Part shown: piece by piece, positions 1-64,000 of the stretch
Position numbering within the stretch: the stretch's first letter is position 1
Layout of the letters: each line of letters begins with the position of its first letter
Origin: a virus
Lineage: Duplodnaviria > Heunggongvirae > Uroviricota > Caudoviricetes
Length of the DNA stretch: 64,000 nucleotides
IMG/VR virus record: IMGVR_UViG_2718218139_000001
Reading direction: 5' to 3' (one strand)
Program-made: the position numbers and the translations under genes
The notes under the pieces: generated by a model
The model's input: only the letters and a program-made list of their open reading frames with translations
What the model was told of the DNA's origin: nothing
Databases searched by the model: none

Positions 1-44
1 CTCTTTGTTTAGTTAAAAATACATCGTTGGTATAGGTAGGGATT

Positions 45-70
45 AAGACTAAAACGTTGGTTTGGGGGAA
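45..70 (+). other. crossover site 1 of tail-fibre cassette array (hix/gix/cix-like 12-2-12 site)
   Basis: AAGACTAAAACG-TT-GGTTTGGGGGAA; AAAC-NN-GGTTT signature; right half-site identical in all eight sites. Confidence 0.5.
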
Positions 71-538
71 GGCTCAGCATTGCCCGTTGGCGTGCCCGTT
101 CCGTGGCCCTTAGAAACACCGCCAACGGGGTGGCTGAAATGTAACGGAGCAGCATTTTCTTCTGAAATGTATCCCAAACTGGCAAAGGCCTACCCCACCA
201 ATAAATTACCGGATTTACGGGGAGAATTTATTCGCGGCTGGGATGATGGGCGCGGGGTGGATGCGGGACGTGCTTTATTGAGCATTCAGACAGGAATGCT
301 GGAAAAGCACCGACATATTGTTGTAGCCAATGATGGTTACGACACAAAAGATGAATGGGAGCTGGCGACAATTTTCAAAAAAACATACACACAAGGACGG
401 GGGCTTGATGCCTCAAATACAGGAGGGAATTTGATTCCATCACCGACACTTCATTCTCGAGGGAGTATTGGTAATACTGGCGGGAGTGAAACCCGTCCAC
501 GAAATATCGCATTTAATTACATCGTAAGGGCGGCATAA
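62..538 (+). CDS. promoterless tail-fibre tip cassette 1 (alternative C-terminus of tail fibre)
   Basis: ORF track; conserved N block GEGSALPVGVPVPWP..LPDLRGEFIRGWDDGRG, variable core, conserved C block ETRPRNIAFNYIVRAA shared with 3' end of gene at 4005-6584. Confidence 0.8.
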   Translation: MGEGSALPVGVPVPWPLETPPTGWLKCNGAAFSSEMYPKLAKAYPTNKLPDLRGEFIRGWDDGRGVDAGRALLSIQTGMLEKHRHIVVANDGYDTKDEWELATIFKKTYTQGRGLDASNTGGNLIPSPTLHSRGSIGNTGGSETRPRNIAFNYIVRAA

Positions 539-557
539 AAACGTTGGTTTGGGGGAA
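532..557 (+). other. crossover site 2 (hix/gix/cix-like)
   Basis: GGCATAAAAACG-TT-GGTTTGGGGGAA; overlaps stop codon of cassette 1. Confidence 0.5.
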
Positions 558-1010
558 GGCTCTGCACTGCCTGTTGGTGTACCTGTTCCGTGGCCCTCAG
601 CCACTCCGCCAACGGGGTGGCTGAAATGTAACGGAGCAGCATTTTCTTCTGAAAAGTACCCAAATCTGGCAAAGGCTTACCCTACTAATAAATTGCCGGA
701 TTTACGCGGTGAATTTATTCGTGGCTGGGATGACGGACGTGGTGTGGATGCCGGGCGACAATTATTATCTTCACAGGGGGATGCAATAAGAAATATTGAG
801 GGGTTCGCCGATGGCGGGATTGGCATGTCTTTTGATGCAATCAGAGGGGCTTTTTATGATGCAGGAACACGATCTGCGAGAATGCCGAATAACACAACTG
901 ATATAGGCAAAACCGATGACCTTGGATTCGACGCCTCTCGTGTCGTGCCAACAGCTAATGAAAACCGTCCTCGTAATATTGCCTTTAATTATATCGTAAG
1001 GGCGGCATAA
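549..1010 (+). CDS. promoterless tail-fibre tip cassette 2
   Basis: ORF track; same conserved flanking blocks, different variable core. Confidence 0.8.
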   Translation: MGEGSALPVGVPVPWPSATPPTGWLKCNGAAFSSEKYPNLAKAYPTNKLPDLRGEFIRGWDDGRGVDAGRQLLSSQGDAIRNIEGFADGGIGMSFDAIRGAFYDAGTRSARMPNNTTDIGKTDDLGFDASRVVPTANENRPRNIAFNYIVRAA

Positions 1011-1029
1011 AAACGTTGGTTTGGGGGAA
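1004..1029 (+). other. crossover site 3 (hix/gix/cix-like)
   Basis: GGCATAAAAACG-TT-GGTTTGGGGGAA. Confidence 0.5.
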
Positions 1030-1488
1030 GGCTCGGCACTGCCCGTTGGTGTACCTGTTCCATGGCCCTCAGCCACACCGCCAACGGGGTGGCTGAAATG
1101 CAATGGTGCAGCATTTTCTTCTGAAAAGTACCCAAATCTGGCAAAGGTTTACCCTACTAATAAATTGCCGGATCTACGGGGCGAATTTATTCGCGGCTGG
1201 GATGACGGGCGGGGGATTGACTCTGGCCGTAATTTATTATCTGCACAGAATGATGCAATTCAGAATATTGTTGGTTCTTTCGGGCGTACTCAGCTTTTTA
1301 GAGATGTACTTAGTTCAGGGCCATTTAGTCAACATGGTCAAGTATTATCTACAGGCCTAAAGGAAACGGAAATTATTGAGGGTTATGGCTCTTATAACTG
1401 GACATTCGACGCCTCTCGCTCAGTTCGTACAGCATCTGAAACCCGCCCCCGTAATATTGCATTTAATTACATCGTAAGGGCGGCATAA
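1021..1488 (+). CDS. promoterless tail-fibre tip cassette 3
   Basis: ORF track; conserved flanking blocks. Confidence 0.8.
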   Translation: MGEGSALPVGVPVPWPSATPPTGWLKCNGAAFSSEKYPNLAKVYPTNKLPDLRGEFIRGWDDGRGIDSGRNLLSAQNDAIQNIVGSFGRTQLFRDVLSSGPFSQHGQVLSTGLKETEIIEGYGSYNWTFDASRSVRTASETRPRNIAFNYIVRAA

Positions 1489-1507
1489 AAACGTTGGTTT
1501 GGGGGAA
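1482..1507 (+). other. crossover site 4 (hix/gix/cix-like)
   Basis: GGCATAAAAACG-TT-GGTTTGGGGGAA. Confidence 0.5.
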
Positions 1508-1927
1508 GGCTCTGCACTGCCTGTTGGTGTGCCCGTTCCGTGGCCCTTAGAAACACCACCAACGGGCTGGCTAAAATGCAATGGTGCAGCATTTTCTTCT
1601 GAAATGTATCCCAAACTGGCAAAAGCCTACCCCACCAATAAATTACCGGATTTACGCGGTGAATTTATCCGTGGCTGGGATGATGGGCGCGGGATTGATG
1701 CGGGACGTACCCTGCTTTCAGGGCAGGATGGTACAAGTTTTTCTCATTACGGAGGTAATTTCGACATTGGGTCTGGTCATTCAATCAATAACTATGACCA
1801 AATTGTTTCTAACCAACCAGGATTTTCCCGTTTTTCATTTGCAGGGCCTTCACGAGGTGATGGGGTTAATTATGTAACCATTCGTCCTCGTAACATTGCG
1901 TTTAATTATATCGTAAGGGCGGCATGA
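1499..1927 (+). CDS. promoterless tail-fibre tip cassette 4
   Basis: ORF track; variable core related to cassette 6 (..NQPGFSRF..). Confidence 0.8.
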   Translation: MGEGSALPVGVPVPWPLETPPTGWLKCNGAAFSSEMYPKLAKAYPTNKLPDLRGEFIRGWDDGRGIDAGRTLLSGQDGTSFSHYGGNFDIGSGHSINNYDQIVSNQPGFSRFSFAGPSRGDGVNYVTIRPRNIAFNYIVRAA

Positions 1928-1946
1928 AAACGTTGGTTTAGGGGAA
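1921..1946 (+). other. crossover site 5 (hix/gix/cix-like)
   Basis: GGCATGAAAACG-TT-GGTTTAGGGGAA. Confidence 0.45.
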
Positions 1947-2441
1947 GGCTCGGCGCTGCCCGTTGGTGTACCTATTCCATGGCCCTCAGCCACACCGCCA
2001 ACGGGGTGGCTGAAATGCAATGGTGCAGCATTTTCTTCTGAAAAGTACCCAAATCTGGCAAAGGTTTACCCAACGTTAAAATTACCTGATTTACGCGGTG
2101 AATTTATCCGTGGCTGGGATGATGGGCGCGGGGTGGATGCTGGCCGCGCTTTGCTTAATTGGCAGCCACACACAATTTTGGACCATGCACACTATATGGA
2201 ATTATGGACAGGGGACGGACTCGCCGCAGGAAGTGCACGGGAAGGCGTAAATCCAGGAATACTAGCTACATACGGTGACGGGGGAATAGTTAAAACGGAC
2301 GAACCCGGTCATAAGGTGCCTTCCTCACTACGAGCTATTAGCTCTCGTAGTGTTAAACGTTATGGTGAAATTAGTGGAAATGTAGGTACAGAAACTCGCC
2401 CTCGCAACGTTGCATTTAATTATATCGTAAGGGCGGCATAA
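1938..2441 (+). CDS. promoterless tail-fibre tip cassette 5 (no start codon; open frame from site to stop)
   Basis: manual translation in frame from the crossover site gives GLGEGSALPVGVPIPWP...ETRPRNVAFNYIVRAA without stops; ORF track only reports 2133-2441 because no start codon precedes. Confidence 0.7.
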   Translation, partial: LGEGSALPVGVPIPWPSATPPTGWLKCNGAAFSSEKYPNLAKVYPTLKLPDLRGEFIRGWDDGRGVDAGRALLNWQPHTILDHAHYMELWTGDGLAAGSAREGVNPGILATYGDGGIVKTDEPGHKVPSSLRAISSRSVKRYGEISGNVGTETRPRNVAFNYIVRAA

Positions 2442-2460
2442 AAACGTTGGTTTAGGGGAA
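2435..2460 (+). other. crossover site 6 (hix/gix/cix-like)
   Basis: GGCATAAAAACG-TT-GGTTTAGGGGAA. Confidence 0.45.
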
Positions 2461-2880
2461 GGCTCGGCGCTGCCCGTTGGTGTACCTGTTCCATGGCCCT
2501 CCGCCACACCACCAACGGGGTGGCTGAAATGTAACGGAGCAGCATTTTCTTCTGAAAAGTACCCAAATCTGGCAAAGGTTTACCCCACTAATAAATTGCC
2601 GGATCTACGGGGCGAATTTATTCGAGGTTGGGATGATGGACGAGGTGTGGACAATGGGCGAGCATTATTAAGCAGCCAAGAGGCTACAAACTTTTCTCAG
2701 CGTGCCGGAAATATAGGCGATGGTGCAGGGCACGCAATTAATTTTCATGATGGCATCGTCGGAAATCAGCCAGGATTTTCACGATTTAATTTCACCAGTA
2801 ACTCTGTAGGTGATGGTATAAATTTTGTTGCTGTCAGGCCGCGAAATATCGCATTTAATTACATCGTAAGGGCGGCATAA
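2452..2880 (+). CDS. promoterless tail-fibre tip cassette 6
   Basis: open frame from site to stop at 2878-2880; ORF track 2596-2880 is its 3' part. Confidence 0.7.
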   Translation, partial: LGEGSALPVGVPVPWPSATPPTGWLKCNGAAFSSEKYPNLAKVYPTNKLPDLRGEFIRGWDDGRGVDNGRALLSSQEATNFSQRAGNIGDGAGHAINFHDGIVGNQPGFSRFNFTSNSVGDGINFVAVRPRNIAFNYIVRAA

Positions 2881-2899
2881 AAACGTTGGTTTAGGGGAA
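2874..2899 (+). other. crossover site 7 (hix/gix/cix-like)
   Basis: GGCATAAAAACG-TT-GGTTTAGGGGAA. Confidence 0.45.
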
Positions 2900-3388
2900 G
2901 GCTCGGCGCTGCCCGTTGGTGTACCTATTCCATGGCCCTCAGCCACACCGCCAACGGGGTGGCTGAAATGCAATGGTGCAGCATTTTCTTCTGAAAAGTA
3001 CCCAAATCTGGCAAAGGTTTACCCAACGTTAAAATTACCTGATTTACGCGGTGAGTTTATCCGTGGCTGGGATGATGGGCGAGGGATTGACTCTGGTCGC
3101 TCTATTTTAAGCGAGCAAGGATATGCAACGGAGGATCATGCTCACGGATTACCGTCAAAATCAACCGTAGCAACTGACCGCTCAATTAATTTCTACTTTG
3201 ACGAGGCATGGGCTACTAGTGGTAATACGGGAGTTATCAGATGGGGGAACACAAGCGATGCAGGATTGCCAGCCCCTAATTATGGAACTTTTAAAACATA
3301 TAAACAGTCCGTAGCTAATTTAGGTACTGCTGGCTTAGAAACCCGCCCTCGTAATATTGCATTTAATTATATTGTGAGGGCGGATTAA
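2891..3388 (+). CDS. promoterless tail-fibre tip cassette 7
   Basis: manual translation in frame: conserved N block ... ETRPRNIAFNYIVRAD then TAA at 3386-3388; no start codon so absent from ORF track. Confidence 0.65.
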   Translation, partial: LGEGSALPVGVPIPWPSATPPTGWLKCNGAAFSSEKYPNLAKVYPTLKLPDLRGEFIRGWDDGRGIDSGRSILSEQGYATEDHAHGLPSKSTVATDRSINFYFDEAWATSGNTGVIRWGNTSDAGLPAPNYGTFKTYKQSVANLGTAGLETRPRNIAFNYIVRAD

Positions 3389-3393
3389 TTATA

Positions 3394-4005
3394 TCAACTG
3401 GCTGTAGAAAGTTGTTTTTCAGGCCAGTTGAGATCTGGTGCCGTGGTTAAATCCATCGCGTTCAGCTCGTCTATATAATCTAGCACGGAGTTAAGCTGCG
3501 TGGTTTCTGCCTGCGTCAACTTCCGTCCAGCCCGTAATTTCAACTGAATCAGACTAATGGAATCCATCGCAGTATCAATCAATGACTGACGTTTTGTTTC
3601 TGCTGCCTCTACAGCTGCACTATGTTGAGCCTCAGTATCAACCACCCATTTCTCTCCATCCCATTTGTCGTATGGTGTTAGCGGGGCGATAGTGGTTGTA
3701 TTTTCCGGATAGTCACCCAACACCGTGATTTCTTCGGGATTCCCAGTGTCAATGCTATAGACAGTTTCGCCACGATGATCTGGCACATACTCCCATGAAC
3801 TTAAATCCTCTGAACGGAGAATCGCATAACCTGCTTTATGTGAGCCTGGAGCATCCAAACAAGAATTTGCCGGAATACCAACGCCAACAGCAAGATATTC
3901 AGTTGATGCAGAAATATATTCCCGATTACCACCATCATAGTTATAAACGATAATGTTTCCTGCCTGTATGGCTATAAGTTCGCTATTTAATATCGCATTA
4001 TCCAT
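3394..4005 (-). CDS. tail fibre assembly chaperone (Tfa / Mu-U-like)
   Basis: 203 aa; N-terminal ..YNYDGG..EY.. and C-terminal Tfa-type motifs; start ATG overlaps stop of fibre gene (TAATG). Confidence 0.8.
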   Translation of the reverse strand: MDNAILNSELIAIQAGNIIVYNYDGGNREYISASTEYLAVGVGIPANSCLDAPGSHKAGYAILRSEDLSSWEYVPDHRGETVYSIDTGNPEEITVLGDYPENTTTIAPLTPYDKWDGEKWVVDTEAQHSAAVEAAETKRQSLIDTAMDSISLIQLKLRAGRKLTQAETTQLNSVLDYIDELNAMDLTTAPDLNWPEKQLSTAS

Positions 4006-6584
4006 TATGCTGCTCTCACAATATAATTGAAGGCAATGTTACGTGGGCGGGTTTCATTCCCCCCAGATAACTCCGTTCTGTATTGACTGGTAAATTTACC
4101 ATTAATCGCTCCTTGCCGGACGGCGTTATCTGTCGACAACAGACTATCCCCCCCTCTGTCATTTGGCACCAATACCGTGTTATCCCACGCGTCCCATGAC
4201 CGAATATTATGATAATGACTTCCTGTTAACCACCCCTGTATGCTTAAGATGACCCTTCCCGCATCCACACCTCGCCCATCATCCCAACCACGGATAAACT
4301 CACCGCGTAAATCCGGTAATTTATTGGTGGGGTAGGCCTTTGCCAGTTTGGGATACATTTCAGAAGAAAATGCTGCACCATTGCATTTTAGCCAGCCCGT
4401 TGGTGGTGTTTCTAAGGGCCACGGAACGGGCACACCAACAGGCAGTGCAGAGCCTTCCCCCAAACCAAGGTAATCAAGAACGCTCTGAATACTGGTCTTA
4501 CCAAGAATGGCGCGTCCAACACTTGTCAATGCAGTTAACGCGGCACGATCAACACCTGTGAAATAAGGGAGTTTATCTGCTGCTGTAGCTAGTGCCGCTA
4601 GAGCAGTGAGCGTAGCGTCTGCCGCTTGCTTTCCATTAGCCAAATCATATGCAGCCTTGACAGCTTTCGGTGTGGCGGCCAGCACTTCAGACGTGCTGTT
4701 AGTGGCACTACTGAGCTGAGTGATGCCTTTCGCTGTCAATGAAGCTGTTGGCACACCAGTGATCTGATTCCAGGGATGTGTATGACTGGATGGTGCCTTT
4801 CCGGCTGCTAGATCGTATGCAGCTTTAACCGCTTTTGGAGTTGCAGCTAATGTTTCAGAAGTGCTGTTGGTGTCGCTACTGAGCTGAACTATCCCTTTTT
4901 GTGTCGTGGTTGCATCCTGGGCTGTATACTTCCCGTTAGCCAAATCATATGCAGCCTTGACAGCTTTCGGTGTGGCGGCCAGCACTTCGGACGTACTGTT
5001 AGTGGCACTACTGAGCTGAGTGATGCCTTTCGCTGTCAATGAAGCTGTTGGCACACCAGTGATCTGATTCCAGGGATGTGTATGACTGGATGGTGCCTTT
5101 CCGGCTGCTAGATCGTATGCAGCTTTAACCGCTTTTGGAGTTGCAGCTAATGTTTCAGAAGTGCTGTTGGTGTCGCTACTGAGCTGAACTATCCCTTTTT
5201 GTGTCGTGGTTGCATCCTGGGCTGTATACTTCCCGTTAGCCAGGTCATATGCAGCCTTGACAGCTTTCGGTGTGGCGGCCAGCACTTCAGACGTGCTGTT
5301 AGTGGCACTACTGAGCTGAGTGATGCCTTTCGCTGTCAATGAAGCTGTTGGCACACCAGTGATCTGATTCCAGGGATGTGTATGACTGGATGGTGCCTTT
5401 CCGGCTGCTAGATCGTATGCAGCTTTAACCGCTTTTGGAGTTGCAGCTAATGTTTCAGAAGTGCTGTTGGTGTCGCTACTGAGCTGAACTATCCCTTTTT
5501 GTGTCGTGGTTGCATCCTGGGCTGTATACTTCCCGTTAGCCAGGTCATATGCAGCCTTGACAGCTTTCGGTGTGGCGGCCAGCACTTCAGACGTGCTGTT
5601 AGTGGCACTACTGAGCTGAGTGATGCCTTTCGCTGTCAATGAAGCTGTTGGCACACCAGTGATCTGATTCCAGGGATGTGTATGACTGGATGGTGCCTTT
5701 CCGGCTGCTAGATCGTATGCAGCTTTAACCGCTTTTGGAGTTGCAGCTAATGTTTCAGAAGTGCTGTTGGTGTCGCTACTGAGCTGAACTATCCCTTTTT
5801 GTGTCGTGGTTGCATCCTGGGCTGTATACTTCCCGTTAGCCAGGTCATATGCAGCCTTGACAGCTTTCGGTGTGGCGGCCAGCACTTCGGACGTACTGTT
5901 AGTGGCACTACTGAGCTGAACTAATCCCTTTTGCGTTGTGCTTGCATCCTGCGCCGTATATTTGCTTTTCGCCAGATCGTAGGCTTTTTTAACTGCCAGC
6001 GAACTCGCAGCAACATCACTTCTGGTACTGGTTACAGAGTCTGAAATATCAATGCCGATCGTGCGGTTGATACGCTCGGATGTATCAATCATCTCTTGAG
6101 TAATGGTAGATACGCCAGCAGGGATATTCACCGTACAAACCAGCAGTTCCCCATCACCTAACTGATATGAATCGGTATAGGTTCTGGCAACAAATTCAGC
6201 TGCATGAATATGTGACGCGGTATTCACCTGATAGGTATCTTCTCCAAGAAGGTATCTTCCCTTCAGCACAATTGCATATTTCTTGCCTGCGTTAAGTGCA
6301 AGAGAGATATCCTTACGATGCTGAATAGTTACCTGGTAGAATTCACCAATATCCACTGACGCCGCGCCAGCGGTTTTATCTCCATCCACTGAGGTGATTA
6401 ACAGGTTCATTCCACCGCCAGGCTTAGGCAAGAAACCAGCATAAAATCCCGGGTCAACAATTCCCCTGAATTTTCGGTTTAGAGCGGCTGACAGATATGG
6501 TTCGTGGTATTGCACATCAGCCACCAGAGCCAACGACTCGGGTGATGGGTAAGTAACCGATGTAACAACTGTAACGTCATTCAT
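4005..6584 (-). CDS. tail fibre protein (P1 S-like): constant part, repeat shaft and currently expressed tip
   Basis: ORF track 4005-6671; start placed at ATG 6584 preceded by AAGGA; C-terminus carries the same conserved blocks as the cassettes. Confidence 0.85.
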   Translation of the reverse strand: MNDVTVVTSVTYPSPESLALVADVQYHEPYLSAALNRKFRGIVDPGFYAGFLPKPGGGMNLLITSVDGDKTAGAASVDIGEFYQVTIQHRKDISLALNAGKKYAIVLKGRYLLGEDTYQVNTASHIHAAEFVARTYTDSYQLGDGELLVCTVNIPAGVSTITQEMIDTSERINRTIGIDISDSVTSTRSDVAASSLAVKKAYDLAKSKYTAQDASTTQKGLVQLSSATNSTSEVLAATPKAVKAAYDLANGKYTAQDATTTQKGIVQLSSDTNSTSETLAATPKAVKAAYDLAAGKAPSSHTHPWNQITGVPTASLTAKGITQLSSATNSTSEVLAATPKAVKAAYDLANGKYTAQDATTTQKGIVQLSSDTNSTSETLAATPKAVKAAYDLAAGKAPSSHTHPWNQITGVPTASLTAKGITQLSSATNSTSEVLAATPKAVKAAYDLANGKYTAQDATTTQKGIVQLSSDTNSTSETLAATPKAVKAAYDLAAGKAPSSHTHPWNQITGVPTASLTAKGITQLSSATNSTSEVLAATPKAVKAAYDLANGKYTAQDATTTQKGIVQLSSDTNSTSETLAATPKAVKAAYDLAAGKAPSSHTHPWNQITGVPTASLTAKGITQLSSATNSTSEVLAATPKAVKAAYDLANGKQAADATLTALAALATAADKLPYFTGVDRAALTALTSVGRAILGKTSIQSVLDYLGLGEGSALPVGVPVPWPLETPPTGWLKCNGAAFSSEMYPKLAKAYPTNKLPDLRGEFIRGWDDGRGVDAGRVILSIQGWLTGSHYHNIRSWDAWDNTVLVPNDRGGDSLLSTDNAVRQGAINGKFTSQYRTELSGGNETRPRNIAFNYIVRAA
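4455..4480 (-). other. crossover site inside expressed tail-fibre gene (inverted relative to cassette sites)
   Basis: TTCCCCCAAACC-AA-GGTAATCAAGAA on + strand; homology with cassettes begins exactly at the core; outer half-site TTCTTGATTACC resembles hixL half-site. Confidence 0.55.
4635..5918. repeat. about 4.3 tandem copies of a near-identical 300-bp coding repeat in the fibre shaft
   Basis: sequence lines 4681-4920, 4981-5220, 5281-5520, 5581-5820 are essentially identical; encodes repeated LAATPKAVKAAYDLA units. Confidence 0.9.
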
Positions 6585-6595
6585 CAAGCATATCC

Positions 6596-7030
6596 TTATG
6601 CTGTAGTCGAGTTTATGGCCATAACTGCGGTATATGTTTTGCCCACATACAGCGAGTCTTCTTGGACACAAATAATGGCGATTGGCTTATTCTCGTTATC
6701 CAGAACAACCAGAGTGTTGAATGGGTAGTTTTTCCCTTCCTGCAACTGACTTTGATCAAGGTCCATTCGGACAGTAATTATCCCGCCTGAGTAGGTTGGG
6801 ACGAGGTTGATGGTGCAAAATTGACTGGTCAGTTCTGCCAGATCGAAAGCCTTTGGCAGTTCTCCAATCTCATAAGTGCCATCTCCTTTCTTAGTAACCA
6901 GTGAACTGGTACCGAAAACGGCCTTGCTGATTAAAAATCGAGAGCCTTTGTTAATGGACGATTCAGCGCGCCGCTGATAGTAATAGTCCAACAACTGACT
7001 CTTATAGAGGTTTGTTGAGACGTCAGACAT
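6596..7030 (-). CDS. tail fibre-associated structural protein (P1 R-like by position)
   Basis: ORF track, 144 aa, directly upstream of fibre gene. Confidence 0.55.
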   Translation of the reverse strand: MSDVSTNLYKSQLLDYYYQRRAESSINKGSRFLISKAVFGTSSLVTKKGDGTYEIGELPKAFDLAELTSQFCTINLVPTYSGGIITVRMDLDQSQLQEGKNYPFNTLVVLDNENKPIAIICVQEDSLYVGKTYTAVMAINSTTA

Positions 7031-7060
7031 GATTTTCCCTAATCAATGTTGTGAAGCCTC

Positions 7061-7081
7061 ATTGTAAGATAAGTAACTTGT
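7061..7081 (-). promoter_or_regulatory. late-promoter-like motif (ACAAGTTACT-N5-TACAAT) upstream of R-S-tfa operon
   Basis: one of four copies of the motif AACAAnTnACT-N5-TAnAAT found 25-35 nt upstream of late operon starts. Confidence 0.4.
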
Positions 7082-7105
7082 CACCCCGCCCTGCGGACGG
7101 GGTGA
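7081..7105 (-). other. GC-rich stem-loop between gene at 7109-7948 and late promoter
   Basis: TCACCCCG-loop-CGGGGTGA, 8-bp stem; no T-run. Confidence 0.4.
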
Positions 7106-7108
7106 TTG

Positions 7109-7948
7109 TCACGCATCGCTATCCAACAGCAAATCATCTGCGCGGGTGCGATCAAACGTAGGCGTTGCTTTCACAATAGTGCCGCCCGGCGTTGCAGTGA
7201 TCGGGGCGTTAATCGACGTAACTTCAGTAAGCGAAGTTGTATCCGAAGTTTCAAACCAGCAGAATGCTTTTTCGGTATCAGAAATCTCATTCAAAGTGAT
7301 CATGTCGGCCTGTTCATTTACAACAACCGACAAATAGAGCGTAAGCCCATCAAACACTATATGCAGTGGCAGTAGAGGCTTTACGAACTGATTAAACTTT
7401 CTGAGAATTTCTTCTGTAATTGCGGACTGATCTATCGTTCCAGTAATACCCATTGTCCGGGCCAAGTCGTTTATGGGAATACTGATCATTCCTCTGGAAG
7501 TCAGAAACATCTCGCCGAATGTGCCGCCGGTGGTTTCCAGTGTGCTTTCTGGAATCAGGACCGTGCCATAGGGATGACGTTCAAAGTCCACCGGAGCATA
7601 TATGGGATCCCATAAAACCGATATACCGTTAAATTCGCGATAAATTGTCTGGTTTATAGGGCGTTCAGTACCCTTAAAATGGATCTCATCAAACCGCTGT
7701 TGTAACAACATCGGAACGGAAGATGAATTCGACGTTCTGATAGTAAAAAACTGGCCAAGTTCATTTGTCCTAGTCTCCAGATCCTCCTTGCTCATGGAGA
7801 AAATAGACTTCCGGTTGGTAATTCGCTCCAACCATGGGTCAACAAAGGTGTCCATCATTGACTGAACCAAATCAGCCAATGATTTATAAAGTAATGACTT
7901 TTGCTTAGCTGATGTAAGCCGGTTATTAAACCAGGAACGCTGCATCAC
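7109..7948 (-). CDS. baseplate/tail structural protein (P1 gene 16 region)
   Basis: ORF track 279 aa in tail operon. Confidence 0.5.
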   Translation of the reverse strand: MMQRSWFNNRLTSAKQKSLLYKSLADLVQSMMDTFVDPWLERITNRKSIFSMSKEDLETRTNELGQFFTIRTSNSSSVPMLLQQRFDEIHFKGTERPINQTIYREFNGISVLWDPIYAPVDFERHPYGTVLIPESTLETTGGTFGEMFLTSRGMISIPINDLARTMGITGTIDQSAITEEILRKFNQFVKPLLPLHIVFDGLTLYLSVVVNEQADMITLNEISDTEKAFCWFETSDTTSLTEVTSINAPITATPGGTIVKATPTFDRTRADDLLLDSDA

Positions 7949-9378
7949 TCCTCCTCATACGAAATATTAAAGGTGGAGTTTTCTGTATCCAGATAAACGA
8001 AATCGTAAAAGCCGTTGGACTCATTCCACTCGACAAATTCCAGATAAAAGTCGCGGAAATAACCCAGCGTTTCGATAAATGCCCAAACGTCTTTTTTCTT
8101 GATTAGGATGTACTTGCCGACACGGTTCGGATCAAAGAAAGTTGAGTCACGCCCAAATTTTGTTTCCAGTGCCGACTTCAGCTCATCAGTCACGTTCTCA
8201 ATGGTCAGGCTTGCCGATATCCGCCCAGTGATGGTGATCTTAAAGGGTAGTTTTCTGACCTCTTTATACGAGAATTTCTTGTTCAACTCATTCGGCACCT
8301 TCTTAAAGGCGGCTAGGATCATTTCTTCAAGCTCTGACTGGCTTTTGTTTGGATGCCATCCTGAAATAAATATCTTATTGATATTCCGAACATTATAAGC
8401 ACCATCTAATTTCTCTTGCTGGCCTTCGCCCCATGCCTTTACCCAGGACAGTCCCGGGATGTTACGCACCAGAAAATACGTATAGTCCCCGCCCCATACG
8501 ACCTGATCATCATAGGCAAGGTAATATTGTGCACGGTTACGTGTGATCTCCGTTGTTTCAGCATCGGTACCTGCGGTTATAGGTGTCGTTGTCTTAACTG
8601 AAATCAAATTAGCTAAATTAGCCGCAGAATCAACAGGAGTCAGGTTTTGGCCAGCAACCAGGGTTATATCGCCGTTGGTGCACCATACCTTAAGCGTAAT
8701 TGTCGAGCCTTCTGGCGGTATTTGCCCAATTAGCCCATCGCCGAATCGGACACCCAACTGTTCGGATGGTTTATAAAACTCAACGTAGACCTGGCTTTTA
8801 CTACCAGCTAACCGGAACATTGTGCTGGAAGACCACTGCGTGGTCTTACCATCGGTCGTCACGAATACTTCCAGCTTATAGCAGACAGCAGTGAGAGCCT
8901 TTGATAACACGACTTCCAGAAATTCTTTGGCAGCCGTAACGGTATATGTCACCTCCTGGATTTCCAACTGTGCCACTTCTACCGTACCGGTGCCGTCAAC
9001 CAACCTGCATACATCCATAGTCATGTAAGGGTACTGGTCGTCAGATATTAAAGGCATGTTTTTGGGAATTACCGCTGGGGCATCTTCACTTGTGGCGGTG
9101 ATCTCAATCATCCCCGATGACGGTGTTGGCTTGGTACCAACGTAACTATTCGTTTCTGCCGCTGCCAGGATAGAGGAACGCCGCGTCGCGGTCGATATAA
9201 AGCCTTCAGCCAGCGCCGCATCGGCATACTGAAAGCACCTGTAGACAATCTGGGTAATAAACAATGTCAGCATCGAGACAAATTGAGAGCCGACAAACTT
9301 CGACCAGAATGAATCTTTCTCGACAAGCTCTTCAAACTCTGCACGAATACTGTCTTTAGTCGGTGTTGTTTTACTCAT
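7945..9378 (-). CDS. baseplate protein (P1 BplA-like by position)
   Basis: ORF track 477 aa, start overlaps upstream gene. Confidence 0.5.
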   Translation of the reverse strand: MSKTTPTKDSIRAEFEELVEKDSFWSKFVGSQFVSMLTLFITQIVYRCFQYADAALAEGFISTATRRSSILAAAETNSYVGTKPTPSSGMIEITATSEDAPAVIPKNMPLISDDQYPYMTMDVCRLVDGTGTVEVAQLEIQEVTYTVTAAKEFLEVVLSKALTAVCYKLEVFVTTDGKTTQWSSSTMFRLAGSKSQVYVEFYKPSEQLGVRFGDGLIGQIPPEGSTITLKVWCTNGDITLVAGQNLTPVDSAANLANLISVKTTTPITAGTDAETTEITRNRAQYYLAYDDQVVWGGDYTYFLVRNIPGLSWVKAWGEGQQEKLDGAYNVRNINKIFISGWHPNKSQSELEEMILAAFKKVPNELNKKFSYKEVRKLPFKITITGRISASLTIENVTDELKSALETKFGRDSTFFDPNRVGKYILIKKKDVWAFIETLGYFRDFYLEFVEWNESNGFYDFVYLDTENSTFNISYEEE

Positions 9379-9734
9379 AGCACCACGTCCTGTGTGATAG
9401 TTATATCCCTGATACGAATGGATATTTTCAACTTATCAAAAGCATCTCCCTCGGCTACTGACAAGCCAGAAATCGGTATGTCAGGTAAATCTACCGTCAG
9501 TTTTTGCAACAGCATTGCCTCAACCGCAATTTGAACATGCGACAAGTTGGTCGGTTCGTGTTTAAACTGCGGTAAAACATTGCCCCATGACGGATCCCCG
9601 TATACCTCACCCTGATAAGTGTTTAGCCACTCATATAAACGAGCGCCCCAGGCCTCCTCCTGGGACTCATACGTTTTTACGCCGGATAACTCCAGCGTCA
9701 GCAAAGGATCAATTTCGTTATTGTTGGCCATCAA
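9375..9734 (-). CDS. small baseplate protein, possibly gp25/W-like
   Basis: ORF track 119 aa, overlapping starts/stops with neighbours. Confidence 0.4.
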   Translation of the reverse strand: MMANNNEIDPLLTLELSGVKTYESQEEAWGARLYEWLNTYQGEVYGDPSWGNVLPQFKHEPTNLSHVQIAVEAMLLQKLTVDLPDIPISGLSVAEGDAFDKLKISIRIRDITITQDVVL

Positions 9735-12700
9735 TCAACTCTCGCGTAGTCATTCATCAACGGATCATCAATTGACAGTGGTACCGTGCGCATAACGCCC
9801 GGCTGAGGCGTGCTGACCTTTACGACAGTTCCCTGGCCTTTCGCCGAGTCTTTGGTGTGCTCTTCAATCCTGGCAAGCAATGAGGTCATCTGCGCAAACA
9901 GCCGCTTCGTTTCACCATCAAGTGAAACGGTATTATCAGCCAACTGCATTGTCGGCTTGGCACCGGAGCCGCCAAGGTCACTAATAACCTGTCCGTCTAT
10001 CTGCATACGACCGGTTGGTTGCTGCAAATCGTTGGCGGCAGTCGTCACCTGGGACGTGGAGGCTGGTTCAAGCGCATTATTTTTCCGCATCCCCGGCGAG
10101 TTGCGGAGTTTATCGAATAGTCCATCAATCCCCATTTGTGCGCCGAGTTGGTCAAAGTAACTTGAGTTGCTGGCCACCGGACGCGCCTCTTCAACTGGCA
10201 TCGGAGTATCAACATACACATTGCCAGCTGCTGTTGCGGTCCCCTTCCCTCGTGCACGTTCTTCGAGCGTTCCCTGAACGACTTCCCGACGCATACCCCG
10301 GCCATTCATGAATTTGTTGACCAGATCGTTAACGCCAACAGCATTGCCGATTTTGTCTACCAGACCGCCTTTCTCAAACGGGCTATCACCAGGGGTAAAC
10401 GCCAGGCCAGTAGACTGATCGATAACGGCGTTATCAGGTATCTTTTCGTAAATTGCTGGTGCGCTATGATCTACCTTAGAGCCATAAACGGCACCATTAT
10501 TGAGCATCTGCTGATACCCTCTGACACGAGTAACATATTCGCCGGTACCTGCGACTACTCTCCCCTTATCAACATGCCCCATACCAGCATGATAGGCAGC
10601 TATTGCACGACCCTGATCACCGTTATAACGGTTCATCAGCATACTTAGGTATCTGGCGGCACCATCAGCTGCTTTTCGTGTATCCATGGCATCAGCATCG
10701 CTGAGTCCAAGATCCTCCCTTGTACCTTTAGTGATCTGAAAAGCCCCAAGGGCAGATGAAAGTTTGTTCCCGTTTTTGTCTACTGGATTTCCAGTTCTCT
10801 GGCCTGCACTAGACTCTGCGGATGCAACTGCTGACAGAATCCCTTTTTCAAGCCCATACTTACGTTCAAGCTCATCAAAATAATCGGCATTGTCAGAAAT
10901 CCATTGGTATCCGGCAGCATTTAATTTTGGCAAAGAAACATCCTTGCCATTGTTAAATCGACGTTTATCTATCTCATATGCACTTAATGCTTCCTCCTTA
11001 CCTGTAGCAGACTGCCCCAAGGCAGCATCAATTGTTTGTGCTGCTTTATTTCCTGTTTCTACGGCATTTGCATTGATAATCTGATTAGCAGTTTCTTTAA
11101 CTGTTTTATTGCTATCTTTCGCCATATCCAGAGCCGCATTTATCACGCGGGCAGCAATATTAGTCTGTTTGGCATCGGATTCAGTTTTAGAATCAGATGT
11201 CCCCTGGTGGCTATTAACCGGAGCTTTTAACTCTGGAGTGATTTCTTTCGCATTAGCCTCGCCGATCGGATTGGGTATTTTTGATACAATCATTGCCGCA
11301 GGGGTATTTTTAACGGCATCAACCGCTGCATCTAATGCTTTACCTGGTAAATTTTTAACCCCATCCCAAATATTACCAGCCGCCTCTTTAATGTGTTTCC
11401 CTGGGTTCTTAATGAAATCAATTGCACTATCAATTGCATCACTGAAAACCTGTTTCAGGTTATCGACAGTAAAGAAGTCTTTGATGGCATCCAGCTTTTC
11501 AAGCAGCTTATTAGATGTATCGCTAAACCATGCTGAAACAGCATCACCAATCTTTGCTGTGTAATCATCGAACTTGGTAGAAATGGTGTCGCCAAGGTTA
11601 GAAATATATGTTTCTAAGTTGGTAATCCCACTATCAATGGCCAGGGCAATACTTTCCGTCGAAAATGATTGCAACATATTGCCGATATCCTCAAATCCAA
11701 GTGATTTGAGAACCTCACCAATGGCGCTGCTAATACCAGATACCAGTCCCCCCATATCAAGAACATTAGCTAACGTATAAGCGGCTTTTTGCTGGAATGA
11801 TGGATCTTGTCCTGATTTAAGCCCAAACGCTCGACGTTGCGCTTCTGTATCATTCCAACCGGTTACCGCATCATAAATACCTCCAGCCACTGTGCCGACT
11901 AGGGGAATTGCGCGTAACGCCCCTTTACCAACTGCCTTTAATCCAAGTTTACCTGCTGCCCGGGCAGCCAAATCTCCGCCTTCATGGGCGAGAGTCTTCT
12001 TGCCACCACCGCGTAGCATTCCTACAAGTTTCTTTGCCCCCAGAGCGCCAAAAGCGAGTGCTCCAGCTTTTTTCAGCATGCCACGCCCCATTAACAACGA
12101 CGCGACGCCACCGGCCCCCTTCCCTAACAGGCTAAATAATTTGGACAGCAAGCCGCCCTTCTTTTTCCCGGTGTTTTTGGCTATCTGATCAAGGGCGCTG
12201 AGAATCTTGTCATTGCCCTCTTTAATTTCGCTGGTCTGATCCTGAAGTTCCTGAACCGTCCGTTTTTGGGTGTTAACCTGAACGACATCGGCACTATTTT
12301 GCGATTTACGCCTAAAAAAACCTTTTCTACGGCTGTTATCGTCATTGCCACGAATCACATCGGCAATAGACTTTCTGGCACCATTAAGCGATCCACCAAC
12401 TTCTTTTGATATCCCGCCAAGCTCCTTCCCTGCGGCCCACAATGGACCAGCAACGGCATAACCTAACGCATCGACGGCACGAGTCTCTGAAGGGTTACCT
12501 ATGCCTTCAGCTACTTTTGACAGTTTTTTTAATAAACCTGATTCAGCATTTAGACGCTCATCATCCTCTTTTCGCCTGGCCTTTTCTGCTCGTTCAGCAC
12601 GGGCATCTTCCGCTGCGGCCTTACTCCCTGACTTTCCAATAAAACGACCACGCGCATCGCGTTGGTTTTGGCTTTTTTGCGCACCGCCTTTTTGACCGAA

Positions 12701-13105
12701 CATTTCGCGAGCGTGTTCGGCTGCTTCGGTCCGTTGCGCCTTTACATCCTCTGGTATAGCCTTCCTGCGTCGTTTTTTACCATTTGGTGTGGTTGATTTG
12801 GCCCGCTGTTCCTGTTGAGCAACATCTTCCTGAACTACACGAGAAACGTCCCCTAAATTAAGCCGTTTCATTGCGTCAACAATAGGGTCTACTGATGGCG
12901 CTTTGGCCACAAAGTCAGGCCGGGAATTTTCGATTGTGTGATTTAATGCCGACACGCTGCGAGAGACAGGATCAACAGTAGCAACTCGCCCACCTTTCAA
13001 ATCTTCAACAGCTTCCCGGATACCAGCAAGCTCTTCCAGCTCTTTTGCGCTGGCGGTTTCAACTGTCCTTATAACATCGTCAATGTTGGCGTTTTTTCTT
13101 TCCAT
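9731..13105 (-). CDS. sit: Sit, tape-measure-like injection protein with soluble lytic transglycosylase domain
   Basis: 1124 aa; SLT motif GAFQITKGT...AAYHAGMGHV; long low-complexity Gly/Ala/Lys-rich N half. Confidence 0.8.
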   Translation of the reverse strand: MERKNANIDDVIRTVETASAKELEELAGIREAVEDLKGGRVATVDPVSRSVSALNHTIENSRPDFVAKAPSVDPIVDAMKRLNLGDVSRVVQEDVAQQEQRAKSTTPNGKKRRRKAIPEDVKAQRTEAAEHAREMFGQKGGAQKSQNQRDARGRFIGKSGSKAAAEDARAERAEKARRKEDDERLNAESGLLKKLSKVAEGIGNPSETRAVDALGYAVAGPLWAAGKELGGISKEVGGSLNGARKSIADVIRGNDDNSRRKGFFRRKSQNSADVVQVNTQKRTVQELQDQTSEIKEGNDKILSALDQIAKNTGKKKGGLLSKLFSLLGKGAGGVASLLMGRGMLKKAGALAFGALGAKKLVGMLRGGGKKTLAHEGGDLAARAAGKLGLKAVGKGALRAIPLVGTVAGGIYDAVTGWNDTEAQRRAFGLKSGQDPSFQQKAAYTLANVLDMGGLVSGISSAIGEVLKSLGFEDIGNMLQSFSTESIALAIDSGITNLETYISNLGDTISTKFDDYTAKIGDAVSAWFSDTSNKLLEKLDAIKDFFTVDNLKQVFSDAIDSAIDFIKNPGKHIKEAAGNIWDGVKNLPGKALDAAVDAVKNTPAAMIVSKIPNPIGEANAKEITPELKAPVNSHQGTSDSKTESDAKQTNIAARVINAALDMAKDSNKTVKETANQIINANAVETGNKAAQTIDAALGQSATGKEEALSAYEIDKRRFNNGKDVSLPKLNAAGYQWISDNADYFDELERKYGLEKGILSAVASAESSAGQRTGNPVDKNGNKLSSALGAFQITKGTREDLGLSDADAMDTRKAADGAARYLSMLMNRYNGDQGRAIAAYHAGMGHVDKGRVVAGTGEYVTRVRGYQQMLNNGAVYGSKVDHSAPAIYEKIPDNAVIDQSTGLAFTPGDSPFEKGGLVDKIGNAVGVNDLVNKFMNGRGMRREVVQGTLEERARGKGTATAAGNVYVDTPMPVEEARPVASNSSYFDQLGAQMGIDGLFDKLRNSPGMRKNNALEPASTSQVTTAANDLQQPTGRMQIDGQVISDLGGSGAKPTMQLADNTVSLDGETKRLFAQMTSLLARIEEHTKDSAKGQGTVVKVSTPQPGVMRTVPLSIDDPLMNDYARVD

Positions 13106-13186
13106 GATCTTATCGCCTACCGTTTCGGTTTAAGTTTTTCTTCCAGTTTCTCCAACAGGAAAAACGCATAGGATTCAGTGAGCCTT

Positions 13187-14068
13187 TCAGCGTCCTGAAT
13201 CGGTATACCCCCATACAAAACCAGGTTGGACACTAAGGTCTGATAGCTTTTCAATCCCCACCTGTGGAATGAAGTCGGTAGCCCGAAAGGGCACCCACAG
13301 ACGGGTATACGCACCCTCTGTGGACTCCTTTTTATCCTGGTTTGGGCATTTATGCGGCGGGAGACGAAGACGCATTTCACCTTTATCGATGTAGCACGGT
13401 AAACCATGTTCGAGCTTTTCATGAGCCAGTCGGATGTGTGCCGCCAGCTTCATAAATTCAGTATCAATGGCCATCCGTTTAATCGTTTCATAACGACGCT
13501 CAGCCTGATCTTCACGAGTACCGCTAACATCGTTATAAAGCTCACACTGATAAGCGAATTCCCAAAAACGCAAATCAACGATCGCTTCTTTGAATTCCGC
13601 GTCGTCTTCAGGTGGCAATGCTGCACGGCGCATCTCCAGCATTTCCATTGCCCAACCATCAAGCGGCACGATACGCCATTGATAAGGCACTCCCTCTACA
13701 GACACCTCAATATCGTCAATGAAAGGTTCCACTTCCAGGACCTGGATATCTTCAGCCAGAGCATTCATATCGCAATCGTAATAATGCTCTTTACCGCAAT
13801 GTTTACAGGTGTAGGTGAATGTCTCGACCGGTGTTTCACGGGAGCCGGTAAATATCCACCATAACGCGGTAATCCGGTCCTGCGCCGTCCATGTCAGGGG
13901 ATCATGTTTCGCGGGTTCAGCCAGCAAGGCTTTTAAATATGCCGTTGTCTGTTGTTCTTGTTCCTCCGGTGTTATCGAGTTGAAACGCATCGCATCAGCA
14001 ATATTTGGCTGACGGAACTGGATCAATTCAGTTGGCCGCGATGGTAGCGGGAAAAGGGGTAAAAGCAT
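13187..14068 (-). CDS. tail morphogenesis protein (possible tail assembly chaperone, P1 PmgB position)
   Basis: ORF track 293 aa between tube-like gene and sit. Confidence 0.4.
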   Translation of the reverse strand: MLLPLFPLPSRPTELIQFRQPNIADAMRFNSITPEEQEQQTTAYLKALLAEPAKHDPLTWTAQDRITALWWIFTGSRETPVETFTYTCKHCGKEHYYDCDMNALAEDIQVLEVEPFIDDIEVSVEGVPYQWRIVPLDGWAMEMLEMRRAALPPEDDAEFKEAIVDLRFWEFAYQCELYNDVSGTREDQAERRYETIKRMAIDTEFMKLAAHIRLAHEKLEHGLPCYIDKGEMRLRLPPHKCPNQDKKESTEGAYTRLWVPFRATDFIPQVGIEKLSDLSVQPGFVWGYTDSGR

Positions 14069-14082
14069 CCTTGCTCCTTAAT

Positions 14083-14694
14083 TCAAAGAGAAAAACTAAA
14101 GCCCAGAAGGGAAGCCAAAGAACTTGAGGATTGGTTAAACGTGCTGTGCAATGCGAAGGTCATTGGGAATGACTTAAATTCCGTGACCTGATCCCGCGCA
14201 TAGGTGACATCGCCGGTAGTAACCGGGAATACCGTCATCTCATTTTCCAGTTTGGTTAAACCGGAAGACAGCAACCGATAAATACGCACATTGAGCAAAT
14301 ATTTAGACGGTATGTTCACGGTGCCGTCAGGATTGATCACCCGACTTTTTGCCGTCTTAAACCAGTCCAAAACGAGGCCATCACCGGTATCCCTGACCAT
14401 CATTGTTATCTGCCCAGGCGAACGCTCCGTTGGCTGAAGGATATTCCCTCCGCCGATTTTAATCGTTTCATATTCGATGCTGTAATCGTGGTAGGTAATG
14501 TCTTTGGCAAAGAAGTCTGCCCCCTCCAGCCCATCAACTTCGACAGAGAACTGCCATCCTTGCGCGAACAGCATTTTGTTCATGATGATTGACGTCAGCT
14601 TACCAACTTCCCGCTCACCAACGCCGGAGCCAAATAATGTCGTCGTTAATGCCGAAGATATATAAGACTTTACTGATGCAACATTAAGTCCCAT
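14083..14694 (-). CDS. tail tube-type structural protein (P1 Tub position)
   Basis: ORF track 203 aa, about 22 kDa. Confidence 0.45.
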   Translation of the reverse strand: MGLNVASVKSYISSALTTTLFGSGVGEREVGKLTSIIMNKMLFAQGWQFSVEVDGLEGADFFAKDITYHDYSIEYETIKIGGGNILQPTERSPGQITMMVRDTGDGLVLDWFKTAKSRVINPDGTVNIPSKYLLNVRIYRLLSSGLTKLENEMTVFPVTTGDVTYARDQVTEFKSFPMTFALHSTFNQSSSSLASLLGFSFSL

Positions 14695-14704
14695 ATCAAC
14701 GACC

Positions 14705-15295
<591 letters not shown>

Positions 15296-15302
15296 TTAAC
15301 CG

Positions 15303-15324
15303 ATTCTACGAGTTGTCATTTGTT
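15303..15324 (-). promoter_or_regulatory. late-promoter-like motif (AACAAATGAC-N6-TAGAAT)
   Basis: same motif as 7061, 27333, 46850; flanked by 11-bp inverted repeat CTCGTAGAATC / GATTCTACGAG. Confidence 0.4.
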
Positions 15325-15425
15325 ACCGGTCAGTCTACACATTTCAGATACTACGTTAAAACAACTCAAGTGCTTCAAGTAGCACATCGTCATCAACACC
15401 CAATCCGAAGATGCGGAGATAAAAT

Positions 15426-16610
15426 TCAAGCCTTAAGAGGCTTTGTGTATGTTCGTGTAATCCAACCAGTAATAAACTCATCCCCTGATTTAACCTGCAC
15501 GTAAAGCCATTGACGATCTTTCTTATCTAAAATAGCAACAATTGTGTTTTTGCCAATGCATTCAATCACTTCACTATTTAAAGAAGGACTGACATGTAAT
15601 CTTACGTTATCACCAGTTATAAACCTAAAACCATTGAGATCTTCCCACTTAATTTCTGTGTTTTCTTTAATTAATTTTTGTTTTGATATTGGTGCATCCT
15701 CATATAGGGATACAGAATATGATTCTGTCTTGTGTATTTGCGATAAGATTTGTTCTTTTGCATAATCAGCAATAGCGCCAAGCACCACTTCTGTTAAAAG
15801 CCACATAATAATAAACTGAAGCGGGTGAGGGAGCGACTTAAATGAATCAATGAACGTCGAACTGGATTTATTTAATCCTTTGTCTTGAACATCACTTTCG
15901 TTGTGAGATGTTTCAATAGCACCTTCGACATAAGCCTGTGCAATTGATGAAAGACTTTGCTCCATTATTTGATGTAATGAAGCCTTTTGCGCTAGGGTAT
16001 ATTGTTTTAATGATTCTTTTATTTCATTGTTTAAATCTATCTTATGACTTACATTTTGTCGCAATTCATTAAGTATTGCTTGCATGTTATTTAAACCAGC
16101 TTGCTTATTAAGCATCTCGAACTGGTTTCGTAACGGCATAGCAATTTCTGCCTGCTTCCTTAGCATTTGAATGTATTTATTTGCATCATGCGGGGGATAA
16201 ACCTTGGCCTGTTTCTGTAGAATTTCAAGAAATTCACGATGCTTGCTATTTATTCTTCTCAAGCTCGTCATGTTCGCAAGCTGTTTTTTAACAGAATCAC
16301 TAAGTAACGATTGCAAATTCAATCTTGCTATTTGTTCTTGAGCTAGCCGCCCTATTCTTAACTGTTCTTGCAAGTTTGCCATATGTTCTCTATACGATGG
16401 AATGATTGCGTTTTTTTGCAGTTCTGCCAACTGTCTAACCAAATTATTAGAAGCATATTCTGATTTTAATAAATCACTTGCCGATGTATATCCTGGCATT
16501 TTGATTTTACTTAAATTATCACGCCAGGTAATATTTGAATCTCTATTATAGAGATCGCTTACTGAGCCAAGTGCAAGTTTTTTAATATCCTTCACTTTAT
16601 TCACCGTCAT
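15426..16610 (-). CDS. membrane-anchored coiled-coil protein with C-terminal SH3-like domain
   Basis: 394 aa; Q/L-rich heptad N half, hydrophobic helix FIIMWLLTEVVLGAIADYA, C-terminal SH3b-like block; DNA markedly AT-rich. Confidence 0.6.
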   Translation of the reverse strand: MTVNKVKDIKKLALGSVSDLYNRDSNITWRDNLSKIKMPGYTSASDLLKSEYASNNLVRQLAELQKNAIIPSYREHMANLQEQLRIGRLAQEQIARLNLQSLLSDSVKKQLANMTSLRRINSKHREFLEILQKQAKVYPPHDANKYIQMLRKQAEIAMPLRNQFEMLNKQAGLNNMQAILNELRQNVSHKIDLNNEIKESLKQYTLAQKASLHQIMEQSLSSIAQAYVEGAIETSHNESDVQDKGLNKSSSTFIDSFKSLPHPLQFIIMWLLTEVVLGAIADYAKEQILSQIHKTESYSVSLYEDAPISKQKLIKENTEIKWEDLNGFRFITGDNVRLHVSPSLNSEVIECIGKNTIVAILDKKDRQWLYVQVKSGDEFITGWITRTYTKPLKA

Positions 16611-17103
16611 CTTGCTTTAAACATCCATCATTTTTAGCTTCCTTGTAAATACTTGAAATTCCATCAAGAGAGAATGATGTAATTCGACGCGATCCGATAT
16701 ATACATCCATGTTTTTTTCTTTTGTGGCTGACGCTGACTTCCAAAAAGAATACCATTCCCTACGATTTGGAGCAGTGTTTTGCGTACCAATATTAAAGCT
16801 ATCCGAACCAACAATTAAGGTAATTACATCAGCTTTACGAGAAATTGTGTCGCGTGTAGAAAAATCAGCATTCTCTTTCCCTCCACTTACATACAAATTT
16901 CTTCCAGCTATATGATCTTCGGAACCTTCCCTTGCTCCAGCATCACAAGAAAAGTTAATTGTATAACCATCGTCATTGGTTGCAGAGATTTCTCTCCACC
17001 CTTGCTCACCTCCTACCGTCCAAACGGTAGAACCTGCCATTGCTGATAATGGCAGAAAAGAGGACATTAATAAAAAGCTATACAATGACTTATATAATTT
17101 CAT
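16597..17103 (-). CDS. secreted/periplasmic protein
   Basis: 168 aa; signal peptide MKLYKSLYSFLLMSSFLPLSAMA; AAGGA before ATG; overlaps downstream gene. Confidence 0.6.
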   Translation of the reverse strand: MKLYKSLYSFLLMSSFLPLSAMAGSTVWTVGGEQGWREISATNDDGYTINFSCDAGAREGSEDHIAGRNLYVSGGKENADFSTRDTISRKADVITLIVGSDSFNIGTQNTAPNRREWYSFWKSASATKEKNMDVYIGSRRITSFSLDGISSIYKEAKNDGCLKQDDGE

Positions 17104-17191
17104 ATTTTTATCCTTTTTGTTTTAGATATTATAGGCATAGTCCATATTGTTAGATCCACTATGCCCAGAGAATTTAATATTATTCATTAAA

Positions 17192-17683
17192 TTATGGAGC
17201 TACACCCGGCCCCCTGGCTCGTTCTTCAAGCGTACCCTGCACGTTTTGATGGCGCATTCCTGGGGCATTTCTGATTGAGTCAATGCCATTTCTTCCAACA
17301 TCTTCTTTATTAACGGCATTGCTCGCCACCAGCACACCCCAGCTAGGGATAGCAAAATCAGGAGCTGTTTCGCATGCCTTTACCATATAATCGAAAGTGC
17401 TTCGATTGATCTCATTTGCATCGGGGTTTAATAGGCGAGAATATTGGTATTTAGCATTTGCGTTGGTTGAGACTTTATACAGTTCCTGCTGCACCATCGC
17501 TTCAGAAAGTTTAAGGCGCTTCATATCTGACAGTAACTTCTTGCGCATGGATTCGTCTTCACTGACAGCAAATCCGTAAACGTGCCCAAGGTATTTCGTA
17601 TAATCGGTACAAATCTCCTTTACGCTTGATGCTGCATTAACAGTCCCAGCCATAAATAATAACGGTAGTAATAGTTTTCTCAT
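17192..17683 (-). CDS. secreted protein with Sit-derived C-terminal segment (sim-locus position)
   Basis: start at ATG 17683 after GGTGAGG; signal peptide MRKLLLPLLFMAGTVNA; last 25 aa NAPGMRHQNVQGTLEERARGPG match Sit GRGMRREVVQGTLEERARGKG. Confidence 0.6.
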   Translation of the reverse strand: MRKLLLPLLFMAGTVNAASSVKEICTDYTKYLGHVYGFAVSEDESMRKKLLSDMKRLKLSEAMVQQELYKVSTNANAKYQYSRLLNPDANEINRSTFDYMVKACETAPDFAIPSWGVLVASNAVNKEDVGRNGIDSIRNAPGMRHQNVQGTLEERARGPGVAP

Positions 17684-17779
17684 TATAACCTCACCTGCCT
17701 TATAACTCATTTAGGGTACATATTTTCGCCTTTAAAAAAAAGAGGTTATTAGATCCAATTGTGCATTTATTAAACAAAC

Positions 17780-17796
17780 AATGCTCTAATAAATTT
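17780..17796 (+). promoter_or_regulatory. C1 repressor operator (16/17 match to ATTGCTCTAATAAATTT)
   Basis: AATGCTCTAATAAATTT upstream of icd-ant region. Confidence 0.6.
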
Positions 17797-17989
17797 GTAT
17801 TTTTAAGTCACGAATGCTATCTTTTCGCATCATATTGACCTTTTAATCGTTCAGGCTTATAGTTCCGCCGTCGTAGCAAATTCTGCGACCAGGTTTGACA
17901 GCCTGAATGATTGTGCGGACAACCGCAGATTTCCGATATTGCGGTATTTTTGTGTCCGTTAAACCGCGTTACGCCCAAATTATGGTGGG

Positions 17990-18100
17990 GCGTGATGGGG
18001 AGGCTTCGGCCTGCTGGTTTCACAATCGCCAGTCTGTCAACCCTGTCACGTCCTGCCACCTGTTTGACAGCGGGTAGCAGGTTGTTAAACCTGATTGTGA
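17990..18100 (+). ncRNA. c4-like antisense regulatory RNA region (approximate)
   Basis: structured region between operator and icd with repeated GTTTGACAGC/TGTCAACC elements and long-range pairing TCACAATC/GATTGTGA; position as in P1 immI; boundaries not determined. Confidence 0.25.
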
Positions 18101-18110
18101 GGCCGTAACT

Positions 18111-18332
18111 ATGGTTAATGCCAATCCTTGCGCACGCCAAGAATTCATCTGGCGTTTCTATTCCTGTAAAAAACACCACTATCACTTCGTTATCGCAGCA
18201 ACAGAAGACGAAGCACGCTCTCAATTGCCTGACGGCCCCTGCATTTTTACTGCCCGTTTTTCAACTAACTCGCGCAATCCACTTAGTTACTGGAGCCTCC
18301 CCTTCTCTGCCGACGTTCAGGGGGGTTTATGA
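18111..18332 (+). CDS. icd: Icd-like small protein overlapping ant start
   Basis: 73 aa ORF whose stop overlaps ant ATG (ATGA). Confidence 0.5.
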   Translation: MVNANPCARQEFIWRFYSCKKHHYHFVIAATEDEARSQLPDGPCIFTARFSTNSRNPLSYWSLPFSADVQGGL

Positions 18333-19372
18333 AAAAACCTCTCGTCACCCGTAATGACATAGCCGAAGCGATCGCCCTGCATACTGCCTGTATGCCGACA
18401 CGGGAGATCCCCGGCGCAATTGCCAACTATTTCATGATAACCAGACGTTTTTATACCCGAACAGATAAGGCTGTGATCAACAAGCTACTGATAGCCGAGA
18501 TCAGGGATTATTTGATTGAACAAGGACGTCTACGTTACGCAACAGTGGCAGCAGAAATGAGAAAGGAGGCACATAGAATGACCGGTAATAATTTGAATGT
18601 TGAAAAAACAGCACCTGTTACGTCAGCTACGCCAGCACCAGCCGTGAATATCATCCCCAACACCGGAGACACAATCGACAGCCTGACACTGTTAAAGATG
18701 GTCAATGAAGCGCGTAAGTTATGTGGGGAACCAGAGGTTCGGAACAACAAATTCATCGAAAAAATACTCGACGAATTAGAAGGTGAGGACGGTTACACAA
18801 AAAGTGCAACCGTGCCGCCAGGTGGCGGTACGCCTATGGTTGTCATAACCATGACCTACAAACAAGCCCTGCGAGTCGCCGCACGCGAATCAAAAGCCGT
18901 CCGCCGTTCGCTGATCGACAAACTGGAAGAATTGCAGCAGGCAAACTCCCCTACCCCATCGATCCCCCAAACATTACCAGAAGCTCTACGCCTGGCTGCC
19001 GAGTTAGCAGAACAGAAAATGCAGCTGGAACAACAGCTGGTGGCCGCTGCCCCTAAAGTCGATTTTGCCGACCGGGTATCAGTGGCTAATGGAATCCTGA
19101 TCGGGAACTTTGCAAAGGTCGTTGGACTTAAGCAAAACGCCCTTTTCTCATGGTTGCGCCAGAATGGCATTCTCATGGCTTTTGGAGCGCGCAAAAACGT
19201 ACCGCGCCAACAGTACATCAACGCCGGGTATTTCACGGTGAAAGAAGTGGTGCTGGATGATGAAAATGGCTACCAGATACGGCTGACGCCCCAATTAACG
19301 GGTAAAGGCCAGCAGTGGTTAACTCGCAAGCTACTTGATGCTGGTTTGTTAAAACCAGTAGCAATAGGTTAA
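18329..19372 (+). CDS. ant: antirepressor (KilAC C-terminal domain)
   Basis: 347 aa; C-terminal ..LPEALRLAAELAEQK..FSWLRQNGIL..GKGQQWL.. shared with next gene. Confidence 0.65.
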   Translation: MKKPLVTRNDIAEAIALHTACMPTREIPGAIANYFMITRRFYTRTDKAVINKLLIAEIRDYLIEQGRLRYATVAAEMRKEAHRMTGNNLNVEKTAPVTSATPAPAVNIIPNTGDTIDSLTLLKMVNEARKLCGEPEVRNNKFIEKILDELEGEDGYTKSATVPPGGGTPMVVITMTYKQALRVAARESKAVRRSLIDKLEELQQANSPTPSIPQTLPEALRLAAELAEQKMQLEQQLVAAAPKVDFADRVSVANGILIGNFAKVVGLKQNALFSWLRQNGILMAFGARKNVPRQQYINAGYFTVKEVVLDDENGYQIRLTPQLTGKGQQWLTRKLLDAGLLKPVAIG

Positions 19373-19385
19373 CAAAAGAAAAAAA

Positions 19386-19410
19386 CCTGCCAGCAAACTG
19401 GCAGGTTTCT
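19386..19410 (+). terminator. rho-independent terminator after ant
   Basis: CCTGCCAG-CAAA-CTGGCAGG followed by TTTCT. Confidence 0.65.
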
Positions 19411-19450
19411 GAGCAGATCGTCCAACCCGATCTGGATCGAGTTAGAAAAA

Positions 19451-19467
19451 TTTGCTCTAATAAATTT
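19451..19467 (+). promoter_or_regulatory. C1 repressor operator (16/17)
   Basis: TTTGCTCTAATAAATTT upstream of kilA. Confidence 0.6.
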
Positions 19468-19536
19468 CGTTTTCTAAGTGCAAAGAATCACCATTTCGAG
19501 CTGGTGATTGAAGGTTGATGCAAATTTGGAGAAAAA

Positions 19537-20337
19537 ATGCAACAAACATTCAATGCGGATATGAATATATCAAACCTTCATCAAAATGTCGATCCTTCAA
19601 CCACTCTGCCTGTTATTTGTGGTGTTGAAATTACGACCGACCGCGCTGGCCGTTACAACCTTAATGCTCTACACAGAGCGAGCGGACTCGGTGCCCATAA
19701 AGCGCCAGCTCAATGGCTAAGAACGCTGTCAGCCAAACAGCTCATCGAAGAGCTTGAAAAAGAAACTATGCAGAATTGCATAGTTTCGTTCGAAGGCCGT
19801 GGCGGCGGCACTTTTGCCCATGAATTGCTCGCAGTGGAGTACGCAGGCTGGATTTCTCCCGCGTTTCGGCTGAAGGTAAACCAGACATTTATCGACTATC
19901 GAGCCGGAAGATTACAACCTGCTATTCCGAAGAGCCTCCCAGAAGCTCTCCGTTTGGCTGCTGACCTGGCAGAGCAAAAGCAACGGCTGGAGCAAAAAAT
20001 GCTGATGGATGCACCTAAAGTCGAATTCGCCGAACGCGTTGCTACCGCCAGCGGGGTTCTAATCGGCAACTATGCCAAAGTGCTCGGCCTGGGCCAAAAC
20101 TATCTCTTCACCTGGTTGCGTGATAACGGAATTCTGATCGCAACCGGTGAACGCAGGAACGTCCCCAAACAAGAATACATATCCCGTGGGTATTTCACCC
20201 TTAAAGAAACCGTGATCGATACAAGCAATGGAAGCAGGATTTCTTTCACGACTCGTATAACCGGCAAAGGTCAGCAGTGGCTGATGAAGCGATTGCTTGA
20301 TGCTGGTGTGCTGGTACCTGTCGCGGCAACGCGCTAA
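19537..20337 (+). CDS. kilA: KilA (KilA-N plus KilAC domains)
   Basis: 266 aa; N-terminal KilA-N-like block, C-terminal KilAC block paralogous to ant. Confidence 0.6.
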   Translation: MQQTFNADMNISNLHQNVDPSTTLPVICGVEITTDRAGRYNLNALHRASGLGAHKAPAQWLRTLSAKQLIEELEKETMQNCIVSFEGRGGGTFAHELLAVEYAGWISPAFRLKVNQTFIDYRAGRLQPAIPKSLPEALRLAADLAEQKQRLEQKMLMDAPKVEFAERVATASGVLIGNYAKVLGLGQNYLFTWLRDNGILIATGERRNVPKQEYISRGYFTLKETVIDTSNGSRISFTTRITGKGQQWLMKRLLDAGVLVPVAATR

Positions 20338-20366
20338 CAGACGTAGTAAGAACCACCAGCATTGTA

Positions 20367-21212
20367 ATGCTGGCTAAAGTCACTTTCCTGAGCTGTATAA
20401 CGATGAGCGATTTTACTTTTTCTGGCTATGAATTGGCCTGCTTTGTAACACACTCCGGTCTATCCCGTAGCGCCGGGCATATCCTGTCGCAATGTGCAAA
20501 TCTCGCGGCAACAACCAGTGAATACTTCATTCACAAGCCTCACCGCCTGATCGCGGCAGAAACTGGTTATAGCCAATCAACCGTCGTTCGTGCATTCCGT
20601 GAAGCTGTAAACAAAGGAATTCTGTCTGTAGAGATTGTTATCGGCGATCACCGTGAACGTCGCGCTAACCTGTACCGGTTTACACCATCCTTTTTGGCCT
20701 TCGCACAACAAGCCAAAAATGCGCTGATTGAAAGCAAATTAAAGATCTCTTCAGCGGCAACCAAGGTTAAAGCTGTTCTCGCTAAGACATTGGCTTTATT
20801 TAATTTTTTATCCACACCCCCATGTCAAAATGATACCCCCTCCCCCTGTCAGGATGACGTGGCAATAAAGAATAAGAAGTCACAAGTTAAAAAAACAAAA
20901 AGATCAGTTTCCGGCGGTGCCGGAACGACCAGACTCAAAAAATTGACTTCATGGATCGCTGAGGCAAAAGCAAAGGCTGACAATCTGCGGTTATCCAAAA
21001 AACGCGCTCAAAAACATGAGTTCAAGCAGAAGGTAGAGGCGGCAGCGCGGAAATATGCTTACCTGAAGAACAAGCGTTCTCCTGATATTGGCGGGGTATC
21101 AAACTTCGATAATCTGCCGCATTGCATGACGGTAAACGAAGCTCTTAATGCGGTTTTAGCCAAAAATAAAGATAACGAACAATGGGGTATACCGGCAGGA
21201 TTCAGAGGGTGA
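20367..21212 (+). CDS. repL: lytic replication initiator RepL-like
   Basis: 281 aa immediately after kilA as in P1 lytic replicon; HTH-like segment. Confidence 0.5.
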   Translation: MLAKVTFLSCITMSDFTFSGYELACFVTHSGLSRSAGHILSQCANLAATTSEYFIHKPHRLIAAETGYSQSTVVRAFREAVNKGILSVEIVIGDHRERRANLYRFTPSFLAFAQQAKNALIESKLKISSAATKVKAVLAKTLALFNFLSTPPCQNDTPSPCQDDVAIKNKKSQVKKTKRSVSGGAGTTRLKKLTSWIAEAKAKADNLRLSKKRAQKHEFKQKVEAAARKYAYLKNKRSPDIGGVSNFDNLPHCMTVNEALNAVLAKNKDNEQWGIPAGFRG

Positions 21213-21262
21213 TAGATTGCTCTAATCTGGAGTCACCTGGCGTTTTCAGTTTGAGGTCGGAG

Positions 21263-21508
21263 ATGCAATCTGATTTTTTACAGTTAGCGATCGCTTTTGC
21301 AGGATATGTTTGTATTGGCTTCTGTATATACATGTTCAGCCGAAAAATGCTTGTCGATATCGACCGCAAAGAACAAGCAGAGGAGATCTTAGTATGGATT
21401 TTCTTTGGCGCGGTCTGGCCATTAGGGATCATGTTTGCTGCAACATTTCTTCTGATGTGGATATTCACCCTTCCAGGTGATTTCTATAGAAAAAAAGCCA
21501 GACATTGA
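21263..21508 (+). CDS. small membrane protein
   Basis: ORF track 21182-21508, start placed at ATG 21263 after GAGGTCGGAG; two hydrophobic helices. Confidence 0.4.
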   Translation: MQSDFLQLAIAFAGYVCIGFCIYMFSRKMLVDIDRKEQAEEILVWIFFGAVWPLGIMFAATFLLMWIFTLPGDFYRKKARH

Positions 21509-21631
21509 TACAATCGTTGCGGGTGCTTGAGGCTATCTGCTTCAGGCATTACCCGAAAAGCAGATAGAAGAAAGCCCCAGATAACATTACGCGTCCTGCA
21601 AGACGCTTAACATTAATCTGAGGCCATATCT

Positions 21632-21838
21632 ATGCTTAGCATACGTAGATTAGCCTCTTACCGACCAAAAGGTCAAGGAGAAGCAGGCTATGAAGCAGCA
21701 AAAAGCGATGTTAATCGCTCTGATCGTCATCTGTTTAACCGTCATTGTGACGGCACTGGTAACGAGGAAAGACCTCTGCGAGGTACGAATCCGAACCGGC
21801 CAGACGGAGGTCACTGTCTTCACAGCCTACGAATCTGA
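21632..21838 (+). CDS. mok-like overlapping reading frame of hok locus
   Basis: 68-aa ORF in another frame covering the hok-like ORF, as in hok/mok arrangement. Confidence 0.35.
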   Translation: MLSIRRLASYRPKGQGEAGYEAAKSDVNRSDRHLFNRHCDGTGNEERPLRGTNPNRPDGGHCLHSLRI

Positions 21839-21845
21839 AAGGTAA
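21690..21845 (+). CDS. hok: Hok/Gef-family type I toxin
   Basis: 51 aa MKQQKAMLIALIVICLTVIVTALVTRKDLCEVRIRTGQTEVTVFTAYESER; matches Hok core LTRKSLCEIR..AAFMAYES; below ORF-track size cutoff. Confidence 0.8.
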   Translation: MKQQKAMLIALIVICLTVIVTALVTRKDLCEVRIRTGQTEVTVFTAYESER

Positions 21846-21919
21846 GAGACCTGGTGTGGAGAGATCCCCGCCACTCTTAGTGTGTCAGGTATCCTCAATG
21901 CACCCTTTCATCTCCAAAT

Positions 21920-21945
21920 AAAAAAGCTCCCGAAGGAGCTTTAAA
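21920..21945. terminator. bidirectional rho-independent terminator
   Basis: AAAAAGCTCC-CGAA-GGAGCTTTAAAA between convergent genes. Confidence 0.7.
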
Positions 21946-21961
21946 ATACAAGGGATGACTC

Positions 21962-22471
21962 TTAATCCCACTCAATCCAGTTGTAGACGATACGAAGTGA
22001 CGGGCGCACAGCGGCAGTCACATCTTCGGTACTAAAGTCGATTGCATCACTGTAGATTTTGCAGTCCAACATTTCAATTGTTGTAGCAGCTTTTGTCACA
22101 GCGTTAACCCCGGAAGATTTGGATTCAGGGGTAGCAGCCATCGTGATATCAACATAGTCCTTCGCCGCAATGCGATCCTTGATGAACTGAAGAATATCGC
22201 CTTCGATAGTCTCCACGCACTGGACCTGGATTTCCCCAGAGTTTCGAATTGGTCCGTGCTGGTTGAACTTCACACCATTCGGACCATAGTCCTCCACATC
22301 CTCGCGGGTCATTTCAGGAATTTGCGACGTGCGAACCAGTACGCTGATATCTTCATGGCCTGCAAAAGTGAGCTGGAATTCAGAAGATACCAGTCGTTCG
22401 CCTTTGGCCGCGTTGGCAGTATAGCGGCCCTTAATAAATTTACGGTTTCCCTTAGTGTTATTGTGCCCCAT
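21962..22471 (-). CDS. late structural protein, tail tube-like
   Basis: ORF track 169 aa, last gene of late operon. Confidence 0.4.
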   Translation of the reverse strand: MGHNNTKGNRKFIKGRYTANAAKGERLVSSEFQLTFAGHEDISVLVRTSQIPEMTREDVEDYGPNGVKFNQHGPIRNSGEIQVQCVETIEGDILQFIKDRIAAKDYVDITMAATPESKSSGVNAVTKAATTIEMLDCKIYSDAIDFSTEDVTAAVRPSLRIVYNWIEWD

Positions 22472-22482
22472 ATAAAATCCTT

Positions 22483-23064
22483 TTACTGGAACGCCCGAAC
22501 AATATCGGAGCTGTTATATATCGAAGAACCGGTCAACTGGAGGTTGACGGTGTTTTTCAGGAAATGCCCATTGCTGTCCCTGGGCGCATCGAGATCGAAA
22601 CTTATGTCCTGGATAGCGACATCAATGATGTTGATCCGGCGACCAATGTTTAGCGTCACGCGCTCCGGGATTCGACCACCAATACTGGCATCTTTAAGTT
22701 CCGGGCTAATCATCGCTGACAATGCGGCGATAGCTCCTGAAACCTCCGTGAATGGGTCAAACAAAGCGATGAAAGTTACTGGCAGCGTGAAAGTCGGCGG
22801 TGTTCCCCCTTCCCAAACCATTAAGCTGTTCCAACGGGCAACCGACGTTGTTTCAGTACCAACCTGCGCAAAACCACTGAAGGCACCAGCAACAGATCCC
22901 ATGGACATACCGGTAAACGGCGCTTCCCAATTCTGGGCCATGTTCATTGCCGCCCCCTGGCTGATATATCCGGTAACCTGGTACTGAGAGTTCGTTAAAG
23001 TAACTTTCAGAAATGGCGATACACCGTCAGCCTGGCTGTAAACCCCATAAGGAATAGGTGCCAT
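22483..23064 (-). CDS. late structural/morphogenesis protein
   Basis: ORF track 193 aa. Confidence 0.45.
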   Translation of the reverse strand: MAPIPYGVYSQADGVSPFLKVTLTNSQYQVTGYISQGAAMNMAQNWEAPFTGMSMGSVAGAFSGFAQVGTETTSVARWNSLMVWEGGTPPTFTLPVTFIALFDPFTEVSGAIAALSAMISPELKDASIGGRIPERVTLNIGRRINIIDVAIQDISFDLDAPRDSNGHFLKNTVNLQLTGSSIYNSSDIVRAFQ

Positions 23065-23099
23065 TCAAGTTAAAGGCCGGAGTTCTCCGGCCTCCTCCT

Positions 23100-23915
23100 T
23101 TAGCCAAGGCGCTTACGGCGCAGTTTCATTGACTTTTTGCGGGCAAGTTTTGCCGCGCCGGTCTGGGCTTTTCGACGCGCTTTTTTCAGCGCCGATTTTT
23201 GAGCCGCAGTCAGACGTTTTTTACGCAGGCGTTTACGGATGAGTTTGATCTCACCGTTACGAACAACCTTCTTAAATGCTTCAGTCAGCATTTCATCAGA
23301 AGTGCCAGCAACAACAAACGCCGCTTCCAGTTCGTCGCGGTCGTCGCTATCTAAACCAGCGATAGAGGCACCAACATCAGCAGCTGCGTCGTCGTCTTCA
23401 TCGTCAGCCAGTGCTTCGATCAGGTCATCATCTACACCGCATGCTGCGAGGAAGTCAGCAACATTTGCCCATGCTTCGTTATAGGCATCGTCCTGTTCTT
23501 CTGTAACTTCGGAGTCGTCGTCATCAGAGATACCAGCGATAGCCTGAACGAAACCATCAAGGGAGTCGAAAGTCAGATCACCGCTATCAGCCCAGGCGAA
23601 AACGGCGTCGGCCGCATCACTCAACGCATTCTGCATAGCACTTCGATTTGCAGCTTCCAGAATCATCTGGTGCGCCTGTTCGACGGTCCATTCTTTACCG
23701 TCTTTCCCTTCCAGGATTTGCTCAGGAGCCGGGGCAGATGGAATGTTATCGTTAGTCTGTGCCGCCGGTTCCGGATTATTATTAATAACCGGATCTGTTG
23801 GCGGTTCGGCGCTTGCTCGGGCAGACTCCATCAGCTGCACAGGATCAGAGTTCAAAGCGAAACGAGACAGTCCATTCCCCAAAAATGCCCCGGATTGAAA
23901 AAAGTTTTTGCTCAT
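23100..23915 (-). CDS. acidic late protein with basic C-terminal tail (scaffold-like)
   Basis: ORF track 271 aa; D/E-rich core, K/R-rich last 45 aa. Confidence 0.45.
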   Translation of the reverse strand: MSKNFFQSGAFLGNGLSRFALNSDPVQLMESARASAEPPTDPVINNNPEPAAQTNDNIPSAPAPEQILEGKDGKEWTVEQAHQMILEAANRSAMQNALSDAADAVFAWADSGDLTFDSLDGFVQAIAGISDDDDSEVTEEQDDAYNEAWANVADFLAACGVDDDLIEALADDEDDDAAADVGASIAGLDSDDRDELEAAFVVAGTSDEMLTEAFKKVVRNGEIKLIRKRLRKKRLTAAQKSALKKARRKAQTGAAKLARKKSMKLRRKRLG

Positions 23916-23924
23916 TGTATTCCC

Positions 23925-25514
23925 TTACTTAATAAGCAGCGGTACGCCCTGGATACGACGGGCTACGCCAGTCGGGCAGCAGGCCCAGACTACTTCCCAT
24001 TTATCGAATTCCGCCTGCGTAACTTTCAGCACATACGGTTCTGTACCGTCAGCATCAGGATCACGAGGAGCCACCAGAGCGCCGGAGGCGACAAAGCGAT
24101 CTAAAAGTTTGGTCATCCCTTTAGTCAGGCCAGCCGCAGTAATACCGTCCGGGCTATGCTTCATCTGTCGGGCTAACTGGACAAAGAAACGGCTGATTGC
24201 ATTCATCAGGGATGGGACGTGCTGGAAGTGCAGATAGTTATCCTGCGTGCAGCAAGTTAAAGCATCGTCAATGATCATCTGGCCAGAGGTGCCAACAGAT
24301 ACTTTATTGAGACGGCCCTTGACCATTGCTTCTTCGTCCGGGGTATCTTCCGGATACAGCGGTTGAATTGACGCACGAGCAATGACGGCACGTTCTTCAC
24401 CAGCCGGTGAGTAATGCCAACCGCCGACATCAGAGTTTTTCTTGACGCCACGAGCTTTCGCCGCATACGCCACGCCAGACAGACCAAAGACCACACGGGA
24501 TTGGGTCCATTTGTCTTTGCAGGAGAACGGGTAGTGATAGACAGAACAGCTTACATAATCGGTACCAAGTAAACCGGTATCCTCAACAGCTGGTAGTGCT
24601 TCTGCGTACGTTAATGTCGGTTTGACATCAAAGAAGCCATCAATCAGGCGATCTGCACAGATTTTACCTAATGCGGTGATAGCCGCATTGTCATAGCAGC
24701 CCAGGCCAAGAACAGCGGTGTACATGTACGGCGCATTGTTCAGCACTTTCACCGCACGCAGGTACGCAGCGGTTGAGATTTTCGACTGATCACCGTTGGT
24801 ACCACCAGTGAACGCCAACGATTTTTTATTTGTTACTTTCGCCGTCGAAATCAGCTCTTCATTAACAACTGCGCGCAGATATTTAGAACGGGCTTCCAGA
24901 GCCGTAGGCAGATAACACAAGCGGCCCATGTCATCTTTCGCTTCTTCCGCCAAAGACACAGTGTGTGTCTCCAGGGTCGTTACCACGCCGAGCGAAGTCG
25001 TCTGGGTCAGTTTTAAGAGGAAGCGTTCATTACCCGCGCTGTCCGCTGTTGCCGTTTCGATGGTTAACTCACGGGTAGGTGAAATACACGGATCACCATC
25101 ATCAACGTAGATAGCAAAGGCTTCGCCGCTATCAAGTTCAATTTCAGAACCGTATGGCAACGCACTGTAAGCCGGTTCGCCTGATTCATCGAACATAATA
25201 ATCGGGAACTTCGCATCATCCGGAACAGCACGGACAACATAACCAGACGTTTGCTGAATAGCTTCGTATACATGGCGAATTGGTTCGAACTGTGAGCCGG
25301 AAGACGGCTTCAGCGGTTCGCCGAGAACATCTTCGTAATTGGACTCAGTAACCGCAAGAACAGTAAACGGCTTGCCACGCGCAAATACGCCAATACCAGC
25401 CCACAAGCTGCTATTTAATGCAACACCGGTAGATAACGTCGCATCGGCATTGATCGGGCTAACCGCGACGCCGGATGCATTACCTAATGACTGTTGAATT
25501 GAATATTGAGACAT
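23925..25514 (-). CDS. major late structural protein (possible tail sheath, P1 gp22 position)
   Basis: ORF track 529 aa; follows capsid-like gene. Confidence 0.4.
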   Translation of the reverse strand: MSQYSIQQSLGNASGVAVSPINADATLSTGVALNSSLWAGIGVFARGKPFTVLAVTESNYEDVLGEPLKPSSGSQFEPIRHVYEAIQQTSGYVVRAVPDDAKFPIIMFDESGEPAYSALPYGSEIELDSGEAFAIYVDDGDPCISPTRELTIETATADSAGNERFLLKLTQTTSLGVVTTLETHTVSLAEEAKDDMGRLCYLPTALEARSKYLRAVVNEELISTAKVTNKKSLAFTGGTNGDQSKISTAAYLRAVKVLNNAPYMYTAVLGLGCYDNAAITALGKICADRLIDGFFDVKPTLTYAEALPAVEDTGLLGTDYVSCSVYHYPFSCKDKWTQSRVVFGLSGVAYAAKARGVKKNSDVGGWHYSPAGEERAVIARASIQPLYPEDTPDEEAMVKGRLNKVSVGTSGQMIIDDALTCCTQDNYLHFQHVPSLMNAISRFFVQLARQMKHSPDGITAAGLTKGMTKLLDRFVASGALVAPRDPDADGTEPYVLKVTQAEFDKWEVVWACCPTGVARRIQGVPLLIK

Positions 25515-25529
25515 AACTTTCCCTGTTAT

Positions 25530-25548
25530 GCGCCCCGCACGGGGGCGC
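25530..25548 (-). other. GC stem-loop between major head-like gene and next gene
   Basis: GCGCCCC-GCAC-GGGGGCGC; no T-run, likely mRNA stabiliser/attenuator. Confidence 0.4.
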
Positions 25549-25574
25549 TATGTTAAACGGAGAACTTCCCCTGA

Positions 25575-27281
25575 TTACTCAGAGTCACCGGCATCAATCG
25601 TGTCGCCGCTTATGAAGTTAAGCCCGCCTTTTTTGGCCATTGTCAGCGTTACACGAGTGAAGTAATCAGCGCCGTTGCGTGGGTGCATATCGTTGATAGC
25701 CGAACCCCACAGCGTGGTACGGTTGACCAGCGCCGGAGTGGTCGGATGCTGGAACGGGATGGCCGGGACAGCATCACCAGTCACGAAGCCTGCTTTACCT
25801 GGATTTTCATCACGGACGTAGCACAGCACATCCATCGAGCTGAACTGAATGTTCTCTGTCGTTAAGTTCTTACAAATACCAGCAGGTACTTCGTACACTT
25901 TCACGTTACCGAACAGGGTACCGATGTAGTGAACATACGGAGTCTGGATATAGTCTTCGGCTGGCTGGAAGAAATCCTTCGGCAACTGTTTGAAGAAAGA
26001 TGCTGCATCAGCACCAGCAAACATCCCCATCGCACCAGAAGATTTAACGCGCTCAATAATGTCGCGATATACAGTCTGGAATTTGCCACGAATGATGGTT
26101 GCCCATACATCAAAGGACTGGTTAACCGGCAGAGCGATGTCAAAGGTGTCGGTCGCAAGAGTACGCCAGATCATGATGCGAAGACGCAGCATATCCTGTT
26201 CATGAGACAGGTATTCCTTCAGGGTGCGGAACTGTAGGGAACCCAGGTCCAGACCAAATTCACGCTGTGCTTCATACGCCGCCTGTACCGTGTGCTCAGC
26301 CGCGATAACGAACTGGCTTGGGAACAGGGTGTATTTCTTCATTTCGTGGTTGATCAGCGGGATCAGCTCAGGAGCGGCTTCAATATTGATTTCCGTCTCA
26401 ATTGCGATCTCAGTGCCTTTATCCGGCGCTTTGGAGAACGACAGGGCAATCTGACCAATGTTGTAGTTCAGAGAGCAGGTAACAGTGATTTGCTCACCAG
26501 CAGCATTAGTAAACGAGTGAAGTAGGCTGCCGGAACCGTTATCAACAACAGACTTAATACGGTTAACGTAGATGTTAGTACGACCTTTTCGGATTGGTAC
26601 ATTCTGGCCTTCGAAGTCTTCCATCTTGAAGGTTGCGGTTTTGCTGGTGCCATCGGAGCTTGCCACCAGCACATAGCGGCGGCGTAACTGGCTGTACACC
26701 CCGACGGATTGCATGTCCAGAACATCACCGGCAGCATAAGAACCAAAAGAGGAACCTGCCACGTTAAAGACTTCATAGATGTCTGACTGGTCACGCGTAA
26801 CCGGAATGAAGGTACACGCATCAGCGGTAGCGGCCCCCAACTGAACAGGCAGGATCATCGCGAGGAATAAAGGCAGACGCATAACACCGTCAGAAACGCT
26901 CATCATCTCTGCTGCGACGGATTCCAGCATCGCTTTATTAGTGGCATCCATGCTATTGCGGGTGGACTCAATCAGGCAGTTTTCCAGCGTCTGGTGGCAG
27001 GAGGCCAGAATTTCCGGACGCGGCATAGATTTATGTGCTGCGGCGTAGTCAGCCAGTGCACTTGCCCACGCTGTAGCGATTTGAGCGGTGGCATTATCAG
27101 AGATACCCGCAAAAACCGGGTCTTTACGTGCAGCTTCAAGGATAGATGCGGCACGCGCGGCATCATCTTTAATGAATTGGTTATCAGTACCGAACTGCGC
27201 AGTGCTTGCCCAGCCAAGCACAGCTTTAGAGCGTTTTGCGATATCTGCAATACGATTCTGGTATTCGCGTAAGTTACTCAA
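25575..27281 (-). CDS. major head protein precursor (P1 gp23 position)
   Basis: ORF track 25575-27302; start placed at TTG 27281 after AGGAAG; about 62 kDa. Confidence 0.5.
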   Translation of the reverse strand: MSNLREYQNRIADIAKRSKAVLGWASTAQFGTDNQFIKDDAARAASILEAARKDPVFAGISDNATAQIATAWASALADYAAAHKSMPRPEILASCHQTLENCLIESTRNSMDATNKAMLESVAAEMMSVSDGVMRLPLFLAMILPVQLGAATADACTFIPVTRDQSDIYEVFNVAGSSFGSYAAGDVLDMQSVGVYSQLRRRYVLVASSDGTSKTATFKMEDFEGQNVPIRKGRTNIYVNRIKSVVDNGSGSLLHSFTNAAGEQITVTCSLNYNIGQIALSFSKAPDKGTEIAIETEINIEAAPELIPLINHEMKKYTLFPSQFVIAAEHTVQAAYEAQREFGLDLGSLQFRTLKEYLSHEQDMLRLRIMIWRTLATDTFDIALPVNQSFDVWATIIRGKFQTVYRDIIERVKSSGAMGMFAGADAASFFKQLPKDFFQPAEDYIQTPYVHYIGTLFGNVKVYEVPAGICKNLTTENIQFSSMDVLCYVRDENPGKAGFVTGDAVPAIPFQHPTTPALVNRTTLWGSAINDMHPRNGADYFTRVTLTMAKKGGLNFISGDTIDAGDSE

Positions 27282-27332
27282 TTTACTCTTCCTTAAACAC
27301 AAGGCACTTGTGTGAATCCCTTTTCGGAAGAG

Positions 27333-27354
27333 ATTTTATTGAAAGTCACTTGTT
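27333..27354 (-). promoter_or_regulatory. late-promoter-like motif (AACAAGTGACT-N5-TAAAAT)
   Basis: motif copy upstream of head gene. Confidence 0.4.
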
Positions 27355-27418
27355 GACTTTCTCGTGACAAGCAATTTTTTTATTTTTTTCGGGAGTAGGG
27401 GAGGAAGGTAAAATCCAA

Positions 27419-27503
27419 GGTGAAATCGTGGCGATTTCACCTTGAAATTTTAGATGGATTTACTTTAAAAACAGTTGGTTAATAGTGAAATTTGAATGGC
27501 GAA
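27419..27503. other. parS partition site
   Basis: heptamer GTGAAAT/ATTTCAC and hexamer TGGCGA boxes flanking an AT-rich bend site, directly downstream of parB. Confidence 0.7.
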
Positions 27504-27506
27504 AGT

Positions 27507-37944: not shown

Positions 37945-38087
37945 GATGAAGTGCAGCTCTTTGAAGCAACCAGAAGATAAGCATCTGGCTTCACAACATA
38001 AACCGCAGGAACGACCAATAAACGGTAGTCCGTATGGAGAACACCCCGTTGAGGAAGAGGCCTGGCCGGAACCGTAACCGGCACTAC

Positions 38088-38176
38088 AACGTTGAGAACA
38101 CTGGCGTAACGGGGTCATATCCCAATCTACGAATAAATGTTGCGTTGCAGCGTGACAACCAGTGTTCTCAACATTG
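38088..38176 (+). other. long hairpin presenting conserved loop motif TAACGGGGTCATATCCCAATCTAC
   Basis: 17-bp stem AACGTTGAGAACACTGG / CCAGTGTTCTCAACATTG; motif repeated at 38386. Confidence 0.4.
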
Positions 38177-38370
38177 TGGTGAATGCACAGGCTGATGTGC
38201 CGCAACTACAGTAGTGCGCGCTTTGCGGGGCTTGCTACAACCCTGTGTCGGAGTTCAGCACCGACCATCACAGTTTGATTCTCTGGCATGAGCATAACGC
38301 TGAAATAAGTCCAGTCTGGTGCGGCCCGATCACCCGCCGTTAGCTCCACGAAACGGAGCACGTAACAGGT

Positions 38371-38430
38371 AAGAGCATTCTCCTGTAACGGGTTCATATC
38401 CCAATCTACAGGTCCACCAGGAATGCTCTT
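38371..38430 (+). other. second hairpin presenting the same loop motif
   Basis: stem AAGAGCATTCTCCTG / CAGGAATGCTCTT around TAACGGGTTCATATCCCAATCTAC. Confidence 0.4.
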
Positions 38431-38588
38431 TCCGTTGCGGTGAATGCGGCTAAGCGCACGCGGAACAGTTAAAACAATCCTCCTTAATGGTTAAACATTC
38501 CGGCGTTAATTGTTAACTGGTTAACGTCACCGGGAGGCACTCGGCACCGCAATCTAATAAATATGTCACTTTTATTGAGGGATAACCA

Positions 38589-39023
38589 ATGTTCGGTAAA
38601 TTGTTCGGCAAGAAAGTCGCTTCTGCAAAAGTAGAGCTGAAAAAAGTTGAGAATCGCGATCTGATGGAGGCCATCATCGGTGGCTGTTTGTTGGTGTCTG
38701 CCGCTGATGGTGAAATCGAAAAAGAAGAAACAGCGAAACTTGATCAGCTTGTCCGCTCTAATCCGCGTCTTAGTCATTTTGGTAACGAAATTACTGCAAC
38801 AATTACCCGCTTTACCGAGCAACTGGAAGCTGGCTTCCGTGTTGGTCGCATGAATATCCTTCGCGAAATTGAAGATATCAAAAACGATCCAAAAGAAGCG
38901 GAAGAAGTATTCGTTAACATGCTGACAATTGCAGAAGCGGACGGTGAAATCGAGCCAGCAGAACACAAAGTACTGGAAGAAGTAGGCCGTCGTTTAGGTC
39001 TTCGTGTGGAAGATTATCTGTAA
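38589..39023 (+). CDS. tciA: TerB-like tellurite-resistance protein
   Basis: 144 aa; two TerB-type repeats ..AADGEIEKEE.. and ..EADGEIEPAE.. Confidence 0.7.
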   Translation: MFGKLFGKKVASAKVELKKVENRDLMEAIIGGCLLVSAADGEIEKEETAKLDQLVRSNPRLSHFGNEITATITRFTEQLEAGFRVGRMNILREIEDIKNDPKEAEEVFVNMLTIAEADGEIEPAEHKVLEEVGRRLGLRVEDYL

Positions 39024-39187
39024 TGGCAAGCAAGGCACGTATCGCAATCGCCATTGGTTTTCTCTTGCTGTCCGTGCTGGTGGATTTCACCAGCACAATC
39101 CTGTCAGTTTTATCGGACGGGGCGTTGGTGGCAGTAGCTGTAACATTGGTATGGCCGATATTAAAAACAGCTTCTAAGGATCAGTGA
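39023..39187 (+). CDS. small membrane protein (tciB position)
   Basis: 54-aa ORF, start overlaps tciA stop (TAATG); hydrophobic. Confidence 0.4.
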   Translation: MASKARIAIAIGFLLLSVLVDFTSTILSVLSDGALVAVAVTLVWPILKTASKDQ

Positions 39188-39294
39188 TGGGCTTCTGGGA
39201 TTTTGCTGACAAGCATCCAATTGTTCTCGTTGTCATTGCTGGCATAGTTGTAGGCGGTATTGCTGGCGTCATAGAAGCACTCAGGAAACAGTAA
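39187..39294 (+). CDS. small membrane protein (tciC position)
   Basis: 35-aa ORF, ATGA overlap with previous ORF; single hydrophobic helix. Confidence 0.35.
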   Translation: MGFWDFADKHPIVLVVIAGIVVGGIAGVIEALRKQ

Positions 39295-39297
39295 TCC

Positions 39298-39373
39298 GGC
39301 CCTTTAGCTCAGTGGTTAGAGCTGGCGACTCATAATCGCACGGTCACCGGTTCAAGTCCGGTAGGGGCCACCA
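39298..39373 (+). tRNA. tRNA-Ile2 (CAT anticodon, lysidine type)
   Basis: near-identity of anticodon arm GGCGACTCATAATCGC and overall sequence to E. coli ileX as recalled; CCA encoded. Confidence 0.75.
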
Positions 39374-39615
39374 TATTTGGTTGTAACACGGCGTCTGGCA
39401 CATGCGTCGTTAGCGGTCTGGTGACGTTAAAAGGGGGGAACCTTGCCCCTAGCTCAGGCAACGAACCAGGTAGCCGGAATGTGCAAGCCACCGTTTGTTG
39501 TTTCTCGGGTAAAGGGATTCACCATCCTGGCGATTCGGTGTGACAGCCGGGAAGAGTCCGGCGCATTAATCCTGATTTTCTGGTGATGACTCATATCGTT
39601 AGGAGTGATTTGAGT

Positions 39616-39660
39616 ATGCCGATTATATCTGACATTCAGCACGCCTGGGTGGAGTGCTAA
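39616..39660 (+). CDS. 14-codon leader ORF translationally coupled to ban
   Basis: AGGAG 10 nt upstream; stop TAA overlaps ban ATG (TAATG). Confidence 0.3.
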   Translation: MPIISDIQHAWVEC

Positions 39661-41024
39661 TGTCTGCATCCCCTCTTGAATCCATGCCAAATTCCCTTAG
39701 TGCAGAACAAGCTGTACTTGGTGGCTTAATGCTTGATAACTGCCGCTGGGATGAAGTTGCAGATCGTATAGTTGCTGATGATTTTTATACCAGTGCTCAT
39801 CGTGAAATTTTCAGTGAGATGGAGAGGTTATTAAGTCATGGCAAACCGATTGATTTGATAACACTTGCTGAAGCACTTGAACAGAACGGTAAATTAGAAC
39901 GCGCCGGTGGTTTTGCGTACCTTGCGGAGATGTCAAAGAACACGCCCAGCGCGGCAAATATTTGTGCTTATGCGGATATCGTTCGTGAACGCGCGGTTGT
40001 TCGTGAAATGATTTCCGTCGCAAATGAAATAGCCGAAGCTGGATATGCGCAGGATGGCAGGGGCAGCAATGAATTGCTGGATATGGCCGAGCGCCGCGTT
40101 TTTGAAATAGCTGAAAAACGACAAAAGAGCGGTAGTGGTCCAAAAGATATCGCCAGCATTCTCGATGCAACGGTATCTCGCATAGAAGAGTTGTTTCAGC
40201 GACCACATGATGGTGTAACGGGGCTTGATACGGGATTTACCGATCTCAATAAGAAGACGGCAGGGCTTCAGCCGTCCGATCTCATCATTGTCGCCGCCCG
40301 CCCATCTATGGGGAAGACCACGTTTGCGATGAATCTCGTCGAAAATGCCGCAGTCCGTAACTATAAGCCCGTATTGGTTTTTAGCCTTGAGATGCCGAGC
40401 CACCAGCTGATGATGCGCTCACTGGCTTCTCTTGCACGCGTTGATCAGACTCGTATTCGAACAGGGCAACTTAACGACGAGGATTGGGCGCGGGTTTCTG
40501 GCGCAATGGGGATTCTGTTGGACAAGCAAAATATTTTTATTGATGACTCAAGCGCCCTGACACCTACAGAGCTTCGTTCCCGCGCTCGTCGTGTTTATAA
40601 AGAAAATGGTGGTTTGAGCATGATTATGATCGACTACCTGCAACTTATGCGCGTCCCCGAGCTGCAAGATAACCGAACGCTGGAAATTGCCGAGATTTCT
40701 CGCTCACTGAAGGCTTTGGCGAAGGAATTACAAGTACCGGTGGTGGCATTGTCACAACTTAATCGTTCACTTGAACAGCGTGCGGACAAACGACCGGTAA
40801 ATTCAGATTTACGTGAATCAGGAGCAATTGAGCAGGACGCAGACCTGATTATGTTTCTGTATCGCGACGAAGTTTATCACCCGGATAGCGAAATGAAGGG
40901 CATTGCCGAGGTAATTATCGGAAAGCAACGAAATGGCCCAATTGGCACGGTGAGATTGGCTTTTAACGGCCAATACTCACGGTTTGATAACTATGCCGGT
41001 GCTGACTGGAAAGAGGATTATTAA
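39660..41024 (+). CDS. ban: DnaB-family replicative helicase Ban
   Basis: ORF track 39654-41024; DnaB N-terminal and RecA-like Walker motifs (ARPSMGKT). Confidence 0.85.
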   Translation: MSASPLESMPNSLSAEQAVLGGLMLDNCRWDEVADRIVADDFYTSAHREIFSEMERLLSHGKPIDLITLAEALEQNGKLERAGGFAYLAEMSKNTPSAANICAYADIVRERAVVREMISVANEIAEAGYAQDGRGSNELLDMAERRVFEIAEKRQKSGSGPKDIASILDATVSRIEELFQRPHDGVTGLDTGFTDLNKKTAGLQPSDLIIVAARPSMGKTTFAMNLVENAAVRNYKPVLVFSLEMPSHQLMMRSLASLARVDQTRIRTGQLNDEDWARVSGAMGILLDKQNIFIDDSSALTPTELRSRARRVYKENGGLSMIMIDYLQLMRVPELQDNRTLEIAEISRSLKALAKELQVPVVALSQLNRSLEQRADKRPVNSDLRESGAIEQDADLIMFLYRDEVYHPDSEMKGIAEVIIGKQRNGPIGTVRLAFNGQYSRFDNYAGADWKEDY

Positions 41025-41047
41025 TGCAATGGAATGAGGAAAAGCCG

Positions 41048-42022
41048 ATGAACATCCTGATCATTGGGCGAAAATTTGCAGCCATCAGTGATGTGAAAAC
41101 ATATACGGAAATGTGGTCTTATAACCTGGCCTGCGCCTTTAGTGAGGCAGGGGTAACATTGCAATACCATCGTCCATATTCCCCTGGCGTCGAAAGCCCC
41201 GAGGATTATGTTGAAGCTGTGTTGACTGCTGCGACAGCATGTTCTGCGAAGGCCATTTTGGCACCAGGATTGAGGTATTTTACTACGGTACCCAGGGAAA
41301 TAGGCATGCAACTGTGTCGCCGATTCTCTGGATGGGTAGCCCAGGTATATGACGGTTCTATGCTGGATTCGGCACCAGTCGATATTACTTTTACTGTCCG
41401 CGATGATACCTGGCGGTACCTGGATAATCCCGGTCGGTTAGAACGTCATAATCGCTTTAACAAACATGTTGGATGGGCAGCGAATCAGGAGCTGTTCCAT
41501 CTGGAAACCAAAACGGACGATGTTCTGCGTATTTTTGTAGACCACGCTGCATTTGATGTTAGTGGTTTTGATCACTCCTTAAGTATCCTTATGAACCTTC
41601 AGCGTCTGACCGTTCCGTATGAGGCCAGAACGTTGACTGATGACGGATTGGTTACCATTGATCCGGGGAATATTTCGGTAACTCCATACAGGCGGACGCC
41701 GGTGCCAGCAACCGAATTTGCAGCTGAATTGCGTAAGAGTGACGTTTTTATCGTTACGCATCCCGAAAGCCTTGGATTAACTGTACTTGAGGCGGCAATG
41801 TGCGGGGCGTTGGTATTAACGCCTCCCGATTGCCTTCCGCCAGATCGCCTGGCTTTGGTGAACCATATGGTTATCAAGTCGCGGATTGATTGGGATGAGG
41901 TTATTGCTCGCGTTGATCGCGTGAAAAATGCTGAAAAGGTCCAGTGTCACACCTGGTCGGCAATTGCGGAAAAGATGCTTGAGACGTTTATCACGCAGAA
42001 ACCGTCGTGCGGTAACGGATAA
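41048..42022 (+). CDS. GT-B-like glycosyltransferase family protein (P1 Dbn position)
   Basis: ORF track 41024-42022; start at ATG 41048 after GAGGA; C-terminal DVFIVTHPESLGLTVLEAAMCGALVLTP resembles GT1 motif. Confidence 0.5.
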   Translation: MNILIIGRKFAAISDVKTYTEMWSYNLACAFSEAGVTLQYHRPYSPGVESPEDYVEAVLTAATACSAKAILAPGLRYFTTVPREIGMQLCRRFSGWVAQVYDGSMLDSAPVDITFTVRDDTWRYLDNPGRLERHNRFNKHVGWAANQELFHLETKTDDVLRIFVDHAAFDVSGFDHSLSILMNLQRLTVPYEARTLTDDGLVTIDPGNISVTPYRRTPVPATEFAAELRKSDVFIVTHPESLGLTVLEAAMCGALVLTPPDCLPPDRLALVNHMVIKSRIDWDEVIARVDRVKNAEKVQCHTWSAIAEKMLETFITQKPSCGNG

Positions 42023-42045
42023 AAAATTGAACCCGTCATAACAGA

Positions 42046-42068
42046 AAAGCCCGAACGCCGGGCTTTTC

Positions 42069-42070
<2 letters not shown>
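42046..42070. terminator. bidirectional rho-independent terminator
   Basis: AGCCCG-AACGC-CGGGCT followed by TTTCTT, between convergent operons. Confidence 0.6.
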
Positions 42071-45215
<3,145 letters not shown>

Positions 45216-46433
45216 TTATCCTTTCCGTTTACGGGCTTCGTTAATTTGTGTCTCAAGAATGCTTCGCGCCTGCGCAGTGGCAGCGGCCTTGTCCATTCCC
45301 TGACTCATGAAAAACTTTATGAGGTTGTTCGCCTGCGTTTGCAGGGCTTTTTTGAGAGCGTCGGCTTCAGCGCGAGCCTGGGCTTCCCTCACCCGCGATG
45401 CTTTTAGTTCGGCATTCTTCCTGTTTGCCGTGGTGCGAGCTTTTTTTAACAACCGGCGAACGTTGTCCGTGGCGCTATCTTTTGCGCGTAGTTTTTTGCC
45501 TAATGCATCCTGAGATTTCAGATACAGCTCATACTCACGCGCAGCTTTAGCCTGATCCGTCGTTGTTGTCCGGTTGCGCGCGAGCGATTTAGCCAGTTCG
45601 CCTTTGAAATAGGTTGTTGTCTTCCGCTTGTCATCGCCGAAGGCTACCTGTTCAGCTGCTTTTTCCAGGGCAATAATGATGGCCTTGTGCCATGTGGGAG
45701 ACTGAAAACGCGTCATAGCGTGCAACACATGTTTGCAGGCCACACCAGTCAGATCAGGGTTGCGGATCTTGGGGAATGCATACTCTTTTGGCGGCGCGAC
45801 AGCATAGTTACCAGCCGTGGCCATATAACGATACCAGTATTGATGGCGTCCACAATCACAGTCGAAAGATACCCGGCCCTTGCAGAGATCGGCAGCGATT
45901 CGGGCTTTTTTCGCACCGTCTTCAGCAATTTCCTCAACGGCTTTATCCCATTCCTCAAATCGAATTCTGACACGGTGATGCTGGTGGACCGACTCATCCG
46001 AGGCATTAACAGATATCAATGCAAGGTTGTGTTTTAGCCCGAGGAATGTCGCGGCTTTGATCCCTGTGCCATCAGAAACTTTGTTGTTAGCGCGTTTTAT
46101 ATCAATGCTGGTGGACTGCGCCACCAGCTGAGCATAGGTAATGCCGGGTACCGTGCTCTTGAATTTGGTTTTATGAGCCTGCCTTGAGGTGTTGAAACTG
46201 CGTATATCTTCGGGCGTAAAGTAGGTGCCATCTTTCTTTTTCCCAAGGCTGAGGAATGCCTCAAGTTCGCGGTTACGCATCCCCATAATCCTTGGGGTGA
46301 GTGTACGTCGCGCGTTTCGCCGATTCTGACGCTGCTGTTTACGGATAAGATCGAAGACCTTGTTAAAGTCTTTTGCACTTAATCCATCAGTCTGATAGCG
46401 ACCAAGGTTGTCGCGAGCATATTCAGTTGGCAT
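45216..46433 (-). CDS. late protein with SWIM-type zinc finger and basic C-terminus
   Basis: ORF track 405 aa; CDCGRH..CKHVLH. Confidence 0.45.
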   Translation of the reverse strand: MPTEYARDNLGRYQTDGLSAKDFNKVFDLIRKQQRQNRRNARRTLTPRIMGMRNRELEAFLSLGKKKDGTYFTPEDIRSFNTSRQAHKTKFKSTVPGITYAQLVAQSTSIDIKRANNKVSDGTGIKAATFLGLKHNLALISVNASDESVHQHHRVRIRFEEWDKAVEEIAEDGAKKARIAADLCKGRVSFDCDCGRHQYWYRYMATAGNYAVAPPKEYAFPKIRNPDLTGVACKHVLHAMTRFQSPTWHKAIIIALEKAAEQVAFGDDKRKTTTYFKGELAKSLARNRTTTTDQAKAAREYELYLKSQDALGKKLRAKDSATDNVRRLLKKARTTANRKNAELKASRVREAQARAEADALKKALQTQANNLIKFFMSQGMDKAAATAQARSILETQINEARKRKG

Positions 46434-46442
46434 TCATTTCCC

Positions 46443-46820
46443 TTACGCAATGGATAATGTCCCTATTACCTGGCCGTCGTATTGGAAATGGCGAATCATT
46501 TCGCGGATCCAGGTGGCAGGTGGGAGTTTTAATTTTTTGCCAACAGTCATACCCTGAGACTCATCCTCAAGCCCGGCGGCGAGCGTCACAACCCAGCGTA
46601 GCTCTGCTATGCCCCACATACGGTAAGCCAGCAAATCCGGGCGATATTGCTCATCGGGAAGAACGTAATAAATCGTCAGATTCTTGTCGTTCGATTCACA
46701 CATAAGCATCACCTCTTTGCGTAGCTCTGCCCTGAGTATTGGATCGGCTATGTTGCGGTCGTCATACCGCGTCAGAGGATATTGCCGGGTGCTTTGGGTT
46801 GTAGTGATTGATGTAGCCAT
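46443..46820 (-). CDS. first gene of baseplate-type late operon
   Basis: ORF track 125 aa preceded by late-promoter motif. Confidence 0.45.
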   Translation of the reverse strand: MATSITTTQSTRQYPLTRYDDRNIADPILRAELRKEVMLMCESNDKNLTIYYVLPDEQYRPDLLAYRMWGIAELRWVVTLAAGLEDESQGMTVGKKLKLPPATWIREMIRHFQYDGQVIGTLSIA

Positions 46821-46849
46821 AGTCAGCCTGCCAGAAATAGATGATGGTG

Positions 46850-46871
46850 ATTCTACCGCTAGTCATTTGTT
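46850..46871 (-). promoter_or_regulatory. late-promoter-like motif (AACAAATGACT-N5-TAGAAT)
   Basis: motif copy about 30 nt upstream of ATG at 46820. Confidence 0.4.
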
Positions 46872-46892
46872 GATTATTTAACTCAATAAAAG

Positions 46893-46909
46893 AAAATTAT
46901 TAGTGCAAT
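46893..46909 (-). promoter_or_regulatory. C1 repressor operator (15/17, inverted)
   Basis: AAAATTATTAGTGCAAT upstream of early operon starting 46967. Confidence 0.5.
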
Positions 46910-46966
46910 TTTGATTGTGAAATGTATCATTCTGCCCTTAAGTAGGTTCTTCACGAGGAAACAAAA

Positions 46967-47212
46967 TTGGCAGAACGTGTTGATGATGCAGAGCTGAGCA
47001 TGAATCAGTTAGAAGCTCTCAAAGACATGGCCATCGATAACATCAGAAAGCAGGCACAGGTCGTGAGCCAGGTATTTACAGGGAAGTGTCGTTACTGCAA
47101 TGAATCGATTGAATCAGGCATTTATTGTGACGCTGAATGTGCGCAATGGCACAGGGAAGAGCAGGCTGCAAAACAGCGTAAATATGGCATGCGACCGGCA
47201 GGATTTGACTGA
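46967..47212 (+). CDS. small C4 zinc-finger protein (TraR/DksA-like)
   Basis: ORF track 81 aa; CRYCNE..YCDAEC. Confidence 0.5.
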   Translation: MAERVDDAELSMNQLEALKDMAIDNIRKQAQVVSQVFTGKCRYCNESIESGIYCDAECAQWHREEQAAKQRKYGMRPAGFD

Positions 47213-47214
47213 TT

Positions 47215-47793
47215 ATGTTGCGCTTTACTGAGGAAGAGTTTCAGGCTTTTAGTGAGCGTCGAAATAAGGGGCGGTCCAGGCCAAAAACCAAAAAGGATCC
47301 ATTCTTATCGCTTGCGCCGGTAAAAGAAGTTTCTCCACATGCGAAGGCACTTGCAGCACTGGCAAAGAACCCCGACCTGCGCGACGGAAATTGCGAGCAC
47401 TTCGAGCAGGTTTTCATTTTTGATTACTTCGAACGCAAGCACCCTGACATCTATGAGCTGTTGCATGCAACGCCTAACGGAGGGAAACGTTCAAAAGCAA
47501 CCGCCGGGAAAATGAAGGCTGAAGGGCAGAAAAAAGGTTATCCGGACATGAGTCTCGATAAAGCATGCGGTATTTATCACGGCATGCGAATTGAGCTTAA
47601 AGAACCAAATGGTAAAGCCCCGACGAAAGAGCAGATCGCCTGGATGCGCAGGCTTAGAGAGGAAGGTTACTACGTCGTTCTTGCGTATGGTGCAGAACAA
47701 GCGATAACCGCCATCCTGGAATACATGAGCCTTAAAAAGGGTGAGGCTATTGAGCATGTATTGAACGGTGACAAGTGGTTGTTCGCTACGTGA
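47215..47793 (+). CDS. VRR-NUC domain nuclease
   Basis: ORF track 192 aa; ..GYPDMSL..GMRIELK..AWMRRL..GYYVVLAYG. Confidence 0.55.
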   Translation: MLRFTEEEFQAFSERRNKGRSRPKTKKDPFLSLAPVKEVSPHAKALAALAKNPDLRDGNCEHFEQVFIFDYFERKHPDIYELLHATPNGGKRSKATAGKMKAEGQKKGYPDMSLDKACGIYHGMRIELKEPNGKAPTKEQIAWMRRLREEGYYVVLAYGAEQAITAILEYMSLKKGEAIEHVLNGDKWLFAT

Positions 47794-47859
47794 AATAATA
47801 AATTAATTAGTGCATATGTGTTCTTTGATACAGCGCACATTAACATCGGGAGAATAATC

Positions 47860-48015
47860 GTGTCATCCAAGGCTAATTATGAATCGCTGGCATCGATCAT
47901 GCCGCGTAATGAACAGGAAGCAGATGCTGTAGTGGACCCGGTAATCGCTGAAATGAATGCTCGCCTGGAGGCTGAATTTGCAGCTGAGAATGAACATACC
48001 ACCCAGGGCGACTAG
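47860..48015 (+). CDS. small hypothetical protein
   Basis: ORF track 47818-48015; alternative GTG 47860 after GGGAGA. Confidence 0.3.
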   Translation: MSSKANYESLASIMPRNEQEADAVVDPVIAEMNARLEAEFAAENEHTTQGD

Positions 48016-48619
48016 GACTGTTTTTTGTGTCGGTAGCGGTCCGTCACTCACTCGTGAGGACTGTGCTGCTATAGAAAAAACTGGCTGTTCAATCATCGCG
48101 GTTAACAATTCCTGGCAGATGTTCGATGACATTTATGCCTTATACGCCGGTGATTTGTCATGGTGGAAGCAATACGGATCCACCATACCGGGAGGGAAAT
48201 TCCGCAAAGTGACAGCCAACCTGGCGGCGGCGAAATCATTTTCGTTGGAGTACAGGCGATATTGTGGACCGGCGGAAGGGGTAAATAGCGGCGCGCAGGC
48301 TATCAGTCTGGCTGCTGAATCAGGGGCTGAAGTAGTTGTATTAGTCGGCTATGACTGTTCTCTGCAAAACGGCCTTCATTGGCATGGCGCGCACCCTCAA
48401 GCCCTACGGAATCCAACGCAGGTGTCTATTTCAAAATGGCAACAGCAGTTCCTGGATACCCGCAAAAAACACGCAGATTTACATATTTTGAATGCAAGTA
48501 GGAGCAGTGCAATTCAATGTTTCCCAAGAATAAATTTAGAGGCAGTGATCGCGTTATTATCGTCGGCAGTGGCCCAAGCGCCGCAAACTTTGTTGCGCCG
48601 CGCGGAGTGCCGATTATAG
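47990..48619 (+). CDS. CstII/DUF115-like putative glycosyltransferase, paralogue A
   Basis: ORF track 47957-48619; motifs VGSGPSL, IIAVNN, NSGAQAISLA..VVLVGYDCS. Confidence 0.5.
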   Translation: MNIPPRATRTVFCVGSGPSLTREDCAAIEKTGCSIIAVNNSWQMFDDIYALYAGDLSWWKQYGSTIPGGKFRKVTANLAAAKSFSLEYRRYCGPAEGVNSGAQAISLAAESGAEVVVLVGYDCSLQNGLHWHGAHPQALRNPTQVSISKWQQQFLDTRKKHADLHILNASRSSAIQCFPRINLEAVIALLSSAVAQAPQTLLRRAECRL

Positions 48620-49143
48620 CGGTCAATGGGGCCATCGACTGGCTGAACCGCGCTTCTTATTTTTTCACACTTGATCCATCGCCAGACAATATGCGGCGCG
48701 TTGGTCGTGGCCGCCGTCGCCGTGGTGTTTGTTATTGCATGGCACTACCCGATGTTAAAGAACGTGAAGTCAGAGACGGCGTTCTGTGCTTCCGTCGTGT
48801 GGCTGATCGTGGCATGGAGCCAAAAAATATGAATTCTCCCGAGTGGTGGGCGTGGCGCTGGTCCGCACATTTCGGACTTTGCGAAGATGAGAATGAAATT
48901 GCCAGCGGCAATAGTGCATATGGCGCTCTGAACCTGGCTTTCCATATCGGATTCAAACATGTCGCCCTGGTGGGCGTTGACGCTACACAAGAACCACGCG
49001 TTCACTCCGGCGGCACGCCAAAAAATCTAAGTCACCTGCCTTTGTTATTCCAGTCTGCGCGTGAACAGATTGACGTTGTTTCATGCGGGAAAATGGGAGG
49101 TATTCCGCAGATGACTCTTAAAGAATGGCTGAAGAATACATGA
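48517..49143 (+). CDS. CstII/DUF115-like putative glycosyltransferase, paralogue B
   Basis: ORF track 208 aa; motifs [33 protein letters not shown]. Confidence 0.5.
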
Positions 49144-49817
49144 TGGCACCCACAATTTATCACCGTATCGACGGTACCAAATACAGGAATGTCTGGGTTG
49201 TTGGTGATCTGCATGGTTGCTACACCAGACTGATGTCCGAACTCCATCGTGTGGATTTTGACCCGGCGCAGGATTTACTGATATCGGTCGGCGACCTTAT
49301 CGATCGCGGTACTGAAAATGTCGAATGTCTGGAACTATTGCAGATGCCCTGGTTCAGGGCAGTGATGGGGAACCATGAGCGGCTGATGATTGATGCGTTA
49401 AGTCCAGATGGCAACGTGAATAACTGGCTAATGAATGGCGGACAATGGTTCTTCATGCTGGACACTGATCAGGAAATATTAGCCTGGGCGCTGGTGGAGC
49501 TGGTAAAGCGTCTGCCCTATATCATTGAGTTGAACACCGGGCAAGAAACTATCGTTATAGCCCATGCCGACTATCCGGATAATGAATACCAATTCGGTAA
49601 GGAGGTGCCGCTTTTCAACGTTGTCTGGGCGCGCGAGCGTATCAGTGATTCGATGGATGATATTGGTGGCGAAATTTCGGGCGCAGATCGTTTTATCTTT
49701 GGTCACACTCCGGTGAAAAGCCCGAAGACATTCTGGAATCAGCAGTATATCGACACTGGTGCCGTATTTTGCGGAAACCTGACATTGATGAAAGTGAAAG
49801 GTGATGGTGCAGCATGA
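49125..49817 (+). CDS. ppp: Ser/Thr protein phosphatase (lambda-phosphatase family)
   Basis: ORF track 230 aa; GDLHG, GDLIDRG, GNHE motifs. Confidence 0.75.
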
Positions 49818-50515
49818 AGATTGCTTTAGTTTTTCGCTCTGGTGGTGACTATAACGCTTCCGATGTGCAGTGGCTGGTTAATCAACTGCCAAAAGGCTAT
49901 GAAATTATTTGCCTGACAGACCTGAAGCGTTTACATGTACCTGGCGTCAAAGTTGTCCCATTGATCAACCAGTGGCAAAAGTGCCGTGGCTGGTGGGCGA
50001 AAATCGAGTTGTTCCGACCGGATATAACAGATGATCTGTTCTATCTGGATTTGGACACAGTTATTGCCGGTGATATACGCCCAATCCTTGAGAATCCACC
50101 AACCAGCTTCACCATGCTTAGGGATTTTTACCATCCACAATATCGTGGTAGCGGTGCCCTGTGGATACCAAATAGTGTAAAAGCGCATATCTGGAGTTCA
50201 TTCTGGCAAGATCCGGAAGGTTGGATTTCTCGTTGTGTCACTACTGAGTGCTGGGGTGATCAGGGGTTCTTACGGAAGGTTATGGGCGATGATACACCAG
50301 CATTTCAGGATCTGTATCCAGGATGGTTTGTAAGTTACAAGGCCGATGTTGTGGAACCTGGTTCAAAATATGCGAGCGCGCGTTACTCCAGGGGGAATGG
50401 GGCATTACCAAAGGACTGCCGAATAATCTTTTTCCACGGCAAACCGCGACCTCGCGAAGTGTCAGAGGATTGGCTTCCCCTTATTAGCTCGTTTTTTGAG
50501 CGAGAATCAGAATAA
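49814..50515 (+). CDS. putative GT-A type glycosyltransferase (DxD motif)
   Basis: ORF track 233 aa; YLDLDTVI. Confidence 0.4.
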
Positions 50516-50516
50516 T

Positions 50517-50533
50517 ATTGCTCTAATAATTCC
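50517..50533 (+). promoter_or_regulatory. C1 operator (14/17), left arm of operator-terminator-operator unit
   Basis: ATTGCTCTAATAATTCC starting 2 bp after stop codon. Confidence 0.5.
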
Positions 50534-50541
50534 ATATTTTT

Positions 50542-50572
50542 AAAACGTGATGTACACTCATCACGTTTTTTA
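50542..50572. terminator. palindromic rho-independent terminator
   Basis: AACGTGATG-TACACT-CATCACGTT flanked by A-run and T-run. Confidence 0.65.
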
Positions 50573-50582
50573 TTAGAGCAAT
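50566..50582 (-). promoter_or_regulatory. C1 operator (14/17, inverted), right arm
   Basis: reverse complement ATTGCTCTAATAAAAAA. Confidence 0.45.
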
Positions 50583-50596
50583 CTACAAGGTGCACT

Positions 50597-50815
50597 ATGT
50601 GGCCATTCCGACGGAAATATCACTACTGGCTGATCGCCTTTGTTACGCCGACCGGCGGTATCAGGCATGTCATCACCAGGTATCGCAACAAGAGACTCAC
50701 CTTAGCCAGAATTTTACAGGCTGCCATAGGTGAGGGACTGGATACAAATTGCGTAGTCCTTCCTCCTTCATACTTAGGAAAAATGACCGAAGCACAAGCT
50801 AATACGGAACTTTGA
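50597..50815 (+). CDS. small hypothetical protein
   Basis: ORF track 72 aa. Confidence 0.45.
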   Translation: MWPFRRKYHYWLIAFVTPTGGIRHVITRYRNKRLTLARILQAAIGEGLDTNCVVLPPSYLGKMTEAQANTEL

Positions 50816-50816
50816 A

Positions 50817-52079
50817 ATGAGCACTTCAGCACAAAACCAATCAATCGAAAATGTATCTATCCCTGATGTCCTGAATGCCGGTATCCCGGCCATTATCCAG
50901 AACATCCGGGCCGCGCAACGCCGCGTTAGTTGTGATGACCTCACAGCACGTTTTTTTGATAATGCGGTTCAGTCAGCGGAGATGCTTCACGCACAGCTTA
51001 TTGATGTTTATAACGCAGAAGCTGATAGCCATAACTCCCTGGTAGATGCAGCTGAAAATATGCAGTTGGATCTCGGTCTGAAGGGTAAAGAAATTGAAGA
51101 GCTTCAGCTGCAAATTGAACATTTGAAACGCCAGCAACAGGACGCGATCGACGATGCGACGCATGACGCCAACCAGCGTGCTGATAATGCCGAACGTATA
51201 AGCATTGAGCTGGAAACAAAACTCAATGAAATGACCGCGATGGTTGAACTGCGGAACTCACAGATTTCAACGCTAAAATCTCAATATAAAGAGATCATGA
51301 AACTTGATCCTTTTAACCTTGAGAAACGCTATAACAAAGCTAAAAGCGAGCGACAGGAACTGCGTAAGCAGGTCGCTGACCTTAACCAACAGCTCAAAAA
51401 AACTATTAAAGATGCAAGCGAAGCGCGCGTGGCATTTGCTAATAAAAAAGCAGAGGTTACCGCGCTGGTTAATGAGAATGCCAAATTTGCGACGCTCAAG
51501 AAGGAAATGTATGGCATTACTGAGCGCCGTTTCCCTGCAAGCAAACTTCATCCGACGTTAGGGCAAATCTCCTTCTTCCCGCGCCTCCTGGCTTATGGGA
51601 TCTCATCGCCTAAAGAGTTCAATAACGAGCGTCCTTATATCGTTTCTAAGCTGGACTTTGCTTATCAGTTCTGCTGCGACATGGGCTATGCCATTGATAT
51701 CCGAATCAACGAATGGTTGATGCCAAACTTCCAGCCGTTGGCAATTTTCCGCGAGTTCCAGCCGGAAGGTTGGGTAGAGTTCTTCCATGAATTGATCTGT
51801 AAAGAGATGGAAAGCCGCCGCCCGGAATTGGTCCGTCGAGTTGAGTGGGCGCAAGAGGTTATGTTGGCAGATGCAGAGCTGCCGTTCGAACCGGAATTCA
51901 TTGATGATCTGGCAACTAAAGGGCTGCATACCCTGTTTGATGTGGTTACCCGCCGTCATGAGCAGTTGGTTGTCGAATTGGGTTTAGAGGAAACTGCGGC
52001 AAGAAGACTTCTCGATGTTTGCTATGCACGTAGCGATGCATGGGAAAAAGAGAACGGCGGCACTATTTACGTTCGCTGA
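50817..52079 (+). CDS. coiled-coil protein
   Basis: ORF track 420 aa; heptad-rich central region. Confidence 0.55.
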   Translation: MSTSAQNQSIENVSIPDVLNAGIPAIIQNIRAAQRRVSCDDLTARFFDNAVQSAEMLHAQLIDVYNAEADSHNSLVDAAENMQLDLGLKGKEIEELQLQIEHLKRQQQDAIDDATHDANQRADNAERISIELETKLNEMTAMVELRNSQISTLKSQYKEIMKLDPFNLEKRYNKAKSERQELRKQVADLNQQLKKTIKDASEARVAFANKKAEVTALVNENAKFATLKKEMYGITERRFPASKLHPTLGQISFFPRLLAYGISSPKEFNNERPYIVSKLDFAYQFCCDMGYAIDIRINEWLMPNFQPLAIFREFQPEGWVEFFHELICKEMESRRPELVRRVEWAQEVMLADAELPFEPEFIDDLATKGLHTLFDVVTRRHEQLVVELGLEETAARRLLDVCYARSDAWEKENGGTIYVR

Positions 52080-52098
52080 TAGTTACAGTGTCACTTTT

Positions 52099-52133
52099 AA
52101 TGCTGGTGGAGTGCTCCCACCAGCATTTTTTTC
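52099..52133 (+). terminator. rho-independent terminator containing Chi on both strands
   Basis: AATGCTGGTGG-loop-CCACCAGCATT then TTTTTTT; GCTGGTGG at 52102. Confidence 0.65.
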
Positions 52134-52151
52134 GTCCAATGAGGAGGGCAT

Positions 52152-52658
52152 TTGAGTATTTTCAATAAACACGCACACCAGGAACGTCCGTACATCGTCA
52201 TAGTAGATATTGATGGGACGATATCAGAGGCAACGGAAGACAGGCTGCATTTACTTCCACCACCTGGCAAAGGTGCATTAACAGAGCACTGGAACGAGTT
52301 TAACCTTGCCTGTGACACTGATGCTCCCATCACTTCAGTTATTGATATGGTGCGCCAGTTGTCCGGCATTTACACCCTCTGGTTTGTAACCGGGCGCTGT
52401 GAGATAGCCAGGGATAAAACACGAGCCTGGTTGCGTAAGCACGTAACAAATGGGACTGAGCCTTTGCTATCTATGCGTCCTGCCACCGATGACAGAAATG
52501 ACGGTCCAGCAAAGATTGATCTCCTGAAGAAAATTGGTCTAAGTAAAATTGCGTTCGCGCTGGAAGATAAGATTGACGTGGCGCGTGTTTTCAGGAGTCA
52601 CGGCGTACTTACGTTAATGGTCAGGGAGTATGAAAACGCGCTTCTCCATCAACAATAA
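52152..52658 (+). CDS. HAD-superfamily phosphatase
   Basis: ORF track 168 aa; motif I VIVDIDGTI, motif II WFVTGR. Confidence 0.55.
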   Translation: MSIFNKHAHQERPYIVIVDIDGTISEATEDRLHLLPPPGKGALTEHWNEFNLACDTDAPITSVIDMVRQLSGIYTLWFVTGRCEIARDKTRAWLRKHVTNGTEPLLSMRPATDDRNDGPAKIDLLKKIGLSKIAFALEDKIDVARVFRSHGVLTLMVREYENALLHQQ

Positions 52659-52674
52659 TTGCTCTAATAAATCT
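52658..52674 (+). promoter_or_regulatory. C1 operator (16/17) overlapping stop codon
   Basis: ATTGCTCTAATAAATCT. Confidence 0.55.
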
Positions 52675-52756
52675 TGATTTTTAAAACAGAGAAAGTGAAA
52701 ATAAAAACATGCCGCAAGGCGCGGCATGTATCCAATCAATCACAGGAGCTGAAAAT

Positions 52757-52843
52757 ATGAACACGGCATTCAAAATCATTATGGCCGCGATCTATTTCTG
52801 GCTGTTCTCTATCACTTTTGGCGGCATCGTCGCGCATGGGTAA
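52757..52843 (+). CDS. 28-aa hydrophobic peptide
   Basis: AGGAG before ATG; MNTAFKIIMAAIYFWLFSITFGGIVAHG; below ORF-track cutoff. Confidence 0.35.
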   Translation: MNTAFKIIMAAIYFWLFSITFGGIVAHG

Positions 52844-52852
52844 GGGGGATGC

Positions 52853-53581
52853 ATGAAAGGCGAAGTGAAAGAGCGCGGCATGATTTTCAACGATGAGATG
52901 GTCCGAGCCATCCTCGAAGGAAGGAAAACGCAGACGCGGCGGATAATGAAAAATCAGCCTGCGGAAGTTGGTCCAGAAGCACCAGTGATGGTTAGGGAAA
53001 TTGGTGCAGGTTTTCAGTGGTACGGGGCTGATGGTGTAAGCAGTGTTTTCAATTGCCCCTTTGGTATCGTCGGCGATCGAATTTGGGTTCGTGAAACATG
53101 GACGATATTAGGCAATGAAGATGGTTGCAGTGTGGACTGGAACGACAACCTTTGTCGTGGCGATGAGAAGAACGCAGCAAGGATTTATCGGGCCAGTTGT
53201 GAGCAAAAACCTGGTGATTACGGCTTATGGTCGATACCCGATGATGCCGACTGGAAACCTCACACTGTGAATGAAAAGTTTGATGGTGGGTGGCGTCCAT
53301 CAATTCACATGCCGCGATGGGCATCACGCATTCTGTTGGAAATTACCAACGTGCGCGTTGAACGGTTGAACGATATCAGCGAATGCGATGCAAGGGCTGA
53401 GGGCGTTCCGCCTGCTGGAAGTTTGCTTCCTGATCACCCGGGAACATTCCTTACTCCCAAGAGGGATTTCGCAATGGCCAAGGTTGCGTTCCAGCGCCTG
53501 TGGGAATCCATCTATGGTGAAGAAAGCTGGAACGCTAATCCCTGGGTGTGGGTAATCGAGTTTAAGCGCATTCAGGAATAA
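52853..53581 (+). CDS. ASCH/PUA-like domain protein
   Basis: ORF track 242 aa; N-terminus MIFNDEMVRAILEGRKTQTRR. Confidence 0.5.
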   Translation: MKGEVKERGMIFNDEMVRAILEGRKTQTRRIMKNQPAEVGPEAPVMVREIGAGFQWYGADGVSSVFNCPFGIVGDRIWVRETWTILGNEDGCSVDWNDNLCRGDEKNAARIYRASCEQKPGDYGLWSIPDDADWKPHTVNEKFDGGWRPSIHMPRWASRILLEITNVRVERLNDISECDARAEGVPPAGSLLPDHPGTFLTPKRDFAMAKVAFQRLWESIYGEESWNANPWVWVIEFKRIQE

Positions 53582-53590
53582 ACCGTGAGT

Positions 53591-53668
53591 ATGCATCAAA
53601 TCGTCAGTTTTTCAGGTGGACGAGCATCGGCCTGTCTCGTTCATCTGTTCGAAGAGGTAGTGGCATGA
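53591..53668 (+). pseudogene. truncated remnant of PAPS-reductase-like gene (PP-loop N-terminus only)
   Basis: 25 codons MHQIVSFSGGRASACLVHLFEEVVA then stop; SFSGG(K/R).S is the N-terminal PP-loop of PAPS reductase family. Confidence 0.35.
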
Positions 53669-53868
53669 CAATCGTAAAAACCCATACCGGCACCGTGATC
53701 ACCAAAGACGGGCCGCAGGTAAAAAAACTGCACCAAACAGAGCGGATGTGGGTCGTCGGCAAAAATGAGTTTTACCACAAAGATACCGGACGCCGCCACT
53801 TTGCAGAAAATACGCGCCGTCGACTGCTGTTAGACACCATCAAGCCTATCGAGGTGAAGCATGTTTAA
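53665..53868 (+). CDS. small hypothetical protein
   Basis: ORF track 67 aa. Confidence 0.45.
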   Translation: MTIVKTHTGTVITKDGPQVKKLHQTERMWVVGKNEFYHKDTGRRHFAENTRRRLLLDTIKPIEVKHV

Positions 53869-54100
53869 ACAGAACGAAAAAGCTATCGCTCAAATTGCTG
53901 ATTATATCCCGCGTGCGTGCCGGGGTATGCAGTTGCAGGAAGCCAAAGCGCGCCTGGAGAAAAAAATTGCGCTCTATATTGATGACGGCTGTGATGCTGC
54001 CGTTCTTAACGCGGCGTTCGCACCAGCTCTTAACAGTCATACTCGGGAGTCTTTTTTTTCGTGCATCGAAGCGCAACTCCGCAAAGGAGGCAGCCAGTGA
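53861..54100 (+). CDS. small hypothetical protein ending ..LRKGGSQ
   Basis: ORF track 79 aa; C-terminal junction CGCAAAGGAGGCAGCCAGTGA shared with two other genes. Confidence 0.45.
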   Translation: MFKQNEKAIAQIADYIPRACRGMQLQEAKARLEKKIALYIDDGCDAAVLNAAFAPALNSHTRESFFSCIEAQLRKGGSQ

Positions 54101-54798
54101 GCGAAATTAATTACCGGGCACTGCGTGAGATAGCAAAACAGGCAACACAGGGCGAATGGGTCGCATTTATTTCGCCGGGTACTGGTACGTATGCGGTGCA
54201 TACGCCCGGTGATAAACGATGTGAAGACGTTATCAAATGGACCGGCTTTGATGGACTGAAAAACGCAGAGAACAACGCTCGTTATATTGCCGCATTCAAC
54301 CCAAAGGTTGCACTGGAGCTACTTGGTGAAATTAAGCGCCTGGAGGACACAAATATTGATGCTATGTGCCGAATAGCACCGCTTGAGACTAAGCTCGCGG
54401 CTCTGGTGGCAGAGAACGCTGGGCTGAAACACGCAATGGCTGTAACTCTTGATCATGTGTCGGTCACGGATGCAGGGCAGGCCGGAGTTGCTGCAATGAT
54501 TATCAACGATGCCCTACACCACAGCGAAACTCCAGCTACCGATGCTTTTCTGGCTGAAATTCGTGCGGAAGCACGCAACGAGGGGATTAACTATACCGCC
54601 AGCCGTCTTGCTGCTGCGTTCAATCACGGATTTATCAATAAGTCTTTGCGTGAAGTTTTCGACGTTACACGCATGATTTTGTCAGCGAAAGAAGAGTTGG
54701 CTAATGAAGCGCATCCGATTGATGGCCTGTCTGGTGAATATGCGGAGAAATCCCTTGAAGAATGGGCGGAACAGATTCGCAAAGGAAGCAGCCAGTGA
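54097..54798 (+). CDS. Ea22-like family protein, paralogue 1
   Basis: ORF track 54061-54798; GTG 54097 after AAAGGAGG; N-terminal SEINYRALRE, shared ATDAFLAEIRA block. Confidence 0.5.
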   Translation: MSEINYRALREIAKQATQGEWVAFISPGTGTYAVHTPGDKRCEDVIKWTGFDGLKNAENNARYIAAFNPKVALELLGEIKRLEDTNIDAMCRIAPLETKLAALVAENAGLKHAMAVTLDHVSVTDAGQAGVAAMIINDALHHSETPATDAFLAEIRAEARNEGINYTASRLAAAFNHGFINKSLREVFDVTRMILSAKEELANEAHPIDGLSGEYAEKSLEEWAEQIRKGSSQ

Positions 54799-55085
54799 AT
54801 ATCGACACGACAATAACGATCGATACGCTCCTAAATACCGGTCTGGCACTTCTCGGTTGGCTTTACATCATGTCCCGCACATGGCGATGGCTGGGTTCCA
54901 TTTTCCTAAAACAGTGGAAAAAACGGCGCAAACAGGAACTACGCCAGAAGGCATTAGAAGCGTTCTATGACGCATTTGAGCTTAGCCGCATTGAACCAGG
55001 TACAACAGCCAGGATAGCGACAAAAGGCGACCTGATGATAGTGATGTTCCGACAGGAGAGAGCAGAGAAAGGGGAATCAGCATGA
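54795..55085 (+). CDS. small membrane protein
   Basis: ORF track 54762-55085; GTG 54795 overlapping previous stop. Confidence 0.4.
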   Translation: MNIDTTITIDTLLNTGLALLGWLYIMSRTWRWLGSIFLKQWKKRRKQELRQKALEAFYDAFELSRIEPGTTARIATKGDLMIVMFRQERAEKGESA

Positions 55086-55816
55086 AAATTTCCAAATTTT
55101 CTGAGTTGGTGAATCGTATTTTGTCCAACAACCACAGCCATCGTCGCGATATGGATGTAACAATCGTTGTTCATTCGCCTGGCAGCATTGGTTCAACACC
55201 TTCAGTTGAGGTTCAGTCAATTCACGCTGGTTTTGATTGGGATTCCGGGAAAGTGCTTATTTTCCCATCACAGCCACTGACCACGCTAACACCAGAACAG
55301 ATTACTGATATCACTGATAGTGTGCGCAAAGGTCAGTCTTGGCACGCATATCAGGAATACAAGAAGCATCAAGAGCAGTTGGAAAAATTGTCGATTGAAC
55401 TGGATGCCGCAAAACAGCGCATTGCAGAGCTGGAGGGTAATCGCACGGCGCTGGCAGTGGAGAATGAGCTGGCTCGTAAGGCATTTCAGGCATTCTGCGA
55501 TGTTGTTGGCGACAACACCGAGGTTATCGCTGAGGTGGTTGGGCGAGATGGCGTTCTGGTTATTTTGAAGGCCATGAAGGCAACAGGAAATATGTCAGCC
55601 ACCGACGCTTTCTTGGCTGAAGTCCGGGCGCAGGGGGTGGATGCTGCTATAGAAGCTGCAAAAAATCTGGTGGCCCAAGAATATGAGTATAAGGATTTCA
55701 AAGCGGCGCAGAGTGATTGCTGTATGCACCCTGGTTCAGACCTGGTAGGGAAGGTTGAAATGACTGAGTGGTTAGTTGACTTTGCTGCCCAGCTTCGCAA
55801 AGGAGGCAACCAGTGA
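55082..55816 (+). CDS. Ea22-like family protein, paralogue 2
   Basis: ORF track 244 aa; shares ATDAFLAEVRA block and ..LRKGGNQ end. Confidence 0.5.
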   Translation: MKISKFSELVNRILSNNHSHRRDMDVTIVVHSPGSIGSTPSVEVQSIHAGFDWDSGKVLIFPSQPLTTLTPEQITDITDSVRKGQSWHAYQEYKKHQEQLEKLSIELDAAKQRIAELEGNRTALAVENELARKAFQAFCDVVGDNTEVIAEVVGRDGVLVILKAMKATGNMSATDAFLAEVRAQGVDAAIEAAKNLVAQEYEYKDFKAAQSDCCMHPGSDLVGKVEMTEWLVDFAAQLRKGGNQ

Positions 55817-56112
55817 CTGTATGTCTTATTGATAAACGTCGACGTGGGCAACAAATACCATCTGTTGAAATGCCGAATCACACATGGTTTTGCGTACTTG
55901 ATATCGATGGTATGGATACGTTGGTTGACACTCGTCATTACTGCGATACCGCAACAGCTACTCCGGCGAAAGCAAAGAAAATGGCTGCTCTGATAGAAAA
56001 CTGGACTCCACCTGATGGTTGGTGCAATGGGAATGATCGAGATTGGCACGAAAAAATGAAGGGCTATATCTGCGATTTTTTACGTAAATGCAACGGCTTC
56101 AGGGTGATGTGA
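55813..56112 (+). CDS. small hypothetical protein
   Basis: ORF track 99 aa. Confidence 0.45.
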   Translation: MTVCLIDKRRRGQQIPSVEMPNHTWFCVLDIDGMDTLVDTRHYCDTATATPAKAKKMAALIENWTPPDGWCNGNDRDWHEKMKGYICDFLRKCNGFRVM

Positions 56113-56113
56113 T

Positions 56114-56599
56114 ATGACCAAAATTAACTATCAGGCACTGCGTGAGGCGGCAGAACGTGCAATTCCGGCAATGGAACGCCTGTTAATGTTGCCAGTTGAT
56201 GATGATCTGATAAGCGAACAGGAACTTAAAGATTACGGTGTGGATATTGATGCGCTCAACGCCTTCAAATTTCTGGCCGGACCAGAAACCGTGCTGGCAC
56301 TACTGGATGAACGGGAAAGAAACCAGCAATACATCAAATCCCGCGACCAGGAGAACGAGGATATTGCGCTAACGGTAGGGAAGTTGCGCGTTGAGCTTGA
56401 GGCAGAAAAACAGCGGGCAAAGGATCTGTTTATGGAAAATGCTCGGCTTAAGTCAGGTATAGCCGGTCTGATACACCTCGGTATTCGATATGCAGATGTT
56501 GATGTCATGAAAATTGCTGGAGATGCCCAGCTTTCTACCCCATGCACTGACAGCATCATAAACAGCATTGCAACAGGCATTCGCATCAAAGGAGAGTGA
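56114..56599 (+). CDS. Ea22-like family protein, paralogue 3
   Basis: ORF track 161 aa; N-terminal KINYQALREAAE. Confidence 0.5.
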   Translation: MTKINYQALREAAERAIPAMERLLMLPVDDDLISEQELKDYGVDIDALNAFKFLAGPETVLALLDERERNQQYIKSRDQENEDIALTVGKLRVELEAEKQRAKDLFMENARLKSGIAGLIHLGIRYADVDVMKIAGDAQLSTPCTDSIINSIATGIRIKGE

Positions 56600-56600
56600 T

Positions 56601-56810
56601 ATGGCTATCGCTGCAAGTTACACCATGCATCTCTATTGTGACTGCCGCCAGTGTACGGAAGGTGTATATCCAGTGCCAGACTTCGGTGAGTATATCGGTA
56701 CGTCATGGTCTGGTTGTGCAAAAGAGGCCCGTAAAGACGGGTGGCGAATAAGTAAAGACAAAACACGTGCTTTTGCGCCCGGGCATAAAGTTTTGAGGAT
56801 TAACAAATGA
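56601..56810 (+). CDS. small Cys-rich protein
   Basis: ORF track 56568-56810; ATG 56601 after AAAGGAGAGTGAT; CDCRQC. Confidence 0.4.
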   Translation: MAIAASYTMHLYCDCRQCTEGVYPVPDFGEYIGTSWSGCAKEARKDGWRISKDKTRAFAPGHKVLRINK

Positions 56811-57169
56811 CCACTATTACCAAAGAACGTATCGAATTATTCATTAAAAATCCGCTTGATAACGGGCTTACCCGTGGCGAACAAATGGAACTGGCACGAA
56901 TTGCGCTGGCATCACTGGAAGCCGAACCGGTTGCAGTAAACGACGACATGGCTTACGCATTCCATCACGCATTGTCAGATTCATCGCTAGGCGCTGATGA
57001 AGTAGAGGAAATTAAGGCCGGTTTGCGTGCTGCCTTTGCCAACGTCACTATCCAACCAGAGCCGGTAGTGCCGGATGAAATCGAGCCAGACGATAGCAAT
57101 ACGTTTGATTATGTTGATGGCTGGAACGCCTGCCGCGCTGCCATGCTTCAGGGTAAGGGAGATGAGTAA
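56807..57169 (+). CDS. hypothetical protein, N-terminal paralogue of 58044-58613
   Basis: ORF track 120 aa; shared MTTITKER..ELARIALASLEAEPV. Confidence 0.5.
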   Translation: MTTITKERIELFIKNPLDNGLTRGEQMELARIALASLEAEPVAVNDDMAYAFHHALSDSSLGADEVEEIKAGLRAAFANVTIQPEPVVPDEIEPDDSNTFDYVDGWNACRAAMLQGKGDE

Positions 57170-57345
57170 TGCGTGTGGCATTTTTCGGCTTGTTACCGTA
57201 CCCGACTCGTTTTTGGGCTTCTGCGCTAATTGCAAAGCCACATGTCCTGATGGCTGACAACATCATCCCGGCACCAAAGCGCCGCCATACCGGTATTGCA
57301 GCGGCACGACGAGCAGCAAAGAGACGCAGGAGAGCAAAGCGATGA
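57169..57345 (+). CDS. small basic protein
   Basis: 58-codon ORF, ATG overlaps previous stop, Arg/Lys-rich C-terminus; below ORF-track cutoff. Confidence 0.3.
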   Translation: MRVAFFGLLPYPTRFWASALIAKPHVLMADNIIPAPKRRHTGIAAARRAAKRRRRAKR

Positions 57346-57530
57346 AAAACCGTAAAGCAAAGATTCTGTTAGTTCGTAGAAACGCTCCTGGCGTCTGGCA
57401 GTGGGTGAGACTCAGCAACCGACGGATGGGGTTGATGAAATATTACGGGATGATGGATTGTGGTTTTTGCAAAAAGCCCAGCGCGGCGCAAAACCGCTGG
57501 AAAAACCACTTGCGCACTAAAGGAGAGTGA
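57342..57530 (+). CDS. small hypothetical protein
   Basis: ORF track 62 aa; ATGA overlap with previous ORF. Confidence 0.3.
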   Translation: MKNRKAKILLVRRNAPGVWQWVRLSNRRMGLMKYYGMMDCGFCKKPSAAQNRWKNHLRTKGE

Positions 57531-57531
57531 T

Positions 57532-58047
57532 ATGGCGTTAACACACCGCGAACTCTGTCAGATTGCGTATAAGTTCCTTAAGCGCAACGGGTTCAAGGTT
57601 TGTTTTCATGACCGCTTTATAGCTGTAACCAGTACCGGAGAACAGCCAGATGCTATGGGATTCAGAAATTCAGCATCATGCCTGATAGAGGCGAAGTGTT
57701 CTCGTGCTGACTTGTTGGCAGATAGAAAAAAGCGTTTTCGTAAAAATCCATCTCTTGGAATGGGCGACTGGCGATTCTTTATTAGTGAGCCGGGAATTAT
57801 TTCAGTTGAGGATTTACCACCTGGCTGGGGATTACTTCACGTTGTTAACGGAAGAGTACGGAAAGTACATGGGTGGCCCAAGGGTAATTGCTGTTGGGGT
57901 AATCCTGACGATAAGCCATTTACTGGAAATAAGCAGGTTGAATGCGATTACATGTTATCTGCATTAAGGCGCATGGAGTTGAGAGGGCACCTTAATGAAA
58001 TATATGACGGTGTAATTGTTAATAAGAAAGAAGGAAACGCGGCATGA
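57532..58047 (+). CDS. MmcB-like PD-(D/E)xK nuclease family protein
   Basis: ORF track 57460-58047; ATG 57532 after AAAGGAGAGTGAT; ..PDAMGF..CLIEAKCSRADL. Confidence 0.5.
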   Translation: MALTHRELCQIAYKFLKRNGFKVCFHDRFIAVTSTGEQPDAMGFRNSASCLIEAKCSRADLLADRKKRFRKNPSLGMGDWRFFISEPGIISVEDLPPGWGLLHVVNGRVRKVHGWPKGNCCWGNPDDKPFTGNKQVECDYMLSALRRMELRGHLNEIYDGVIVNKKEGNAA

Positions 58048-58613
58048 TCACTATTACCAAAGAGCGACTGCTGACAATCAAGCAGTGGCGCGAAACATAC
58101 GGACCGGGTAGCAACGTTGTACTGCCAGCAGAAGAAGCGGAAGAACTGGCACGAATTGCTCTGGCATCGCTGGAAGCAGAGCCTGTAAACCAAACTTACA
58201 ACTTACCAGAATTAATCGAAGGCATGGAAGTTTCCATTGATGTAAGCACTTGTGATGCTGATTTAGGTAATCGCTATTTCGGCACCGTCACCGAGGCGTT
58301 AGAACTTGATACAGCCAAGAATGGTTACATCCTCCTGGTTCAGGACGCAGAGCCAAACTTCGATGTAAATGGCAACTCTCCGGTAACTCCGGATGGCTGG
58401 ATAAGCTGTAGTGAGCGAATGCCGGATACCAAAACAGCCGTTCTTGTTGCCAGGGAGTTTGACAGGAAAGGTGACTGGCGAATGAAATGGGCGACTTACA
58501 TCCCGGGGCATCCTGACGCTAATGATGGGTGGGTAATACCTGGTGCGTCGTGGATACCATCACACTGGATGCCGCTACCAGAACCGCCGCAGGAGGCGAA
58601 AAGATGGATGTAA
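58044..58613 (+). CDS. DUF551-like phage protein
   Basis: ORF track 189 aa; C-terminal DGWISCSERMPD..W..W. Confidence 0.5.
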   Translation: MITITKERLLTIKQWRETYGPGSNVVLPAEEAEELARIALASLEAEPVNQTYNLPELIEGMEVSIDVSTCDADLGNRYFGTVTEALELDTAKNGYILLVQDAEPNFDVNGNSPVTPDGWISCSERMPDTKTAVLVAREFDRKGDWRMKWATYIPGHPDANDGWVIPGASWIPSHWMPLPEPPQEAKRWM

Positions 58614-58861
58614 AAGAGAAGGTTTTGCAGGTGATGCGTTACCGGGCTGCCCTGCAAGATAAAGCTCTCGGCGGGGAATATCCATTCAGGATGGCAACCT
58701 GGAATCTGCGGTTGGCAATGGAGAAGGAATTTCCTGATGAAGAATGGCGTTCGGCAGATTTGCGCAAAATTCTTATGGAGCTGGCTAAAGACGGAACAGT
58801 ATCCAAAGATACCCATGCCAGCCGGATTGGTCAGGCGGTATGGAGACTGGAGGTGAGGTAA
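58604..58861 (+). CDS. small hypothetical protein
   Basis: ORF track 58529-58861; ATG 58604 after AGGAGG. Confidence 0.45.
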   Translation: MDVKEKVLQVMRYRAALQDKALGGEYPFRMATWNLRLAMEKEFPDEEWRSADLRKILMELAKDGTVSKDTHASRIGQAVWRLEVR

Positions 58862-59142
58862 TGGCTAACCTGCAACTTGCCGTTAAAGGTGAATACTTCG
58901 ATGCCATGATTCGCGGGGAGAAAACGGAAGAGTATCGCCTGTGTAATGACTACTGGAATAAGCGCCTCGTTAACCGTAAGTATTACCGCCTGATTATCAC
59001 AAAGGGATATCCGAAGCGCGAAGACTTCAGTCGCAGAATTGACGTCCCGTATAACGGATATGAAATAAAAACAATCACACATCCACACTTCGGTGATAAA
59101 CCGGTAAAGGTGTTCGCGATAAAAGTGAAGATTAATAGCTAA
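58861..59142 (+). CDS. ASCH-like small protein
   Basis: ORF track 58840-59142; ATG 58861 after GGAGGTGAGG; LAVKGEYFDAMIRGEKTEEYR. Confidence 0.45.
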   Translation: MANLQLAVKGEYFDAMIRGEKTEEYRLCNDYWNKRLVNRKYYRLIITKGYPKREDFSRRIDVPYNGYEIKTITHPHFGDKPVKVFAIKVKINS

Positions 59143-59165
59143 ATTTCAATTAACACGGAGTAATT

Positions 59166-59459
59166 ATGTGGCGCGGTAATAATCATGGCGGAAGTCAGAT
59201 GATACTTACCGAATATACGTTCGACCACAAAACCAATAAATCACGTTCAGTATATTTGCTTCGGCACAATAGCCGCGTAAGAAATACCGTTCTGGAGCAA
59301 AATCTGACCGTTGAAATGGATAATTTGGGAAACTTCAAGCCAACAATATCGCTTGATGATTTTCCGTGTGGTTTAAGCGAAAGAGAAGCAATGCTGAAAT
59401 TAGCAGAATGGCTACAAAGATTAAGCATTGCTATTGAAGATAACTGGTCTGAACCTTAA
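59166..59459 (+). CDS. small hypothetical protein
   Basis: ORF track 97 aa. Confidence 0.45.
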   Translation: MWRGNNHGGSQMILTEYTFDHKTNKSRSVYLLRHNSRVRNTVLEQNLTVEMDNLGNFKPTISLDDFPCGLSEREAMLKLAEWLQRLSIAIEDNWSEP

Positions 59460-59465
59460 ATTAAT

Positions 59466-59840
59466 ATGATGACACTAAAACATTTTCTTGACCGCCCATT
59501 ATGGGCGGCAGCCGCAGGCTATGACTTTAATTATATGGATTGCATGTCTTATACTGCCAATGCATACGACCATTCGTTCAGCCTGCTGTTTAATTCTTTA
59601 AGAATATTGCCGGAAACAGAAGTTGGAGAGCTTCATTTATGGATATTGGGCTTTATCGCGGCTGGAGTTGGTATTGCCGTATGGCCTTTTATTTTCTGGC
59701 TGGTGGCTGTTGTAGTGTGGTTTAAGTGCAAGACGTACCGGAAAAAGTATTTCTTAGGTGATGGAATGACTGATATTGCCAAAATGAACATTGAAAAATG
59801 GACTAAGGAATGTGAAAAGAAATGGCGCAAAAAGAAATGA
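59466..59840 (+). CDS. small membrane protein
   Basis: ORF track 124 aa; hydrophobic helix LWILGFIAAGVGIAVWPFIFWLVAVVVWF. Confidence 0.45.
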   Translation: MMTLKHFLDRPLWAAAAGYDFNYMDCMSYTANAYDHSFSLLFNSLRILPETEVGELHLWILGFIAAGVGIAVWPFIFWLVAVVVWFKCKTYRKKYFLGDGMTDIAKMNIEKWTKECEKKWRKKK

Positions 59841-60496
59841 CTACTCTAACGACAGCATACTTACAGCAATTGGTATTTTTTGCAGGCGAGGCTACTTGTC
59901 ATCCTGACGCAAACTATTTATTGGAATTTGAGAGGTTAGCGTCACCCGGTATCGTTCTGGAACTGGCCCAACAGGTGCTGGCCTTGAGACAAAAAGAGCA
60001 ACATAAAAGTAATACGTGTAGATTGAATTTTGAGCAGTGGCTGGAACAGCAACGCGGAAAAATCGATGTGGACTGTGGTTGTGTGTCCACTGAAACATTC
60101 ATGCACTGGCTGCGGGTAGCTTACGAGGCTGGCAACTATCCGGATATTCCGGATAGTTCGGTGCCAGCGCCAGGAAAGGGCGTCACCGGTGAACGTATCC
60201 GCATTAAGCCGCATGTTTATCGCGAACTGGTTAACCGTCTCCACGATACAGCGATCAAGTGTGCTGGCACCCAGCAATTACGAGAAAGAATTAGCCGTGT
60301 TTTGGGCGACGTTATTACGCCATATCATCATAAACAAGCCGAGAAAAGCGGTCTGGAAAGGTGTCATCTTGAGGCAGCATTAAACATTAAGCCGGGGCAT
60401 ACGCTTGGCATTATTGATGCACTGTTGGTTCATAAGATGGCCAGGGCTTTATTGTCGTTGGTGGACGCTGGTGATACAAGCGAGGGTGAAGTATGA
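59822..60496 (+). CDS. hypothetical protein
   Basis: ORF track 224 aa. Confidence 0.5.
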   Translation: MAQKEMTTLTTAYLQQLVFFAGEATCHPDANYLLEFERLASPGIVLELAQQVLALRQKEQHKSNTCRLNFEQWLEQQRGKIDVDCGCVSTETFMHWLRVAYEAGNYPDIPDSSVPAPGKGVTGERIRIKPHVYRELVNRLHDTAIKCAGTQQLRERISRVLGDVITPYHHKQAEKSGLERCHLEAALNIKPGHTLGIIDALLVHKMARALLSLVDAGDTSEGEV

Positions 60497-60855
60497 GAGT
60501 TGCAGATCACATCAAACACCTTGAAAGAATTATCGAAAACGGTGAACTCTTAAGAGATCAGATGAGACGCACGGCAGAAGCCAGGGAGGCGATAATCCAC
60601 AGTCAGGCTGGTAAATTAAAGCAATTGTCAGAGATTAACACGCTATACAAGAACAGACGTAACCGGGCGGTGATGCGGCTTCAGAAAGCACGTAATGAAA
60701 TTAAATTGGTGGAGGCAAAACTGAAAAAACAGATCCAGCGTTACGATCAGCAAGATGCTTTTTATGCCGCCATCAAGGCGGCTGCTAATGAAATAGGCAT
60801 CTGGAAGTTGCTGGTGGAGAAAGCAAAGACGAAGTTAAATGCCAACGAAAGCTGA
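60493..60855 (+). CDS. hypothetical coiled-coil protein
   Basis: ORF track 120 aa, last gene of operon. Confidence 0.5.
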   Translation: MRVADHIKHLERIIENGELLRDQMRRTAEAREAIIHSQAGKLKQLSEINTLYKNRRNRAVMRLQKARNEIKLVEAKLKKQIQRYDQQDAFYAAIKAAANEIGIWKLLVEKAKTKLNANES

Positions 60856-60930
60856 ACTACAGGTGCCCACCAGCACATACAGAAAATGATTGTTTCCACA
60901 TCAAGGAGATTTTAATGTTTCACTGAAACA

Positions 60931-61068
60931 TTAAGTAAGCCAGTGCATAATTCCATTTTTTACTGACCTTAAAAGCAAAATCAAAACGATGATGAGGATA
61001 ATAGCCAGAATCTGGCTAATAATAGGCGCATCTAAAAATGCACTCAGGAACTGAAAAAAAGCGTTCAT
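60931..61068 (-). CDS. 45-aa hydrophobic peptide
   Basis: MNAFFQFLSAFLDAPIISQILAIILIIVLILLLRSVKNGIMHWLT; single TM helix; in otherwise non-coding AT-rich region. Confidence 0.3.
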   Translation of the reverse strand: MNAFFQFLSAFLDAPIISQILAIILIIVLILLLRSVKNGIMHWLT

Positions 61069-61930
61069 TCAGGTGGTTCCTTGTCAAATGTAAAGGTGCA
61101 CTTGCTCACGTTGACGTAGAAACCCAACCCCTATATAGTTGGATTCGGTGAATGAAAGTCGTTAACGTGAGCTTACGGCACATGTTTTCGGAAAAACATC
61201 AGGGAACGGCTAATTCCTTGATGCGGGTGGGGTCTGTAATGCAGACCCTATCTATTAACGTCATGATTGCATCTCAAATTTTCTCCTTATCTTCAATTAA
61301 TCTACATTCATTTCATCTGTTAGCCACCACAATATGTAGAAAATGGCCCTCTTGCAAGTGCATAACTTTGTGGATAACTCAGGAAGGAAAAAGTGGCTTT
61401 CGCGCACCTTCGGTCAGACAAGGTGTCCGGGAAAGTCAACGCAAAGAAAAAAATTGTTAAAAATAACGTTTGTTGGAATTGTATATTTTTATCCCCTTCA
61501 ATGGTTAGCATTCTATTAACATCTTTTTTTAGAGACAGAAAAACATATCGTAACAACATATATACAGTATTAAGAGGCGAGTATTATCCTGCGGTGGGAA
61601 TTCTGGGCGCTGTTAGATTCGACTTTCTCAGCAGGATTACATCGTCAACTTGCGACGTTGCCGTATGACTTTCGTGTAATAGGTGACAATGATGCGGCTA
61701 GTGAGTTACTTGTGAAGTTTTTCGGAAAAGGTTTTGTGGCCTCGGATCTTGATGAGCTACAGCAACATGAAGTGTCTAATTTGATTTTTAGCCATAGCCA
61801 ATAAGCCTCCCTCCTCCATCAAGGCCACAATTTGTGACCTTAAACAATTTGTTTTCTGCTTTTTCTTATTTGAGAAAATAACGTTGTTGACAGCTAATAG
61901 GCTCGTTGTTGTTATACATGCCTGTATAGA

Positions 61931-62287
61931 TTATGACCGTAAATTATTAGCGGATTTTAAGCCATATTCACCGTTGTAGAAATTACTCATGTTCCATTCA
62001 TTGGGAAGCTCTTTTCTGTCCAATGTATAGTGGCGCACGATATAACGATCTTCATCTTCTTCGATGGACAGGCGGACATAGCCAATGTGAATCACCGATA
62101 CGGGCGGTGTTCGTATTGCATAGATGTCGCGGAGATATACCGGTAGCTCGACAAATGCATCAGGTGCATCTGTGACGCTCGTTTTTTCACAGTATTCATA
62201 TAACGCATCGTTGATATCGTTAAGAGATTCATGATCGTATATTTCCAGGTAATTACCGCGATCGCGATGGTACTCGATTTTAGCCAT
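61931..62287 (-). CDS. hypothetical protein
   Basis: ORF track 118 aa. Confidence 0.45.
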   Translation of the reverse strand: MAKIEYHRDRGNYLEIYDHESLNDINDALYEYCEKTSVTDAPDAFVELPVYLRDIYAIRTPPVSVIHIGYVRLSIEEDEDRYIVRHYTLDRKELPNEWNMSNFYNGEYGLKSANNLRS

Positions 62288-62872
62288 TCAAAATCCCCTG
62301 TTATCGTTTTGCATTTCTCTAATCCGGTTCAGAACTACTTCATGCTGGGCTTGGATAGCGGCTTTTTCGTTTTCAAGCCGGGCGATAGACATCTCCAATT
62401 CTTTGCTGTACCAGGCGAGCTGGGCCAGGTTCATCCGGTTGTGGTCGAGAGTTGGAGACACTTCGACGCGATCCCTTTCTTCCTGCTTTAATGAGAAGAG
62501 ATTCATCTCATCCCTTGAGGAAAATTCAGCAACAATTTCTTGTTGATGATCCGGTCGCTGCGGCATCCTCGCCAGTATAAATGGCGGTTCTTTTGAAAAC
62601 ATGAATGTCGGTTCAGACCGTGTTTTTACCCAGCTTGCCTGCTGTCTTTCGGCAAGTTCACAGGCTTCATCATAGTTATCTGCCAAACAAAGCACGGATG
62701 GACGGTCCCACGCCCCACCATTCAGACAATAAACTACAATTTTCCCGTCAGGTTGTGTAACCCCATATGGATGGTCCCACCAGGCGTCCAGCTGAGCTTT
62801 AGAGCGTTTCTCGTTAGGAGTGCAGTCAAAATTTTTGGGCAATACAGGATCGAGAGGAATGCGATTAGGCAT
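62288..62872 (-). CDS. hypothetical protein divergent from humD (possibly LexA-regulated)
   Basis: ORF track 194 aa. Confidence 0.5.
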   Translation of the reverse strand: MPNRIPLDPVLPKNFDCTPNEKRSKAQLDAWWDHPYGVTQPDGKIVVYCLNGGAWDRPSVLCLADNYDEACELAERQQASWVKTRSEPTFMFSKEPPFILARMPQRPDHQQEIVAEFSSRDEMNLFSLKQEERDRVEVSPTLDHNRMNLAQLAWYSKELEMSIARLENEKAAIQAQHEVVLNRIREMQNDNRGF

Positions 62873-63008
62873 AGCTAATTCCTTATTAACTGATTGGCAA
62901 CGAGGTTACGCTGATCCCGCGGTGATGAATAGTAGCAAAGCGCACAAAAATCATCAGCGGTGGTTGATGTACATAACGCGTTTGCACCAAAGGTGCTTCT
63001 TTAATGTA

Positions 63009-63028
63009 TACTGTACAGATAAACAGTA
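63009..63028. promoter_or_regulatory. LexA operator (SOS box)
   Basis: TACTGTACAGATAAACAGTA, CTGT-N8-ACAG, 19 bp upstream of humD ATG. Confidence 0.75.
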
Positions 63029-63046
63029 TTTTTGAGGTAAAACGCT

Positions 63047-63436
63047 ATGGGTTTCCCTTCTCCTGCGGCGGATTATGTTGAAAGCCGAATTTCTCTTGAT
63101 CAGCAGATAATTAGACATCCATCAGCAACCTACTTCATGCGGGCAGCTGATAGCCATCACCGTGAGGGAATATTGCAGGGTGCTTTGCTGGTGGTTGATT
63201 CTTCGCTTACTCCAGTTGATGGTTCGCTGCTTGTGTGCGCTATGGAGGGTGAATATCGCATAAAGAGATACAGGAAGTATCCGCGCCAGCACCTGGAGGA
63301 TTTAAGCACCGGGAAGAAAGAGGCGTTACCAGTAGATGACGATGGATGCACGGGCAGTAATGCTGTTTTTGGTGTGATCACTCATGTCATCAATGATGCC
63401 CGAAGTGGGGAGTTTGATGATTGTCCGGTTATTTAA
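63047..63436 (+). CDS. humD: UmuD'-like SOS mutagenesis protein HumD
   Basis: 129 aa; LexA/UmuD peptidase fold motifs, lacks N-terminal cleavage arm. Confidence 0.8.
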   Translation: MGFPSPAADYVESRISLDQQIIRHPSATYFMRAADSHHREGILQGALLVVDSSLTPVDGSLLVCAMEGEYRIKRYRKYPRQHLEDLSTGKKEALPVDDDGCTGSNAVFGVITHVINDARSGEFDDCPVI

Positions 63437-63508
63437 GCTGCAAAGGGCTGGTGCTTTATGCCTGTGAGGTTTATAATTGTGTACACATAACGAGTACACG
63501 AGGTATTT

Positions 63509-63730
63509 ATGCAATCCATTAACTTCCGTACCGCGCGCGGCAACCTTTCTGAAGTGCTCAACAATGTTGAAGCCGGGGAAGAGGTTGAAATCACCCGCAG
63601 AGGCCGTGAGCCAGCAGTAATTGTCAGCAAGGCTACTTTCGAAGCCTACAAAAAAGCGGCGCTGGATGCTGAATTTGCATCCCTGTTTGACACCCTGGAC
63701 TCCACCAACAAGGAACTGGTTAACCGATAA
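63509..63730 (+). CDS. phd: antitoxin Phd
   Basis: 73 aa [39 protein letters not shown].. as recalled for P1 Phd. Confidence 0.9.
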
Positions 63731-64000
63731 TGAGGCATATATCACCGGAAGAACTTATTGCGCTTCATGATGCGAATATAAGCCGCTACGGCGGCCTGCC
63801 TGGCATGTCAGATCCGGGCAGGGCAGAGGCCATTATCGGGAGAGTTCAGGCCAGAGTTGCCTACGAAGAGATCACCGACCTTTTCGAAGTCTCCGCCACC
63901 TACCTGGTGGCTACAGCGAGAGGGCATATATTCAATGATGCCAATAAGCGTACCGCGCTAAACAGCGCGCTGCTATTTCTACGCCGTAACGGGGTGCAGG
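63730..64000 (+). CDS. doc: toxin Doc (Fic-fold kinase), 3' end truncated by window edge
   Basis: [30 protein letters not shown]..; ATG overlaps phd stop; runs off window. Confidence 0.9.

What the first reader, a model, noticed from the sequence alone, without database searches (positions are those of the whole stretch)
50517..50582. Operator-terminator-operator composite and operators fused to stop codons
Two C1-operator-like 17-mers in inverted orientation flank a perfect palindromic terminator (AACGTGATG-TACACT-CATCACGTT). Elsewhere, operators overlap the stop codons of dmt (36928-36955, itself an overlapping inverted pair) and of the HAD phosphatase gene (52658). Repressor binding immediately at transcript 3' ends and at operon boundaries suggests control of readthrough between early operons, not only promoter occlusion.
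Basis: partly seen in the sequence, partly recalled or inferred. Interest (0 to 1): 0.4.

Follow-up and report, generated by a model that had tools for sequence, protein, structure and literature searches.

The report
P1 repressor sites bracketing a terminator
Two already-catalogued binding sites for the phage P1 C1 repressor flank a conserved transcription terminator in front of the essential gene pmgR; this is a compact but ordinary promoter region, and the idea that the repressor also blocks read-through at gene ends is plausible but untested.

Summary
The window is a P1-like phage (RCS47 type). Two inverted C1-operator 17-mers (50517-50533 +, 50566-50582 -) flank a strong hairpin plus T-tract (50542-50574). 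Other operators touch the stop codons of dmt (36928-36955) and of the HAD phosphatase gene pap (52658-52674).

All are already annotated in the curated P1 record as Op86a/b, Op72ab and Op88. No terminator is annotated there.

New here:
- The hairpin is kept in relatives about 70% identical, through compensatory and G·U changes.
- Published P1vir RNA-seq shows a 4-8x step-up from pmgQ to pmgR at 10 min, so a promoter fires inside the composite.
- P1-wide, 8 of 10 operators at co-directional gene junctions lie within -9..+7 nt of the upstream stop codon (P about 1e-5). Those junctions lack intrinsic terminators, except this one.

Best reading: a C1-repressed promoter for pmgR-pmgS with an embedded intrinsic terminator that ends the upstream pmgL-pmgQ unit. 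Its own transcripts start inside the hairpin and escape termination.

It is neither shown nor needed for this site. Already known; modest interest.

The parts
49814..50515 (+). pmgQ, last gene of the upstream pmgL-pmgQ unit; stop TAA at 50513-50515
   Evidence: ORF; P1 annotation
50517..50533 (+). C1 operator Op86a (OpmgRa); its TTGCTC is the predicted -35 of PpmgR
   Evidence: the 13-nt core is nearly invariant in 33 variants
50542..50569 (+). Hairpin: 5' arm 50542-50552, loop TACACT 50553-50558, 3' arm 50559-50569
   Evidence: -13.4 kcal/mol, z -7.4; compensatory pairs; diverged versions
50566..50574 (+). T-tract TTTTTTATT of the terminator; it also forms the 3' tail of the inverted operator Op86b
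   Evidence: columns 50-57 invariant in the 19-variant alignment
50566..50582 (-). C1 operator Op86b (OpmgRb), inverted, between the transcription start region and the pmgR ribosome-binding site
50597..50815 (+). [quoted passage not shown]
   Evidence: PMC9024508
50817..52079 (+). pmgS, second gene of the unit
52099..52137 (+). Strong intrinsic terminator after pmgS (11-bp stem, then TTTTTCGTCC)
   Evidence: RNA-seq drop from pmgS 9.99 to pap 8.45 at 10 min
52152..52658 (+). pap, HAD-family phosphatase; the last base of its stop codon is the first base of Op88
52658..52674 (+). C1 operator Op88 (OpmgT), overlapping the predicted promoters P1/P2pmgT
   Evidence: RNA-seq step-up from pap 8.45 to pmgT 9.72
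36928..36955 (.). Bivalent C1 operator Op72ab (Obanab); the dmt stop codon TAA at 36935-36937 is the operator's own TAA
21216..21232 (+). Op55 (Orlf) core ATTGCTCTAAT, 4 nt after the repL stop (21212); homology to P1 ends right after the core
47800..47816 (-). Op83 (Oppp), 7 nt after the pmgM stop

Best explanation
The 66-bp composite is the control region of the pmgR-pmgS transcription unit of a P1-type phage.

In a lysogen, C1 repressor occupies Op86a and Op86b. Op86a sits over or just upstream of the -35. Op86b sits at or just downstream of the transcription start. Together they shut the promoter.

In lytic growth C1 is inactivated and the promoter fires early. The hairpin plus T-tract between the operators is an intrinsic terminator for RNA polymerase arriving from the upstream pmgL-pmgQ unit.

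The pmgR promoter starts transcription inside or just after the hairpin. Its own RNA therefore lacks the 5' arm and is not terminated. The two units are thus insulated within 81 bp.

Operators abut stop codons mainly because the operator is the first functional element of each downstream promoter cassette, and spare DNA has been squeezed out.

What is shown and what is inferred:
- Shown: the sequence anatomy, conservation of the hairpin, the expression step at the site, and the non-random placement of operators.
- Inferred: C1 occupancy of these two sites, the exact start site, and actual termination.
For: 1. Identity: the region is 99-100% identical to P1/RCS47. The curated P1 and P7 records annotate both operators, with a predicted promoter PpmgR, as controlling pmgR/pmgS.

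2. Hairpin strength: z -7.4.

3. Hairpin conservation: the hairpin sits at the same place, with a different sequence, in JK004 and four IMG/VR lineages. Two pairs show GC<->AU compensation and six vary only through G·U. Overall 97% of cells are paired, against 41-58% in the slid controls. U·G pairs in JK004 and L008 break the DNA palindrome but keep + strand RNA pairing. The T-tract is invariant across the 19 aligned variants. One retrieved variant adds a T.

4. Promoter activity (P1vir RNA-seq, log2 fold-change against 0 min):
- At 10 min, pmgO/pmgP/ppp/pmgQ are 7.0-7.4, while pmgR is 9.02 and pmgS 9.99. In the dksA host the step is 6.2 to 9.0-9.1.
- From 10 to 30 min pmgR/pmgS rise by about 1.7-1.8, like other early genes. 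pmgO-pmgQ rise by about 4.3-4.6.
- At 30 min pmgR (10.8) is below pmgQ (11.7), so there is no additive late read-through.

5. CRISPRi: roadblocks in pmgO-pmgQ are not lethal although pmgR is essential by deletion. This is weak evidence.

6. Start site: both candidate promoters place the start inside or after the hairpin. One has -10 TAAAAC at 50541-50546. The other uses the loop hexamer; TTTACT-16-TATCAT passes the scan in JK004, and loop T37, A38 and T42 are invariant.
Against: - The start site is not mapped, and neither promoter model reaches the scanner's threshold in this window.
- The annotated -10 carries A->G at its key second position in JK004 and in several P1-type variants.
- Within the P1-type population the stem shows as many variable sites as the free spacer. 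There are 14 distinct substitutions in 22 columns, 8 of them disruptive. Short-term constraint on pairing is therefore weak.
- The RNA-seq values are fold-changes against 0 min, not absolute abundances, and cannot measure termination efficiency.
- I could not read the P1 genome paper. I therefore cannot say whether C1 binding to Op86a/b was shown experimentally, or whether the terminator was already listed there.
- Compaction alone does not explain stop-adjacent operators where 110-670 bp of spacer follow (repL, dmt, pap, coi).
Confidence: 0.7

Rival explanations
1. C1 bound at operators that abut stop codons acts as an elongation roadblock. It stops polymerases coming from the upstream operon, controlling read-through between operons in addition to occluding promoters. 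At Op86, C1 and the terminator would act together.
For: - Stop-adjacent placement is non-random: 8 of 10 junctions, P about 1e-5. It holds where long spacers follow (repL 168 bp, pap 194 bp, dmt more than 114 bp, coi 110 bp).
- It is reproduced in JK004, with six junctions at 0-2 nt.
- These junctions have no predicted + strand intrinsic terminator. The two operators far from a stop (Oref, OrepL) have a hairpin between stop and operator.
- At repL the operator core persists although the downstream module is replaced.
- pdcB, upstream of Olpa, belongs to the phd-doc region. From my own knowledge that region is transcribed in lysogens.
- Precedent: LacI at O3 roadblocks lacI transcription (PMC3711431). 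Roadblocks stop about 96% of polymerases from weak promoters (PMC4132739).
Against: - There are no data with and without C1.
- At Op86 the terminator is repressor-independent.
- With C1 on Op86a, a polymerase would stall before it transcribes the hairpin, so the two devices do not cooperate. This is a geometric inference.
- Most upstream units are themselves C1-repressed, so there is little to block in a lysogen.
- In P1vir infection, where C1 should be inactivated by antirepressor, ref->mat and pdcB->lpa still drop about 8-fold at 10 min. Something other than C1 may limit read-through there.
- The operator's TTGCTC is the -35 of P1ban, which the record lists without the qualifier 'predicted'. 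Promoter control therefore explains the position at dmt.
Confidence: 0.25
2. Leader attenuator. The pmgR promoter starts upstream of the hairpin. The terminator then attenuates the unit's own transcripts, as proposed for P1 ref (promoter-operator plus attenuator-antiterminator).
For: - P1 has such an arrangement at ref. Oref and its promoters are followed by GGCGGCC-ATTA-GGCCGCC-T8 directly before the ref start codon.
- The title of Windle, Laufer and Hays 1988, as listed in PMC4713147, describes this control.
Against: - No promoter-like hexamers upstream would put the start before 50542 (and manual inspection).
- pmgR/pmgS are among the more strongly expressed early genes at 10 min. That does not fit an efficient leader terminator.
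Confidence: 0.07
3. The palindrome is a DNA-level element rather than an RNA terminator: either the binding site of a dimeric protein or a cruciform that modulates the promoter.
For: - It is a perfect 9-11 bp inverted repeat centred in a promoter.
- The whole 66 bp is an interrupted palindrome.
- The conserved loop T-A-n-n-n-T suggests a DNA-level (-10) reading of the centre.
Against: - In this window the exact half-site occurs only at the composite. P1 has two further exact copies inside genes, about what chance gives.
- Lineages replace half-site bases with compensating partners.
- Two lineages carry T·G, which breaks DNA symmetry but keeps RNA pairing.
- The invariant T-tract directly after the stem is the signature of an intrinsic terminator.
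Confidence: 0.04

Closest known systems
P1 operators Op86a/Op86b (OpmgRa/OpmgRb) with predicted promoter PpmgR, GenBank AF234172 / NC_005856; Op(sht a/b) in P7
   Same: It is the same locus. The 66-bp sequence is identical between this window and the P1 and P7 loci. Both 17-mers are annotated as monovalent C1 operators controlling pmgR and pmgS.
   Different: The records annotate no terminator here or anywhere else in P1. Hairpin conservation, the expression step and the loop-as--10 alternative come from this analysis.
Bivalent C1 operators Op72ab (ban) and Op99ab (c1) of P1
   Same: They are two C1 17-mers in inverted orientation at a promoter that abuts the stop codon of the preceding gene (dmt, coi).
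   Different: In the bivalent operators the two sites overlap, with an 11-bp offset. In Op86 they are 32 bp apart, with a terminator hairpin between them.
P1 ref control region (promoter-operator plus attenuator; Windle, Laufer and Hays 1988, title as listed in PMC4713147)
   Same: A C1 operator-promoter is combined with a strong hairpin and T-run directly before the start codon.
   Different: At ref there is one operator. The terminator lies about 70 nt downstream of it, in the leader of at least the distal promoter. At Op86 the terminator lies between two operators and probably spans the start site.
LacI roadblock at lac O3, at the 3' end of lacI
   Same: A repressor site sits at the end of an upstream gene. 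The bound repressor truncates that gene's transcripts, and the product is SsrA-tagged (PMC3711431).
   Different: This is demonstrated for LacI and not tested for C1. From my own knowledge, LacI is a looping tetramer and C1 binds asymmetric sites as a monomer.
Rho-independent (intrinsic) terminators with an A-tract upstream and a T-tract downstream
   Same: It has a stem-loop followed by a U-tract, 27 nt after a stop codon, with a flanking A-tract that pairs with the T-tract.
   Different: The stem is only moderately G+C-rich, with 4 G-C pairs. The terminator is embedded in a promoter, and its T-tract doubles as the tail of a repressor site.

Membership tests
P1 C1-controlled operator | Asymmetric 17-bp site matching ATTGCTCTAATAAATTT, with a conserved 5' core | tested here: met
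   Both sites match 14 of 17 positions, with the 13-nt core exact. The cores show 1 variable site in 26 columns among the 33 variants.
P1 C1-controlled operator | Correspondence to a catalogued operator of P1 | tested here: met
   Annotated as OpmgRa/b (former Op86a/b), Obanab (Op72ab) and OpmgT (Op88) in AF234172.
P1 C1-controlled operator | Binding of C1 protein, enhanced by Lxc | not testable with these tools
   It needs a footprint, EMSA or ChIP.
Rho-independent terminator | Stable stem-loop immediately followed by a U-rich tract | tested here: met
   -13.4 kcal/mol, z -7.4; the core 7-bp stem is -9.0 kcal/mol; the tail is TTTTTTATT.
Rho-independent terminator | Pairing maintained in evolution by compensatory change | tested here: met
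   Two pairs have changes on both sides and six pairs vary by G·U only. 97% of cells are paired, against 41-58% when slid. The caveat is that there are few independent lineages.
Rho-independent terminator | Transcripts actually end at the U-tract | not testable with these tools
   There is only indirect evidence: no additive late read-through into pmgR/pmgS at 30 min.
Sigma-70 promoter (PpmgR) | -35 and -10 hexamers with 16-18 bp spacing | tested here: inconclusive
   The annotated TTGCTC-17-TAAAAC fails the scan threshold. The alternative with the loop as -10 passes only in JK004.
Sigma-70 promoter (PpmgR) | Transcription initiates between pmgQ and pmgR | tested here: met
   There is a 4-8x step-up at 10 min in two hosts. 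This is a proxy, not a mapped start.
Repressor roadblock (lacI-O3 type) | Operator within or at the 3' end of a transcribed upstream gene | tested here: met
   Stops lie at -9..+7 nt for 8 of 10 junctions.
Repressor roadblock (lacI-O3 type) | Repressor-dependent truncated transcripts or reduced downstream expression | not testable with these tools
   No data set with and without C1 was found.
P1 late (Lpa-dependent) promoter | -22 box AAGTGACTT placed 4-5 nt before a TAnAAT -10 | tested here: not met
   The 11 annotated late promoters were aligned. The composite has no such box at the right spacing.

The most novel reading that the evidence does not exclude
C1 operators that abut stop codons form a genome-wide insulation system in P1-type phages. 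At junctions with no intrinsic terminator (ref/mat, repL/rlf, dmt/ban, pap/pmgT, pdcB/lpa, coi/c1), bound C1 is the only barrier to read-through.

A polymerase stalls some 10-20 nt before the operator, so the last ORF is cut before its stop codon. Its product would be sent to tmRNA tagging, as with LacI at O3. This could, for example, remove the anti-repressor Coi whenever C1 is present.

A second element of the reading is that the Op86 terminator loop doubles as the -10 hexamer of the next promoter.
Probability: 0.2. Interest if true: 0.55.

Novelty: already known. Interest (0 to 1): 0.3.

Why it matters
P1 is a workhorse phage, and the backbone of many phage-plasmids that carry resistance genes. 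Its roughly 20 dispersed C1 operators are its master switch.

The finding adds no new element, but it sharpens the map in three ways:
- The pmgQ/pmgR boundary is a real boundary between transcription units, with an unannotated, conserved terminator nested in the promoter.
- Operators sit at stop codons far more often than chance allows.
- Most of those junctions lack terminators.

If C1 does roadblock there, prophage silencing in this family would rest on elongation blocks as well as promoter occlusion. That would matter for engineering P1 vectors and for predicting expression of cargo inserted at these junctions.

Tried and rejected
- **P1 genome paper and ref attenuator paper.** I tried to read Lobocka 2004 (PMC523184) and Windle 1988 (PMC211533). 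Neither is held. I could not check whether a terminator between pmgQ and pmgR was already listed, or whether C1 binding to Op86 was measured.
- **Literature searches.** Searches for Op86/Op72/Op88 and for C1 with terminators or roadblocks found nothing specific. No P1 lysogen transcriptome was found.
- **Built-in terminator scan.** It missed the hairpin. I attribute this, without checking the scanner, to the stem absorbing the T-tract, and I replaced it with my own scan. That scan is crude: it gives 107 hits in P1, many of them inside genes.
- **Genome-contig scan.** It gave only two near-identical loci.
- **Late-promoter reading.** Rejected, because there is no -22 box.
- **Recurring protein-site reading.** Rejected, because the half-site recurs no more than chance gives.
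- **Rfam.** No family matches the composite.
- **G·U versus A·C asymmetry.** Used as a test of the transcribed strand, it gave 6 against 4 distinct substitutions, which is not significant. By locus count it is about 31 against 7, but loci are not independent and some were retrieved twice.
- **CRISPRi polarity.** The data are uninformative in the end, because the pmgR knock-down itself scored non-essential.

Full report
**What the window is**

Bases 49500-51500 are 100% identical to phage RCS47 and 99.2% identical to P1. A BLAST map shows the window collinear with P1 coordinates of about 37.1-88.5 kb, with a few replaced or inserted segments. The window is therefore a P1-type phage or phage-plasmid. 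The "C1 operators" are those of the P1 immunity repressor.

**Check of the observation**

- The two 17-mers at 50517-50533 (+) and 50566-50582 (-) are present. Their 13-nt core is exact, and the three mismatches fall in the loose 3' tail.
- The operator motif occurs 9 times in the window against 0.36 expected.
- Between the two sites lies AAAACGTGATG-TACACT-CATCACGTTTT, followed by TTATT. As RNA it folds at -13.4 kcal/mol (z -7.4). The operator arms can extend it to -26.9 kcal/mol.
- dmt ends at 36937, inside Op72a, and uses the operator's own TAA as its stop codon.
- pap is a HAD-type phosphatase (PF25109). It ends at 52658, which is the first base of the next operator.
- pmgQ ends 2 nt before Op86a.

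All statements of fact in the finding hold.

**These sites are already catalogued**

The curated P1 record AF234172 annotates four relevant features:
- 82152-82168 as OpmgRa (former Op86a) and 82201-82217 as OpmgRb (former Op86b), "controls expression of pmgR and pmgS".
- A predicted promoter PpmgR, whose -35 is the operator's TTGCTC and whose -10 is TAAAAC at the left foot of the hairpin.
- Obanab (Op72ab) over the dmt stop codon.
- OpmgT (Op88) at the pap stop codon.

P7 carries the same annotation. The record has no terminator features at all. I could not open the P1 genome paper. I therefore cannot say whether the hairpin was listed there.

**The hairpin is functional, most likely as RNA**

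I collected the region from JK004 (a Cronobacter phage about 70% identical), 80 IMG/VR loci, 51 metagenome contigs and 80 further viral contigs listed of 120 matching stretches. Every hit to the operator-pair pattern spans the same 64-65 nt, so there is one architecture only.

Among 33 distinct 66-67-nt variants:
- The operator cores are almost invariant.
- The left spacer and the middle of the loop drift.
- The stem differs between lineages by paired changes: P1 type ACGTGATG/CATCACGT, L009 type ACATGGTG/CACCATGT, JK004 type GCATGGTG/CGCCATGT.

On 19 variants, two pairs show GC<->AU compensation and six vary only through G·U. Overall 97% of cells are paired, against 41-58% for the slid controls. 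The U·G pair in JK004 and L008 breaks the DNA palindrome but not + strand RNA pairing.

The T-tract is invariant across the 19 aligned variants, and one retrieved variant adds a T. The half-site does not recur beyond chance, and no Rfam family matches.

Two caveats apply. The independent lineages are few. Within the P1-type population the stem carries many rare variants, 8 of 14 of them disruptive, so short-term constraint is weak.

**The site is also an active promoter**

The supplementary table of a P1vir RNA-seq study (PMC8201110; log fold-change against 0 min) gives these values.

| Gene(s) | WT 10 min | WT 30 min | dksA 10 min |
|---|---|---|---|
| pmgO, pmgP, ppp, pmgQ | 7.39, 6.99, 6.95, 7.05 | 11.3-11.8 | pmgQ 6.23 |
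| pmgR | 9.02 | 10.81 | 9.00 |
| pmgS | 9.99 | 11.70 | 9.09 |

- This is a 4-8-fold step exactly at the composite.
- From 10 to 30 min pmgR/pmgS rise by about 1.7-1.8 log2, like other early genes. Examples are hrdC (9.40 to 11.98) and pmgT (9.72 to 11.66).
- pmgO-pmgQ rise by about 4.3-4.6. True late genes rise by 6-8.
- At 30 min pmgR (10.81) is below pmgQ (11.66). Late transcription from upstream is therefore not simply added to the downstream unit, which fits termination.

These are fold-changes, not absolute levels, and they give no termination efficiency.

**Where the promoter starts is open**

There are two models.
- Model A is the annotated one: TTGCTC-17-TAAAAC, with the start in the loop.
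- Model B is mine: the loop hexamer is the -10, the start is near the end of the 3' arm, and Op86b then covers +1 to +17.

For model B, loop positions 1, 2 and 6 (T, A, T) are invariant in all variants while positions 3-5 change. TTTACT-16-TATCAT passes the promoter scan in JK004. The model A -10 has A->G at its critical second base in JK004 and several P1-type variants.

For model A, Op86a, Op88 and Op99e share the extended module ATTGCTCTAATAA..(A/T)(T/G)ATTTTTA, which in Op86a and Op88 continues to TAAAAC.

Neither model passes the scan in this window. In both, the unit's own RNA lacks the 5' arm and escapes the terminator.

**Operators at stop codons, genome-wide**

I took the full P1 annotation and the operator sequences. 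Of 10 operators that follow a co-directional gene, 8 start within -9..+7 nt of that gene's stop:
- ref/Omat
- repL/Orlf
- dmt/Oban
- pmgM/Oppp
- pmgQ/Op86a
- pap/Op88
- pdcB/Olpa
- coi/Oc1ab

Oc1c also lies 3 nt after imcB. With uniform placement in each intergenic space, the probability of 8 or more is about 1e-5.

The ref and dmt stop codons are the operator's own TAA. Five others are a TAA 0-6 nt before the operator, whose 5' flank is A-rich. JK004 shows six such junctions at 0-2 nt.

A crude terminator scan shows three things:
- The two "far" operators (Oref, OrepL) each have a hairpin between stop and operator.
- The "near" junctions have no + strand terminator.
- Op86 is the only place in P1 where a + strand terminator sits next to operators.

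JK004 has two more operator/terminator fusions. One has the same geometry as Op86b: the hairpin's T-tract forms the tail of an inverted operator.

**Interpretation**

The simplest account has two parts. Each early unit begins with a promoter-operator cassette whose first element is the operator. Non-functional DNA between the preceding stop codon and that element has been lost.

This does not fully explain junctions followed by 110-670 bp of spacer. It also does not explain the persistence of the Op55 core at the end of repL in this window, where the downstream rlfA-rlfB module is replaced by a small ORF and a hok/sok cassette.

A roadblock role for C1 is therefore a reasonable additional hypothesis. 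LacI at O3 does exactly this to lacI transcripts (PMC3711431). Roadblocks are very effective against weak transcription (PMC4132739).

From the established footprint of RNA polymerase (my own knowledge), a polymerase stopped by a protein at or just after a stop codon has not yet transcribed that codon. Non-stop messages and tmRNA tagging would follow (compare PMC13584721, listed).

None of this is tested for C1. At Op86 specifically, the terminator needs no repressor. C1 on Op86a would stall a polymerase before the hairpin is made. The upstream unit is itself C1- and Lpa-dependent.

**Verdict**

The elements are already known: Op86a/b, Op72ab and Op88. The best model is a C1-repressed, terminator-insulated promoter for pmgR-pmgS (confidence about 0.7). 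The read-through-control idea is plausible but untested (about 0.25 as a physiologically relevant extra function). Interest is modest.

Noticed in passing
window 21216-21232 and 21227-21919: Homology to P1 breaks exactly after the operator core ATTGCTCTAAT of Op55 (Orlf), 4 nt after the repL stop. P1's rlfA-rlfB are replaced by a small membrane-protein-like ORF (21263-21508) and a hok/sok cassette (sok RF01794 at 21521-21695; hok-like ORF at 21690-21845). Operators may mark mosaic junctions.
   Followed up: partly
window 52707-52729 (- strand), tail to about 52697: A strong terminator-like hairpin with its T-tract on the minus strand lies about 35 nt after Op88, inside the pmgT leader. No minus-strand gene lies nearby. 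The P1 record says this segment matches DNA downstream of plasmid hsd loci, so it may be a relic of an acquired module.
   Followed up: partly
window 50553-50558: In the hairpin loop TACACT, positions 1, 2 and 6 (T, A, T) are invariant in all 33 variants while positions 3-5 vary (TATCAT, TATTAT in other lineages). This is the pattern of a sigma-70 -10 hexamer. The terminator loop may double as the -10 of the pmgR promoter.
   Followed up: partly
window 50517-50546, 52658-52687; P1 94724-94753: Op86a, Op88 and Op99e share an extended module of about 30 nt: ATTGCTCTAATAA, four variable bases, then ATTTTTAAAAC or TTTTTATG. They look like paralogous promoter-operator cassettes.
   Followed up: no
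L089 13242-13300 (- strand); L090 23205-23243 (JK004 record 70205-70243, - strand): JK004 has two further operator/terminator fusions. In one, a CCCCGGCC...GGGG hairpin has a T-tract that forms the tail of an inverted operator. In the other the order is stop codon, 2 nt, operator, then AAAACGCCAATTATTGGCGTTTTTTT.
   Followed up: partly
P1 2046-2071 (L003; outside the window): A strong terminator (GGCGGCC-ATTA-GGCCGCC-T8, -16.2 kcal/mol) sits between the ref promoters and operator and the ref start codon. The ATG follows 5 nt after the T-run, with no visible Shine-Dalgarno sequence. It matches the 'attenuator' in the title of Windle et al. 1988.
   Followed up: partly
P1 genes ref/mat and pdcB/lpa (RNA-seq table of PMC8201110): At 10 min of P1vir infection, expression drops about 8-fold from ref (8.29) to mat (5.08) and from pdcB (9.57) to lpa (6.62). 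I predict no intrinsic terminator at these operator-bearing junctions, and C1 should be inactivated by antirepressor. The cause is unexplained; candidates are Rho, residual C1 or RNA stability.
   Followed up: no
window 53547-60121: A segment of about 6.5 kb with no P1 counterpart interrupts the pmgT region (P1 85182). Further replaced segments lie at 1-5895, 15325-17543 and 61408-62337. Their content was not examined.
   Followed up: no
window 37611-37854 and 39298-39370: Rfam finds four tRNA genes, where the P1 record annotates three. The extra hit at 37691-37774 scores low (41.9 bits) and lies in a locally duplicated stretch.
   Followed up: no

Follow-up and report, generated by a model that had tools for sequence, protein, structure and literature searches.

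Gene content of the array

The analysed window, a 64,000-nt stretch of DNA (IMG/VR record IMGVR_UViG_2718218139_000001), is 100% identical to CP012494.1, the E. coli IncY P1-like phage-plasmid pCFSAN004177G_03. The segment described here (53591-60855) is the accessory-gene array of the P1-family phage-plasmid, a region known to be hypervariable, and carries lambda-type "exo-xis/ea" genes; of 882 plasmids with a match, only 3 span at least 80% of it. It is a clear case of a known phenomenon and not a new kind of element, as both the variability of the region and the idea of short conserved boundary sequences have been published. By homology with P1, the array would belong to the C1-repressed 'pmgT' operon, and C1 would control its expression (Table 1).

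From about 53.6 to 58.9 kb, the genes are mostly lambdoid exo-xis/'ea' early-left accessory types, namely PAPS reductase, Ead/Ea22, DUF4752, DUF7739, DUF551, eaa, and several unnamed families. They are shared in patches with Stx and other lambdoid prophages at ~95-97% nucleotide identity. We counted 20 genes within 53665-60855, bearing out the dense packing noted in the preliminary description, which had given about 18. The commonest junction distance is -4 (nine junctions); the others are +1 (three), -1 (two), -8, -10, -19, +6, and +23.

Two of the three Ea22-like paralogues proposed from the sequence, Ea22a and Ea22b, were recovered by Pfam. The third, g244, gave no Ead_Ea22 match in the Pfam search, and its similarity to Ea22a is confined to the C-terminal ~150 aa (27% identity, E=6e-5). 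The DUF551 assignment held, as did the pair of TITKER paralogues: g120 and the DUF551 protein have their N-terminal 48 aa in common (57% identity). In contrast, searches of Pfam, NCBIfam, and PDB lent zero support to g171 as an MmcB-like nuclease, and the suggested ASCH-like proteins were weakly borne out by a single Pfam match of g93 below threshold (E=0.082). The RefSeq annotation of a near-identical plasmid uses the ASCH name. The Pfam search gave no match for g242.

Table 1. Features of the array and its flanks (positions in the window)
Feature	Position	Strand	Description	Match or basis
C1 repressor operator Op88/OpmgT	52658..52674	+	ATTGCTCTAATAAATCT, with overlapping promoters; operon start	identical to operator annotated in P1 NC_005856
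g242	52853..53581	+	242 aa; intact form of P1 'PmgT'	97.8% identity to PmgT residues 1-232; phrog_874
Segment absent from reference P1	53548..60120	.	6,573 bp	P1 joint CCCTGGGT joined to TACGAGG, ~1 nt microhomology
PAPS-reductase remnant	53591..53668	+	MHQIVSFSGGRASACLVHLFEEVVA-stop, 25 codons; PP-loop SFSGGRAS	comparison with intact gene of CP088756
g67	53665-53868	+		phrog_1226
g79	53861-54100	+		phrog_1344
Motif 1 copy 1	54080..54100	+	CGCAAAGGAGGCAGCCAGTGA; last codons RKGGSQ-stop of g79, embedded SD AAGGAGG, GTGA stop/start overlap	
Ea22a	54097..54798	+	Ead/Ea22-like, 233 aa	Pfam PF13935, E=3.3e-26
Motif 1 copy 2	54778..54798	+	1 mismatch; RKGSSQ-stop	
DUF4752 protein	54795..55085	+	96 aa	Pfam PF15944, E=1.7e-42
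g244	55082..55816	+		phrog_368
Motif 1 copy 3	55796..55816	+	1 mismatch; RKGGNQ-stop	
DUF7739 protein	55813..56112	+	99 aa	Pfam
Ea22b	56114..56599	+	Ead/Ea22-like, 161 aa; end ...GIRIKGE-stop	Pfam PF13935, E=8.4e-32
Motif 2 copy 1	56582..56605	+	CGCATCAAAGGAGAGTGATATGGC; …IKGE-stop, SD AAGGAG, TGA-T-ATG	
Four-gene block between motif-2 copies	56601..57530	+	g69 56601-56810, g120 56807-57169, g58 57169-57345, g62 57342-57530	
Gene 'head' copy 1	56807..56829	+	ATGACCACTATTACCAAAGAACG (MTTITKER), conserved	
Motif 2 copy 2	57513..57536	+	CGCACTAAAGGAGAGTGATATGGC; …TKGE-stop	
g171	57532..58047	+		phrog_9263/631
DUF551 protein	58044..58613	+	189 aa; MITITKER head (58044-58066), C-terminal DUF551 domain	Pfam PF04448, E=8.6e-21
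eaa-type protein	58604-58861	+		phrog_2814
g93	58861-59142	+	right end of lambdoid-type part (58604..59142)	phrog_625
P1-family part	59166..60855	+	g97, g124, g224, PmgV	
g224	59822-60496	+	224 aa; full-length form of P1 'PmgU'	
PmgV	60493-60855	+		

Deletions in reference P1 and in the PAPS-reductase gene

Comparison of the window with P1 delimited the segment that reference P1 lacks. The two sequences run in parallel through 53547 and again from 60121 onward, and in P1 both flanks meet at one point; among 173 plasmids with a match, 5 have this P1-type joint. P1 PmgT consists of residues 1-232 of g242 followed by a 77-aa tail, which is the +1 frame of g224 (70 of 77 residues identical), while PmgU is merely the C-terminal 111 aa of g224. 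A version of the array is also present in P7, whose annotation notes P22 Ead similarity. Carrying the array is thus normal for the family, and it is reference P1 that deviates, as a rare derivative with a 6.57-kb deletion; its pmgT and pmgU are products of that deletion.

A second deletion lies at the left end of the array. The intact PAPS-reductase gene of CP088756 has 290 codons (Pfam PAPS_reduct PF01507, E=2.8e-9), and relative to it the window lacks 795 bp. The 25-codon remnant, as described before, is real. However, it does not retain the PP-loop N terminus only, since its first ~19 codons are fused in frame to the last 6 codons of the gene (FEEVVA-stop), which preserves the ATGA overlap with the next gene. 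The same joint is found in 92 of 158 plasmid records. The remnant goes back to an old internal deletion, in frame, which left the presumably coupled start of the following gene in place. The genes that follow it, g67 and g79 (53665..54100), are the only two in the lambdoid-type part that stay tightly linked to each other (1.00 across 12 contexts), and in the lambdoid phage Lys12581Vzw the pair also stands directly after PAPS reductase.

Junction motifs and their partners

Three conserved boundary units of 20-25 nt are found on unrelated genes: motif 1 (…CGCAAAGGAGGCARCCAGTGA), motif 2 (…CGCATCAAAGGAGAGTGAKATGGC), and the gene head ATGACCACTATTACCAAAGARCG. Motif 1 was present at all three positions reported earlier, with 0, 1, and 1 mismatches, against an expectation of 0 in 100 shuffles. 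Motif 2, AAAGGAGAGTGATATGGC, for which chance predicts no repeat, has two exact copies; these lie at 56588 and 57519, and the positions given before (56583 and 57515) fall near the starts of a longer 24-nt repeat around it (CGCAYYAAAGGAGAGTGATATGGC, 56582/57513). The SD core and the stop/start are the invariant portion of both motifs. Variants of motif 1 are often non-synonymous (R/H, K/Q, G/S, S/N/K/D), with the SD core unchanged.

We compared about 200 (pro)phage loci that carry the motifs. The preliminary description had called for a search of lambdoid prophages, and motif-bearing arrays were indeed found in lambdoid (63 loci) as well as P1-type contexts (29 loci). At the DNA level, motif 1 joins 22 upstream to 26 downstream types in 73 combinations, and motif 2 joins 30 to 20 types in 56 combinations. 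At the protein level, motif 1 closes five upstream families, unrelated to one another, and stands ahead of 15 downstream ones, and motif 2 closes five and stands ahead of 18. Because the motifs served to find the loci, many of which are related, these counts are descriptive and the events not independent. Alignment columns before the motif are linked to the upstream type (0.6-0.75) but not to the downstream type (~0.1), and after the motif the relation is reversed. Position 14 of motif 1 is linked to neither side and positions -7 to -4 of motif 2 to both, and the switch in linkage is located within the ~21-24 nt motifs.

Cassette indels fall exactly at motifs in CP088756 and P7. CP088756 is without the DUF7739 cassette, and motif 1 there abuts an Ea22 start directly. 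In P7, Ea22, motif 2, and g171 adjoin, where the window has four further genes in a 931-bp block flanked by copies of motif 2; this block (g69-g120-g58-g62) is also missing from Lys12581Vzw. Homology endpoints lie within 20 nt of a gene junction in 44% of cases as compared to 12% for uniform positions. Nearly all array junctions reassort, and those lacking a motif do so about as often as those with one. Thus, a need of the motifs for exchange is not demonstrable, and what the two motifs make visible is part of a general shuffling at gene boundaries. The earlier proposal of recombination at ribosome-binding-site/stop/start modules therefore stands insofar as partners are swapped among relatives and linkage switches within the motifs, but junctions with a repeated motif do not reassort more than most others of the array.

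Proposed cassette exchange and alternative explanations

We consider it probable that the locus as a whole is a hypervariable cassette array of the 'pmgT' operon shuffled at translation-initiation junctions. Genes are packed head to tail, each Shine-Dalgarno lying within the last codons of the preceding gene and stop and start overlapping or 1 nt apart. They would move between arrays as cassettes, with most breakpoints falling at these junctions. In Ea22, g120, and DUF551, sub-gene domains would be exchanged as well. The boundary unit would ensure translational coupling of any gene landing downstream and would also supply a short homology patch for recombining arrays. Recombination between elements and between tandem copies, leading to cassette gain and loss, may be carried out by host RecA or, more plausibly, by Red/RecT-type annealing proteins of co-resident lambdoid prophages. 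According to the literature, Red is efficient on diverged sequences, and RecET can act on very short stretches. This reading is weakened by the similar reassortment of motif-less junctions, by some breaks directly after the SD that share nothing more, and by a homology of 21-24 nt, which is about the minimum for RecA-dependent recombination.

For the mosaicism of lambdoid phages, short conserved boundary sequences had been put forward by Susskind & Botstein 1978 and, for phage HK620, by Clark et al. 2001 (cited in PMC3029335, PMC2327257). As presented in the citing papers, these linkers resemble the units described here in being short, placed at gene or module junctions, common to a subset of related phages, and set among early non-essential lambdoid genes, where they are proposed substrates for homologous recombination that reshuffles modules. 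In contrast to that proposal as cited, the units here are SD plus stop/start sequences in coding tails and are shared with P1-family plasmids; the linkage switch coincides with them, and most junctions reassort even if they lack a repeated motif. The exo-xis/'ea' early-left region of lambda, P22, and Stx phages (ea22, ead, eaa) holds homologous genes (Pfam Ead_Ea22, DUF551, eaa). In the Stx-type phage Lys12581Vzw, where they adjoin exo/ssb, the order is the same (PAPS reductase-g67-g79-Ea22-g171-DUF551-eaa), with 95-97% nucleotide identity in patches. However, the exo-xis region lies downstream of pL between exo and xis, whereas the array is in a plasmid prophage behind the P1 C1 operator Op88 and flanked by P1 backbone genes.

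The locus corresponds to 'RD-5' (pap-lxr) or 'region 8' (pmgT-humD), one of 5-8 difference hotspots among P1-like elements, and Ea22-type genes of JL22 were noted there (PMC6906374; PMC9603915). Those comparisons took reference P1 as the baseline ('pmgT replaced'), whereas here P1 is a deletion derivative; beyond them, the present analysis gives the anatomy of the junctions and the limits of the PAPS-reductase remnant. Integron cassette arrays also hold co-oriented, small, promoterless, interchangeable genes with short recurrent sequences between them. Nevertheless, integrase and attC-like imperfect inverted repeats are absent from the array, its recurrent sequences are translation-initiation units in coding sequence, and exchange would proceed by general or annealing recombination, so that the likeness is an analogy only.

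Alternatively, all boundaries might stem from illegitimate recombination, which needs no homology and could strike at any position, with selection then retaining genes that are intact and translatable. The motifs would be kept merely as good SD/stop/start units and would have no role in recombination. This would fit the similar reassortment of motif-less junctions, the invariance of the SD core and stop/start, and some breaks just past the SD that share no further sequence, which are expected from it; the PAPS-reductase and P1 (53548-60120) deletions, with 0-1 nt of microhomology, indicate that such events occur here. We nonetheless regard it as unlikely, because function accounts for only about 8 nt of SD plus stop/start. 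Identical spacers and flanks (CGC…GCARCCA; GGCATTCGCATC…; the 20-nt gene head) on at least five unrelated upstream protein families are left unexplained, junctions elsewhere in the array are built quite differently, and the linkage switch maps within the motif. Replacement of an ancestral P1 gene set by a small-gene module, as first suggested for this DNA, would agree with the about 6.6 kb of extra lambdoid-like genes relative to reference P1 and with the description of pmgT in JL22 as 'replaced' (PMC9603915). It is, however, already contradicted by the single, rare P1 joint, the out-of-frame composition of PmgT and the truncated PmgU, and the array of P7, and is very improbable.

Ordinary paralogy, in which the repeats would be conserved C-terminal ends and N-terminal starts of duplicated Ea22-family genes, draws on the position of motif 1 entirely within coding sequence (…LRKGG(S/N)Q-stop) and on the C-terminal region common to Ea22a and g244. 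Moreover, a longer FAAQLRKGGNQ tail is found on many upstream ends, the Ea22 head MSEINYQALREAA opens many downstream genes, and the largest upstream family makes up 69 of 98 proteins. Yet, apart from the tail, no similarity to Ea22 proteins is detectable in g79 (phrog_1344), in two families of 105 and 175 aa, or in a protein of 77 aa; motif 2 is found on Ea22b and also on g62, an unrelated protein of 62 aa, and reaches across the stop into the start of the following gene; and DNA identity within the motif (95-100%) is far higher than in the coding sequence next to it (27% aa identity). We therefore hold paralogy to be quite improbable. Selection of the tails (RKGGNQ, KGE) as amino acids, for instance as a recognition or degradation tag, has an even slighter probability. 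It would accord with the K/RGE end found in all Ea22 proteins, which have a conserved start and a variable middle and C terminus, the significance of the tail having been left open (PMC7093339). Among independently ascertained K/R-G-E tails, however, about 59 of 63 are spelled AAAGGAGAGTGA, one of 48 possible spellings, with a start codon 1 nt past the stop; synonymous sites are thus essentially invariant, while motif 1 tolerates amino acid changes around its constant SD core. Codon spelling thus shows a constraint at the nucleotide level, and the embedded SD plus stop/start explains the K/R-G-E tail of Ea22 proteins. The motif is also present in lambda ea22, where the start codon has decayed.

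The array and its P1-family backbone

The array of small accessory genes at ~53.6-60.9 kb lies within a backbone that is colinear with P1 (NC_005856) on both sides, the identity being 98.1% on one side (51001-53547) and 94.4% on the other (60121-61476). To the left lie pap, Op88 and the 5' part of pmgT, and to the right the 3' part of pmgU, pmgV, upfM and the genes that follow. The local order in P1 is pap, the C1 operator Op88, pmgT, pmgU and pmgV, and the same backbone in the window (pap, Op88, PmgV) encloses a far longer array. The array genes are therefore not placed at exo-xis/pL, as they stand between P1 backbone genes and downstream of Op88. Their order is shared with the lambdoid phage Lys12581Vzw (Sepvirinae), which carries beside exo/ssb a PAPS reductase gene, genes of 204 and 240 bp, Ea22, a 516-bp gene, DUF551 and eaa, with blocks of 94-97% identity to the window.

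The 8.5 kb around the array are 100% identical to the E. coli plasmid pCFSAN004177G_03 (CP012494.1, IncY, 96 kb), a P1-family phage-plasmid whose IncY type comes from replicon typing of the identical record. Two further plasmids carry the whole segment at 99.7% identity. At least 80% of the segment is covered in only 3 of the 882 matching plasmid records, and the others match it as 4-10 separate pieces. P1-like phage genomes cover 22-57% of it and many Stx-converting or other lambdoid phages 17-32% at ~96% identity; the 606 matching phage records are mostly Stx/lambdoid. The locus has been listed as RD-5 (pap-lxr), a hotspot of difference among P1-like elements (PMC6906374), and as region 8 (pmgT-humD), where JL22 was described as having pmgT "replaced" by a gene cluster with an Ea22 member (PMC9603915). 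The annotation of P7 already records similarity to P22 Ead. The array adds a new, well-resolved example to a known kind of phage mosaicism, at a locus whose variability was already on record, and shows that genes move between the P1-type plasmid prophages of E. coli and its integrated lambdoid prophages, those of the Stx type included.

Coordinates of features in and around the array (window numbering)
Feature	Position	Remark
pap	52152-52658	window backbone
Op88 (C1 operator)	52658-52674	identical to P1 operator
PAPS-reductase remnant	53591-53668	25 codons
Motif 1 (~21 nt), three copies	54080; 54778; 55796	0, 1 and 1 mismatches
Ea22a	54097-54798	Pfam PF13935, E=3.3e-26
Proposed third Ea22-like gene	55082-55816	
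Ea22b	56114-56599	Pfam PF13935, E=8.4e-32
Motif 2, two copies	56588; 57519	exact
24-nt repeat containing motif 2	from 56582; from 57513	
g58	57169-57345 (+)	58 codons
g171	57532-58047	
g93	58861-59142	
PmgV	60493-60855	window backbone, right of array

The dense packing of small genes claimed in the preliminary description was borne out: 20 genes follow the remnant up to 60855, with junction distances of -4 nt (nine), -1 (two) and +1 (three), and of -8, -10, -19, +6 and +23 nt once each. We found no convincing internal promoter or terminator on the + strand at 52.9-60.9 kb, where promoter-like sites were fewer than in shuffles; this absence is compatible with a single operon, but is not proof of one. 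Between Op88 and g242, a 28-codon ORF (52757-52843, +) with AGGAG 8 nt upstream encodes a hydrophobic peptide, MNTAFKIIMAAIYFWLFSITFGGIVAHG. This ORF is conserved in P1, but the annotations of P1 and CP012494 both omit it; a strong hairpin (52707-52729) immediately precedes it.

The gene labels fared unevenly. Of the three proposed Ea22-like paralogues, two scored above the Pfam gathering score for Ead/Ea22, while similarity of the third to the first is limited to ~150 aa at the C terminus (27% identity, E=6e-5). DUF4752, DUF7739 and DUF551 were confirmed by Pfam, and g120 and the DUF551 protein, described as paralogues with a common MT(T/I)TITKER start, indeed share their first 48 residues at 57% identity. 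The MmcB-like label given to g171 found no support, as searches for an MmcB-like/PD-(D/E)XK nuclease returned no Pfam match even at E≤10 and none in NCBIfam or PDB sequences. Its single-sequence AlphaFold (AF2) model was unusable (pLDDT 49), and the D...E-x-K pattern present in its sequence is only suggestive. The ASCH-like label was not confirmed either: g93 reached Pfam ASCH (PF04266) at E=0.082 over 23 residues only, with 14.1 bits against a cut-off of 21.2, and g242 had no match to this family. The name "ASCH domain-containing protein" is used by RefSeq in a near-identical plasmid; the model of g93, likewise from a single sequence, had a pLDDT of 42. For the functions of array proteins in general, NCBIfam gave nothing, PHROG matches were all of "unknown function", PDB sequence searches yielded nothing significant, and a relaxed Pfam search returned the sub-threshold ASCH match alone.

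The ORF g58, with a very basic C terminus (...RRAAKRRRRAKR), is absent from the CP012494 annotation and has no Pfam match; it fills the sole gap in the array, with junctions of -1 and -4 nt. The 230-aa phrog_9263 matches g62 with positions 1-61 and g171 with positions 62-230 (window 57342-58047), and therefore the genes flanking motif 2 are annotated or encoded as a fusion in some phages. Loss of the TGA in motif 2 would suffice for this. Outside the array, and unrelated to it, the window holds large repeat families. Those at 4636-5900 are exact over up to 593 nt and have a period of 300 nt, and the stretch at ~100-3000 contains five or more copies of segments of 40-175 nt, lying between 119 and 3000. 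Where they stand in a P1-like genome makes it probable that they represent tail-fibre repeats together with alternative C-terminal cassettes for the tail fibre from the invertible segment.

Anatomy and partners of the junction motifs

Motif 1 recurs at the three junctions originally described. The two copies of motif 2 are exact and lie 4-5 nt from the positions first quoted. Motif 1 falls wholly within the last codons of the upstream gene (...L-R-K-G-G-S/N-Q-stop), and its AAGGAGG is a near-perfect Shine-Dalgarno (SD) sequence; 6 nt further on comes a GTG start, overlapping with the TGA stop (GTGA). Motif 2 encodes ...(I/T)-K-G-E-stop, spelled AAAGGAGAG-TGA, followed by one nucleotide and then ATG. 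Final codons of the K-G-G/K-G-E kind that encode the ribosome-binding site of the next gene are found in nearly every gene of the array.

To see which genes the motifs join, IMG/VR was scanned with degenerate forms of each, giving at least 120 loci per motif; these loci were picked by the motifs themselves and are phylogenetically non-independent, which applies to all counts drawn from them. When the 75 nt on each side were clustered into DNA types, motif 1 joined at least 22 upstream to at least 26 downstream types in at least 73 combinations (104 unique contexts), and motif 2 at least 30 to at least 20 in at least 56 combinations (96 contexts). At the protein level, where complete flanking ORFs were trimmed of shared tails and clustered by BLASTP single linkage, we found among the matches listed at least 5 unrelated upstream and 15 downstream families for motif 1, and at least 5 unrelated upstream and 18 downstream families for motif 2. 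Each motif is one short sequence standing between otherwise unrelated genes. Arrays bearing the motifs occur in both genomic contexts, as 63 of 204 loci had lambdoid early-left markers and 29 had P1 backbone markers.

Chance could not account for the repetition of either motif, which was matched in none of 100 shuffles. Many upstream ends at motif 1 share a longer FAAQLRKGGNQ tail and many downstream genes open with an Ea22 head, MSEINYQALREAA; simple Ea22 paralogy as the sole cause of the motifs was nevertheless rejected at the family level. Because the families stay unrelated after tail trimming, the identical tails sit on non-homologous proteins. A motif maintained in the protein was a further candidate, as all Ea22 proteins have been reported to end in K/R-G-E, with unknown significance (Dydecka et al., PMC7093339). 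We sought K/R-G-E/G-stop peptides in loci ascertained by motif 1, which avoids circularity; a set of 108 contexts was uninformative here because 93 of them had been selected by the scan pattern itself. Of 48 possible synonymous spellings, a single one, AAA-GGA-GAG-TGA, was used in ~59 of 63 unique contexts, and in nearly all of the 63 a start codon followed 1 nt past the stop. Variants of motif 1 are often non-synonymous (R/H, K/Q, G/S, S/N/K/D), while the SD core is invariant. This codon analysis led us to reject a protein-level tail motif; it indicates that the K/R-G-E tail of Ea22 is the SD sequence of the downstream gene plus the stop codon, a simple explanation that we did not find in the accessible literature.

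The ea22 gene of lambda (NC_001416, locus L209, record position ~29847) also ends with motif 2 (GGCATTCGCATCAAAGGAGAGTGAGATCGG / GGCATTCGCATCAAAGGAGAGTGA). The next start has decayed to ATC and ~190 nt without an annotated gene follow, so that this end looks like the relic of a junction whose downstream cassette has been lost. A search upstream of lambda ea22 for a relic of motif 1 found none.

Exchange at translation-initiation junctions

Next, we asked where along the motifs the linkage to either flank changes, with upstream and downstream types defined from the distal 60 nt only. In every variable column before the motif, 0.6-0.75 of the entropy was tied to the upstream type and ~0.1 to the downstream type; after the motif the association was reversed, with the downstream type dominant. 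Position 14 of motif 1 (an S/N-codon polymorphism) tracks neither flank, and in motif 2 the positions 4-7 nt ahead of the SD are associated with both flanks. Since the associations flip across the motifs, linkage switches inside these ~20-25 nt. Cassette indels in relatives are bounded by the same sequences. In the related plasmid CP088756, g79 with motif 1 is followed by an extra 645-bp gene in place of Ea22, and g244 with motif 1 directly abuts the Ea22 start, the DUF7739 cassette being missing. In P7 and Lys12581Vzw, Ea22 with motif 2 is followed at once by a g171-type gene; at this joint, the window carries a 931-bp block (g69, g120, g58, g62) between two copies of motif 2. Exchange points thus map to conserved sequence.

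Across all loci, 44% of high-identity alignment endpoints lay within 20 nt of a gene junction, compared to 12% for uniform positions. Further endpoint hotspots coincide with domain boundaries within Ea22b, g120 and DUF551. The homology of several relatives to g224 also begins at ~60000 (60000-60006), and therefore its N-terminal ~60 residues form a recurrent intragenic exchange boundary. P7 Upf89.5 (432 aa; upf89.5, L210 6084-7382) appears to be another fusion, in which an MTTITKER-type head and an unrelated middle precede the C-terminal ~163 aa of g224.

As a control, we determined at all 20 junctions how often the upstream end seen in the window occurs with the window's downstream gene, and the converse. 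In these small and biased samples, the same-partner fraction was similar in the two classes, 0.00-0.38 where a junction has a motif and 0.05-0.57 where it has none. Reassortment affects nearly every junction of the lambdoid-type part, and tight linkage was confined to g67>g79 (1.00, 12 contexts) and the backbone junctions. Some non-motif junctions have a conserved boundary element of their own, the clearest being a gene head of ~20-23 nt, ATGACCACTATTACCAAAGARCG (MTTITKER), which opens many otherwise divergent genes and has copies at 56807 and 58044 in the window. At others, such as the DUF551 end, identity runs only through the embedded SD and breaks a few nt before the start codon. Because non-motif junctions reassort too, motifs 1 and 2 are a visible subset of a general shuffling at translation-initiation junctions. 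Recombination at ribosome-binding-site/stop/start modules, as initially proposed, is thus upheld in its main point, though it is not confined to the junctions that carry the two motifs.

The boundary units might instead belong to a dedicated "plug-and-play" cassette system common to lambdoid prophages and P1-family plasmids, with exchange stimulated by an array product. Candidates for such a product could be g171, often directly downstream of motif 2, or the Ea22 proteins with their conserved ends and variable middles, and such a system would leave the RKGGNQ/KGE tails on unrelated proteins as by-products. We consider this very improbable. For general shuffling at initiation junctions, a plausible enzymology in cells holding both a P1-like plasmid and lambdoid prophages is offered by Red, which recombines diverged DNA efficiently, and RecET, which acts on very short homologies, according to the literature. 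The idea of short conserved boundary sequences for lambdoid module exchange dates from Susskind & Botstein (1978) and Clark et al. (2001), as cited in PMC3029335 and PMC2327257, and as presented there it is usually set against illegitimate recombination. The rarity of such sequences has often led to this model being discounted; the array is a clean and quantifiable natural case.

Two deletions: the PAPS-reductase remnant and reference P1

The 25-codon remnant of a PAPS-reductase gene was found as described. At its place, CP088756 has an intact gene of 290 codons that passes Pfam PAPS_reduct (E=2.8e-9, 37.7 bits against a 22.5-bit cut-off), which places the origin of the remnant in a PAPS reductase/PP-loop gene; the 25-aa peptide itself has no Pfam match and no complete catalytic domain. 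The remnant joins, in frame, the opening ~19 codons of a CP088756-type gene (PP-loop SFSGGRAS) to its final 6 (FEEVVA*), at ~97% nucleotide identity over the retained codons. It lacks 795 bp (265 of 290 codons), keeps the ATGA overlap with the next gene, and shows no exact microhomology at its joint (CATCTG|TTCGAAG). With this joint intact in 92 of the 158 plasmid records that match, the lesion is old and widely inherited.

The view that an ancestral gene set had been replaced in the window was not supported, as comparison with P1 reverses the polarity. P1 can be aligned to the window as far as 53547 and then from 60121 onwards, the two alignments meeting at a single P1 position (85182; L002:4548), so that P1 lacks window 53548-60120 (6,573 bp). 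The joint, CCCTGGGT|TACGAGG, has ~1 nt of microhomology. P1 PmgT (309 aa) consists of residues 1-232 of g242 and 77 residues matching the +1 frame of g224 (70/77), and PmgU (111 aa) corresponds to the C-terminal half of the 224-aa g224 protein. Only 5 of 173 matching plasmids carry an intact P1-type joint. From the single meeting point, the structure of PmgT and PmgU and the rarity of the joint, we conclude that reference P1 is a rare 6,573-bp deletion derivative. The comparison shows P1 pmgT and pmgU to be artefacts of this 6.57-kb deletion, which few natural relatives share. The literature accessible to us, in which PMC9603915 was the one paper found on pmgT/pmgU, gave no statement of such an origin of the two genes. 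This deletion should be allowed for wherever P1 serves as the baseline of comparative studies, and in functional work on PmgT/PmgU.

P7 carries a shorter version of the array. It also has an IS903 (L210:8563-9619) at the site of window 61668-61676, where the window has an empty site; the P7 alignments flanking the element share 9 nt of the window, as would be expected of a 9-bp target-site duplication.
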